From NCBI GenBank assembly GCA_964187785.1, contig OZ076411.1:31558001-31622000 (forward strand): 64,000 bases of DNA. The letters are read 5' to 3'. The translations under genes were made by a program, and so were the position numbers. The stretch is from Amphiscolops sp. MND2022. Lineage: Eukaryota. Under the pieces are notes generated by a model. That model was given only the letters and a program-made list of their open reading frames with translations. It was not told the origin of the DNA and searched no databases. Shown here in pieces: positions 1 to 64,000 of the stretch; position 1 is the first letter of the stretch; every line of letters begins with the position of its first letter.

Positions 1-1239
1 GCTACCTTTTTTGATGTGAAAAAAGGATAAATCAGTTGATCGTTGGTATTTCCCTTCACAACGAGAGGAAGGCATTAGTGAAGGTTCAATCCGCCACAGC
101 TCCCCTTTTTAATGAAAACAGTGATGTCCATTTTTATTCATATTTTAAATGCAATGTGAACTGTTAGTGTGGTTTAAATTAGCCGAATAATCCGTTTTCG
201 GCACTGATGTATTATTGCACGAAAGTTGAAATTACGGCAATTATTTAATTTTTACTTTAAATATAAAACATCATCCCATTATTATGAATGAAAACTTTTT
301 TCCGCCCCCCCCACACACACTTTTTGAAGATTAGGGAAAATAGTGTAATCAAGTTTTGTTTTCCATTTATAAACTGTCACTCTGGAAACACATTTAAAAT
401 TGAGGATTCTGGTTTGTAATCAAATATTTTTGTTATTATAAGTAAATTCGAAAATCTTGAAAGGTGTGTGAGAGGGGGAAGGAAAAAGTTCCTAAATGGA
501 CATAACTGGATGAGTATAAAGATAAATCGGTACACTGGGTACACTGAATTGATTTCAAAGTTTACGTTGAACTGTGCAGTAGAATCGAGGGACTAATTCT
601 TATACATAGTCTGAAGAATCTATAATTGGATGCTAAAGCATGCGAGAGTGTAAATTGAAAGTGTTGGTCCACAAATTCAAACCAAAAATTCGTTTATTTG
701 TGCAGATTCTTCACAACAATAGGGCTGCTATAAACCTTCGTTTTAAAAACTCAAGCAAAAATGGTTTGCAAATTTGATTCATTCGAAAAAATACTAATGA
801 AAAGCTACTTTGCAAATGTGTAATTAATGAAATAATATAAGTATCTCAAACAAGGTAAACTAAGTTTGTTTATTTTTATTTGGTACAGTTGAAGTTAAGC
901 CCTGATGGAGCAATGGCAAAGACGCCTTCATGAAGTCAGTAATTCATGAAGTTAGTCTGCAGCCAAGGCCTGACTTCGAAAGAGCGGATAGCGAACTTTT
1001 TTTGAGTAAGGCTCTATTCTGAAACAGTAACATGCAGTCGTAACCTATGGGAGGAGAACCATTGGATGACTTGGAAATTCGGGAACATACAAATTGAAAG
1101 AAGAAGTTAATTAAAGGATTTTTTGAACGCAGATTTTGGACAACGATTACTTTGAAGGTGAAAGTTCTTTTGAATGCATAACTACCATTCTATTCATAAA
1201 CAATTACATCTCCGTTAGCTTCCTAATGTTCCCTGACAA

Positions 1240-1405
1240 GTTGCTCCCGGGGTTGTTTCAAAACTTTGTGGGGGGATTGTTTTGAATTGGTCCCCAAAGA
1301 TGCTCCCAGAGTCGTTACAAAAAATTGGAAGGGGTTGTGTCTTATGAAACATTTTAAATTCATTGCCGAACATGCTCCCAGAGTCGTTACAAAATAGAAA
1401 GGGGA
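1240..1405 (+). repeat. Degenerate ~70-110 bp repeat family with core (a)ctcctggagtcgttacaaaa
   Basis: Motif variants at ~1243, 1302 and 1372. The same core recurs at ~4100-4450, 5207-5530 and 6305-6860. Confidence 0.7.
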
Positions 1406-1517
1406 GGGTAATTCAGCTATGTTTAATGTCTACAAAGGATTCCTTTACTTTCTCGTTTCAGCTATAATGATTGTGAAGGCAGTGTAGTGGTGTTGTATAT
1501 TTACTATATATACTAAT

Positions 1518-3996
1518 TTACTGTGTATCTTCTTCAATGTCGAAGTGGGCATCCACAACTAGTCCACTGTGCCCAAAACTCAGAAAATTGGCACCGAGTG
1601 CCACTGATTTGCCCTGGGTCAGGGCACAGTGAATCCAAGGCAAAATAATGACATCCCCTGCCCTTGCGTGAATCCTGTGACTGCCCCTCAAACGCCTGTA
1701 GGTCTCCAAATTATAAATAATGTTGTGCTAAACATCACACATAATAAACATAAATGGGGTTTTGATAGAATTCAGTCGGTTGCTTGTTTTTAGAATTACC
1801 CGAAAAATGAAATTTTGTCCAAAAGAGATTGTCTAATTCCTATACACTAAGCCAACATAGATTTTAGTGAAATGACGTGAAATTTGATGTTTATACTTAC
1901 AGGCTGCGAGAATCTTTCTCACTGTCCTGTGGGAAGAGTTGTAAGTTCTTCTTTGTTGGCTCAACAAGCCAGAAGATTTTCTCACGCAGCAGCAGCACCA
2001 CGTCGAAAACTGACGTGCTTAAGAAATCAATGTGTCACGGGGTGACACATTTGTCGTTGAAAGCAACAAGTAGTTACAGGTGCTCTCCGTCGATTACCCA
2101 TTGCTCTGAGAGGCTGCAATTTTTGACTCAACATAGCGGTCGTTTGCGGGAGGTGGTGAAAATATCTAAAAACGAGTGTACATGAACTATTTAAACTGTG
2201 AAATTTGCTTTCTTATGTTTTAGGAAGAAATATCGCAAAGGCGATTCTTTATCGTTTACATATGGAAACTGAGCACCTATTAGGTGTAATGTTTCAGTCT
2301 TTTTCAATTTTATTTACAAATTATTAATATTTGACTCCGTTGCATAACTAGTTTCAATTTTAACCAAATATCTCATTACCGCATGTTGAAGGGTGGCATC
2401 TAGCACGTTAACAGGAAATAGTCCTTCACGTGCTGCTTCTGGGCCGAACGCTGTTCTGCCAGATATTCGTCTCTAGTCAAACTTCGTATCTGCAAATACA
2501 TTTTGTACTCTAGTTTTTTTTTGAATGCGAAAACGCTGCAGAATTGAGACAAAAGTGACTATACACGTTGTGAAGAATCTACCACTGGACAATAAATCAT
2601 TGGAAAATTAAATAGAAGGTAGTAGTCCATGATTTCAAAACTACACAAAATTAACAATTTTGTGGATTCTTCGCAATTATGTGGTTTCAACAACTTTGTT
2701 TTGACTGCGTGAACGCAGTAGAAATGGGAAAATAATGGAAAAAGACGTTGCGAAGAAACTACACTGTATATTTCAACCATTGAAAATCTAATTTGAAGGT
2801 AGTGGTCCATGATATTTCACAAATTTTGTGGATTCTTCACAGCGATAAGTATACGTGCGTGCTCTTATAGCCAGGAGAGTGTTTTGTAAGTCAACAGCAC
2901 ATTTTAGTTCAAAATCTCACCTCGTTCACGTTTAGCAACTTTGCAGAAATGGGGACATCCGTGTTGGCAACATGCTGCAACAATAGTTCTGCTCGAGACA
3001 AAAACTGAATTGCCTTGTCCTCGAGAATTTGGGGAATGACGAGGCCTTCTGCGTTGTCCCTGGCTCCTTTCCACAGGATGGGGAAACCATGGGACAAATA
3101 ACATAAGATTTTCTTCGTCCCCTCGATGTGCTCGTAGAACCTAAGAACAAGAAACAACTACGTATTTTTCTCAGTACAATGAAAGGTCTTTATTAAACCA
3201 GCAAAGACCCCATTCGGGATAAATATTACTTTTACACTATCTACAGGCATGAAAAAGTTGGTATTTTGACATCTGTTGTATTCTGTTAAGGTCACTTATA
3301 GTTTTAACATATTAAGTATTGTAATTTCCCTTCATGTCTTTCAAACTTGCAAGAACATATTAGGCCTAAGAGTACTCTATGTATTCTGTACCATAGTTTT
3401 CAGCTCGAATTTCCCTCACCTGTAAGTTCCGTCCTTGGCAGACTATCTGGCGAACCGCGAGAAATTCATGTCCTTGAACCTGTGATTCGGCACTCGCTCC
3501 AGATGCCGCAGCAGATTGCTCCGCAAAAAAAACTGCTGTTCTCACCCCTCAAAGATCGTTGACTTGAGTTTCCTTGTTACAGTCTTTGAATTAAAACAAA
3601 AACCAACTTAAAACATGAGCGTTACGTTTCTATACCGCAATCACAACTATCAATCTATCATTGGTTTCTTAAAAGTATAAAAGATACTTGAATGCAAATG
3701 TAACAAGAGCGTTTCTGTTTATGAGAGGTATGTAATGAGATCGGTAACTTACTGTATTTCTTCAGAGCTGGGGATAGACCTTGGGCCAATTCACTCGCCC
3801 TCTTGGCACAGGTTTGGGTCTGCTGACGACGTTTGAGGGCATCCTTTGTCGACACATGTTGTAAACACACGTTGCATGTGAAGCTATCACTTCCGCTCGC
3901 CACCTCCGGCACTGGCCTGGGTCCTTCGCAATTTTGGACGTGTATGTGGTAGTTAAACAACCTGGTCGACTTGTAAAGGCACCGCGGACAATTCAT
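1518..3996 (-). pseudogene. Spliced pseudogene: N-terminal C2H2 zinc fingers + KDM2/KDM7(PHF8)-type JmjC domain
   Basis: Manual minus-strand translation. Exon 3996-3753 has two C2H2-like fingers (CPRC..YHIHVQNC; CNVC..LKRR..TC). Exon ~3580-3400 has a decayed finger (FEG*EQQFFLRSNLLRHL). Exons at ~3160-2920 and ~2500-2385 follow. Exon ~2170-1901 reads KCVTP*HIDFLSTSVFDVVLLLREKIFWLVEPTKKNLQLF (cf. PHF8/KDM2 TDFHIDFGGTSVW..V..GEKIF.LI.PT..NL.L). It joins through a phase-2 GTAAGT..TACAG intron to an exon reading RAGDVIILPWIHCALTQGKSVALGANFL (cf. P.GWIHAV.T....AFGGNFL). In-frame stops include TGA at 2035-2037. Confidence 0.75.
2555..2850. repeat. Degenerate tandem repeat with core ttgtggattcttc(a/g)ca / gaagaatccaca
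   Basis: Several copies inside an intron of the JmjC pseudogene, with further copies at ~700 and 7010-7245. This explains the self-repeating spurious ORF 2559-2810. Confidence 0.6.
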
Positions 3997-5204
3997 CTGG
4001 AGTTTGACCGCATTTTCTGGTTTTTAAAAAGAAAATATACTAGTTTTTTTAAAAAAATTTGTTTCCTTGTCTGCTGTTTCCTTCTTTCCTCATAATTATC
4101 GCGCCCATGGAGCAGCCGTTACAACCATCTGGCTAAACGTTAACTTGTAGGACTCTATCCGTTGCGCTCTTGGCGTCGTTACATCTAACTAAAAATTTGC
4201 ATTTTTGTCCTGTTATTATCATGCTCACGGTCAAATAAAATAAAATTGAAAGGCGTTTCACTGAACCTGGTATTTGAAAATTAATTCAGTTTTGTGTTAT
4301 TCGACACTAATTTTGTTTTTATGTTAGTTGCAGGTATGTTATTTGGTATGTAATCGTCGTTAAAGGTTTCTAAACATTTGTGTTATATTTTATTTTCGCG
4401 CTCATGGAGTCATTACATCTAACCAAACATTTATTGTGCCCTGTTGTTATGGTGCTCAGGGGGCCGTTGACTGTGTGTACTCTAATCATTATGCTTAAAG
4501 TTTTGGGACGGCAAAGCTTGAATGGTACCAAAAATAAAACACTTGACTTACCTTACCTGAAGAATGAATTTGTTTGATTGTTCAAACTGGAGTAGGCTTG
4601 CAGTCTTCGCGAAATCCTTGTAGTCTCCGGGAAATTCTTGGAGTCTTCAGAAGATTCAGAAAACGACTGTTTGTCAGCAGCACTGGTTGTTAATTTGCGT
4701 TATAGGATAAAGCGTGGTAATTTGAAGTTTGTTTACATGACGCCGTAAATCCTGCGCGTCACGGTCTCGTGAAAAAAAGTTCATCTTATTCCGAGTAACG
4801 TTTTTGGATCAAGCGAGGTAATTTGCTTACATGACGCAGTAATTTCTGCAATTCATGGTCACGTGACAAGAAGTTCTGTCAATGAGCGAATCAAATTCGA
4901 GTACAAATCACGAAATTATTTGCTCATTTGGCCAGCTTAATTTTTTTGGACAACCCAATACCATCTCCTCTTTTGTGAATTAAAATGGTCGGTAATCCAC
5001 GGGAAGATACCCCCCCCCCACCAAACGCACACACACTTTTCAAGATGAAGTTTAAGTTTAAGTTTAACTGCAACAACAACTCGTCGCCGAGAGCAGGGGG
5101 ATTAACTTTTCCGCGCTGTTAACCAAAAGTCAAAATAAGCAGTCATTATAAGGGAAGAGGCAGTCACTATAAGGGAAGACTGACAATTTTTGATGATATC
5201 ATAT

Positions 5205-6870
5205 GAACGCTCCTGGAGTCGTTACAAAATTAGTTTTGTCACTTCATTAGATGTGATTTTTTTTCAATTTGGAAAAAAAATTCAATAAAACTATTTGAAC
5301 ACTCCTGATATCGTTCCAAAAATTACTTTTTCATTAAAGTGATGTAAAGTTTTCGAATTTGGAAAATGGAGAGACGGGTGTTTGTAACATTTTCTTTGAA
5401 TGCTCCTGGAGTCGTTACGAAATTATTTGTTTCATTACAAGTAAAAGGAATTTTTTTGAATTTGGCGAACAGGAAGCGGAAGTATCTATTTGAAATCTTT
5501 CACTTGACAGCTCCTGGAGTCGTTACAAGTTTATTTCTGCGATTGATGTTCTGAAAACCATTTCCTCGGTAACATATTTTGTCGCGCACAAAAACTAGCT
5601 GAGATTACAAAACTCAACGAAAAATACTTGCCCAGTATAATGTAGTTTTAGGAGGTTCGCGGGTTGGGGATCACACAGTGTCGCCCACAACAAGACCCAC
5701 GTCAAGAACGTGGCCTCTGAAGGGTCTCAAAATCCAATTTACACATTCTACACCAAACATATACTAACTACACTCTTACAAAACTTTATTTGTACAAAAA
5801 ATTATCCACAGGTGATCTACAGTAAAGACATCTAAAAATATCTGCACTTGCTAAGCTATCTACATAATGTTTTATACACTCTCTTCCAGCTAAATGTAAA
5901 CTATGTTCTAGGTGAAAATTTTGTAATTCTACTAGTCTAAAATTTTCAAAGCATATAATACATATAATTCTCGCTTCTTGGGAGCAACTGCCTTCTTCAC
6001 CCTCATTGATAAGGGATTGAATAAAGAAGGGTTGAGCGAAAAGATAAAAGAAGAAAAAAGACTTAGATTTTGTAGAAAAAGCAGAGCTTTGCAGAGAAAG
6101 TGAAGATCAGTGAGTGTAGAGGTATTCTGAATTGCCGAATTCACAAAGAAAGTTCAATTTCGTAAATCCTTCTACAAACAATGCTGCGACTGAACGAAAT
6201 TTTCGCAAAACGGAACCGAAAGAACTGCTGTGGCGTCATAGTTAAATGTATGGCATTGACTGTAGATAACGAATGACTTCGCTCACACAACTACACTCTA
6301 TTTGAACGCTCCTGGAGTCGTTACAAAAATACAATTTATTAGGACTGTTTTAGTTTTAAACTGTTAAATGTTTTAGTATTAAAAACTCTAGGAATGTTTC
6401 ATTACAATTATTACGATTTTTTTGGCAAACAGGAGGGAGGTATTTATTTTGAACAATCTTTTTGAACGCTACTGAAGTCGGGGGCTATTAATTTGATACA
6501 CTCTACTTGAACATTTCCGAGGCGTTACAGAATTATTTGTTTCATTACAATTAGAAATAGGGTTTTTTTTGAGTTTGGCAAACAGAGGGGGGAGTACCTT
6601 TTTTAAACATTCTACTTATACCCTCCTGTCGTTTACAAAATGATTCGTTTCAATACAATTGGAAATAGAACTTTTTTTGAGTTTGGCAAACACCGGGGGG
6701 GTATCTTATTTAAACATTGTACTCAAACACTCCTGGAGTATTTACAAAACTATTTGTTTCACTGCAAGTAGAAATGGGTTTTTTATTTGACGAACATGGG
6801 GGTGGTATTTATTTGAAACATTCTAGCTAAACAATTCTGGAGGCGTTACAAAACCATTTGTTTCATTACA
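5205..6870 (+). repeat. Array of the ctcctggagtcgttaca ~100-bp degenerate repeat, interrupted by unrelated sequence
   Basis: Copies at ~5207, 5299, 5400 and 5509, then ~6305, 6465, 6510, 6620, 6727 and 6832. Confidence 0.7.
5641..6295. mobile_element. Possible solo LTR (655 bp)
   Basis: Starts TGTAGTT and ends AACTACA (7-bp inverted termini) and lies within the gap in the repeat array. No target-site duplication found. Confidence 0.35.
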
Positions 6871-7284
6871 ATTAATAAGAAGTTTTTAGAATGCGGCAAA
6901 CAGGGGATTTATATTGTGAAACCCATTTCAACATAATCAACAATAATATTCATATACAAAAAAAAAGAATTCAAACTTGTCTTTATTGGTATTTCGGTGA
7001 ATTCATACAAAACGAAGAATCCACAAAAGTTTAGTAACTCAAATACGTGACCTAATTAGCGAAGAATCCACGCAACCTAATCCACACAATTTCAAGAATC
7101 GAGAGAAACGAGTGAAATTTCTATTGAAAAGTCATCGTAGGTTACACACGATATTAGTGCAAGAATCTAGAAAAATATTTCATTCCTCTTTTTCAAATTC
7201 CTGAAAACCATGTGTTATATTGCAGTTGAAGAATCCACAAAATCTACAAGAGTCACTGTTTTTCCCCGATTGGCGTCGTAATGG

Positions 7285-8607
7285 GGAATCAACTTCCTGC
7301 CGATTTCCAGTTCCGCGTCATTTTCTTCCTCATCTCCCGCCTTTCCTAGATGCCGCGTCAAAGTTGGAACTGAAATTCATGAATCTAGCAACTGAAGCGG
7401 GAAAAGGAAATGAAGTGTTCCTCGATAAAAACCAAACATACAACGAAATGAATTACCGAACTGCACTTAATAAAGGATTTACATTTAAATAAATTTCAAT
7501 CGTCGACATAAGTTCAAACAACTAATAAATTGAACGAAATTGGCAAGGTAAACTCTGGTCGTAAGCTAGGCGTTCACACATGATTGACAACATTTGGACA
7601 GTTGATCATAGTGATGACTTGACGCAAATCATTGCGGGGGGTTGAATAAATATAATGAACAGCAACAATCAGCGGATATGAATTGAACATCATCCAAGAT
7701 TCATAATTCAGTTAATAACCTAATCTGTTCCACTCATGACACGAGCAAACGGAAAATTACTTAAAGCTTTCATGTTTGTCTTCCTGGTGGTTGACCCAAA
7801 TTGAACTTCATGTGATCTCGTTTTACAGCTTCAAATTACGTCGGGAGTATAAGGATTATATCTAATTTAACACTCTATCACACAATAGGTAGAATTGACA
7901 ACACATCAATGGCGTCATTCACTTATTTTGACAAGTAGGTGATCCCGACTGCCGACCTAGACAAGGTTTTCTGCCGGTTGTCTGGGTCGGTAACTCCATT
8001 TTGAAAACAACAACTTTACAAACATAGTTTTATTTCATCAATAATATCATTCCCTTGGACCACTTCCAGTGTTCTTTTCTGGAAGAAGCTTCTCTTAAGC
8101 CCTGTATTACTAATAGAATCACATTTGGCATCGTTTAATTGCAATCACAATCACGCATCAAATACTTCGGTCGATCGATCGAGCGTGCATCCCAGCTTTC
8201 TTGGCTTGTTTGCTGCCTGAGAGGTTGTCTCAGTTTAGTTAGCGTAAGTGCGCTCGACGCTGTTTGGTTATTGGTTGCGAACAAATGAAACTAGTCGCTA
8301 TCGGCCGCTGTTGTTGAGGCAGCTTTCCGGTCGAAGCGCTAGCTGCGTTGAATCCAGTCAACGCGCTGGCTACTTGACTGTAAACAAATTACTGCACCTA
8401 ATATTATATAGGTATATACATATGTATGTATTTCAGGTACGGCACAATATTGTTATGATCAATAATAGTTTATTATATAATATTTAATCATGTCAATAAC
8501 TTTTTGCTGGTTGTTTTACCTTTCAGGTTTTATGGTGATTTTTCAGTCTTTCCCTGGTCATCTCCGTTTTTATCCTCTGACGTTCCTCTTATATTTAGAG
8601 TCTCGCA
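7285..8607 (-). repeat. 3' LTR of element 1 (left boundary uncertain)
   Basis: Alignable with 18660-19971 at roughly 75-80% by eye. Homology stops where the minus strand begins TGCGAGACTC (8607) versus TGCCAGACTC (19971). Confidence 0.7.
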
Positions 8608-9050
8608 TCGCAGTGCCTGCTGCGACAGATCCCGCTTTTCTTGAGGTGCGTCCATTATTGGAGGAGGTGGAGAAAATGGCCTGAAGGGTGATGATATAGA
8701 TGGTCGAAAGACAAACTGTATCCTTGAGTCATATGGCATCTAAGGTGAGTCGGTCGTACAGTCGCTGCCGGAAAAATAACTAATTGAGCTTGAGTTGCTA
8801 AAGACTGGGCTAATCGTTCCATCATCAGCGCTGTATAGCCAGCAGGCCATGTGGCCGTAATTTCGAGGTGGGCTCATAATTGTATCGTCTGGGATCACTG
8901 GATTACTTAATGAAAAGCGACGAATGGCCGGCTGGTCTTCTTGTGCTGTGTGAAGTAGTGATACGTTTGCTACATCATGGTGCAACACAAAATGGCCTTC
9001 GTCCGTCTTGACAACTTCGTAAAGATTTTCAAATACTGGTAGTTCTTCTG
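8530..9050 (-). pseudogene. Sense-strand 3' ORF of element 1, reading into the 3' LTR
   Basis: ORFs 8740-8988 and 8530-8739. PPPIMDAPQEKRDLS resembles PPLQSAPVLRDLT in the 3' ORF of element 2. Confidence 0.45.
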
Positions 9051-9450
9051 CATCGGTAATTTTCGGTGTTGATTGTGCTTTAGGTAAGTGTCTTGATCGC
9101 TATCCAATAGAAAACAATCGCTAGATAAATTGAGTTCTGGTGACAGCATTCTTTAATTCCGGTAGAGTGAATACTTATAACAAAAATTGGAGTGGATTAG
9201 ACGACTGCTCAAGGTATAATTAAATGTTCAAGTAATGATTTCTACTCCTTTAATGGTGTTCACGCCGCTTGCGTTATTGGGAAAGTTTTCAGCTGGCAGA
9301 CCGAATGACTTCCATTAAATCATATTAATAATCAGTGTCGAGGGATGCCCTAGTGCCGATCCTGGGCCTTCCAGTAAATTTAAAAGGTATCCGTTTTATT
9401 GAGATCCAACAGGGTTCGAGGGTCATAATCGTGAGTGTGCTTTTCATGTT

Positions 9451-11700
9451 TTGTGTGTCCCCCTGTTCTTCTATGCCGCAATTTGTTCGCTGATTTTGGG
9501 CGAGTGTTCCGATGGCGACGTTATGAAACATTTGGCGGAGGATAAATCGACAAGTGTTGCTGAGGCAAGTACTTCTCCAGCGATCGATACCCGGCACGAA
9601 CGCACACAGCATGCCCGACCTGCAGAAAAATTGGAGCTTTCTGTGCTCCAGAATGGGTGAGAAAAGACTTGGTGTTTTTGTTTTTTTTCTCTGAGCTATA
9701 AGAAAAATTCCTTCGTTGTGGTGCATGATTCTGGATTTGGTTGCTGTGTTATCTTTGTTGTGAACCGTCAATATCCGGTGGTTTTTCATTTCAGCTGGGT
9801 TGACCGATGTCCCGAGTGGTGTTGTGTGCATGTCGTCCTTGCAGGTTCTTGCCTATGGTCAAGCTGCTGTTCGTCTTGAGCAGAGTCATTTACAACGTGA
9901 GGAAAGTTCCCTGTCACGATGTAAGTGTATATTGCTGGTTGTTGAAATTGGTTTTGTATCTTCCTTTGGTTCGTACAGATTTGGGTTCGCGATTGTTCTA
10001 TTCGTATCGTTGAGTGATTGTGCTTTGACTGTTTTGTTTCGTGGTGTTGTTTATGTTGTATGTGTCTCCATTTATTCTGTTCTAGGCATTGAAGAGATGT
10101 TGGGCAAAATCAAGAGAAAAAGGATCCATATGCATTGAGCTCGGTCCCAAGATGATGTCATTGAGAATGCCAAGAGGAAACTTTATGCGACTTATGAAGC
10201 GAAGAGACGTCGACAGTCGGGGCGCCATGTTCTGAGGATGGAGCTGGCTGATCCCGCGATTCCTCGTTCATTTGTGAGCCGACGCAATGACAAAGTCCCA
10301 AATGGATTCAATTGTGCGATCTGTCACAAGAATGTATTCTTCATGAGTCGGGGCGAGCCCGAGATTTGGCGCTGCTTCGAGAGTAAAAGACACTTCGTGT
10401 CCGGCAGCGCGACCTTCCGTTTATTACTTTGGCAGCTGTGCTGGAAGAGATAGTTCGGCATTGGAGTGATATCAAATTGTCTACATCTCGGAGTAGAGTT
10501 CCGCAGGATTTAAGCCAAATGATCTTGACTGATGCTCGTATTTTGCCCTGTTTGTGTGTGTTACATGTTGTGCTTTTCTGCTTCCAAGCGAATTTTGCAA
10601 AACAGTTTGTGCCTGAGATCACTGACAGCAGTTGACGGAATTCTACTGAATTTTCCTTCTTCTTTTCTTTTTTTGCGGTTCGGTCGGCAAAAATAAAAAA
10701 CTGTCGGAATTGCTCGAGGTTGACAGTTGATGTGAAAACATCGGCAAAAATGCTCACTACTTGGTCGGTCGTGTCTTATGTGGACGGTCTGAGGACCGAG
10801 CCCATCTTCGTTACTGCTTTGGCTCGTTACAGTGAGCCCAACTGTCGGGAGTTCTTGAAGACCCAGAATGGCACTGTTTTTTGAATTCTTGCCTGGCCTC
10901 AATTTTGAGGTGTTTCTCCCCTGATGTGATCTTGCAAGGAAACGAGGCTTATACTTTGGAGTTGTTCAAGGTCTTTTGGCATGCAATCAGTAGAGTGAGC
11001 GGCTGAATGCTTTGGAAGCGGAAGGGGCGAGCAATGAGTTCGAATCTTTCCTTCTCGAAGTGCGACGTCGGAATCCTCAGGTAGTGTTGTCGATCAAAGA
11101 CTGCTTCAGTTTTTTGCGTAAATAGGATGCCTTTACTTGTCAGGAACATTTGGCACGTGTCGCTCAGCTGTCTTCTGTTTTGGTGGTTCCGCTTGAAGTC
11201 ACTTGTCCTGATGTAGGAATTTCTTTGAGTGGAGTTGATGTACCTCATAAAGTTCTTACTTCTGCTATTTTGGCTGTTCCGTCAAATGTTTCGTTTCCCA
11301 GCGTCAGTTCCAAAGAGTTGCTGACAAAGGACTGCTTGGATGACCTAGAGGTGAATTTGCCCGGAGGGAGGTCATATACAGCATGCTAGTTTTTCGCATT
11401 GGTCGTCGTTGTATTGCGTTGATCATAGGGACCTGTATCGTGATTTACGAGGTCGTTTCGACGCTTGTTTTCGAAACATATGGACGACAGGCGTCACCGC
11501 ATGGGTACACTGTCTAAGCAGACTCTTGTTGGTTCCGGGGGATCGAGTGTTTCTCCGTCTGCTGGTAATGCTGTGGTCGGTTCAAAGAGTGGTTCCTCTT
11601 GTCCTGCAGTTGCTTTGAGTTCGCCACCGAACACGGCGCCTTCGGGCAGTGTTACTGCTTTCAATTAGTCAGATTTGTTGTTCGGTCCTGGCCGGTCCAG
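9451..11700 (+). pseudogene. Antisense spliced zinc-finger (hAT-transposase-like) cargo gene of element 1
   Basis: Phase-1 intron 9921-10085 (GTAAGT..TTCTAG). Finger region FNCAICHKNVFFMSRGEPEIWRCFESKRHF. C-terminal EFESFLLEVRRR..LARVAQLSSVLV..CPDVGISLSG aligns with the element 2 gene. Confidence 0.7.
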
Positions 11701-12199
11701 CGACTCAATTAATCAGATTTATTTTTCAGTCCTGGCCGGTCGAGCGACGTGACTCCCATGTTACAGGAGAGGCGGGAAGAACGAAAAGGAATTCCAGCTG
11801 TAAAGAAAACTGGGTCAAAAGCCCCCCAAAGTCGAAAGGAGGCAAGAGATGATGGTGACTTGGTTTTTTTCTGAGACATTGAACAGTTTAGACTTTACAC
11901 ATTGGTAGTTCTTCTGTTATATTCGTATTTGTGTGTAGGTTGATGATTGCTCTTTTATATATGGTTGATATGTGATTTCTTCTAGATTTGTTGGTAACCT
12001 TGTGACTTATTGAGTAAGATAAAACAAAGTCGAAATCTTGAAATGAAAAGAATCATGGCTCGTTTGAGAGTCTTGGCTCTTCTCAGCAAAACAATGGGTC
12101 ATTCATCGATATATTCTTTTGCTCCTCGAACTCACTTTCTCTTGAGTCGATAGTTGTGAAGTAGGGGAAGTGAGTTAGTCGTAGTAAAGAAAGTAAGTA

Positions 12200-14320
12200 G
12201 TCAAAAAGTGCCACATCACGAATTCATTGTAAGTGTTTATTCATGTATGTTGACAACCATTGGGTTGTAATAAGCGTAATAGCTTTTCCAATTTGAAATA
12301 GGGTTACTACCTAAGTTGTATTTTCCTTTCCGGGGGGAACTAGGTTACGGGTTTGGGTTGGGTTCTAGGTGTTGGACCTCATCGGTTGGGTAATTTTCTA
12401 CGGGGGTGTCCGGCGATTTGTCCTCGGTTGTGTTTTCTGAGCAGGTGATTTCGTCAAGGAGGGTAATTTCGGGTTCATCATTGGGGGGGTTGTTGTTTGA
12501 TATAACGAAGTGTTCGAACACTGATTGCCACGAAAGGGCATACAGATCGTCATTTAGGACTTCGACTTCGTTGTCTGGTTAGAAATCCTTCGCTTGGACT
12601 TGTATGTCGGGTAGGCGGTCTTTGGTTCTGTTGGTTTGTATCTTTCGTATCAGGTAATTATTGCTCGGTAGGGTTTCCACTACTATATACGGTCCCGTCC
12701 ACAAATACTCTCGAAATGGTAATTTTGATCCTTAGTCATTTGCTTGTGGGTGTAAGGCAATGCAGTACTCGTTTGCAGAGTATTTTTGATTCTTAGGTAT
12801 TTGCTTGTGGCTGTAAGACATAGCAGACATCCAGAGGGTGGGCCGAAGCTTTCCAGTCGTAATATTGCTAGTACCGCATATACAAGTGTAAAAGGTGCTT
12901 GATCACTGACTCATAGATTAGACGAGTTTTTTGGAGGAATTCTTTCCCCGTGTCGGTTGTTGGGTCTTTGTTGTGACTCTGTTCGATTCCAAATTTCAGA
13001 TCGAATACTTTGTAAGGTACTCTGCCGTGGAACACTCTACTGGTCTCACATCACAGAGTCGAATAGTATGTCGTTTTGTAGTTAAGCGTGGCGATGGGTA
13101 CAATTTGATGCCACATTGGTCGGTGTTCCCCTGTGGAAATTCTGAGTGCCTTTTTCAGCGATGCATGGCAACGTTCCAAGATGCCTTTTGTTTGTGCGTG
13201 CTTTCCTGTGGCTTTTCTCAGTTGTAGTCCCAAGACACGGAATGTGTCAGCCATTACTTCAGACATAAATTGGGTTCCTGTGTCTGTTATGATGGTTGTG
13301 GAGAGGTACGCTTGGCGCATCATAATGTCGACTAGCGCTTTTGCAATGGTCCTTGCATCTATTCTGGTGACACAGTATGTGAATAGATACCGTGAGAATA
13401 CATCCATGGCTGTGACTATAGCCGTGTATCCGTTTGATGGTTCACCGAACGGGACAATGACCATTCCTAAGGCATCTTCTTGTCCCATTGCGAGTTGGGA
13501 CGTAATAATAATTGGCGGGGTGAGTATTCGGTTGTCTGCTTGTTTCGTTCGCATGCATTTCTTGCATTGGCTAATGTGTTCGGTGATCATGGCCGCTAGA
13601 CTTGGGAAGTAAGACTTCTCCCGGCCTTGTTGTTGGTGATCCCACTTTGGTGATCCCAGGATGTTTGTCGTTCATCCCGTGGTGGTCCTAAAGTAAGGAG
13701 TTGACCAGGTGTTCTGGGAAGAGCAGCTGCAAGTGTTTACGTTCCCAGTTTCCCCGTAGTACTGCCGGAATAGCAGTCCCTCATAAGGGATAATTCGTGA
13801 CTCTTGAGAGGTATACTAGTGTGCTCTCTGGTTCGTGGTCATCATTTGCTCATCGTATGGTTCCTTTAGTAGGCGTAGTTTGTAGTTCCGCAGAACGTTG
13901 TCTTGATCTTGTTGGTGCCTCATGTCAGAGGTTAGTGTGACGTTGTCGCGTTCGTCGCCTTCGGTGCGTCTGATTATTTCTGTTTGAAGTAAAATAGTCT
14001 CATTTTCAGCATTGGTTTGTTGTTGTTTGGTTCTTCTCCTGGCATTGTGGGGGTGTCGCTTCTCAGGGCTTTTTTCTTTGCTCGCTTTTTTCTTTCCCAA
14101 ATGTGTTCTTCCGTCTCGGTTGCATCATCTGGGAGGATGTAAAAATGTTCCTCTTCGGCAACATTGGATGACTGGATGTGGACCTCGATATGTGATGTTT
14201 GAATGTCCTAATGAGGAGTTGTACCTTCTGTTTAGGCTTGGGTTCGAGTCTGGACAGAAAGTCTGTGGCAGAGTTCATACGGCCGGGGACGTCTGCTTTA
14301 GTAAAATTGAACTGTAGGAC
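12200..14320 (-). pseudogene. Gypsy integrase of element 1 (frameshifted)
   Basis: ORF 13051-13590 has CKKC (end of the HHCC finger), MDVFSRYL, IITDTGTQF and GILERCH (DDE core). Confidence 0.9.
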
Positions 14321-14329
14321 GAAACCACA

Positions 14330-16310
14330 TGCTTTCCTCAGCGCTGGAGATGATCTTCGTCTGCAAAAATCTCGTCACAGATTTGTTGTCGGTCAGGACG
14401 ATGACTTGTTTGGCCGATCATCACAGAATGTGGCTATACTCCATGAAGGCGAAGTATATTGCCAGGAACTATTTGGCATATAATAACATTTTGTTATGGG
14501 ATGGCGAGAAGGTTTTGGAACCGAAGGCTACCGGGGTGTATGTCTTCTTGACTGAGGTCAGTTTCTCGTCGGCATTCTCCTCGATCATGAGGGCGTAGCC
14601 GGCGTTCTTTGCATCGGGCATATTTATACATACTGCTTGTTGGGTAGGGGTTGTTTCAACCATAGTCCGCAAGCGTTGTCCAGTGATTAGTTGATAATCT
14701 TGAAATTGACCAGGATGTCGTTGTGACGGCTTGTCGGCTTTGACCAGTTAGTAGAATGGGGCGAATTTTTCGGACAATCTAGGAATGTAATTCCTGTAAT
14801 AATTCAAAAACCCGGTGTAACTTTGGGTCCTTTTTTGTTTTGGGGAACGACAGTTTCCGGTGGTAGTTTTGTATTATGTGGGTTTGAAGTGCGATTCTTT
14901 CTGGTGACACAGTTCGTCCAAGGAATTCGACTTCCTTGGCACCGCACTGGCACATGGCCATTGTTAGACGCAGACCTGCTTCTCTGACGCACTGGAAGAC
15001 CGCACGCAGGTTGATCTTCAGCTCCTCGGCGGTGAGGGTGGTCCGTTTTTTTCCTGCCAAGTTTTGGGACGCATCAGAGAGGGTACTCACGGGGTGGTTA
15101 ATGTTTATATAGTTGTCGGAGATGAGATTGTTTATCTTTCTCAAGTCGACAAGCGGTCGGAGGCGACCGTTTGGTTTTCTATGCGTAAATATTGGACTCG
15201 CGTATTTACTGAACAGGACAGTGGTGATGTTACCGAAGTATTGCATCAATGCCAACTCTACAGTCAGGTCGTCTTGCTAAGATATCGTTTTACTCAAGGG
15301 GTATGTCATCCATGTCAGATTTGTCTTTTTCATTCAATTGAAAGTCTTTTCATCTGAAGTTCGGGGAGAAGGATTTCCTCTCCTCTGGCTGTTTTGGAGG
15401 AGTTTTTGGATGGATTCTAATTTCTCAATTTCCCGTAGAATGCGGCTTTGGATGGTGGTTTGGGTTGCAGTGTCGCCCGGGTAGTTAGGTGTGTGAAACC
15501 AGAAATTGTGGACGGTTTGTGGCTTTCCGGAAGATTTGAGGAGTTCATTGACATACTCCAGTGCCTAGTCGAAACTGTCGCCTGCCAGAACTTTGAGAGC
15601 CGCTGAGTTTAGTGGGTGCAGATTTTTTGCATCCTGGGGGGATAGAATAAACAATTAGGCGACTGTTGCGATCTTTCTTCGTGTGAATGGGTTTGGTGAG
15701 GTGTTGGTGGCTCGGAATTCACTTTTGAAGATCGAGGCTCTTGATATGAAACTGGCCACTACACCTTGGTTGTCTCTTGAATATTGTTTTGTTGGATGGC
15801 TCGTACCGGTGGTATTGGCGACGGTACGTAGGTGAAAGCCTGCTTCGATTGTAACACATTTATCGGGCATGATCGTTATATGATTCCTTAGTGACTTTAT
15901 GGTTCCTGGAGACAGCCTCGTTATCATCTGCTGTGAGTTCGTACGTCCAGTGGAGAAAATGTAGCAACGCTTGACTGACGTCCGAAAAGGCGATGTTGTT
16001 TTTAAAAAACGTTAGTTCAAGGATGCGGCATCTGATCTTAGTGGCAACTGTAAAGGTTTCTTTGATGGTCCAATCCTTTTTTTCTAACTGAAGCTGAACA
16101 GTTTTGTTGGAGTTTCTTTGTCGCCATTTGCGACTTGAAGTTTGAATGTCGATGGGTCCATCTCCTTGATTAATCTACGAGTGCTGATAGATTTGATTTT
16201 TTCGAGTTCTCCGGGAGTCAATTGACTAATACTCCTGAATCAATGAGGGCGTACAGGGACAGGCACTTGAAGACCATCGGTGCAAAGAGCAATTTTTTTC
16301 TTCTTCAATG
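14330..16310 (-). pseudogene. Gypsy protease, RT and RNase H of element 1; RT catalytic core deleted
   Basis: Protease ALIDSG near 16240. RT fragment YASPIFTHRKPNGRLRPLVDLRKIN..LAGKK|RTTLTAEELK lacks the YVDD segment. RNase H fragment DA..AGYALMIEE..PVAFGSK at 14469-14672. Confidence 0.85.
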
Positions 16311-16399
16311 TTATTGCTTAAAAATTGGTATGCATTTTTGGTTTGAGGTTAAGCATGTGATAGCGATTTCGTTGAGTTGTTGATTGGTGTAAATCCAAT

Positions 16400-17962
16400 C
16401 TTCGTCTTTGCTTTTTGCGATGAGGTGGGTGGTTGTATTTGCTCAATTGCGCGTGTGTCGTTTTGTTTGTGATTAGTTGAGTTGTGTGGTTTAGTTCACA
16501 CGTGAGAGCTCGTTTGATTCGGCGGATACGTGGTGTTGCTGGTGCTTGTGTTTGTTCTAGGCGGTCCTCGTTTTTCGTCCTTAGGTGTTTCTTAATTGTA
16601 TTTGTGTTCGGGACTGTCTAGGCTGGATGCGGACGACGTCATGGCTTATGAGCTCGTTCCTTGTGGCTGCGAGCTTCTGGGGTGACTGGAAACCAGTCAT
16701 TGATGGGTTGGTGTTGAAGTTGAGAATTGATTTGATGCTCTTTGGTGGTGGTGTTACGAGCACTGTTATTTCGGTGTCGTGTTTTTCATTAGCCTGATGT
16801 ACGGTAGCAAGACTTGTGTCGTCTTTGTGTCTCCCAGATTTGGAGAGATTCATGTTAGTTGGTTTGGTGAATCCGTGGAAAGGCACGTTCATGGTTTATT
16901 TGAAAATGAGTTGTTCAGCGTCGTAGATTGTAGGATTGTGATACGGGTCACAGTCGAAGTCAGGGTCGTAGATGTAGGTGTGAGTAAGAGGGGTCTTCTG
17001 GTGGAGTGGAAGAGGGTGGGGTTTTTGACATACCCGTAGCGAAGTCTTTAGTCTCGTGGCTCATTTTGCGACATGTTTCGCCGAAGTTGTTATTGTGGAA
17101 CTATCTGTTTTTTGCAATTGTTTATCGCGGTTTGTTTTCCTGCATTTACGGGGGAGGTGGCCTGTGTGGCCACATCCAAGCTTGGGCCTCTAACCTTTTG
17201 TGGCCGTTATTGATTCGTGTTGGGTTCTTGTCCGACAATATTGATGTCCGTGAGTGAAGTTGTGTCTGGATTTTCGAGTTCATTCAGTTCCATTTCTCTT
17301 TCGAGATGCTGGACCATTGTTTGGTAGGAGGAAGTTTCTAGGTGAGCTTGTTTGAGGACGATTTTTGAAAAAATTGACATTTTGGCATAGAATGACTTTT
17401 TTTAATATTCTGTGTGCTTCTTCTCCGTAAGCATCCTGGGCTATGTTCTGATTTTACTCCAGAAAAGCGGGGAAAGTTTGCTGGATGGGGTTAGAGGACA
17501 AAGCGCTGTTGCTATGGTTTGTTGCTTGACGTATCTGCGACGAAAACCCGCAAGTATGTCATCAAATTGACTTCGTGTCGCTTCCATCATATTTCTAAGC
17601 GTCTGGAGTGCCTCGCCCCTGAGTAACGAGTGGAATAAGTGGATTTTCTCCCCCTCTATGATATTCAGGTATACCTTGAGACTGGTTCGGAAAAGATCCT
17701 CAAAGTGCTTGAACTTGTCTGTTTTGCCGTCAATGTTAGGCATTGTTGTGGACATGGCTTTGGGTAATCTCGGGATGCCCGAGTTTTGATGTGTTGCCGT
17801 TTGCAACGATTGTAAGAGTTTTCCTATAATATCTTGTGGGTAACTCTGGTTTTGAGGTGGCAGACTCGAAGATCGTTGTGTTGTGAGTTGTGTGTTGTCG
17901 GGGTTGCCGAAACTTCTGTCACCATGTTGTAGCTTAGGTTGTTTGGGAGTTGTTTTCGACAA
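16400..17962 (-). pseudogene. gag of element 1
   Basis: ORF 17441-17962 (LPKAMSTTMPNIDGKTDKFKHFEDLFRTSLK..HLFHSLLRGEALQT) is homologous to gag of element 2. Confidence 0.85.
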
Positions 17963-18659
17963 TTTCCTCTTGAGTATTTTGATTTTGCTCGACCCTAACA
18001 GCCGAACACACCTGTTCGGACGAGGTCCTGGACACGTTATCTACCTTGGAGGATAGGTTTTCAATCAATCTCAAAATCTCTCTTTGCCCAAATTCCACGT
18101 TTTTGATCTTGTTCGAGATGTCTTCAAAATTCTGTTATGACAGTCGGATATTCTCATTGTTAGATAAACTCACTACATCTACATCTGAGTGGTTACTCGA
18201 AGGATCACTTATAAGTTTACCCTTTTGAGTTTTTTCCTGCAAAGTTTGAGTGGAAAACAGGTCCAGGTAACAGTTCAATTATACTGAACGAGTGATTCTT
18301 TAAAACCCGGATACACTTCAGTCCGACAACTGGTAGGGTGCAGGTTTAAACAACAGTGTTACAAACGAGTCAAGGGAATCAATCGAAACAGGAAATTCGA
18401 AGCGGGGAAAAGTGAGATTTGTCAATAAAATGCACTTAACAAATTCGAGTTTACGAGTGACTTGGAAATTAACTTTGTGCCCTTCCCTAATCCCGCTTCA
18501 GGTTTTTATACTTCATACTTTATGCTAGACACACAGGGAAAACACCGCGCGTGAGTCCACACCATGTTCTACTCGACGTACTTCGCAAAGCGGAAAATCC
18601 GAAAAAGGTAAGCTTGCTCGGGACTCGGCATTCGGCTTCATCCCACTTCCACAGAAAAG

Positions 18660-19971
18660 TGAGAATCAACTTCATGCCGTTTCCCACTTCCGCGTCCTTT
18701 TCTTCTTCATCATCTCCCGCCTTCTCAAGACGTTGAGTCAACGTTGGCACTGAAATTCATGAATTTAGCTCCTGAAGCGGGAAAAGGAAATGAAGTTTAC
18801 CTCGATAAAAATGAACATTTACAACGAAGTGAATTATAGAACTGCACTTTAAAAAACGTCGACATTAGTTCAAACATTTAGTAATTTGAATGAGAATGGC
18901 AAGGTAAACTCTGATCGCCAGCCAGGCGTTCATACATGACTGACAAAGTTCGGACAGTTGACCAGAGTGATGACTCAAATCAATCGTGGGGGATTTGAAT
19001 ATTAATATTGAACAGCAACAATCAAATATGAAATAAACATCTTTCAAGATTCATAATTGAGTTAATTACATGAACTAATCCACTTATGACACGAGCAAAC
19101 GGAAACTTTCTTCACGATTACATGTTATTCGTCCTTGTGATTGACCCAAATTGAACTTCATGTGTTCTTGTTTTACAGCTTCAAGTTACATAGGGACTAT
19201 TAGGAATATATCTAATTCAACACTTTAACACAAAAAGATGGATAACTAGTAATTAACAACACATCAATGCGGTCATTCACTTATATTGACACTTAGGTGA
19301 TCCTGGCTGCCGACCTAGACAGAAGAGTTTCTGTCGGTTGCCTGGGTTGATGACTCACTTTTGAAAACATCAATTTTGCAATCATAGTATTAAATCATCT
19401 GTAATATCAATCCCTTGGTTCACTTTCAGTGTTCTTTTCTGGAATAAGCTTTTCTTAAGCCCTGTATTATTATTAGAATCATGTTTGGCAACGACGTTTA
19501 GTTGCAACCACGCATCAGATATATCGGTCGATCGACTGAGCGTGCGCCCGAGCTCTGCTTGACAGGATTGCTGCCTGAAAGGTTGTCTCAGGTTAGTTAG
19601 CGTAAGCGCGCTCGACGCTGATTTGTTAATAGTTACGAACAAAAGAAACTAGTTGCTGTCGGCCGCTGTTGTTGAGGCAGCTTTCTAGTCGACGCGCTAG
19701 CTGAGTTGACTTCAGTCAACCCGCTGGCTTTTTGACTGTAAACAAACTACTGCACTTAATAATATATAAGTATATACATATGTATGTATTTCACATACTG
19801 CACAATGGTGTTATGATCAATAATTCAACATTTATGTTATATTTTATTCATGTCAAAAATTGTTTGCTGGTTGTTCTCCCTCTCAGAATTCAGGGTGATT
19901 TTTCAGTCTTTCCCTGGTCATCTTCACTTTCTTCCTCTGGTGGTCGGTTTTCTTATATTTAGAGTCTGGCA
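18660..19971 (-). repeat. 5' LTR of element 1 (left boundary not resolved, may extend to ~18140-18500)
   Basis: Direct repeat of 7285-8607, located upstream of gag. Confidence 0.7.
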
Positions 19972-22900
19972 GCACTGTGGGGGCTGCAACAAAATGCTTT
20001 ACAGAGGTCAAAAATAACTCCCCAGAAGTCTCTCTTTTAGTTTGCTTTCTCACGTGATTTGGAAAGAAAGTAGCAGAAATTTTCAGTAGGGAAAGTACCA
20101 GGAAATATCACCTTTTTCCTTAAAGGTTCGTGAAACAATCCAATCGTCCCTTGAATGAAAGAATAAAAACGCATGTACAAAATTGGATAACAGAACTGTT
20201 GATCTTGGAAGAAAACGATAGCAGCTAGATTTATCCTTGCAAAAAAATGAATGAATTATCGCAATTACATTGAGATCAGAAATATTAGAAGTTGATTAGT
20301 TTTCAATCCAGACCAACTTGTAAATAGGTCTCGAACTCCTTTATTTGTTTTAATATCTAAATCATTGCGATGTTTGGGCATTTTCTCTATTGTATTGCAT
20401 CTTTTCTCTTTTATTCTGTTGTTACTGACCTCGCTTAGGTCGTAGCAGTAGTGGAAAGAGTGCCCAAGAACATGGGGTCAACAATCAAGAAATGCTCGGA
20501 AACACTGACTGAGGTTACAAAAAATGGAGGGCAGGAAAAGAACTTATATGTGTTAGGTGTATACATTCCGAATTGGTTTCCTCTTTCTCTTTTTTTATCG
20601 TTGCTATAACTTGTAGACACTTATCCTAATGACTGTTCGTTGAATTAAGAACTAGAAAAAATAGAAATATCACGTATGAATCACCTTCATTGAAAAATAA
20701 AATTAAATGATTACGAAAAATTGAATCACAACAATGGCTACCCCTGAAAAAGAGATTAGACGAAAAACGGTACTGTTGCTCAACTGGTACAAATGACACA
20801 GGTAAGGATCAGGCGATGTTCTAGAGTTTTGTTGGTGTCAATAGGCCATTTTGACAATTTTTTGGCTGGTCTATTGATTCAACCATATGTTCTCTTGAGT
20901 CTCCTGGGTCGCACGACTCCCTCCGTCCTCTGAAACTTTTTGTCGTCCCTTACCATTGGCCACAACCTATCGTTTTGGGCGCAACCCATCGTTTTGGCCG
21001 CAACCCATCGTGGGTTAGGATGTGAGGTTGTTGCGAGGGGTCGTAACTAACCCGTTATGCTACAATCAATTAACAACAACTGAACTCGGTTTCCATTAGT
21101 CTTCTCAGAAAAACATTTGTAAATTCAAACTAGAAGAATTAGTCAAATTAACCTAAAAGTTTTCCAATATTTGACACTTCCGGTGACGTTATGTGCAATT
21201 GTAAAACAATCCAGAACCGGCCCAGGTTGGCGCCCCGCTCGAGATTCTTAAACTTACAAAAGACACTAGTTTCAAACTATCACTTGTGTTCTCATGGCGA
21301 AAGGTTACTGCAAGAAACATGCCTGAGATTCCGAAATCACTTTTTCCCCAAACGAAAAACAAAAAACCGTTTTTCGATTTTTTTCCGAAAATTCCCATGA
21401 TGTCGATAAAACTTTCAGATGTCAAAACTACTTTTTCTCGAGCCCAAAACAGCTTTGAAAGTGAGGGGTAACCGACGACTAGATGAAAGTTTAGGTTTGA
21501 TTTCTCTTCTATCCTGTTCACCTGGTCTTCTGGAGAGTAAGATCTCTTTTTCCAGTCTTTTGTGCCATTTCTTTCTCTCCACTATTTTGTTTGTTTGTTT
21601 CGGGTGAGTTGTCCTGTCTATTGATGATCTTCAGAAATTCGTCATCAGCACCCCATTGGTATTTTAGTGTGGAATCGCAGGTGTTTTTGGCAGGATAGCA
21701 ACAAGTTTTGTCCGGATTTTGTCGGTTGTTATTGTTATCGCTGTCCTTTTTCGTTTGTCGGTAGGTATCGCAATGTGTAATAATGGCAGTCTGATAAGGG
21801 GTCAAAGTTGAGTAATAATGGTTTTTAATTGTTTTGCGGCAGCGCGTACCAATCTGCACGAGCGTATCAATCATGTCGGCGGTTTCTTTATTTTCGCGCT
21901 TTCTGATTGTTCAAATATACGACCAATGCGACAATTTACCATCACTAGCTGCGTGATGGTGTTGATGACAAATTTTTTTTCGTAAGTTTCTTCCGGTTCC
22001 GCGTTTTCTGTCGGGTTGCGGCTAATGGAATCAGTGAATTTGATTTCGTCACCGGCAGTGTATTCCAAAGTAATGTCGAATTGGTTTAATCCGTCTAGCC
22101 ACCGTGTTAAACGGGCACTATACTGTTTATATTTGTTTTATTCTTTTTCAGTAATGGTTCCAGAGCTTGGTGATTGGAGAATAGCTGTACTTGTTTTCCG
22201 TATAAGTGAAATCTAAAACGTTCAGACCCCAAACTACGGGCAATAGTTACAATTCGCCGATGGAATACTATTTTCCGCATCATTTAAGTATCGGCTAGCG
22301 AAAGCAATAGGTTTCAGGTCGCCGTTGGTTTGATTTTGCCATAGTGCTATTCCGTGGCCGGTTTTGCTAGCGTCCGTGGTGACTATTTTCTCTGTATTTC
22401 CGTTGTAGTGTGCAAGACATGGTTGTGTGGTAAGTTCTCTCTTTAGGTTGTTGAAATTCGTATTTCGTTCCTCCGTCCATTCCCAGTTTGTTCCTTTTGT
22501 CATTACTTGCCGTCTTTTCTGAAATGTTTGGAATGAATATTGCGAAGTATTGTATTAGTCCAAGGAAGGATTTCAATGTCTTCGTGTTTGCTGGTGCTTC
22601 TAAGTTGTTGATTGCTTCTGTCTTTTCTCTATTTGGTCTGATGCTGTCCTGTGAGATTGTGTGTCCCAGCCAGATGATTTCTTTTTTGATAGACCTTTGA
22701 TTTCTTTTTACTAGCTCTGTAACCTTCGTTTTTCAATTTTGTTAGGACTGATTCTTATTTTTGAGTGTGTTGTTTTTTCGCGTGTTACAGTTATTATGTA
22801 ATCAAGCCATATTGGTGTTTTGTGGCCGAATGTTCGGTCTCTTTTCTCTTGCGAATAGTTGGCTCGTCCGGAAAATCCCTTTAGGAAGCAGGTGTATCCG

Positions 22901-24666
22901 TTGACTTTCTATCCGTTATTGTAAAACTGCAGTGTTTTCTAGTTTCCGGTGCCAGTTTCATCTGGCCGTAGGCATAGTGTAGGCCCTATCACCGATATCC
23001 AGAGTGGGTCTGTGTAGTTTTTGAATAAGTCGGCGTTGTTTTGGTTCAATATTTTGTCCAACTTTGGCATGTGTGGTCTGTTTTTTATGCAGCTCTCATC
23101 TAGTTTCCGGGCGTCAAGGGCTATCTTGACTGATTTGTCTTTTTTAACTGTAATTACTACAGTTGATACGAAACAGTCTTCTTCGATTGTTTCTAATTTT
23201 TCCAAGTGTCCGGATTTAATTAGTCGGTCAAGTTCGTTTTTCAAGGTGGTAGGGTTCTGCTCGTGTTTTTTGTTGTATTGGGTAGCATCCGGGTTTCATT
23301 TGTATTTTTTTTCAGCATTGTGTATTGTGTGGTTGGTCCAGAATAGTCTTTTGTAGTTTTTGTGGATTGTCTTCGATTGGTCGGTTTCTTTATCCAATAG
23401 GATTTTGTTGATGGTGATTGGTAATTGTTTTAACCAATTTATTCCGAGGAGGGATGCTATATCGTTACGTTTGGTGATTAGTAAGGGTAGTTTGATTTGT
23501 ATTCCGTTGTGTTCTTCGTCCGCCCATATTTTCTCCAGGAATTTGATTTAATTTTTGTTTACATCTTGGTATCTTTCTTTTATTAGTTTGATGTTTTCGA
23601 TTTGGTATAGTTTTGGGTTGTTCGGCGTGATGGTGACCGGGGAGCCGGTGTCGATGGTTAAATTGTGTTTTGTCTCGTTTATCTTCAGTTCGATGCCGTA
23701 GTGGACGTTGTAGTTCGGTAGTATTTTGTTGATCTGTGTTATTCAGCAGATTTCCTCGGGTTCACTTTCCTCTTCTTCTTCCGAGTAGTTTCTTTTTCTT
23801 GTGTTGCTGTTCGATTCTCCGCGACATACCCGTGCAAGGTAACCTATTTTCTGGCAATTGTTCAATTTTACCGTTTTTGCCGGGCAATTTTGTGTGGGTG
23901 ACCAGTTTTGTTGTCCGTAGAATCCGCAGTCGTTACTTTTTGGTGTTTTCCGTTGTTCTCGGTATTGTCTTGTTTGAATTTTTTGGATCGGTTCCTTCTT
24001 TATTTCTTTGCCCTTCGCAAGTGCGGGTGGTATGGTAGGTTGTTTGTGTCGTCGGCCTTAGCTGTTTTGAGTGATGTGTTCCACGATGTTCTTCAAATAT
24101 ATTGTTTTTTTGCGGATGAGTTTCTCCCGGAGTTTTTTGTCGGTGATAATTGGAAGTATTTTGATGTCAGGAGGTCTTCTTGTTTTATGTCTTCGAAGTC
24201 ACAGTTCTTTTCTAGTGTTATTAGTTTCTCCCAATGTTCTTCCGGTGTTTCTATCTCTTCTTGCTTTGCCCAGAAAAAAATCTCCACGGCTGTGGTAAGT
24301 AGTTCTCTGGGCATTAAGTATTCCCGAAATAACTGTAATAGTTTGCCGGTTTTGATATAATCTGGGTCAGTGTTCGTGTTGAATTCTCCTTTAATTGCTG
24401 ACGGTCCGGCGCTCCAGATAAAGTCTTGTCTAATTTCAGGTTCTTTGGTATCCCACGGATCCCCAGTTGGTCCCGTATCGTCCGTCAGTATTTCTTGATA
24501 TCCACATCGTAGATTCTTTTTGTATAATGTCGAAATCTCTCGGTCCATTCTTTTGGGGTGTATCGTATTTTACCGTCGATTCCGGTGTCTTCTAGGTAGG
24601 GTAGTTCTATATTGGTAGTGGTCATTTGGTGGTAAAAGTTTTGCACACTAGTAAACGAGAGATGGT

Positions 24667-24686
24667 AAATCGTGCCTACTGCGCCA
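24667..24686 (-). promoter_or_regulatory. Primer binding site, probably tRNA-Ser type
   Basis: Minus strand ..CTTAACA|TGGCGCAGTAGGCACGATTT directly abuts the LTR end and begins with TGG (complement of CCA). It resembles the complement of metazoan tRNA-Ser 3' ends. Confidence 0.65.
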
Positions 24687-24890
24687 TGTTAAGATCGCTA
24701 AAACTAAGGTTAAAAACAGTTTTAGCTGAGTATCTTTTATTCGACTGTATTATCGTAGTTTCAACAACAAAAATGATACTATATATAAACATAAATAGTT
24801 CAGCATTGAATAAAAGTTTGTTTGTAACTATTTTACTAGACAACTCCCAAATAATGTCTTTGATTGACAGCTTGACCTCTGCATTTCACA
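24687..24890 (-). repeat. Short 5' LTR of element 3 (~204 bp)
   Basis: Minus strand TGTGAA..TTAACA, with a TATA-like tract (plus ctatatataaa ~24779) and AATAAA (plus tttatt ~24737). The right boundary is inferred from a single copy. Confidence 0.55.
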
Positions 24891-24972
24891 GTAGTTTTTG
24901 TTTCATTTTCATCGCTTAATTTTGAAACAAACATTTTTGTAAACTATAAAAAAACATTTTAGTAAAAAGATA

Positions 24973-25108
24973 GAATATCCTAAAAACAGCTGTAGTTTTT
25001 GAAAAATGGTAGGCGTGAAAGTTTCTTAGATTTTAATCCATAGGTTAAAATCTAAGAAACTTCTACGTTTACTATTTTTCAAAAACTACAGCTGTTTTTA
25101 GGATATTC
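24973..25108. repeat. 136-bp near-perfect palindrome (hairpin / MITE-like)
   Basis: gaatatcctaaaaacagctgtagtttttgaaaaat..agtttcttagatttta [10-nt loop] taaaatctaagaaact..atttttcaaaaactacagctgtttttaggatattc. Confidence 0.85.
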
Positions 25109-25338
25109 CATTTTCATATTTGCCTCACGTTGCTTTTTCTAGTTATTTGTGTATATTCCGTGTATTTGTGTTAAGTCGAAATTTGATTACATGAATAATC
25201 AATTCCCTTGATTCCACTTCATGGTCAATGATATAAGCTATGGTATTATTATTCATGGATCTTGGATGAATAATATATCGAAATCAATGAGCATCACAAG
25301 GAGTTGACATCCATAAAACAATTCAAAACGGAAACGTA

Positions 25339-27306
25339 TTGAAACCTCTTATATTGCATAATTATCGTGCAACTGATGGTAAATCTTCAGATGAAATACC
25401 TGTGTTTTTCTTGCCAAACTGTTACTTCAGAAAATGGGGTGGACCATGGGTTTCTTTGGATAAAGGATATCTGGTTTTACACATGGCTATCGAACCACCA
25501 TACAAAAGGCTCCCAGATTCTTTTAGAAGCTGTGCCAATGGGGCTGCTTATGATATTCTCACTTCAAAAATGTTCTTTTTCGAACCGTTGCGGAAAGACG
25601 ATGAAGTCGTTAAAGCATTCTTAGCAGCACACCCCCGTGCTGTATGCAATGCAATAACATGTTTACGTTCTTTGGGCGCATTGAAGGATAAAGAGACACC
25701 TCATGAATACTGGAAAATGTTCCAACTTTTAGCAGATCCATTTTTAGATGAGAGTTTACATAAGCTGGAGAAAATCATTGATGAGACGTTAGCGGTATGC
25801 GATCCACACTTCGGTCTGTCATACTACGTAATTCGGAAGTGCTTCGAGGATAAGTTGGAAAAACTTGATTACAGAAACCTGACATTTCCCATCAAAAAGA
25901 AGACTACTACAGGAGAGATGCAAATCGATACTGTGAGTCAGGTACTTCGAATGGAGCCACGTCTTTTGGAATACTGCGCCATGATTGTTAAAAATTATAA
26001 GAACGTACCTGTCAAAGAGGTTCGCGGGCCTGTTCAACTTCCTACAGCTGCTCAATTCGAGGAAGCGCAAGCTTCATTATCTAAGAATCCAATTTCTAAG
26101 GAGATTTTTGAAACATTAGACAATGTCGGGTTGGTCAACTTAATTGAAAGTGGAATTAAAATTGAACGAGACAGAGTGATTTCAGATGTACATCGATATA
26201 TCAGCGAATGCAAATGGAAACAAAACCCCCTTCCAAAGAAAAACTTAACAGCAAGTATGAAAGCTGTGTATTTATTAAGCGGTGAGCCCAAACTGATACA
26301 GTTATGGGTTAGACATAAGTGTTTAAAATATACTCCAGACATTCCATATGTGCTTCAAACCTATTCGGAACAAACGAAATTCCAAAACGATATGATACCC
26401 GAATTGCTATGGATAATTGAAGACAAAGATTTCGACTTAGTGTCAATTGTCGACAAATCTGAATCAGTATCGGTGCAGGAGAGAACAAGTTTAAGTTCAT
26501 ATGATTCAATGAAAGCAGAAGAACGAGAAAAACTGGCAATTGAGCTTGAAAAACGTGTGTTCAAAGGCATGTTTCCGGAACAAATCACTGGACAAACAAC
26601 TGAACCACTTCAAGACATTGGAACAGGCGCATTCAAGACTGAGAAGGTACACGCTGCTTCAAACAAAAAAAGCAAAACTTTGAAAGACCCGAAAGTCAAA
26701 GCTCAGGTAGATACAACTTCGACCCAAGACCCAAAAAGGAAAACGACGAAACAACCAGTAGTCAAAACTCAGGTAGACACAACTTCGACCCAAAAGAGGA
26801 AAACGACGAAACAACCAGTAGTCAAAACTCAGGTAGACACAACTTCGACCCAAAAGAGGAAAACTACGAAACAACCAGTTGTCAAAGCTCATGTAGATAC
26901 AACTTCGACCCAGAAGAAAACAACAACGGAAGTCCCGGAAGTCTACGCTCTAAACGATTCCACTTCAAGCTTAAAGGAAGAAATAATACTTATCGAAGTG
27001 AACGAATACATTGAAAACTGCGATTGGGCCCGAATGGCTTTCCCATTAGATAAGATGAAACCGGAGCTGCGTGAAAAAATGTTTGCTGCTAGCTTGTTGG
27101 GAGCTGAGCCCATTTTAGTCCAACTAGCTGTTAATTATAAGCGTTTAAAGGGTTCAAGAGTTCCGAAATCTTTGGAAAACTACTTCGATCAAACACAGTT
27201 CAATCGCAAAATGATACCAGACTTAATACGTCTGGTGGGAGACAATGACTTAAAATTGGAGAGCAAAATTCTAGATCAAGTAGTATGTCCGTGGGACTTA
27301 CAATGA
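25339..27306 (+). CDS. Intronless orphan ORF, 655 codons (first ATG at 25483), with a triplicated module and K/T-rich tandem repeats
   Basis: Open frame of 1968 nt in AT-rich DNA. No family recognised. Confidence 0.7.
   Translation: MKPLILHNYRATDGKSSDEIPVFFLPNCYFRKWGGPWVSLDKGYLVLHMAIEPPYKRLPDSFRSCANGAAYDILTSKMFFFEPLRKDDEVVKAFLAAHPRAVCNAITCLRSLGALKDKETPHEYWKMFQLLADPFLDESLHKLEKIIDETLAVCDPHFGLSYYVIRKCFEDKLEKLDYRNLTFPIKKKTTTGEMQIDTVSQVLRMEPRLLEYCAMIVKNYKNVPVKEVRGPVQLPTAAQFEEAQASLSKNPISKEIFETLDNVGLVNLIESGIKIERDRVISDVHRYISECKWKQNPLPKKNLTASMKAVYLLSGEPKLIQLWVRHKCLKYTPDIPYVLQTYSEQTKFQNDMIPELLWIIEDKDFDLVSIVDKSESVSVQERTSLSSYDSMKAEEREKLAIELEKRVFKGMFPEQITGQTTEPLQDIGTGAFKTEKVHAASNKKSKTLKDPKVKAQVDTTSTQDPKRKTTKQPVVKTQVDTTSTQKRKTTKQPVVKTQVDTTSTQKRKTTKQPVVKAHVDTTSTQKKTTTEVPEVYALNDSTSSLKEEIILIEVNEYIENCDWARMAFPLDKMKPELREKMFAASLLGAEPILVQLAVNYKRLKGSRVPKSLENYFDQTQFNRKMIPDLIRLVGDNDLKLESKILDQVVCPWDLQ
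26695..26915 (+). repeat. Coding minisatellite, 60-bp unit x ~3.6 (VKTQVDTTSTQKRKTTKQPV)
   Basis: Units start at 26695 (66 bp), 26761, 26821 and 26881. Confidence 0.95.
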
Positions 27307-27679
27307 GTTTTCAAAGGGATCATTTTGCCAAAAACGTCTTTTCTACGATGCAATTGTTGCTGGAAGGAGATGAATCCTTGGACAATCTTCAAAAGCAATT
27401 TGATTGAATGCTGATTTGATACAATCGTTTCTCTCTTCGAAGGATTCAGTGGTGTCAGGATAGCTGTCAAACAATGTTGGGAAATGGACATGCTCTATTG
27501 GCTTTCATTCAACACTTATTTGGCTATATACTTCTGTATTTAGATATGAAAAACTTTGGATCTAATAACAGTTTTTGATGTCACTTACGAGAAAATCTAC
27601 AAAAAATCACAAAAGATAGAAACAATTAATATTTTTCAAGACTGGAATATCCAATATTAACTTTAAATCCAGGAGCTCA

Positions 27680-28066
27680 GTGGTTTGGTTTGAGCGCAAT
27701 TTTGATCAAAAAATTCAAGGAGTCAGTGTGAAGCTTGAAAACCCTGGATTTCGCATACATCAAACTGAGAATTGCGAAAGCTCTAAGTTGAGAAATGAAT
27801 GTCTCAAAAGTTTCAATCAAAAAAACAATGAGAAACTAAACATGGTTCCAAGCATTTTTCAAACAAAACTATTTTGCCATAAATTTCTAAAAGTTGATGC
27901 CAATTTTGGTTCAAGCTGCATCCATATGAAGCATTACTATATGCTGATAGAACGAGAAGGGCAGTGGCGCTGTGATATGTGTCTTAATCCTCATCACTAC
28001 TCTGAGGCTCAAATGAGTTTTCATTATTGTGATGATCCTGATTGTTACGACTATTCACCGGTGTAA
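27680..28066 (+). CDS. Short ORF with a C-terminal Cys/His cluster, cut by a gag fragment
   Basis: RCDMCLNPHH..FHYCDDPDC. Its last codons are shared with the antisense gag junction (gactattcaccggtgtaa). Confidence 0.3.
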   Translation: MVWFERNFDQKIQGVSVKLENPGFRIHQTENCESSKLRNECLKSFNQKNNEKLNMVPSIFQTKLFCHKFLKVDANFGSSCIHMKHYYMLIEREGQWRCDMCLNPHHYSEAQMSFHYCDDPDCYDYSPV

Positions 28067-28560
28067 TTTTATGAGTAGTCGTAGTAGTTTTGGTTTTAAT
28101 CGGAGTTGAGGTTGCATTTTCCGGACCGTTTTCGGATTCGGAGTCTGTTTCTTCAGAAGCTGTTATGACGGTTTGTTTTCTAGACGCAGGGCTATTAGTT
28201 TTAACATTTCCTTTTGGTTTTCAGCTAGGATTTTAGTAAGATCAGACATTATCTCTTTCCTCAGAGAGGATTTGATTTCCTCTAGATTTTTGGTGAGTAC
28301 TCTAGGAGAGTTGTTCGTTCCCGCTACGGGGTTTAAGTTCTGGCTAGACTCAGGTATTGGGGTTTCAATTTCAGTGGAAACTAGCTCCTCTACAGCTTTT
28401 CTTTTCTGGCTTCTAGTAGTCATTTTCAGAAACAGAGGGGAGTTGTTCTTTGGAAATTCTGAAATCTTCAAAAAAATTTGCTTTTACAAACGAAGTATAA
28501 ACGTAGCAGGAAAAGTATTGATTGATTCTTACAAATCCCTAAGTATATATATCTTCGCAG
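28048..28560 (-). pseudogene. Truncated gag 5' end plus leader of the second, head-to-tail copy of element 2
   Basis: MTTRSQKRKAVEELVSTEIETPIPESSQNLNPVAG.. is near-identical to gag at 44645-44130. Confidence 0.9.
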
Positions 28561-28605
28561 CATCAATTCCTAGGAATCCTTAAAATCGGTTTTGTTCACC
28601 AAAAA

Positions 28606-30111
28606 TGCTTAATCATCCTTATTATTTCAACCCTTCAATTAATTGTTCACAATTTAAAATTCCTAGTCACGGCTCCCTTACGGAGTACTTGTTGAAATCA
28701 TTTTTGTTCATCAAAATCATTCCCGGTTTGATCACGGAAAAGGTGGTAAAATGAAAATCTAGCTGAACTTCCATCAAGAAAGGCACGCGGGCGTGATCAA
28801 TGATTCATCTCGAAACTAGTGAAAATCACCTGTTCGCGGTCAAAGCAAAATTGACAACGGAAATATTTCGAAGTGATTTTGGATTCGTGCAATGAAATTT
28901 TTGAAAAAGGGACAAATGATGCTGGAAAGTGGTCAATACAGATCAAAGATTGAAGTAACAAATAACACGGCACAATACCGTTCTAAACTAATTTTACATG
29001 TGTTGAGACATATTGTCTAGATCATTCAGCTCAATGAATATAACGTAGTAAACATACAAAACACCTTTCCAAAATGAAGGAAAGCCCCTTTTATTTGAAC
29101 ACTTCCTCTGTTTTAACCTGCAGCACGATAATTTTAATCATTTACAAAACGGTGGCAATTCGGGAAAACATGATATAAACATTGCGAATTTCCCTACAAC
29201 TCGAATTAGTTCCGTATGACTTGGAGAATGTTTTGGTATATTGAAATAATCTCAATCTCGTAAATCTTTCCGAGTTTATTCCTTACGTATTAACATTAAG
29301 CATAACTTCATCATTTTACAATCTGCCTCGTAAGCTCCCCATACGTATTAAGATTAGGTATAGCAGGCTCGCATTACAGTTTGCTCCGTAAGCGCTCTGT
29401 ACGTATTAAGATTAGGTATAGCAGGCTCGCTGCAAACGGAGCTAGAACGGAGTATTAAGCCATTCTTAAATCATTCTTAGTGACGTCACCCGAATAATTC
29501 TCACTAGCTTGAGCGTAAATATGCTGGTTTTATCTGTAACGCTATTGGCCCTTAAAATTAGAAATACCGGCATATTGTTTATTTGAGCGACGCTACCATA
29601 CCGTTGCGAGAGCTTACTTAAATCAGTCAACTGCAATTTAAGTGGGTTTTTGCAGCTACTTCACTTATTGGAAACAATTCCATTATGCTGTTTTGTGTTC
29701 TTTTCATTTTAGATTGTATGAGTTCTGTTGGGATCGTGGAATTAAATGAAGTTTTTGATGTTTTCTTTTCAGTGTGGAAAAAAATGATCCCGGCGTTAAG
29801 ATTTTATTGTTTAGATTCGTATGGAATTTTCAGCAGACAAAACCGGAAGTTATAGAACGGTCGCTTATGAAAACTTTATACCGGAAATTCCGTTTTGTCT
29901 AAAGAACACTTTTGGATATTTTACGCAGCGCTTCCGTTAGAAACAATTTCCTTTTGTTTTGATATCAGTTCGTGCCACATTTTAAGCAAAGGTAAGTAAT
30001 CAGTTAAAGTTTTTACTTAATGTTGTGTGGTCCTGCCATGTCCTCGCCCTCTTGCAAATTTCGGTATTCCCCCACAACAGGAAAAATCCCGACCGGGGGC
30101 GGGTGGTGACA
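28606..30111 (-). repeat. LTR-A copy 1 (1506 bp)
   Basis: Minus strand TGTCACCACC..ATTAAGCA, followed by TTTTTGGTGAAC and gag. Confidence 0.85.
29329..29430. promoter_or_regulatory. Direct repeat with 58-bp period inside the LTR (enhancer-like), with a CRE-like TGACGTCA at 29481
   Basis: cgtaag..tacgtattaagattaggtatagcaggctcgc occurs twice in every LTR copy. TGACGTCA is conserved in A and B copies. Confidence 0.5.
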
Positions 30112-30556
30112 GGGCGCCTCTATAGCCTCTTGACCACGGCCTGGGGCAATGCGGGATTTCTCTAGTAATAAGCACGGGCTGCTTGCGCGTTCTTGTAAGT
30201 TTGGCAGACGTGTAGCGGGTTCCGCGGCCACACAGCGGGCTGTACTTCGGGCTGTCCTGCAAACTGATTCCGTATGCCTTTTGGTTTTCAGCTAGGATTT
30301 TAGTAAGATCAGACATTATCTCTTTCCTCAGAGAGGATTTGATTTCCTCTAGATTTTTGGTGAGTACTCTAGGAGAGTTGTTCGTTCCCGCTACGGGGTT
30401 TAAGTTCTGGCTAGACTCAGGTATTGGGGTTTCAATTTCAGTGGAAACTAGCTCCTCTACAGCTTTTCTTTTCTGGCTTCTAGTAGTCATTTTCAGAAAC
30501 AGAGGGGAGTTGTTCTTTGGAAATTCTGAAATCTTCAAAAAAATTTGCTTTTGCAA
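30017..30556 (-). pseudogene. Chimeric ORF: gag N-terminus fused to the tail of the 3' ORF by a duplication junction
   Basis: ..ILAENQK|AYGISLQDSP.. with cctttt microhomology at ~30280. Confidence 0.8.
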
Positions 30557-30672
30557 ACGAAGTATAAACGTAGCAGGAAAAGTATTGATTGATTCTTACA
30601 AATCCCTAAGTATATATATCTTCGCAGCATCAATTCCTAGGAATCCTTAAAATCGGTTTTGTTCACCAAAAA

Positions 30673-33301
30673 TGCTTAATCATCCTTATTAATTCAACCC
30701 TTCAATTAATTGTTCACAATTTAAAATTCCTAGTCACGGCTCCCTTACGGAGTACTTGTTGAAATCATTTTTGTTCATCAAAATCATTCCCGGTTTGATC
30801 ACGGAAAAGGTGGTAAAATAAAAATCTAGCTGAACTTCCATCAAGCAAGGCACGCGGGCGTGATCAATGATTCATCTCGAAACTAGTGAAAATCACCTGT
30901 TCGCGGCAAAAGAATGACAAGCAAAATTGACAACGGAAATATTTCGAAGTGATTTTGGATTCGTGCAATGAAATTTTTGAAAAAGGGACAAATGATGCTG
31001 GAAAGTGGTCAATACAGATCAAAGATTGAAGTAACAAATAACACGGCACAATACCGTTCTAAACTAATTTTACATGTGTTGAGACATATTGTCTAGATCA
31101 TTCAGCTCAATGAATATAACGTAGTAAACATACAAAACACCCTTTCCAAAATGAAGGAAAGCCCCTTTTATTTGAACACTTCCTCTGTTTTAACCTGCAG
31201 CACGATTATTTAATCATTTACAAAACGGTGGCAATTCGGGAAAACATGATATAAACATTGCGAATTTCCCTACAACTCGAATTAGTTCCGTATGACTTGG
31301 AGAATGTTTTGGTATATTAAAATAATCTCAATCTCGTAAATCTTTCCGAGTTTATTCCTTACGTATTAACATTAAGCATAACTTCATCATTTTACAATCT
31401 GCCTCGTAAGCTCCCCATACGTATTAAGATTAGGTATAGCAGGCTCGCATTACAGTTTGCTCCGTAAGCGCTCTGTACGTATTAAGATTAGGTATAGCAG
31501 GCTCGCTGCAAACGGAGCTAGAACGGAGTATTAAGCCATTCTTAAATCATTCTTAGTGACGTCACCCGAATAATTCTCACTAGCTTGAGCGTAAATATGC
31601 TGGTTTTATCTGTAACGCTATTGGCCCTTAAAATTAGAAATACCGGCATATTGTTTATTTGAGCGACGCTACCATACCGTTGCGAGAGCTTACTTAAATC
31701 AGTCAACTGCAATTTAAGTGGGTTTTTGCAGCTACTTCACTTATTGGAAACAATTCCATTATGCTGTTTTGTGTTCTTTTCATTTTAGATTGTATGAGTT
31801 CTGTTGGGATCGTGGAATTAAATGAAGTTTTTGATGTTTTCATTTCAGTGTGGAAAAAAATGATCCCAGCGTTAAGATTTTGTTGTTTAGATTCGTATGG
31901 AATTTTCAGCAGACAAAACCGGAAGTTATAGAACGGTCGCTTATGAAAACTTTCATCAAGCAAGGCACGCGGGCGTGATCAATGATTCATCTCGAAACTA
32001 GTGAAAATCACCTGTTCGCGGCAAAAGAATGACAAGCAAAATTGACAACGGAAATATTTCGAAGTGATTTTGGATTCGTGCAATGAAATTTTTGAAAAAG
32101 GGACAAATGATGCTGGAAAGTGGTCAATACAGATCAAAGATTGAAGTAACAAATAACACGGCACAATACCGTTCTAAACTAATTTTACATGTGTTGAGAC
32201 ATATTGTCTAGATCATTCAGCTCAATGAATATAACGTAGTAAACATACAAAACACCCTTTCCAAAATGAAGGAAAGCCCCTTTTATTTGAACACTTCCTC
32301 TGTTTTAACCTGCAGCACGATTATTTAATCATTTACAAAACGGTGGCAATTCGGGAAAACATGATATAAACATTGCGAATTTCCCTACAACTCGAATTAG
32401 TTCCGTATGACTTGGAGAATGTTTTGGTATATTAAAATAATCTCAATCTCGTAAATCTTTCCGAGTTTATTCCTTACGTATTAACATTAAGCATAACTTC
32501 ATCATTTTACAATCTGCCTCGTAAGCTCCCCATACGTATTAAGATTAGGTATAGCAGGCTCGCATTACAGTTTGCTCCGTAAGCGCTCTGTACGTATTAA
32601 GATTAGGTATAGCAGGCTCGCTGCAAAGGGAGCTAGAACGGAGTATTAAGCCATTCTTAAATCATTCTTAGTGACGTCACCCGAATAATTCTCACTAGCT
32701 TGAGCGTAAATATGCTGGTTTTATCTGTAACGCTATTGGCCCTTAAAATTAGAAATACCGGCATATTGTTTATTTGAGCGACGCTACCATACCGTTGCGA
32801 GAGCTTACTTAAATCAGTCAACTGCAATTTAAGTGGGTTTTTGCAGCTACTTCACTTATTGGAAACAATTCCATTATGCTGTTTTGTGTTCTTTTCATTT
32901 TAGATTGTATGAGTTCTGTTGGGATCGTGGAATTAAATGAAGTTTTTGATGTTTTCATTTCAGTGTGGAAAAAAATGATCCCAGCGTTAAGATTTTGTTG
33001 TTTAGATTCGTATGGAATTTTCAGCAGACAAAACCGGAAGTTATAGAACGGTCGCTTATGAAAACTTTATACCGGAAATTCCGTTTTGTCTAAAGAACAC
33101 TTTTGGATATTTTACGCAGCGCTTCCGTTAGAAAAAATTTCCTTTTGTTTTGATATCAGTTCGTGCCACATTTTAAGCAAAGGTAAGTAATCAGTTAAAG
33201 TTTTTACTTAATGTTGTGTGGTCCTGCCATGTCCTCGCCCTCTTGCAAATTTCGGTATTCCCCACAACAGGAAAAATCCCGACCGGGGGCGGGTGGTGAC
33301 A
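30673..33301 (-). repeat. LTR-A copy 2 (3' LTR of element 2) with an internal 1115-bp tandem duplication
   Basis: 30839-31953 is repeated from 31954. Termini as in LTR-A1. Confidence 0.85.
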
Positions 33302-34007
33302 GGGCGCCTCTATAGCCTCTTGACCACGGCCTGGGGCAATGCGGGATTTCTCTAGTAATAAGCACGGGCTGCTTGCGCGTTCTTGTAAGTTTGGCAGACG
33401 TGTAGCGGGTTCCGCGGCCACACAGCGGGCTGTACTTCGGGCTGTCCTGCAAACTGATTCCGTATGCCTTTTCTATTTCGTCTATAGGGGGCTCCATTAA
33501 ATCGTCAAGACGATCAATTTTCGTTGGTGGCTCGTTGGATAAATGTTCGTCGTTGGTTAAGTCTCGTAGGACCGGTGCACTTTGCAGCGGGGGTAACTGC
33601 CGCAGGGTTTCCAGTTCTTCGTAATACCTCTCTTCTAAGTTTTCAGCTGTTTGTCCCTCCACTGTAAACACTTCTCCGGGGCTTGACGTTCCTAATTGTT
33701 TTTTTCTGGGGGAGCCTATTGTCTCAAACGTTAAGGCAGATATATTTGATAAGTTGAGTTCATTGATGGAGGACATCAATTCTTCTGCACTCCCTTTGGT
33801 AGCTTCTAGGGAAGATCCGGACAGGTCTAACGTAGTTATTACGTTGACTGGAGCTACTTTAATTGGGTTACTTCGTCTCCCCATAGTTCTTTGTTCTTCT
33901 TCATCCGATGAGATGTCGATGATAAGGGCATAGTTGTCCATTCTGTTTAATTCGAATTCTGAAGTAGATCTTTTGAACAAATTTTCTTTACGTTTTTTGT
34001 ACGGCAA
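33204..34007 (-). CDS. Sense 3' ORF of element 2 (267 aa, acidic and S/P-rich), overlapping the first ~100 bp of the 3' LTR
   Basis: ORF track. Frame fragments continue upstream to ~34500. The final frame depends on a C-run (4 C here, 5 C in the other copies). Confidence 0.5.
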   Translation of the reverse strand: MPYKKRKENLFKRSTSEFELNRMDNYALIIDISSDEEEQRTMGRRSNPIKVAPVNVITTLDLSGSSLEATKGSAEELMSSINELNLSNISALTFETIGSPRKKQLGTSSPGEVFTVEGQTAENLEERYYEELETLRQLPPLQSAPVLRDLTNDEHLSNEPPTKIDRLDDLMEPPIDEIEKAYGISLQDSPKYSPLCGRGTRYTSAKLTRTRKQPVLITREIPHCPRPWSRGYRGALSPPAPGRDFSCCGEYRNLQEGEDMAGPHNIK

Positions 34008-34559
34008 ATGAAGAGGTCAATTCTCTTCCGTTCATGTTTTCCTGTATTTCTATTGGCTGATACTTTCCTTTTCTTTCGGTTCGTTTTATCTTCGGAAAAC
34101 GTTTCGCTTCAATCAGTGCTATGATTGGCTGAACCGCAGAAATAAAGTTTCTAGATTTGAATTTCATCATGGCGTCGTCAATTTCTTCCCGAGAATGATC
34201 CGTATGACGTCATGTGTTTGAAAATCGCTTTTTCCTTTTTCTTCTTAGGTTTCAAGCTGATCTGATTTATTTTTGAATTTCTCTGAAATCGATGAGCTTT
34301 CGTTATTGTAGATTTGCGTAGTTTGTGGAATGAATTTTTCCTTGTTTCAGATCATTCTGGAGATTCCTTCATAGTGCTTTTCTGGATGGATGAAGAAAAT
34401 GAACTTCCTACTGTTCCGTCGCTGGCTTCCTTAGTGGGAACGAAACAGTTTTCAATTATACTGATGAAGATGTACGCTCAGAGACGGTGTTTGTTCGTGC
34501 TGTTTCAGGTTGGTAAAAATCTTTTCTGACTTCCATGGGTAACTGGACTATTTATTTTT

Positions 34560-37500
34560 GGTGATCAGCCTTTGTAGTCCTACCCGTAAGTGTGACGCGT
34601 CGAAGTAATCTTGATTTTTCAGTAACTCAACCTGTCAGTTCGTCAGCTGTTGTTGCTTCCATTGCTGTTACCGAGGCCGTTCCGTCCTCTTCAGTCATGT
34701 TGCCCTCTGTTTCAACTGTGCTTTCTACTAAACCTCTTCCTTCTACGGGTGAGGCTTTGGTTGATCATTTGGATACTCCTGAGCCTGATTTTTCGTCAGC
34801 TGCTGTTTCTTCTAAACTTGCCCTGGTCCCCTCATCAGCCACCGGGTGCATTCCGGGGGCACCGACTTTTCCTGTGCGTTTTACTGCTGTGTAAGATGAG
34901 GATAGCGATAGTGAGTTTCAAGGAGGTGAGACCGATCCGCCCCCCCCCCCGAAAAGGAAGCAAGTTAGTAGACTCAGAGAAGTATTTTTGGTAGTAAATT
35001 TCCTTCTCTTTTGGTAACACTGAAGTATAATATACGTATTGTGTTTAGCTCCCAAGTCGAGTGGTTCCGCAAAATTGAAAGTGGGCTTTGTGACGCAGCC
35101 CAAACGTGTGAAGAAGTCATTGCCACCTCCACCTCCGCTGACACCTGCTTCTGAAAGTTGGATTAGTTAGTTTTTGTTCTTATCTTCTTTCTTTTTTTCT
35201 CTTGTTGTTATGTGTGTCTGGTTGGTATGCGGGTCCGTTCCGTTATGACTTATTGATTGATTGTTAAGGTCAAGACGATCCTGAGGTGTCACATATCACT
35301 CTTGGTGCTGGGTTGAATCCGGACATTGTTCGCGAAGTCGGACGTCAAGTCGCTGATCATGTGGAGACCCATTTGCAGACTGGTAGGTTATGTAGTGTGT
35401 TGTTTGTGTCCCACTCATTTTGTTGTGTTCTGCTGCAGTACGTTTTAGCCATTGTGAGTTCGGTTGTGATAGTTTTTGGTTTGTGTGTTTCCGTAGGGCT
35501 TGATGAGTTTGCTGAGAAAGTGGGCAGTCGACTTAGTGTGCGTGGCAAAGGGAAGAAGTATATAACGTGCTGCATCGGCGGATGCTGAGTCTCCATCCTG
35601 CTTTTCCTGATTTTGTCAGTGGTGCAAAGAATGGCAAGGGCACACATTTTCACTGTCGTGTGTGCAAACGGGACGTGGGCATGAAGGCACAGGGCTCCGG
35701 AGAGTTTGCGCGACATTTTCAGTCTGATGGCCACTGGTTTAAAAACGTAACAAATCGGGTTCACTTGGGTTTGCCCGTTCTCAATAGACTCATGGAACCC
35801 ATGGAGTTGTCTGAGAGTCAACTGGCTGAATATCGTTTGAGGGCGTTTGAAGATTTGAGCGAAGGCTATCCCTTTTCGGAGGATTTGCTTCTGAAGCACT
35901 CTCGTCTAGATTCTAGGGTCCCTTTCATGACCCTGGTAGGTTGTGTCTGTGAACTCTTGCGCAGTGGTGGAGATTTTGTACTTCTGCGTCGTCTGTGGGG
36001 CCACTTTTTTGTCACTATCGAAGGAAAAGGTGCCTCAATTTACTCTCAACTGGAGTCGCTCTGAGACTGTGGTAAGTATGCTTTGTTTGTTATGTATTTC
36101 TTCGCTCCGCTTTGCATCCGTACTTCCCTGTTTTTTTTCTTTCAAGCGGATAGATTATGTAGTGTTTTTATTGTTATCGGTTTTAGTCGTTTCTGTGTCA
36201 GGGTCTGGCTCCGCGAGTGTTACGTCTCATGTTGAGTAGTATTTCTGGCTTCAATGAATACGGGGTGCAGTGGAGAAGGAGGACAATGTGGAGCGATGCT
36301 ATGTTTTGTATTGGAACGACAAGCATTTAATGAAGATCTGTATTGGGAGTGAGTCTTTAGACCAAGACATGCCACTTCCGGAGTTGGTCCCTTTGTCCCG
36401 TATCGTGTGTAGTTTGGGTTCAACTCTGCTGCCCATTGCGATTCTCGGAGGGAGTCCGTCGTTGCTTCGTGTTCTGGAGAATGACCGAACTGATGGCCGT
36501 CGTTTCATTGTGTACGAAAGATTCGATGAGGAGGTCTTTTTACGGTGTGTGCAGCAAGCAGATCAGGACGTCTTTGGGATGATGAACGTGACGACACTGG
36601 TGTATTACTTGTTACAACGTCTGAAAACTGCCTTATACGAGGACTGGACAGAGGACAAGGCGTTACTGCGCAAATGTATCCGGCAGGGGTCCGTGGACTT
36701 TGTGAATTATCGTCAGCTGTTGACCGAGCTCATTGAGTTGTGGCCATCCATACGACCCTTCTTTCGTTGTACTGGACACCCGGACGCAAAAGAGAAAGCT
36801 GACAGCGTTAGTCGTTAAGTGTGTTTGTTGTTGTATCTGATTGTGTGTTTTTCTCTTTTTCCTCTCTTTTTTTCGCTTTTGGTAAGTTTGTGAAGTTTGA
36901 GTGTTGTTTGTTTGCAGATGAAGGGGACAAACTGGCACGTAATTGCTGACAATATGACTCCGTATCGTTTCGGCTTGTTGCGATTAGTACTAGATATATG
37001 TAAGTATGGCTTGGTTGATTGGTTTCTGTAATCTGTGAATGTTTGCGTGACTGATTTTTTGTATTATCGGATTGGTGTCGGGAATTGAGTTCATTCACTT
37101 GGTGATCGTTTCGCTCTGTTTTAGTTCACATCAATTTTACGAGGCTTCGCAAGGGGCGTGAAGATTCACGGCTATGGTGAACTATGCGACTTTGTCTATT
37201 GCCTTTTGCTGAAAACCAGAGCGACGGAAAGCTTGCCCAGGTTGAATGATTGGGAGGGTTTCATGAGTGAGGCAAAAACTGCTTCCTTTCCCTCTATCCC
37301 CGATGATGAGTTCTTGGCAAACTGCGATTTTGGCCGTGAGTTACTCGCTGGTAAAACCAGTGAGTTCTCCGCTTTCCGAGTCCGGTGCCGTGAGTTTATG
37401 GATCGACTAGTCAGTATTGTCTTGAAAAGTCCAAATGCTTCTTCGCGAGTGTCACGGGGTGTTTACAGTTTCTGTCCTGAGCTTCTTCTGGAGGGAGATC

Positions 37501-38300
37501 GTCAGCTAGTCTTTCAGTTGTTTCCGGACCTCTGTCGCATTCTGGAGTCATGTGGCATTCCATCTTCAGACTAATCGAAGGCAGAAGTTGAAGAGTTCAG
37601 TAGCTATGTGGTGGAGAAGCGAAACCAGCACGAACGGTCTATGGGAGTGGCTAGCGAAATCTCCAACATGATGAATTGGCTGCTACGTGATTTTAGCTTC
37701 TTGGCCCGTCAACGTGTCTGTCGAGTTTTGAAGTTGTGTGTGCTAATTACGGGGAAACCGCGGACAGGATATCCGACTGTGAATTTTGATTTAAATGGCA
37801 GCAAACTGAGTATGGCCAAGTTCCAAGAATGTCTGCACTTAGTTCAGAATTACGTGTTGAGTCCGGAATATGAGCACCAATCATTCTTCACTGAGCCTAC
37901 TTTGGAAGCTGTACGGGAGGCTATTAGTAATGCTGGCGTGTTCTATGTGGCTCCAAATTTTGACTTGTGGTTTGATTTCTGTGGAGGGAGTGTTTTCGAT
38001 TTTATCTCCCATTATAGCAGGCTGTATGGTGCATTTTTGTTTGGGCGCCGGAAAGCATTTGAGATGCAATACGTGGATATAAATAAAGCGAATCGTCTTG
38101 CCCGAGCTCAGCAGCTATCAACGAGCATCGCTACCCCCAGTGTTGCAGTTTCTGGTTCTGGAAAAGGCAAAGCAGGGAGTCAGCGGCCTGCATCCGGATC
38201 GAAAGCAACTAGTAGCAGGGGTCCACGAGCAGTTCTGGTGGCCAGAAAAACAAAAAGAGTCCTGCGAAAGATAGTGATTTGGAAGTTCATCGTAGAATAA
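34560..38300 (+). pseudogene. Antisense multi-exon zinc-finger / hAT-transposase-like cargo gene of element 2
   Basis: GT-AG introns 35383-35496 (phase 1), 36072-36201, 36807-36917 and 37000-37124. Finger CRVCKRDVGMKAQGSGEFARHFQSDGH (C-x2-C-x16-H-x5-H). ORF blocks 35567-36064, 36270-36818, 37158-37574 and 37608-38300. A few frameshifts and stops. Confidence 0.75.
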
Positions 38301-38521
38301 AGAAGCTCTAGGCGGTTGTTGTGTTGATGTAATTTTTTTGATACTGTATTGTGTTTCTTCCTTTCTTGCCCAGTATCATTTGTTTTGTTTTATTTAGTTA
38401 GTTTTTTCAGAAATGACTATTCTAGTGAAAAAAAATTGACGTTGCCACTCCGGTTCGGTTTTGTTCACTAATTGTTTTTGTTTAGTTTTGAGATTGAGAA
38501 CTTTCTTCTGTAGTGATTGCG

Positions 38522-40629
38522 TCAAGCATCCGGAAGTCGGGGTGGGGTATTGGGCCTATGGTTAGGACGTAGGTTATATCTTCCTGTTTTCCTAGGATTG
38601 TATCCAACAACTATAGGCGGCAGTGTAGGCGGTATTGGGGGGCTTTCCATAGGCGGTGGGGTCGTTATGTAGGTGTTATGACTAAGGTCCGGATTGAATG
38701 ACGTACTGTCTCCGGGTGATATGTTATCCTCAGTTGGCTTTTCCTCTGCAGTTGTTATAGCTGCTTCGTTTTGCGTTGTATGTCCGTCTTCATTTGGTAC
38801 TTCTGTGATCGTAGCCTCCTCATTTTCTTTTTCCGATGAGTTTCTGATCAGAACTTCTCCGAATTCGGTTCCCCAAGCTTGCGCGTACCAATCATCATGG
38901 GTTGTTTTAATCTCAGGATCTGGAAGCTGGTCAGCTGACACTAATACGTCAGGTACTCGTTGACTGGGCGCATATAGCCTTAGCAAATTCTATAGAGGGT
39001 TTGTGTGTATCTTGTTCCCGTTCGTCTAACGACGTAATTGTTGTTAGAAAGGACTTTGACTACAATGTAACGTCCCGTCCAGATGCAATCTTTGAAAGCG
39101 AATTTCATTGACTGTTTATCAGCCTTCGGATTCAGGACGTAGCAGTAGTCATTGACTTTCAATGGCGTTGCTGTCGCTTTTTTATCATAATATCGCTTAT
39201 ACTTCAAATATGATTGCATGAGATTGTCCTTAGCCGACTGGTGGATTTCAGAGATTTGTTTCTGTAACTCGTCCGCTAGGTCTTCGTTGGTGTCTTTTTT
39301 CCATTCTGGCTTGAGTCCCAGTTTGATATCCAGGATGTTATACGGGATTCGTCCGTGAAATACTGTTGTCGGTTCACAGCCAAGGCTTTGGTGGTAGCTT
39401 GTGTTGTAATTCATGACTGCTATTTGTACGTATTTATGCCACATTGAACGTCGTTCTCCCGTTGATATTTTCATGCACGTTTTTAGTGATGCATGCGTTC
39501 TCTCAAGTATTCCGATCATTTGTGCATGTTTCGTCGATGCGTGACTATTTCGTATATCGATTGTCTGTGCAATCTGATTTACGACATCTGATCGGAATTG
39601 TGATCCTTTGTCGGTGACGATTATTGTAGGCAAGTAACATTGGCGTGTTTTTACGTCAAATATGCAGCTGCCTACTGTCCTGGCAGTCATGTCCTGCGTA
39701 GGGTATGCGAAGAGGTATCGTGAGAAAACATCCATCATTGTGATGATATGTTTGTATCCATTGGATGAAGGTAAGTTGGGTAGAATGTCGACGTCTGAGC
39801 AATCTTCTGGTCGGAATGTGAATTTCGTGCTGCTCAGCATTTTTGGACGTATTTGCCGCGTGTCGATGCGCGTGTTGGCTATGCAGTCAGGGCAGTTGAT
39901 TACCCAAGCTCTGATCTTGCGTGCCAATCCCGGGTAATAGTACTTCGTTCGGCATTCCTGGATCATTTTTGTTATGCCAGGGTGTTTGTTCGTTTTTCCA
40001 TGGAGCGTTGATAAGAGTTCTGGGACAATATGTTTCGGTATGAGGATTTGGTGATGCGTGACTGTACCATCCTCCCCGTAATATTTACGCATGAGAACTC
40101 CGTCCTTGACTATTATTCTTTCTTCGTGGCGTAACAAATTTCTCCCTCGAGGTTCAGTTTTGATGAGGTGTTTGTCGTATTCTTCGTGAAGTAGACGTAA
40201 CTTTAGCGCTTTCAGTATTAGATCTGCGTCTTGTTCGTTGCGTATTCGGGCATTTTCCTTGATAGCTCCAAATCCGTAGACTGCTGTGTTGAGCGGTATG
40301 TGGACTGTTTCTCTTACCTCGGTGGCTAGATTTTGTTGTTCTTTTTCATCTACTGCTCTTTGTTTGCTAAGGGTTTTTCTTGCGAAGACATCTTGTTCTG
40401 ATTCTTCTTCCTCGTCTGGTAAGAAAAAAAGTTGTTCTTCGTCGGCAACATCTGTGGACTGTAAGTTGACTTCAATGGGCGCTGTTATAATGTCATCCCG
40501 TAGTTTGAGCTGGACCCTTTCTTTTGGTGTTAGTTTTAAGCGGGAAATGAAGTCTACTGCTGTATTTTGTGACCCAGCTACGTGCATGATGCGGAATTTG
40601 AATTGCAGTACATAGCACAGGCATTCCAT
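38522..40629 (-). pseudogene. Gypsy integrase of element 2
   Basis: HHCC (HGKTNKHPG..CPDC), DVDILP / VTDKGSQF / ILERTH DDE triad, and a C-terminal tail in ORF 38522-38986. Confidence 0.95.
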
Positions 40630-43085
40630 AGGGCGGGTGGCGTTGTTTTTGTTTGGAAAAATATTGTTACTGATCTGTTATCCGTTAAAATTAGGTTTGG
40701 TAGTGTCGTCTTCCATTGGATATGACTGTATTCTAGAAATGCGTGATAAATGGCGAAGAACTTTTTGCAGTATATTGACATTTTTAATTGTGACGGAGAG
40801 AATACGCGTCAGCCAAAAGCAACTGGTGCGAAGGTTTTTCGCTTGGAGAGTAATTTTTTGTCGTCGTTTTCTTCTATCATTAGTGCGTATCCCCAAGCTC
40901 GGAAACTCGAGTCCGTCATTAGTATGTATTATTTTCCTGCAACAGGTTTTTTGAGGGCTAGTCCACATGCCTCCGCTAGGCTTGCGTTAATGGCTTTGAA
41001 GTTGTCAACAAGTTCTTCTGATATGGTGATTTTTGCATCTGCTTTTAAGAGCTCATACATTCCGATCATCTTTTCAGACAGTCGTGGTTGTAATTTCTGT
41101 AGTATTTGATGAATCCGATGTATTTCTGGACCTGATTCTTTGAACCTGGAAACCTGATTTTTGATAGGAAGTTGGTGATTTTGTGATCTTGCGGAGCTAC
41201 TCCGTTGGGTGTGATGGTTCTTCCTAGAAATTCGATTTGAGTGACACCGAAGTAGCATTTCTCAATTGTGAGCTTTAGGCCAGTTTTTCGAATGCATTTG
41301 AAGACTGCTATGATGTTCTTGATGAGTTGTTCCGTTGTGTTGGCGGCAATTCCAATATCGTCTACGTATTGGGCACACTGGACTGCTTTAATGATTGCGT
41401 CGAGGTACTCGCGCATGAAGCTTGAAAATGCTGACAAGGCTCTACTGAGTCCTTCGGCCAGCCTCCGATAGGCAAACGTCCTACTAGCAAAATTAAATGC
41501 AAGGAGTTCTACTGACCTTTGATCCGCCATCTGAGGCAATGGTAGACTTGTGAGCAGTCGAGTTTGCAGAACAATTGTTTCCCCGCTATGTGTTGTGCCG
41601 CATCTGAGAGGGTGCTGATGGGTGGTTATTGTTGATGTAGTCGTCTGAGATGAGGGCGTTGATTTTTCGCAAGTCTACAAGGAGCCTCAATTTGCCGTTG
41701 GGATTGCGTTGCGCAAAGATGGGGCTAGCATATTTTGAAAATGGGAGAGTTGTGATGATTCCATATTTGTGCATTAGTGCTAGCTCTACCGTGAGATCGT
41801 CTTTGAGGATAATGGGTACCGGTAGACTCTGTGTGTACAGGTTGGTCATTTTTGGGAGATAGGCAGACCTTGAACTGGGTGTTCATTCCGATGTCAAATC
41901 GGTGGCGTGCGAAGATGTCATTGAATTCGACTGAGATGGTCTTGTTTGGGGTCCAGTTCTTCTAGTTTTTGTATTTGTCGTAGTTCTCGCAGAATGCGCT
42001 GCTGGATGGGTGTGTGATCCGATTCGTCTTCCGGGATCTTCGGGAGTAGGGAACCAGAAATTTTCTTCTATTTGTTCTGGAGAGTCGATTTGCATTAGTG
42101 CGTTTACATACGCGACGATTTCGTCATGTTCTGTGAGTAGATTGAGTGCTGCTAGGTCTACTGCCCGTATTGACATCGTTTTTTCCGGTTTCAGTATTTG
42201 TAGTTCGGCTAGTTTCGTGTGTGGCGTAATTGTATAGGGGAAGTCCGTGGTGTTCACTATTTTTATCGCTACTCGTTTGTCTCGGGCTGTTGTGATAGCT
42301 GGGGCTACTATGAGTTTTGCATTTTCATCAAACTGTGGTAGGGGTTGGACTGTCCCAGTTATTGGGTGATCAATACTTACAGTAATGGATGCGTGGATGA
42401 TTCGTGTGGCTTGGGCTGGGATGGTGTGTTTTTCTTCGGTCTTGATGGTGATGGGTTTGGGGTTGCACTTTTGCATTTCATCCTTTAGGGCTAGGGTAAT
42501 TTGTATTTGAGGAAAGTCTATTGTCCCTTGTGCAGTATCTAAAATTGCGGAGTGTTTCCGGAGAAATGCCAGGCCGAAAATCGGGTAGGAGGTTTTGGTC
42601 ATGATGATGAAGGTCTCTTCGAACGTGTAGTCGCCAATTTTGAACTTCATTGAATATGTCGCACAAGCTTTCTCAAGTTCGGTGTTGGCATATTGTATTT
42701 TGAAAGGGGGCGGAGGAGCCTTTGCAATTATGGCTGCGTTGGCTTCGTTTTGTATCTTGTCCGCATCCTTTTCGCTGATGACGTTGATGTAGGCTCCCGA
42801 ATCGACTAGTGCGTCAAATCTGGTGTTTCCAAAGTCAAGGGGGATAAAAAACATTCTTCTCTTCTTTTTGAGGGTATATGCTGACATCAAGGGAATGTAA
42901 TCGTTGTCTTTGTCTTGTTGTATGAATTCCTTTATGACTTTGAGGTCATGTGGCAGTTGTTGTGTGCATTTTGTTACTTCTTCGTTTTCGCGGTGGTTTT
43001 CCTGTGTTGATAGTTCGGGTGCTGTTCGGGAGATGATACTGTAGGAGCGTTTTTTACTCGTTGTTCTTTTTCTTGTTGTGCCCAT
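40630..43085 (-). pseudogene. Protease, RT and RNase H of element 2 (frameshifted)
   Basis: FDALVDSGAYINV; YASPIFAQRNPNGKLRLLVDLRKIN; CAQYVDDIGIA; ILMTDSSFRAWGYALMIEE. Confidence 0.95.
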
Positions 43086-44645
43086 ATTGTTTTATCTTCG
43101 ATGCAGATGATATTTTCTGCATCTATCGGTGTGGACGTGACGGTGAGGGGTACTGTTGGGGATGGTGTTGTCCTTTTCAGGATTGGTGACGACGGTGATG
43201 GTAAGTTTGTAATCTCTGTGGATTGAGCTTGAGGGTTTGGAACCTGGATTTTAAAAGAGAATTTATTTGTGTCATAAATTGTTGGTTCGTCCCAGGGGTC
43301 GCATTCATAGTCTCTATGGTATATGTAGATGCGCTCGGTTTGAGATCTTTTGAGTGTCGGATAATTATCGGGTGACTCCGTTATCCGTTGGGGAAGCGGT
43401 GTTAGATTTTTTGGGTGACGGGCATTGTGCCTGAGTATCATTCCTACGTTCCAACGACGTTGCCAGTCCTGGGCTGGTTCCTCATTGCACTCTGTGAAAA
43501 AATCCTCTTCATATCTATATGGGGGGGTCTTCTATCGTGTACGCCCTTGCGTCTACCGTTTCCCCGAAGCGGATGCGCGGCGCTTTGTTTTTTGGCTGGA
43601 TTTCTACAGTGGGGATCGGTTGCTCGCTAATTTGGCTGGTGGGTATGGCGAACTCGTGTCGTTTTTTCCTAGGGTCATTCGCCGCATTAGCTCCGTACCA
43701 GCAGTTTTCAGTTTTGTGGAGTATTGTGAAGCGCCGTTTGAATGCCGTAATTACTTCTTCTAGATTATCTTTTTTGGCATCGTCTAAGTTGCAATAAGCC
43801 TGTAGTGCATTGCCTCGTAGAAGTGAGTGAAAGTAGTTGATTTTCTGGATTTCCGTTAGATGTGGGTACATTTTTATGTTGTTTCGGAATAGGTCTTCAG
43901 TAAGTTCGAATTTTTCGGACTTACCATCAAACACTGGTAGAGATGCAGTGAGTGCTTTTGGCATTGAAGGCAGGTGAGGTGGTGGGAGGATTTCCGGTTG
44001 GGGAGCAAAGAGTAGTCGTGATGTCGAGGGTCGTTCGTTCGGTGGTAGGCTTTGTGGACGGTGTGGTCGCGTCTTCTTTTTCCGTAGATTCGTGGAGTTA
44101 TTGAGGACTCCTGTCACCATGTTAGGACTATTCACCGGTGTAATTTTATGAGTAGTCGTAGTAGTTTTGATTTTAATCGGAGTTGAGGTTACATTTTCCG
44201 GACCGTTTTCGGACTCGGAGTCTGTTTCTTCAGAAGCTGTTATGACGGTTCGTTTTCTAGAGGCAGGGGCTATTAGTTTTAATGTTTCTTTTTGGTTTTC
44301 AGCTAGGATTTTAGTAAGATCCGACATTATCTCTTTCCTCAGAGAAGATTTGATTTCCTCTAGATTTTCGGTGAGTACTCTAGGAGATTTGCTCGTTCCC
44401 GCTACGGGGTTTAAGTTCTGGCTAGACTCAGGTATTGGGGTTTCAATTTCAGTGGAAACTAGCTCCTTTACAGCTTTTCTTTTTTGGCTTCTAGTAGTCA
44501 TTTTCAGAAAGAGAGGGGAGTTGTTCTTTGGAAATTCTGAATTCTTCAAAAAAAATTTGCTTTCACAAACGAAGTATAAACGTAGCAGGAAAAGTATTGA
44601 TTGATTCCTACAAATCCCTAAGTATATATACCTTCGCAGCATCAT
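42974..44645 (-). pseudogene. gag of element 2
   Basis: ORF 43515-44645 (MPKALTASLPVFDGKSEKFELTEDLFRNNIKMYP..YFHSLLRGNALQ) plus the 42974-43441 fragment. Confidence 0.9.
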
Positions 44646-44702
44646 TTGTTCCTCACCTAAAAATTCCTAGGAATCCTTAAAATCGGTTTTGTTCACCAAA
44701 AA

Positions 44703-46214
44703 TGTTTAATCATCCTTATTATTTCAACCCTCCAATTAATTGTTCACAATTTAAAATTCCGAGTCACGGCTTCCTTACGGAGTACTTGTTGAAATCATTT
44801 TTGTTCATCAACATGATTTCCGGTTTGATCACGGAAATGGCGGTAAAATAAAAGTCTGGTTGAAATTCCATCAACAAAGGCACGCCGGCGTGATCAATGA
44901 TTCATCTCAAAACTAGCGAAAATCACCTGTTCGCGACAAAAGAATGACAAGCACAATTGACTACGGAATTATTTCGGAGTGATTTTGGATTAGTGCAATG
45001 AAATATTTGAAAAAGTGACAAATGATGCTGGAAAGTGGTCTAGACAGATCAAGGATTGAACTAACAAATAACACGGCATAATATCGTTCTAAACTAATTT
45101 TACATGTGTTGAGACCATTCAGCTCAATGAATATAACGTAGTAAACATACGAAATACCCTTTCCAAAATGAAGGAAAACCCCTTTTATTTGAACATTTCC
45201 TCTGTTTTAACCTGCAGTACAATTTTCCTAATCATTTACAAAACAGCGGAAATTCGGGAAAACATGATATGAACATTGCGAAGTTCCCTACAATTCGAAT
45301 TAGTTCCGTATGACTTGGAGAATGTTTTGGTATATTAAAATGATCTCAATCTCGTAATTCTTTCCGAGTTTCTTCCACACGTATTAACATTAAGCATAAC
45401 TTCATCATTTTACAATCTGCCCCGTATGCTCCCCGTACGTATTAAGATTAGGTATAGCAGGCTCGCATTACAGTTTGCTCCGTAAGCGCTCCGTACGTAT
45501 TAAGATTAAGTATAGCAGGCTCGCTGCAAACGGAGCTAGAACGGAGTAATAAGCCATTCTTAAATCATTCTTAGTGACGTCACTCGAATAATTCTCACTA
45601 GCTTGAGCGCAAATATGCTGGTTTTATCTGTAACGCTATTGGTCCTTAAAATTAGAAATACCGGCATATTGTTTATTTGAGCGACGCTGTCATACCGTTG
45701 CGAGAGCTTACTTAAATCAGTCAACTGTAATTTAAGTGGGTTTTTGCAGCTACTTCACCTATTGGGAACAATTCCATTATGCTGTTTTGTGTTCTTTTCA
45801 TTTTAGATTGTATGAGTTCCGTTGGGATCGCGGAATTAAATGATGTTTTTGATGTTTTCATTTCAGTGTCGAAAAAGAAAAAATGATCCCAGCGTAAAGA
45901 ATGTTTTGTTGTTTAAATTCGTATGGATTTTTCGGCAGACAAAACCAGAAGTGATAGAACGGTCCCTTATGAAAAATTAGTACCGGAAATTCCGTTTTGT
46001 CTAAAGATCAATTTTGGATATTTTACGCAGCGCTTCCGTTAGATTAAAATTTCTTTTGTTTTGATATCAGTTCGTGCTACAGTTCAAGCAAAGGTTCATA
46101 AATCAGTTAAAGTTTTTACGTAATATTGTGTGGTCCTGCCATGTCCTCGCCCTCTTTCAAATTCCGGTATTCCCCCACAACAGGAAAAATCCCGACCGGG
46201 AGCGGGTCATGACA
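44703..46214 (-). repeat. LTR-B, 5' LTR of element 2 (1512 bp)
   Basis: Minus strand TGTCATGACC..ATTAAACA (TG..CA), followed by TTTTTGGTGAACAAAACCG and gag. Confidence 0.9.
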
Positions 46215-46490
46215 CTGATTATGGATATTTCTTCCCAATTTAAGGATGCTTTCCCAAGTTCTCTTCAGAGGGGTTACCTCGGGGCTCCTTTGTCTTTCAG
46301 CGGACGTTGAGTCCAAGTTATTTCTTGCACTATTCCCAAGTTCACTGAGAGTTTCTCCTATAGTTGGCAATACTTGTTCAAACAATGCTTGTTCTATAGC
46401 TTCTCTAATGTGTGAATTCACGTCAACCCTCATTTCATTGATTCTACTTGATATTAAACTAGTAATTTCACTGTTGATCATCCTGACTGT

Positions 46491-47796
46491 TTATTTGAAC
46501 ATTTCCTCTGTTTTAACCTGCAGTACAATTTTCCTAATCATTTACAAAACGGCGGAAATTCGGGAAAACATGATATGAACATTGCGAAGTTCCCTACAAT
46601 TCGAATTAGTTCCGTATGACTTGGAGAATGTTTTGGTATATTAAAATGATCTCAATCTCGTAATTCTTTCCGAGTTTCTTCCACACGTATTAACATTAAG
46701 CATAACTTCATCATTTTACAATCTGCCCCGTATGCTCCCCGTACGTATTAAGATTAGGTATAGCAGGCTCGCATTACAGTTTGCTCCGTAAGCGCTCCGT
46801 ACGTATTAAGATTAAGTATAGCAGGCTCGCTGCAAACGGAGCTAGAACGGAGTAATAAGCCATTCTTAAATCATTCTTAGTGACGTCACTCGAATAATTC
46901 TCACTAGCTTGAGCGCAAATATGCTGGTTTTATCTGTAACGCTATTGGTCCTTAAAATTAGAAATACCGGCATATTGTTTATTTGAGCGACGCTGTCATA
47001 CCGTTGCGAGAGCTTACTTAAATCAGTCAACTGTAATTTAAGTGGGTTTTTGCAGCTACTTCACCTATTGGGAACAATTCCATTATGCTGTTTTGTGTTC
47101 TTTTCATTTTAGATTGTATGAGTTCCGTTGGGATCGCGGAATTAAATGATGTTTTTGATGTTTTCATTTCAGTGTCGAAAAAGAAAAAATGATCCCAGCG
47201 TAAAGAATGTTTTGTTGTTTAAATTCGTATGGAATTTTTGGCAGACAAAACCAGAAGTGATAGAACGGTCCCTTATGAAAAATTAGTACCGGAAATTCCG
47301 TTTTGTCTAAAGATCAATTTTGGATATTTTACGCAGCGCTTCCGTTAGATTAAAATTTCTTTTGTTTTGATATCAGTTCGTGCTACAGTTCAAGCAAAGG
47401 TTCATAAATCAGTTAAAGTTTTTACGTAATATTGTGTGGTCCTGCCATGTCCTCGCCCTCTTTCAAATTCCGGTTTTCCCCCACAACAGGAAAAATCCCG
47501 ACCGGGAGCGGGTCATGACACTGATTATGGATATTTCTTCCCAATTTAAGGATGCTTTCCCAAGTTCTCTTCAGAGGGGTTACCTCGGGGCTCCTTTGTC
47601 TTTCAGCGGACGTTGAGTCCAAGTTGTTTCTTGCACTATTCCCAAGTTCACTGAGAGTTTCTCCTATAGTTGGCAATACTTGTTCAAACAATGCTTGTTC
47701 TATAGCTTCTCTAATGTGTGAATTCACGTCAACCCTCATTTCATTGATTCTACTTGATATTAAACTAGTAATTTCACTGTTGATCATCCTGACTGT
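46491..47796. repeat. 1306-bp tandem duplication of 45185-46490 (part of LTR-B plus flank)
   Basis: Near-identical sequence, with the junction at 46490/46491. Confidence 0.9.
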
Positions 47797-47904
47797 CTCA
47801 GTTGTTATTTCACTGCGTTCTACGCTATTAGAGATGAATAAAGTCCTCAAGTTCTCCCCATTGGGATTAGTGATTGGCTCTCGCACCTTGGACATTAGGT
47901 CCAT
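47521..47904 (-). pseudogene. Coiled-coil ORF of another repeat, interrupted by the insertion of element 2
   Basis: MDLMSKVREP..INSEITSLISSRINEMRVDVNSHIREAIEQALFEQVLPTI.. Similarity to element 2 starts exactly at the TGTCA LTR start. Confidence 0.45.
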
Positions 47905-48346
47905 TTTTAGTCAATTTTACTCAGCTGATTCACAGCCTCATTTCTAGAGTAATTTCCTAACATTACATCCAAGTTTTCCATATCAGACATCACGTATGGC
48001 TGCCTTGATCTCTTCACGCTGGCTTTTTGTGCTTACGAGTAGATGGCGTCGAGAGGTTTGTTTGATCAACCAACAGTTCATTGATGTCCACCAGATCAAC
48101 AGAACATAAACTGAACAAATATCAGAATAACAACTGAACAAGGATGAAATCAAAGTCAGTGTAGTGTAAGATGTTTGTAGCATCAAAATAAGGAACCCTC
48201 GGTTAATGTGGATCTTTTATATATACCTTGTTTTGCATGACATCCCTAATTCAGCGGGTCACTGTGTTATAATTACTAGCACCGTAAAGTGACGTATTTT
48301 TCTATGAATTTGTCGTATTGAACTAGAGGGAATTGACGTCGCTTTA

Positions 48347-48546
48347 NNNNNNNNNNNNNNNNNNNNNNNNNNNNNNNNNNNNNNNNNNNNNNNNNNNNNN
48401 NNNNNNNNNNNNNNNNNNNNNNNNNNNNNNNNNNNNNNNNNNNNNNNNNNNNNNNNNNNNNNNNNNNNNNNNNNNNNNNNNNNNNNNNNNNNNNNNNNNN
48501 NNNNNNNNNNNNNNNNNNNNNNNNNNNNNNNNNNNNNNNNNNNNNN
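48347..48546. other. Assembly gap (200 N)
   Basis: Run of N. A round length suggests a scaffolding placeholder. Confidence 1.
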
Positions 48547-49172
48547 TTCCACACTTTTGAAAAAATTGAAAAAACCGCCACGATAGCGTTGTGCTAATGG
48601 GTCAGCACTACTCGAAAAACCTTACATGGACAATTAACTCACAAGTGTGAAAAAACACGACCATTTTTTCAACCTCCCACTCAATATAGCATGAAGGACG
48701 CAAGACGTTTTTCAAACGTTTTTTTTTACTTACAGCAAAATAAAAAAAAAATAGCCACGATACGGCGTTTTGCCTTTTTATTTTCTCTTCAATCAGCCAC
48801 ACTTGGGTACTTTCTTGATTCACAACAAAAAACACGACCATTTTTTCGCTGCCCCCGTTAACGTTTATTGGAATATCTGGTTCGCCTTAACCAGCCTTTT
48901 GAAGAAAAAAAACTTTTATTTGCAAGTATCTGTGCGGCAGCTCACATTGAAAGGAGTGCAGTGACTGCAGAACCAACAGTTGAGTGCTACAACACATAAG
49001 TACACAGAAAACTTTTGATGAGTTTAGGTGCATCAAAAACCTGTTTCATTGAAAGTTCAAAATTTCGGCTTTCCATTTTGCAACTCGGGCTACAACAAAA
49101 AAGGTAACACAATCCGAGGTTTTGCTTGTGTTGAATAACATTTGAACAAGCTGCTAACTTGAAACAAACGGG

Positions 49173-50111
49173 CTAATTACCTGCTTTTTCCTTGTTTTTA
49201 AGCAACCATTTTTGTCGGAAACGTTGTATAGCAAATAATTTTAGCCTTCGCTTTGGCACTCGTACTTTCGTGAAGGCTCTGGAACAACTTTTACATTGAC
49301 CATCGTACTGCAAGCATTCCAAGTGTTCCTGCACAGCGGTGTTCCGACGACATTTCTTAATTTTTTTCAATACCAGTCCATCTGAAGCAGTATTCAACCA
49401 GATTTTGCGTTTATTTTGGTCCAACCCAGTAGAATAATATGATAACACTTGATCTCGTCGTATTAGGTCTTTTTCATTATTACCTTCGAATCCGACAACA
49501 AGTGCGGGCCCTTCACTTAACGTTATGACGGTATGAGCCCATAAAGCAGGCTGTATCATTAGTGAAGTACAATCAGTAAAGAAAAACTTGACACTCCGTC
49601 GCATTAGCTTCGAAGGTGGTTTCGAAAGACAATCCACTAAAGCCTTCTTCGATGTGAAAAGAGACTCTAATCGACGCGATGCTCGTCCTCGTTTTGCAAT
49701 AAGCATCAACTTTTTACCGACGGGCACGAAAGTTATACTGTCATCGCCCCCTGTTTCAATATGACCTGCTGTGAACCACATTCCATATGATATGATACCG
49801 TCAAGCTTTGTCAGCGTCAAGCATTTGGGCATCTCCATGTCAACAAGCCCTTCTAAATTAAAGGAATATGCATTCGCGTTTAAATTGGTAGAATTGTCTT
49901 GACTTTCAAGGCGACCGTACAACTGCTGTTTGGAAATCAGGAAGTTCTTTCTAATATTGATAATAAACCGTAGTCTAGTAGTGATACAGCTCAGTTTTTC
50001 ACAAAACCATGGATCAACTCGAAATAGCTGCTGGTTCTTGATGACAATCGGCTCATGACACCAATCCCCAGAAACTGTCTTACTTGAGACTTCCTGCTCC
50101 AACTTTTTCAT
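49173..50111 (-). CDS. Intronless divergent JmjC / cupin Fe(II)-2OG dioxygenase-like protein (312 aa; an upstream in-frame ATG at 50285 is separated by one stop)
   Basis: FTAGHIETGGDDSITFVPVGKKLML and MIQPALWAHTVITLSEGPALVVG match the JmjC T.xHxD/E....GxK and P..W.H.V.T motifs. Single TAA at 50160-50162 in the 58-codon upstream extension. Confidence 0.7.
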   Translation of the reverse strand: MKKLEQEVSSKTVSGDWCHEPIVIKNQQLFRVDPWFCEKLSCITTRLRFIINIRKNFLISKQQLYGRLESQDNSTNLNANAYSFNLEGLVDMEMPKCLTLTKLDGIISYGMWFTAGHIETGGDDSITFVPVGKKLMLIAKRGRASRRLESLFTSKKALVDCLSKPPSKLMRRSVKFFFTDCTSLMIQPALWAHTVITLSEGPALVVGFEGNNEKDLIRRDQVLSYYSTGLDQNKRKIWLNTASDGLVLKKIKKCRRNTAVQEHLECLQYDGQCKSCSRAFTKVRVPKRRLKLFAIQRFRQKWLLKNKEKAGN

Positions 50112-50644
50112 AATATCACCCCAAGTGCGGCTTTGTTTCCCATCTATGGATGGTACGGGTTACCATCCCAGTTTAGAAAGATTTTCCTCGGTCAAGGTAG
50201 ACAAACAAAGCTGTCGATCAAAAATTGCCCCAAATCGTGTTGTGATTGCCTCCCTTAAAAAAAAGATTGTAAAGCGTTTTCTCATGTGACCTCAGGGAAT
50301 TTTGGGCAAACTCGACACTTAAACTAGATACATTGAAAAACAAACCAATACGGAACCAACCGCCTACCTTGAATTTTTTGTGAGGGAGCTGTTTCTCGAG
50401 TTTTCTCCCATGAAAGCTCCGATGCCAAATTGATCTGTAATGGCATCAACAATTTTCAACAAAACATAATTCTCACAGGTTTACGCATACTCAAAGGAAT
50501 ACTCGAAGACATTCGTAATGGTCAGAGAACAATGAGTAGACCTATTTCTACTCTAAGGAACAAAATTAACTAAAGTACATTCTACAGTCCAAATTTTCTC
50601 CACGAAAAGTAACACTGTCCATTAGTAGCATCACTTGTTGCCAA

Positions 50645-50848
50645 TTACAGCCACTGTTTCACTAGTACCAGGAGCAAAATGAGGAATATCGGAAGCAGCA
50701 AGATAACCCAGGTGTAGTCCCGAGGTACGACGGGATCCTCCTTTGTTTGACATGCCTCAATTACATCATTGATGCAGGCCTTTCCGATGCATGTTTTACC
50801 TGGACAGCAAAGAATTGTCACTCCATTGGTGCTCTGATAGAAGCACAT
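50645..50848 (-). CDS. Small Cys-rich single-pass membrane ORF (67 aa)
   Basis: Six Cys in the first 33 aa, then hydrophobic YTWVILLLPIFLILLLVLV. Confidence 0.4.
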   Translation of the reverse strand: MCFYQSTNGVTILCCPGKTCIGKACINDVIEACQTKEDPVVPRDYTWVILLLPIFLILLLVLVKQWL

Positions 50849-51010
50849 TTTTTTTCACAGAGCAACTTTCTGAAAAACTTGAAAAAAACTCCCCATCAAG
50901 TCCAAAAAAATGCACGCAGGAAAAAAACGGAGAGGAAAACTTACAAAAACACCTGATTGTGGCCCGTTCAGGTTTTTTCCGTTCGGCATGCAAAAAAAAC
51001 GCAATTTTTT

Positions 51011-53348
51011 ATGACAACGTTTTTTTTTTCAGTCCTCTCACTTCTCGTAGTGATAGTGTGCCCGACTGCTTGGAAATCCGATATCATTGCCGATCAAGAT
51101 TCCGGAGCTATTCTTGCCAATGGTATCATATTCAATCACGTTACGAAAATCTTGTTATCTGAGAAGTTTATCAACGTCGATTTTCTGGTCCCCTTTTTCA
51201 AAGTTTGAAATGAACGTGAGTGCCGAATTAGGCACCTACATAAGCAAACTTGCCCCGCTATGGAGCTCTACAAGCTGGCAGTGTCATCTCGATTATTCTT
51301 CGAACTTTCAGAAAAACGATTCAACTTTCGATATCGATTGGCTGCTCCGTCAAGTTGAGAACGAAGTCACCCTTGCTGAACAAGAGCTAGACGCTCTTCG
51401 CGTTTACACTTCCTCATTCTTGAATGCAGAAAACGATGCCGCTCAAGCACGAAATCGGCAACCGAGGGCAGCGCCACTCGCTATGATGGCGCTAGCATCA
51501 GTGGGACTGTTCGGATCTGGCATCGCCTTGGGAAGCGGTGAATGTGGACTCCGAGGTCTTTTTGGATCATGCCATGACCGTTCCAAGGCAAATGCTGCGA
51601 ATATCGAAAAGCTGGCAGAATTCACAGAGAGCTTAACACAAGATGTTTTCAAATTACGAAATGAAGTGAACGACAAGGTTTTTATGGTTACGACGGAATT
51701 AGACGCCCTAAAGTCCGTTCAACAGGAAATGCTTGAAGTCCAAAATCGTAACTGGAAACTTATCGCGGAACACTTCGAAGTTTTCCAGCATAACATTCAC
51801 GTCTTGAGAGATTGTGATCAACTTTTATTCACCAGACAACAGATTAACTTTAACTACGACACAATTTCTTCTCTTCTGGCTTTAATATTTGCAAACATTA
51901 AAAGTTATAGAGGCGCTCTCTACACCTACAAAATAAATATGATGAATTCAATCCAACCTATACTGAATCAATATTTACCGATGTCATTGGTCCCCAGAGC
52001 AGCGCTTACAGCTATACTAGATGACGTCGCTTCAGAACAATGGCGAAAATCCGACAGGCTTTCATTGGCAATCCCAATGGACGATATTATTACCTATTAT
52101 GAATCGCAATTACTCCGGGATGTTCTCGTTGTTGAACAAGGACTGATCATGCGCATTGCAATTCCACTCGCCACAAAAGATTCAGCGTTTACCGTTTTCC
52201 GCGCTATTGCAGTGCCCAAGCCCCAGCCTGAACAAGATTCAGCAATTAAATGGAAATTGGAAGCACCATACCTGGCTATTTCCGAGAATAATAAAGAAAC
52301 CGCATTTCTGACAGATTATGATCTTAGTCGCTGTATCGGATCAACGCGCTATCAGATATGTCTAGATATGATCGCAACTGAAACAGGTCATGATTCCTGT
52401 TTGGCGACCCTCTACTTCAAAGATAGCGTCGCGGCATTACAAGTTTGCGAAACGGAACAAATAGTCTTACCAGCCACCGAAAAGGCTGAAAACTTAGGCT
52501 TTGGCGTATGGTTGATAACATCTGCTACTACCGCCTATACGTTGTTCGAATCGGACACAGAGTCCACTACTTCTTCCGGAATTGTGAAATATCCCGGATG
52601 TCGAATTTGCATAGTTACACTTAAATGCGGCAAACAATTGTCAGGAGACCATATTAAAATCAGATCTGATCTAAGTACTTGTGAGGAAATGCCAGCCATT
52701 AAAGTAAACGTCAAACTTCCGGATCCTCTCCAAGAACTGTGGAGTGAATTGCCGGAAATAGATGAAATGCCCTACTACTCTACCAAGACCGAAGCAGGAG
52801 TAGCAATGTTGAAAGAAGTTCGTGAAACGCTACTCGATAGTCCAAAAATGCGTGACCCGAAAAAACTCTTAGAAATTGCTCGACCTATCACTACTAAAAT
52901 GACGCAATTACGGCCATCTTTTACGAAGGAGTTCGAATTCCATCTTTCCATCAGACATTCATTGCTCATGAGTCTGATTTCATTCGTAGGATCGATGGTA
53001 CTTCATGTAATTGTTGTCTGGATCTATCACCGATACAAGCATCGTAACCCTTCCACTCCCCTCTGGTGTGGATTATTCTGTCCGAAACATTCACAAGGAG
53101 CTATCGACCCGGCTCCGGAATATGAGTCGCAAATGACGGCTCTCGACTCCGCACATCATGATTATGCGCAAAAGGTTCGATCCTTCTCCCGAGAGACACT
53201 TAAAGATATAGGAACAGGAGTCGCTATCAATACGCTGACGCGTAAAGTCTCGGAGCCTACAGCTCCACAGCAACTGTTTGCATCGAACTATCAAGTAAAT
53301 AACATGCCTGGTCATTACAAATCGCTGAATGACGTTCGCAGCCCTTAA
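51011..53348 (+). CDS. env: Retrotransposon envelope, F-type class I fusion glycoprotein (one frameshift near 51195)
   Basis: Signal peptide MTTFFFSVLSLLVVIVC in the 50957-51208 frame; RQPR cleavage site 51456-51467; fusion peptide AAPLAMMALASVGLFGSGIALG; heptad repeat; Cys-rich ectodomain; TM SLLMSLISFVGSMVLHVIVVWIY; cytoplasmic tail. Confidence 0.85.
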
Positions 53349-53959
53349 TGGCTAAGCTATATTGAAAAGCGTCTTTTTTCCAAACCGTGGAAAAGGGACC
53401 ATTGCTTTTACTTTTTTCCAAAGCGGACCATTTATACTGACTTCATCTCATTTTTAACTGAAATCATGTTCATTCACTCCAATCATGGTGCAAATAATTT
53501 TATAAAATAATCCTTTTGGGACTGGACGACTGTGTGTTGGCTAATTTACATCTTATTCTGGATGATTTCTCTGGTCTTTCATCAATTCAAGATACAATAA
53601 TGATTCTGGATGCTCTTGGTATATAACTCCACTTTCTTCTCCGATACAATGAATATCCTTCACTTCATATCTTTATTGCATGGGATCTCAACAAAATGCG
53701 ACTTTACTCTTCTTCCTACACTGGTTGCGAGTCTGATATTCTGGATACAACAGTTGGGAAAAATATACTGTACTTGACTACACCTTTTTCGATGAGGAAT
53801 GGGATACTAATAAAATTTTGGGTTATCTTCTTCCATTGCAGACGACTTTCTTCGCCTTCTTCCGGATGTACCCAGCGGCGAAGTAACAGCAACGAGGGTA
53901 GTGTAACATTCCATGTCACGATCGGAATGCTGAAAGCAAAGTCTAAGTGAGATAGCCCG

Positions 53960-54487
53960 TGTAAATTAGTCTCTTAATCTCCTAATCACCCCTCAATCAT
54001 TTGGAGCTAGTCTAACAAGCAGACCAACCAATAAGCAGACCAGTGAATTAAAACATTGTCCCTGATCTTAATTTCAGCCGAATACAAGTACTTTAATTCT
54101 CTGTGAACACAATTTTGACCAATCAAATTAATCGTGTCTGCTCATTAGCACGAATAATACTTTTATGCTATTTGACTGGTCTGCTTGTTAGACGCACTAC
54201 AATCATTTAACGACCCAACATTTCTTTATTGAACTGTAAACTTTGAAACTTATCTTAAAGTCAAAATGGCGCTAACCGATGTCATTTATTATTGATTACT
54301 ACTGATAAGTGAATGAAGGGAAGAACTCAAACGGATATGACAGTATATAAGCGAAAAACACATTTAAAATATTTTGAGCGAGCGAGAGAGAGAGAAATAA
54401 AACGTATTCTGCACTAACCAGTTTTGGTGAGAACTTCAAGGAGCAAGTCAAACCGCGGAGCCCCGCATCCATAGAGCATTTTCAACA
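53960..54487 (+). repeat. Possible 3' LTR of the env-bearing element (boundaries uncertain)
   Basis: TGT at 53960, TATATAA ~54344, AATAAA ~54396 and a candidate ..TTCAACA end at 54487. Only one copy is in the window. Confidence 0.35.
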
Positions 54488-54954
54488 ATCATCTGAAAAC
54501 TTCCAAATATTAAGTACCCGCTCTAGCTGAAGAAGAAAGATATGATATAGCCCTTTGAAATACAGGGTTCCTTGGGTGAAAGCAGTGTTCATAACACGTC
54601 TCTGTAAAATGCTTTGTCCGCATTTCATGGATAAAACTTCCCGTATTTCATCAGTACAATTTTGCACGATGGTAAAACCTTCCTAGTTTTCTTCTTGTTT
54701 CCCCTGGATTTCAGAAATAACTAAATGGTGTTGCTCTTTGATGTTGGCGTTTGTAGTTGAGGTAGAATTTTCGTCATGACGCTAGTAATATTCTCCACAT
54801 AAGGAAATTGATTCTCATACATTTCTGTGCTTTTTTTAAATATCGCAGATAAAATGATGAAATGGTTCCATGAAATTAGCTGCTCTTGTCTTTTAGCAGT
54901 ATTAAATTACTGTTCTGTTAAAGCCACTCACGTTTTTTGTTGCATTTCCAGATT

Positions 54955-55353
54955 ATGTATAGAATAGTTCACAGAAATCCGACGTTGGTCGTTCGTTTAA
55001 TCCAAACCGCACGCCTTGTCAACAACCGCAAATTATCTACAAATGCTTCAAACGAAGAGCCTGAGGTTATGAGAGCACGACTTCTTTACCAAAGCCGTAA
55101 GCGTGGAATCCGTGAAAACGATCTTCTTCTGAGCTCATTTGCCAACTTGCACTTGGCTTCTATGACTGTGGATCAATTGAAACAGTATGATAACATTTTG
55201 AACGCGGTTGACAATGAATGGGATCTCTACAAATACATGGTCGGAAGCGAGGAAACGCCCCAGTTCCTCGATTCAGAAGTGATGTCATTATTGAAGACTT
55301 TTGCTTCGAATCCTGACCGTCAACAAAGACTTTTCATGCCGGAATTGAAATGA
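54955..55353 (+). CDS. SDHAF2: Succinate dehydrogenase assembly factor 2, mitochondrial (Sdh5/SdhE family)
   Basis: RARLLYQSRKRGIRENDLLLSSFA..QLKQYDNILNAVDNEWDLY signature, an Arg-rich N-terminal transit-like peptide, and an acceptor ttccag just before the ATG. Confidence 0.95.
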   Translation: MYRIVHRNPTLVVRLIQTARLVNNRKLSTNASNEEPEVMRARLLYQSRKRGIRENDLLLSSFANLHLASMTVDQLKQYDNILNAVDNEWDLYKYMVGSEETPQFLDSEVMSLLKTFASNPDRQQRLFMPELK

Positions 55354-56095
55354 TAGATTTTGGAGCCTTTTATAGTACTTAGAAACTGGTCCAAGATTGT
55401 ATTTTTTTAACCGATGCATTAACAGATGTTTAGCAATATGATTTTCAAAAGGAATTTATGAATGAACCACAACAGCTCCGCGGTCAGGTAGATATTTCAA
55501 CCTGGTCCTTTTTTGTTTTTTTTTTTCGAAAGGCCACATCCAAGTAAATTGAACTTTCTGAATTATATAAATGAGCTGCATAAAGAAGTGAATGGCCTTC
55601 TTTTTCGAAGATGAGAAAAGTCAAACGTTTTCATCTTGTGTTATTGAGTGGTGGAAATGCTTAAATTGACCGTAATTCCATTGATCTTACAAATGATCCA
55701 ATTAGGTATATGAACTGATGGAAAACTCCAGAGCCGTTGAAGCTTGAAGCAACATTTTCGTGAGTGCAAAACTCAACATTCATTTCGTGAGTGAAAAAAT
55801 GTTGAATATGGCTCACAGTTTTGATATTGTTTTACAAAGTCCAACTTTTATTGAAACTCTCGAAGTAGATGGAAATTTTTTCACAAAAAGATTTAATTTC
55901 CACAAATGCGTCGCAACAGTAGCAGTCTCAAAGCCGCTGTTCTGTGAAAATTCTTCAATGAACCTATTCCAAGTTTTAAATAATTTGCGTGCAGTCTAAT
56001 TGGCATTTGATTTATGGGTATTGAAATTTCCAGAAATGTATTGTTGAATATATCGAAAACGGAGCTGAACCGTTGATTATCGAAGCTTTAATATC

Positions 56096-59000
56096 ATGTC
56101 CCAGATCAGCGAGCCGTCATCGTCTAAAAGTATGAACGACAATGAACCTGGCCAACTTGAGTCTCCCAGTAGAGCAGCTCACGCAAAGAAAGCTGAAAAG
56201 ACATCAACTGCTAGTAGCAGCGAATCTGACTTCCGTGAGAATTTCTGTGAGGCAAGTTGCAGTCACCAATGTATTTTATCTTTTATGTAGTTTTTCCACT
56301 TTCAGAATTGTATTATGATTTTCATCCAAGTGAAAATCATACAATTCTGAAAGTGGAAGAATGATTCTGTACTGTTCCATCGATTACTCCGAGATGTAAG
56401 AAATAATGCTCTGTAAAAAAACCAGCGTTCCGTTTGGCGTTGCCATCATAATTGATTTTTAAGCGTTTTGGTATTGAGTACTCGTTACAGTATGGTTGTT
56501 AGATGTCTGAGGTTGTTAGAGCTCGCATCGTGGGGTTGTGCCCGAGGTTCGGATCTAACTCCGCTGGCATCTAACAGTCCTTCTATAACTTACTTAGAGC
56601 TCAACAGTGGTCTAACTAATTGGGTTTTTCACTTTTGGGTGTTTTGAGATCCACTTGTTGAGCATGTCTCCAACTCAAGCACTTTTAACATTTGTCCGTT
56701 ATTGGACTGGGTTCTGTTTCGTCGAATAAATCTCCATTTGTAGAACAGTTTCAAACGAAACACCATCAATTGAAAAAACCTTTTTGCAATTAGTGTCTTT
56801 TTTTGCAAGCTTTGGAAGCTAATATGTGTGTGTGTGTGTGTGTTAAAATCAAATCTTTTCGTAATACCGGAAAGGGATTTGTATGAACGAACTGTGTTGG
56901 GCGAATTGTGAACACGTTTTGTTGACTTCTCGTATGGTTTTTTGTTGTGTGTGGGATGGAGCCCAGGGTTTTGGAAACTATATAGTTTGTCTTTTATGAG
57001 TAATACTTGAGTATTGTCGATGAATAATATGTAATTTTGAGTTATCTAAGTTTGTTAGAGCCATAGCGAAGTATATTAGACCATGTACGAGCTCTAACTG
57101 TACCCACTTGAACGTTCCTTTCTGTTCACAGCCATGTGATCTGCAGCTGAACAACTCAGTTTCCTACAAACAGCATTTGCTTGGACTAAGGCATGCCAAG
57201 GTAAGTTCAACACACGAGTTTTTTTGTTTACCCCAGTTAACCCGTGTTTTTTGTTTTAAATTAATGACAGAACACTCGTTTGCAATATGCCACATGCAGA
57301 GGAATTGTGCCTGGAAGTGATGTGTTACGCCGACGGACAATTGACGCAACACTAGGACTTTTGGCGGAATCCGACCGGATATATATCTTGGCAAATGATT
57401 GCATATCTCAGATGTTGGAAAAAAATAATTTTTCATTACTTTGGAATGAACGTTTACTTTTGTTTTCAAATATACTCCTTGTCCAACTCCAAAAACAGTC
57501 TGTCATCGCTCACAGTTGAAGATAGCGTCCGGTCCGGTCTGTAAGCGGCTTTAATAATTGCCGGTAGTTAATAATTGCCGGTCTGTCCGGCAAGACGGAA
57601 ATTTTCCTGTCCGGTGCACCTCTAAGCGACACACTAGTATGCCGACAAGAAAGGTTATTTTGAGTCGTTGTTATTCAGTTTTGAAACCAGTGGCTTTGAA
57701 TGAACGTTTTTCAACCAATCAGATAATTCGAGTCTATTTTTGACACGGTTTATTTGATGGTCAGTTTGAAAGTTATCGGCCTTATGTGCGCGTTCCTTGT
57801 ACCTTTAAGGGAACTTGTGACTTTATTTAATACCAGGTATAAGTAGTGAATCCAGATCAATATGAATGAAATAATTCGTATCAGTTTTTTAGCATTGTCG
57901 TTCCTTGAAGTAGTGAAAGTTAACTCGAAAAAGCCAATGTTATTATTAGTGTCATTAGTTCTCATGGAAATGTCTAAAGGAATTATCTAATGCATTGACA
58001 ACGAACCATTTTAAAGATTTTTGTCACGCATGATTTTAATGGTGTTCGACAATCTCAAGTTTCTTCAAATAATTCCATGGATTACATTTTCTCCGAGTTG
58101 TTGGAAATCTTTGCAGACCAAAATGAATCATCGAACTTGTCGTTATCTGCTTGACTGCTCCCGAGGGCTAATTCATAGCAAAAACTCGAAGGCCGTGGAA
58201 CTGCTTCAGGATGAAACAAAGTTTCCCGTTAAAAAACAACGAAAAAGTCAAATATAGTTTTTGTATATACCCTTTGGTTTTCCTAATTTTGTACTTTGCT
58301 ACGTTTTTGGTGCTCTGAAAAGAATTAAGTCTTATCTCTCTTCTCATGTTAAGAGTTTTCCATAGAAAGCACTCACTATGTTAGTTTTCGCGTTACAGGT
58401 GATAGAAGAGATGGGGTTAAAAGTGCAAGATCCAATTGACAGTGCGCTTGGAGAGTTGCAATGTGCTCGTTTGGTTACACTTCTCCAAAAAGAAAGTGAG
58501 CCAATCATCGGTTAGCTTTTGATTATATCCAGTCTATCGTCTCTATTTACCCTATTGAATTGGCAAGTTTTTGGTGCAATATTGCAGGTTTGGATGCTTT
58601 GACTGAGAAGGTGTGCACAACCAGATCTAGTGAAGATCCCAGTTATTACTGTGAGTTATGTGACCAGGAGTTCGAGATGGATGCCGCATTTCATCACGTG
58701 ACTTGTACACAGCACCGCTTTCTGTTTTTAGTAAGTTCAGTGAGAAAACAATACGGTCAAAGAAGACCTTTTAGTTTTAAAGACTTTTGAGTCTGCTAAG
58801 TGTAGTACCTGAGTAATCCGCATTGTCCTCCGATGCTAGTGAAAATTATGTAGCTAAACCGACGATTAATTATAACGCCAATATTTTGGGCGACTAATAT
58901 ACCTTCATCGAAATTGCTGCTGGATGATAAATAAGTGGCGCAGCAATATTCGTATCTTTTTACAACAGAATCTGTGATTTTTCTGAAAAGTTTTTCGAAA

Positions 59001-62000
59001 AAAAGTCGCATAATAACGAAATGACTCAAATGTCTGACTCTTCATTCTCAAAAAACGCTTTTTCTAACAACCGAAAGTGAAAAAAAATCACAATTGTCGA
59101 TAAAATTCTCATGAGTACCACAGGACCTATAATACCAAAGTGGTCACCTTTGAGGCCCACATACACCAGGGGAACTCACTTACCACTTAGAGAAACTCAC
59201 ATTGACCCCCAAAAACTATTTCTGATTTGTAGAAACTGGGGAGTAAAAGAAACAAGCCGGGAACGGCATAGTCGGCGCCATATCTAAGGCTCACAAATAG
59301 CAAAAGGACATGAAAGTCAAAAAACTCAAAGTTTCAATTTTATAAAAAAGTTTCGAAACACATTCGAAAAACCCAAACGACCGAACTGGCGCGCCAGGTG
59401 CCCGTTAGCGCGGGCCCCTGGCGCTTAGAAGGGGTGGACCCTTTCGGATTTTTAAACGTCCAGTGTTGTAAAACATCAAAAAAGGGGAACCCTTTGAGGG
59501 AAAATTTTCGAAAAAAAGTCACTCAATGCCAAAAAACTGAAAGGAGACCCTTTAGTCTCGCCCGGTGTTGTATGTTACGAGGCAAAAAGGAAAAACCTTT
59601 TTGATTCTGTTCGCTAGACCAAATGGTTCAATTCGACACCATAAAATTTCGTAGAACTTGTTGAACTATTTTGGTCAGTTCGTGTGGATTGAAAAGAGTC
59701 ACTATAATAGTCGCGTTTCACTTCATGAAGCGCCGACTAAAAATTCCCGGCTGAAACGGGAAAAGATTGAGGAAATAAAAAGTACCATCAACCCATCTTC
59801 GTGATGTTTCTGTTTCAGCGAATCTCAATCTTATTTTACGTTTCAGAAATCGACCAGAGCCATCTTGATAGCTGATTTGATTGATAACAACGGAGACTTG
59901 ACAACAGATCTGAAGCCACCTGTCATCCGTTCGAAACTCTTGGATGCAAGTAGACAGTTGGAAGCTGAAATCGGACGTGGAAAACCAAAAATAGTCGTGA
60001 GTTACTTGTGCTTTTTTTTACCCAAAATAAATCATATTTCGGGTGAACGAATTACATCACACTTTTATTTCACAAAATTTTGACTCACTACAAGCTCTAC
60101 AGCATCTAGTTTCTTGTCGGATTGTCAGACGTATTCAAATACTCTTGAATGATTTTTTTGGACGAAGTTATTTTCAAAGATGTTCAGATACTTTGAAATC
60201 ACAATTGAATCCGCCTAATTCGTATTCGTAGGGACCGAATAAAAGTACTAATAATTAGAGATACTTATTTACCGGGTGATGTTACTCTGGTTGTCGCGAA
60301 ATGGGGTCTCAGCTACATACGAATAAATTAAAGATCCGTATTAACCGGAGCTGACTAAATATTTGCATTGCTGTTTCAGAGAGTTGCAAGTAGCAAGAAC
60401 CAGTACAAGAGTCAACAGAACAACCCAAGAGTAGCTGCCGTAGCGCCAAGTAGTCGTCTTTCCTCATATGACAGGATGCCTGCCAATGCCAACCCTCAAA
60501 GGTTCATCCAGGATCAGGTGGACTTCCGGCGGCGGAGAGGTTTTGAAAACGAGCGTTTCAACATGCATAGAAATAGAGTTGTGAACTACGAACGAGAAAG
60601 AGAAATGCATCCACCCTCGGGGGTATCTCAGAGGTTCTTGGATCCTTTTGATGAACGGTGGGTTCTTAAATTTAGAGACCGTTTTCATTCAAATATAACT
60701 GCAGCTTTTAGTTTTTACTGCTTCTTAAATGAGATATGCATCTTTGATTTTACATAACTCAAAAAACCCTCTCAAAAACTTGGTTAGAAACTAATAAAAT
60801 TGCGTTCAAATCAATGACTAAGTTTATTTGGCATGAAACGTGAAGAGAGCATGAAAAGTGATGAGAATAACCTTGGTGCCGAAATTTTTGAAAAATGTTC
60901 AACGTTGGGTGTTGTTCGCATTTGAGCGGAGCAGCTCATGTTTTTGAAAGTGCGGGTCTTATACCAGAGTGTCTTTTCTTCCAAAAAATTTTAAACCAAA
61001 CTTGCTCTCTTGAGACCGTATAACAGTAGTTTAGTAGGGCTCATGAAATCTAGAAGTGTTGCTGCTTTGTTTTTCGATGACACCCTTGTAGTGAACCACA
61101 GTTGTAAATACTAGTTCGATGAAATCCTTGAATTTCGCTATTCAATTGGAATTCACTCAATTTCCATATACTTCGATCAAGTGGACCCTGGTCAATTAGG
61201 GTCAGCAACTTCGTGCGTGCCGCGTGATCTCAATGAAAATTTATCTCTTTTTAATCAAACGTCGTTCAAGATACTCAACTACTCATACGTATGATTGCTA
61301 AGTTTTTTCCTATTACGCTTTTTCAACCCATTCCAATGTTTTAGAACTATCAGTTTACTAATTCTTTGTCTACTAATAACCTCTTTTCAATATAACTGAA
61401 CGATTAATTGAATCGTGAACAATTAAGTGATGTGCGTCTTCAGGATTACGATTGTGAACAACTTCGGAAGTGGATCGGATCCACGTATCGCTGAGCGATC
61501 ATTGGAAGATCAACAGTTTCTACTCCGAGAGCAACAGGAAAGAAACTTTCCTCCTGCTGCTCCACCTCCTGTCAGACTACCGTATGCTAGCAGTAGGGCA
61601 TTGCCTAGTCGTGGTGCTTCTTATGTAGATGTTGATACCCCACAGGGTGAAAGAGACTATACTATGCCCACTGAGAGTTAGTAGACGATGATTTCGACCT
61701 GATTGATTGTTTAACGTTGTTTCTTTAATTCAGTTTTGGTGAAGAAAAATGGGCGATAATTCATTGGCTTATGTTGCAACTTTTTCATGAAGAAATGTAA
61801 CTGCTGCTTTTTTGTGATAGCGAAGAATTCGGGTCGTTTTCTGAGAAATATGATGCTACCTATTTTAGCGGCTTCATATCAGTTGTTTTCAATTGAAATG
61901 CCGAAACGTTCAGAAAAAACACTAAATTCCGAATTTAAAATTAAATAAACAAGCATGTCCACTCATAAAAGTAAAGTTATTTGGTATAAATTAGAATAAG

Positions 62001-63890
62001 AGTATAGATTAACCAGTAGTAGTTATAATTAACCAGCACAAAGCAATAATTTAAAATTATGAACACAACATATTTAGAATTCAATTAAAAACGGTAATCT
62101 TTCCAACATTTCATTCTATGCACGGAATGTTCAGATTTAATGACGTTTTCGGAAAGAAAAATATGTTCATGCTTTGTTGTTGAAATCTAATTTCTGTTAA
62201 TTTGTTGATTCTCAGAACCAATAGAAATAGAAGGCCTGAAAAATATTCTTTGAATGAGGTTTTTTGATGTTTTTAGTTGCCGCATGTAATGAAAATGTGT
62301 CCGACTATTATGGTGACTGGTTTGTTTTTTTCCATACCGCAGAGCTCGCACTGGAAAAGCGACTTTTTATAGACTTTCGTAACGTCCTTCCATTTTTAAA
62401 GCCAATTCTACTGGTATCTTGAGCCAACTGCACAAATTGAATCGTCAGTAATCGAAAAATATCTGGTTTTTTGCTTAGGACTCCTTCCCGGAGAAGTTCC
62501 AGATGTTCCTACCCGGGTGCCCGCTTACCCGACCAGAAATCCACCATTGAACAGCGCCAACTCAATACCCGCATTTGCGGCAGCCAAGAGACGGAGGCTG
62601 AATAATAACGGAGGACCACCCTCTCGATTCGGCACTAGGAGACCTAGTCTGGAAGAGGGAGAGGATGCCGACTATGACTCCATGTTGGATCAGTACAGAC
62701 AGCAGAAAGAAGTAGAGTGGAAGAACAGGAACCAGTCTGGTGACGCACCTGCCGAGAGGGGAGATTCACCCCCTCCGAGCAAAGAAATATTTTTTCAGAA
62801 ATAGTGAGATTTTTTATTTCTTTCAGAGGCAGCAAAAATTACACTATCGTCGTTCGTTTTTCATAAGTTGACGACGTCAGACAAAACATTAAAAATTGTA
62901 TTGGAAGAAATAATATAATTACGTATTCAATATCCTATACAATATTCTTGGAAGATTTGAAAAATGTCGAGATGATGTCATTTGTTATAAATGCTTTTTG
63001 AGCGACAATATTAATGCTTTGAATTTTTACCCATTTGGCATAGCAGTGGAAAAAATGTACTGTTTTCTTCCATATTCTATTCGTTCATTTAAGAGCCGAT
63101 AGGTGTCTCACAGCCAGTTCAGCCCTAAGTTGAGATATGGCTTTTAGAAATCAGATTGAAATGTTTTCAAGAATGACGTCATGGTAAGTCTTGAATATAG
63201 ATCAAATTCGGATCATTACCCAAGTCTCTTTTAGCGTTCGAGAAATGCACCAGGAATGGGAGAAATGGTATGAAGAGAAGAAAGTGAAGGAAGAAGCTGA
63301 AAAAGAAAAAAGTAAAAAGGAGAAACAAACGGCTTCACCTGAAAAGGTAAATTACTTTACTACTCTTTAACGATTTATTGGTCCGATTGGTCATTAGCTG
63401 TTATTTTTCTCCAGAAATCGGCATCGAATTTGAAAGAGTGCAAAAGTATTTTGGCCCAGTGCAGAATCAAAGATGACGGCGATGCTGAAACTGCTATTGA
63501 AATATCGAGAGCATTAGCTGAGGCTCATGTGCAATACAAACTGCGATACATGAAACCAGAGGTAAGTCTCGTTTTGTAAGAGCGATAGAATAGATGTGAC
63601 GTAGTAAATATATTCATTATTTCAAGGAGAAGACTAAAGAAGTCCAAGATACATACAAAGTTGTGTTGGGATATCTGCGAGAGATGCAATCTGGAAAACT
63701 TCCCACTCTGAACCCTGGTAACGTGATACAAACCCAGACGCCTCAGCCCATGTATCCCTACCCTACCAATATGCCCCCTAATATGTACCCCACTCAACCG
63801 GGTCAATACCCTTACCCAATGCCCAACCCACAATACCCCAGTCCATACGGGTCCTACCCACAGCCAACCCAACAACCCCCTGCAGGTTAG
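56096..63890 (+). CDS. Multi-exon host gene with U1/matrin-type zinc fingers and a Pro/Tyr-rich C-terminus
   Basis: Exons 56096-56251, 57132-57200, ~58400-58511, ~58589-58731, ~59848-59997, ~60381-60659, ~61445-61650, ~62479-62780, ~63236-63345, ~63415-63560 and ~63627-63890. FCE|PCDLQLNNSVSYKQHLLGLRHAK and EPIIG|LDALTE..YYCELC..HHVTCTQHR splice in frame. Later exon boundaries are approximate. Confidence 0.8.
56294..56358. repeat. 65-bp near-perfect hairpin in intron 1
   Basis: ttccactttcagaattgtat(t)atgattttca-tccaag-tgaaaatcat-acaattctgaaagtggaa. Confidence 0.8.
59255..59752. mobile_element. MITE-like element (~500 bp) in an intron
   Basis: Imperfect terminal inverted repeats agccgggaa..tagtcggcgc / gcgccgacta..ttcccggct. 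No coding capacity. Confidence 0.65.
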
Positions 63891-64000
63891 CGATGCCAGA
63901 ATAATTCATGAATGATCGGTGGGGGTTTGTATTCTGGCATCTTGCGTTGAATTCATTTAGAAGTTTGTGGTTTTTGGGTTTTCGGTATAAAAGCTTTTTC

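Follow-up and report, generated by a model that had tools for sequence, protein, structure and literature searches.

Antisense cargo genes with a predicted hAT-like transposase fold in two LTR retrotransposons of Amphiscolops sp. MND2022

Open reading frames (ORFs) lying antisense between pol and the 3′ LTR have been described in plant gypsy elements and in one fungal element (PMC7264820), with the same source stating that their origin and role are unknown and naming transposable element insertion as a possible origin, which the lack of similarity was said not to support (PMC7264820). In Retand the domain of such ORFs is named transposase 28, its role being given as unknown (PMC11963269), and a sense ORF of sunflower Athila is reported to match Transposase_32 (PMC11728184), such that transposase-labelled extra ORFs have precedent. 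Two further papers deal, between them, with non-coding antisense transcripts of Copia elements and with nested insertions that have become fixed in giant DNA transposons. The hAT transposase Hermes requires D180, D248, R318, W319 and E572 (PMC6027215), its finger is described as reading short repeats in its own ends (PMC10368747), and hAT proteins domesticated by hosts are described as transcription regulators (PMC3606216).

Within the window, the whole 64-kb stretch of DNA that was analysed, two LTR retrotransposons (elements 1 and 2) lie on the minus strand with the gene order gag, protease (PR), reverse transcriptase (RT), RNase H (RH) and integrase (IN). Each carries a further gene, here termed the cargo, on the plus strand, in the interval that separates the 3′ end of pol from the left (3′) LTR, such that an antisense cargo is present in 2/2 of the pol-bearing elements in the window. 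On balance, and by no wide measure, we favour the reading that an ancestor of these retrotransposons acquired a hAT-like gene in a single capture event and retained it as an accessory factor that binds DNA without cutting it.

Both elements have the features of Ty3/gypsy-type retrotransposons, namely two LTRs, a primer-binding site, a purine tract and the gag-PR-RT-RH-IN series. The H2C2 integrase finger and YVDD motif favour assignment to this type, with the gag matching DUF1759 (Pfam), which occurs in BEL/Pao also. The 3′ LTR of element 1 (7286..8627, minus strand) lacks its left part, starts with TGT on the minus strand and has a purine-rich tract just inside; the gag-pol region (12300..17911, minus strand) is disrupted by stops and frameshifts and is followed by the primer-binding site TGGTGACAGAAGT (17912..17924, minus strand) and the 5′ LTR (17925..19991, minus strand). 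Element 2 as a whole occupies 28043..46214 (minus strand) and is flanked by the 5-base target-site duplication CTGAT at 28038-28042 and 46215-46219. Its primer-binding site TGGTGACAGGAGT (44107-44119) agrees with that of element 1 at 12/13 bases, and the pol tails of the two elements end in a related motif. The LTR pair is 83.9% identical over 1318 bases in element 1 (K2P 0.18) and 93.5% identical over the 1343 bases compared in element 2, with transversions about equal to transitions in both pairs (118 vs 94; 41 vs 46), reflecting either little CpG-type decay or sequencing error. Between elements the LTRs gave no alignment, the local scores of 30 and 25 standing against a shuffle maximum of 29 (60 shuffles), in keeping with their description by the sequence-only reading as not alignable.

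Several other features of the window were observed. The left end of element 2 (28043-33472) contains several tandem copies of LTR parts that are 98-99.8% identical, and its right end (45184-47796) a 1306-base tandem duplication within which the CTGAT flank is repeated; these multiplied ends are the product of unequal recombination or an assembly artefact. A 58-base tandem pair in the LTR of element 2 (32507-32621 and copies) may serve as a binding site for a factor that the element encodes. The gag-like frame of element 2 apparently starts inside the 5′ LTR and reads through the primer-binding site (44120-44498), and the start of the frame in element 1 (17925-18040) resembles it in degraded form. 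Left of element 1 there is a tandem repeat family of ~104 bases (5188-6906). Outside both elements lie an ORF at 49173-50159 (minus strand) with a weak P2RX7_C match (E 0.027), one of 763 residues at 51057-53348 (plus strand) with no Pfam match and one with 60-base repeats at 25291-27306 (plus strand), directly upstream of which is a 148-base inverted repeat (24967-25114).

The two cargo genes had been proposed to be homologous copies at one position and on one strand, with finger regions and C-termini that align, and each of these points was upheld. Both genes are antisense in the interval from pol to the 3′ LTR, the finger regions are identical at 18/53 positions with a score of 71, above all 1000 shuffles (maximum 50), and the C-terminal regions at 27/119 with a score of 67, likewise above all 1000 shuffles (maximum 49). 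The remnant of the middle region is identical at 7/26 positions, with a score matched by 3/1000 shuffles. Direct comparison of five further pairs of pieces was not significant, these including the short exon and the helix on either side of the intron discussed below, 10636-10875 and the tail. The 3′ ORF that had served as a landmark occupies the same position in both elements; the two 3′ ORFs share no similarity (best E 0.11), making the landmark a positional one only. These sense-strand ORFs before the 3′ LTR stand head to head with the cargo (8740-9099 in element 1; 33204-34016 in element 2), that of element 2 running into the LTR and having no Pfam match. ATGGCG occurs at the likely 5′ end of each cargo gene (9512 and 34169 in elements 1 and 2, respectively). 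The spacer of element 2 holds two matches to ATTGGCTGA, which we take to be a CCAAT-box, at 34052 and 34124, 72 bases apart, with ATTGGCTG occurring 4 times in the window, and this spacer is possibly a two-way promoter.

The cargo of element 1, which had been presented as a second, divergent copy of the gene, is homologous but broken by a deletion of ~278 codons, by stops and by frameshifts. Its candidate upstream exon (9403..9656, plus strand; possible starts at 9512 or 9524) is drawn from splice signals only and is a weak assignment, being mismatched in phase to the next exon. The candidate intron that follows (intron A, GTGAGA...TTTCAG; 9657..9794, plus strand) would have a phase-1 acceptor, and in element 2, too, a phase-1 intron (35166-35268) precedes the short exon. 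The short exon has 126 bases in element 1 (9795..9920, plus strand) and 114 in element 2, the sequences being unalignable between copies, and leads to phase-1 intron B (GTAAGT...TTCTAG; 9921..10085, plus strand), the counterpart of which lies at 35383-35496. The next segment (10086..10399, plus strand) encodes a helix, a basic linker and the zinc finger, matches residues 33-136 of the relative P0222 and contains a stop at 10136; in its finger the Cys residues are at 10313 and 10322 and a third Cys replaces the family's first His. The match to P0222 as a whole covers residues 3-136, the first 32 being intron read-through, and jumps to residue 415 at 10399, where a deletion junction with a change of frame (10397..10401, plus strand) marks the loss of P0222 residues 137-414, and with them of the helical domain and the entire RNase-H-like core.

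Beyond the junction lie a remnant of the helical insertion region (10399..10970, plus strand; P0222 residues 415-615), without introns and with a stop at 10633 and a frameshift at ~10876, and the C-terminal region (10967..11528, plus strand; P0222 residues 615-790), with stops at 10994 and 11123 and frameshifts at ~10967 and ~11377. The Ser/Gly-rich basic tail (11529..11874, plus strand) includes a 44-base tandem duplication (11661-11748), resembles the tails of relatives as judged by eye and closes with a stop at 11872-11874, such that the cargo continues to ~11874 and not to 11700, where the sequence-only reading had ended it. This copy is a pseudogene, a dead relic. It contains ~4 stops in 400 codons vs 5 in 444 columns of the integrase, a stop density like that of its own integrase which indicates that it decayed along with its element. 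The cargo of element 2 (34169..38311, plus strand; 5′ end uncertain), with introns at 35166-35268, 35383-35496, 36072-36186, 36807-36917 and 37000-37124 (plus strand), is broken too, by a stop at 37572 and several frameshifts.

Relatives of the cargo are numerous. The finger exon of element 2 gave 191 matches among 1.84 billion representatives, 150 of these being listed, and among the matches listed P0222 is an uninterrupted open frame of 890 residues. Searches with three exons gave 4, 92 and 78 clusters, all from one source class and with no named proteins or Pfam domains among them; the 92 clusters, one being the window's own, represent 865 sequences, with 23 clusters having at least 10 members and clusters of the family reaching 93 near-identical members. 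Pfam comparison of 8 cargo pieces from the window and 28 cargo-family proteins returned nothing significant. Two candidate relatives, the repeat protein P0219 and P0242 (7904 residues), were set aside as probable chance matches. Across the whole family, location inside LTR elements was established for the two window copies only, scans of metagenome, prokaryote genome and viral contigs having found none of the relatives' surrounding DNA. In the finger-exon tree (30 rows, with element 1 covering just 34% of columns) element 1 grouped with P0201, P0222, P0213 and P0232 (support 98/93) and element 2 fell in a separate clade (100/99), and in the C-terminal tree (32 rows selected from 94) element 1 paired with P0222 on a long branch. 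The proposal that the gene was kept over a long time is supported at the level of the family, which retains conserved columns across 35-75% identity, but not for the element 1 copy, the decay of which resembles that of the pol of its element.

That the two copies lie at far ends of the family bears on an alternative in which a single capture and inactivation was followed by movement of the cassette between LTR families by recombination (template switching), an unlikely course of events in our estimation. Such a swap would account for the unrelated 3′ ORFs and LTRs that flank the two genes, for a cargo divergence equal to or greater than that of gag and protease (23-34% vs 24-37%) and for a cargo that diverges more than RT and RH (46-74%, in short pieces). 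The faster genes of the elements nevertheless diverge over a range that takes in the cargo, and position, orientation and primer-binding site are the same, both being observations with which a swap is compatible too. The strictly vertical inheritance put forward by the sequence-only reading is one possible sequel to a single capture.

The cargo protein very probably descends from a hAT-like transposase, as judged from its predicted fold. Two AlphaFold models of P0222 were obtained, from 63 and 65 sequences, the N-terminal plus middle (A5) and middle plus C-terminal (A6) parts being folded separately and an alignment of all exon fragments being dropped on account of misaligned C-terminal fragments. 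The models (mean pLDDT 62 and 60; pTM 0.42 and 0.36; residues 60-480 mostly at 70-98 in the first) contain a zinc-finger region, a helical domain, an RNase-H-class core (273-360) and a long helical region. Core strands are predicted at 273-279, 283-292 and 295-305 and, after a helix in each case, at 333-335 and 358-360, with a long helical stretch thereafter, such that in these models, modest as their scores are, the RNase-H-like core carries its long helical insertion after strand 5. For each of the two models the ten best Foldseek hits were Hermes transposase chains (lowest E 2.3e-7 and 3.7e-4), followed by ISCth4, a Mutator-like transposase (E 4e-4; 142 residues aligned). VIA-align placed model residues 216-489 onto Hermes 114-387, aligning 220-287 residues vs ~80 for generic matches, at a Z of 6.9-7.4 (rmsd 7.7-14.9) that is below 8 and tied with actin-like ATPase domains, and with TM-scores to Hermes below 0.3.

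Other comparisons delimit this resemblance. Atlas, given residues 34-800, pointed among others to the FAM200/ZBED5, DUF4371, DUF659 and hAT dimerisation families, with scores of 0.81-0.83 that fall short of the tool's threshold, and given the C-terminal exon alone to helical solenoids of the exportin type (scores of 0.91-0.92, with 141-152 features shared), not to hAT, leaving the hAT reading unsupported for that part of the protein. The C-terminal dimerisation region has no match to Pfam PF05699 and was modelled at pLDDT <50. Sequence profiles run against PDB sequences reached unrelated proteins (best E 0.048) and not Hermes. The finger pattern C-x2-C-x16-H-x5-H is conserved, its ligands being present in the family as Cys 27/28, Cys 28/29, His 31/31 and His 27/31, with no Pfam zf-BED match and weak C2H2 matches only.

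In the hAT core one catalytic Asp stands at the end of strand 1, the next comes after strand 4, and strand 5 is followed by a C-x-x-H motif. The corresponding positions of the cargo were placed by secondary structure and aligned ranges, without residue-level superposition, and at the putative first position, the end of strand 1, Asp occurs in 0/46 and Glu in 32/46 sequences, the Glu being absent from the element 1 lineage, which has Lys, Ser or Gln there. At the putative second position, after strand 4, Gly occurs in 66/72 and Asp in 3/72; the three relatives with Asp (P0281, P0299 and P0311) may show either a remnant or a later change. After strand 5 the family has F-x-x-E, without Cys or His, and the position matching Hermes W319 is Phe in 68/74 and Trp in none. 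The late segment has no invariant Glu, its best acid column holding Asp 55 and Glu 7 of 92, and with residues 650-733 modelled at low confidence the Glu position, placed by analogy only, is the least sure of these. Near-invariant acids are found elsewhere in the family (E314, E604 and D606). The Gly, the F-x-x-E and the Phe are common to P0222, of the element 1 lineage, and the element 2 copy, and the Phe and a late Pro-x-Val to both window copies. The catalytic residues, as placed on the models, have apparently been replaced alike in both lineages, and the same replacements across so deep a split suggest that the cargo was likely dead before the lineages parted, which argues against a double self-insertion.

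Around neither cargo gene were there the terminal inverted repeats (TIRs) and target-site duplications that would mark independent insertion of a DNA transposon and that the sequence-only reading had singled out as contrary to its proposal. A search for TIRs of at least 8 bases gave a best pair of 14/18 for the element 1 cargo, reached by 166/200 shuffles, and of 15/18 for the element 2 cargo, reached by 22/200 shuffles; old TIRs may have decayed in both. No TIR (10/12) with an 8-base duplication (7/8) was found around either gene, and a looser setting found 1 and 0, the chance expectation being 2.0 and 1.06. It is very unlikely on this evidence that a hAT-like (or non-autonomous) DNA transposon family with a preference for this region inserted twice, each time nested within an element, most relatives being free-standing, even with a cargo that is transposase-derived, intron sets that differ between copies and TIRs that may have been lost, above all in element 1. 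The imperfect 18-base inverted pair of element 2 (15/18, at 34170 and 38447), which might be read as the ends of such a transposon, was rejected as a TIR, being at chance level in the shuffles, lacking an 8-base duplication and having no counterpart in element 1. With catalytic replacements throughout the family the gene could not have moved itself, and the site and strand are identical in both elements. The earlier claim that the gene was not inserted twice by chance is supported, by shared site and orientation, the lack of TIRs and duplications, the same replacements and primer-binding sites alike at 12/13 bases. By these marks the cargo does not qualify as a hAT transposon; it resembles an antisense accessory gene and has a hAT-like predicted fold.

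A phase-1 GT-AG intron stands immediately before the finger exon in both copies (9921-10085 and 35383-35496), and had been taken for the same intron. Directly aligned, the flanks do no better than chance, the score of the flanking residues being matched by 328 and 292 of 1000 shuffles when the two copies are compared, and the copies differ by ~23 codons in the spacing of intron and finger. Among relatives, an acceptor-type signature (two residues expected from a phase-1 acceptor) was found before the same helix in 25 of the 43 finger-exon proteins with enough upstream sequence, vs 169/820 control windows, the pattern having been written after viewing the sequences and the controls being exon sequence. 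Several of the proteins that lack the signature had been called from a start lying behind the site. At the family level the equivalence of the phase-1 intron in the two copies so has good but not blind support, and the claim stands, by way of the relatives, for one intron and probably two, and not for the intron sets, which differ. In P0113 and P0307 the helix that would follow the phase-1 intron seems to be missing, and in P0113 perhaps the intron as well.

Further downstream, fragments of relatives end at P0222 residues ~250, 448 and 498, which are intron sites of element 2. The element 1 cargo is continuous across the sites of introns 36807-36917 and 37000-37124, a presence or absence with no outgroup to give its polarity. 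For the intron at 36072, 28 proteins match the motif before it, of which 24 continue into sequence resembling an intron and 3 read through, the remaining match being spurious; P0201 and P0232 read through the site also. The intron is missing only in the element 1 clade (support 98/93) and present in the surrounding groups, and with the read-through forms nested among intron-bearing groups its loss is the simpler reading.

Transduced genes lose introns. A gene domesticated for long would be expected to have a dead active site and introns in such number (five or more), and with the Atlas leads being ZBED/FAM200-type families the captured gene might have been a ZBED/FAM200-type host gene, already domesticated and then transduced by a retrotransposon. 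This is more improbable still, with no named or single-copy host relative among the matches listed, both window copies inside LTR elements, a multi-copy family, vertebrate ZBEDs described as mostly retaining the DDE triad (PMC3606216) and transduced genes described as usually sense and intronless (PMC7264820, for orientation), though a host paralogue may exist elsewhere. Least probable of all is a cargo that retains nuclease or recombinase activity through a rearrangement of its active site, or that came from another DDE superfamily (Mutator-like), as the Glu in 32/46 at the end of strand 1, the near-invariant E314, E604 and D606 and the structural matches to ISCth4 might suggest, since Gly stands after strand 4 in 66/72, the strand 1 Glu is absent from the element 1 lineage and Hermes surpasses ISCth4 in E-value and aligned length.

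On the preferred reading, one ancestral LTR element would have captured a hAT-like transposase gene, the active site of which was lost. The cargo being antisense, its introns would not be spliced from the genomic RNA and would survive each reverse transcription, persisting through every round. Transcription from a promoter of its own in the upstream spacer would yield a spliced mRNA and a nuclear protein of ~900-1100 residues with a basic tail. Having retained its finger but not its active site, the protein would bind DNA without cutting it, and it may bind the element's own LTR or internal repeats, so promoting transcription of the element or shielding it from silencing; a role as a DNA-binding accessory or regulatory factor is what we infer by analogy. 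The lineage of element 1 would later have lost three downstream introns, likely through recombination with a spliced copy. The fuller form of this reading holds that a single hAT transposon, nested in an LTR element long ago, was stripped of its ends and active site and turned into an antisense accessory gene of several exons, spliced and under selection across a radiation of LTR retrotransposons; in our judgement it is evenly poised between being right and wrong. If true, there would be hundreds of cargo copies in dozens of subfamilies, with lineage-specific intron loss in LTR retrotransposons.

A hAT-like fold would supply the similarity that has been missing for a nested transposable element origin of antisense ORFs, making this a concrete, testable case in which the kept finger predicts DNA binding, the replaced active site predicts no cutting and many natural copies exist. 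If the reading is true, one class of transposon has been domesticated by another, an antisense accessory ORF has a traced origin, and introns persist, and are lost by lineage, inside a retroelement. A literature search, with most subscription journals, Repbase and supplements outside its scope, found no hAT-derived gene described as retained by an LTR element and, among antisense accessory ORFs, no full hAT-like architecture with several introns, absence from print not being thereby established.

Compared with known systems, the cargo lies at the same place and in the same antisense orientation as maize Grande gene23 and the ORFs of rice RIRE2 and Retand TRP28/PF04195. For those plant ORFs too a nuclear or DNA-binding accessory role has been proposed, with Grande described as having its own promoter (PMC7264820, PMC11963269). 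It differs from them in having no TRP28 (PF04195) or other Pfam match, in its recognisable, predicted whole-transposase architecture and in the at least five introns of element 2, the main text of the Retand paper mentioning none (PMC11963269). With the hAT transposases (Hermes; PDB 8edg, 4d1q and 2bw3) it shares the predicted domain series, in which a finger is followed by a helical domain, an RNase-H-like core and a helical insertion. It departs from them in the replacements at its putative D, D, W and E positions, in having neither TIRs nor an 8-base duplication and in its place inside a retrotransposon, and its sequence identity in the structural alignments is 10-14%.

VANC of VANDAL (PMC11728184) and TnpA of Spm (bioRxiv 10.1101/2024.04.02.587720) are described as element-encoded factors acting on their own DNA; they belong to DNA transposons, and their likeness to the cargo is a functional analogy only. 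Like the domesticated hAT genes (ZBED1-6, ZBED5/Buster, FAM200 and GTF2IRD2-like; PMC3606216), the cargo is transposase-derived with its finger kept, and by analogy it may have a regulatory role. Those genes are described as single-copy host genes, of which the ZBEDs mostly keep the DDE triad (PMC3606216), whereas the cargo is multi-copy, its triad looks lost and its keeper is apparently another transposon.
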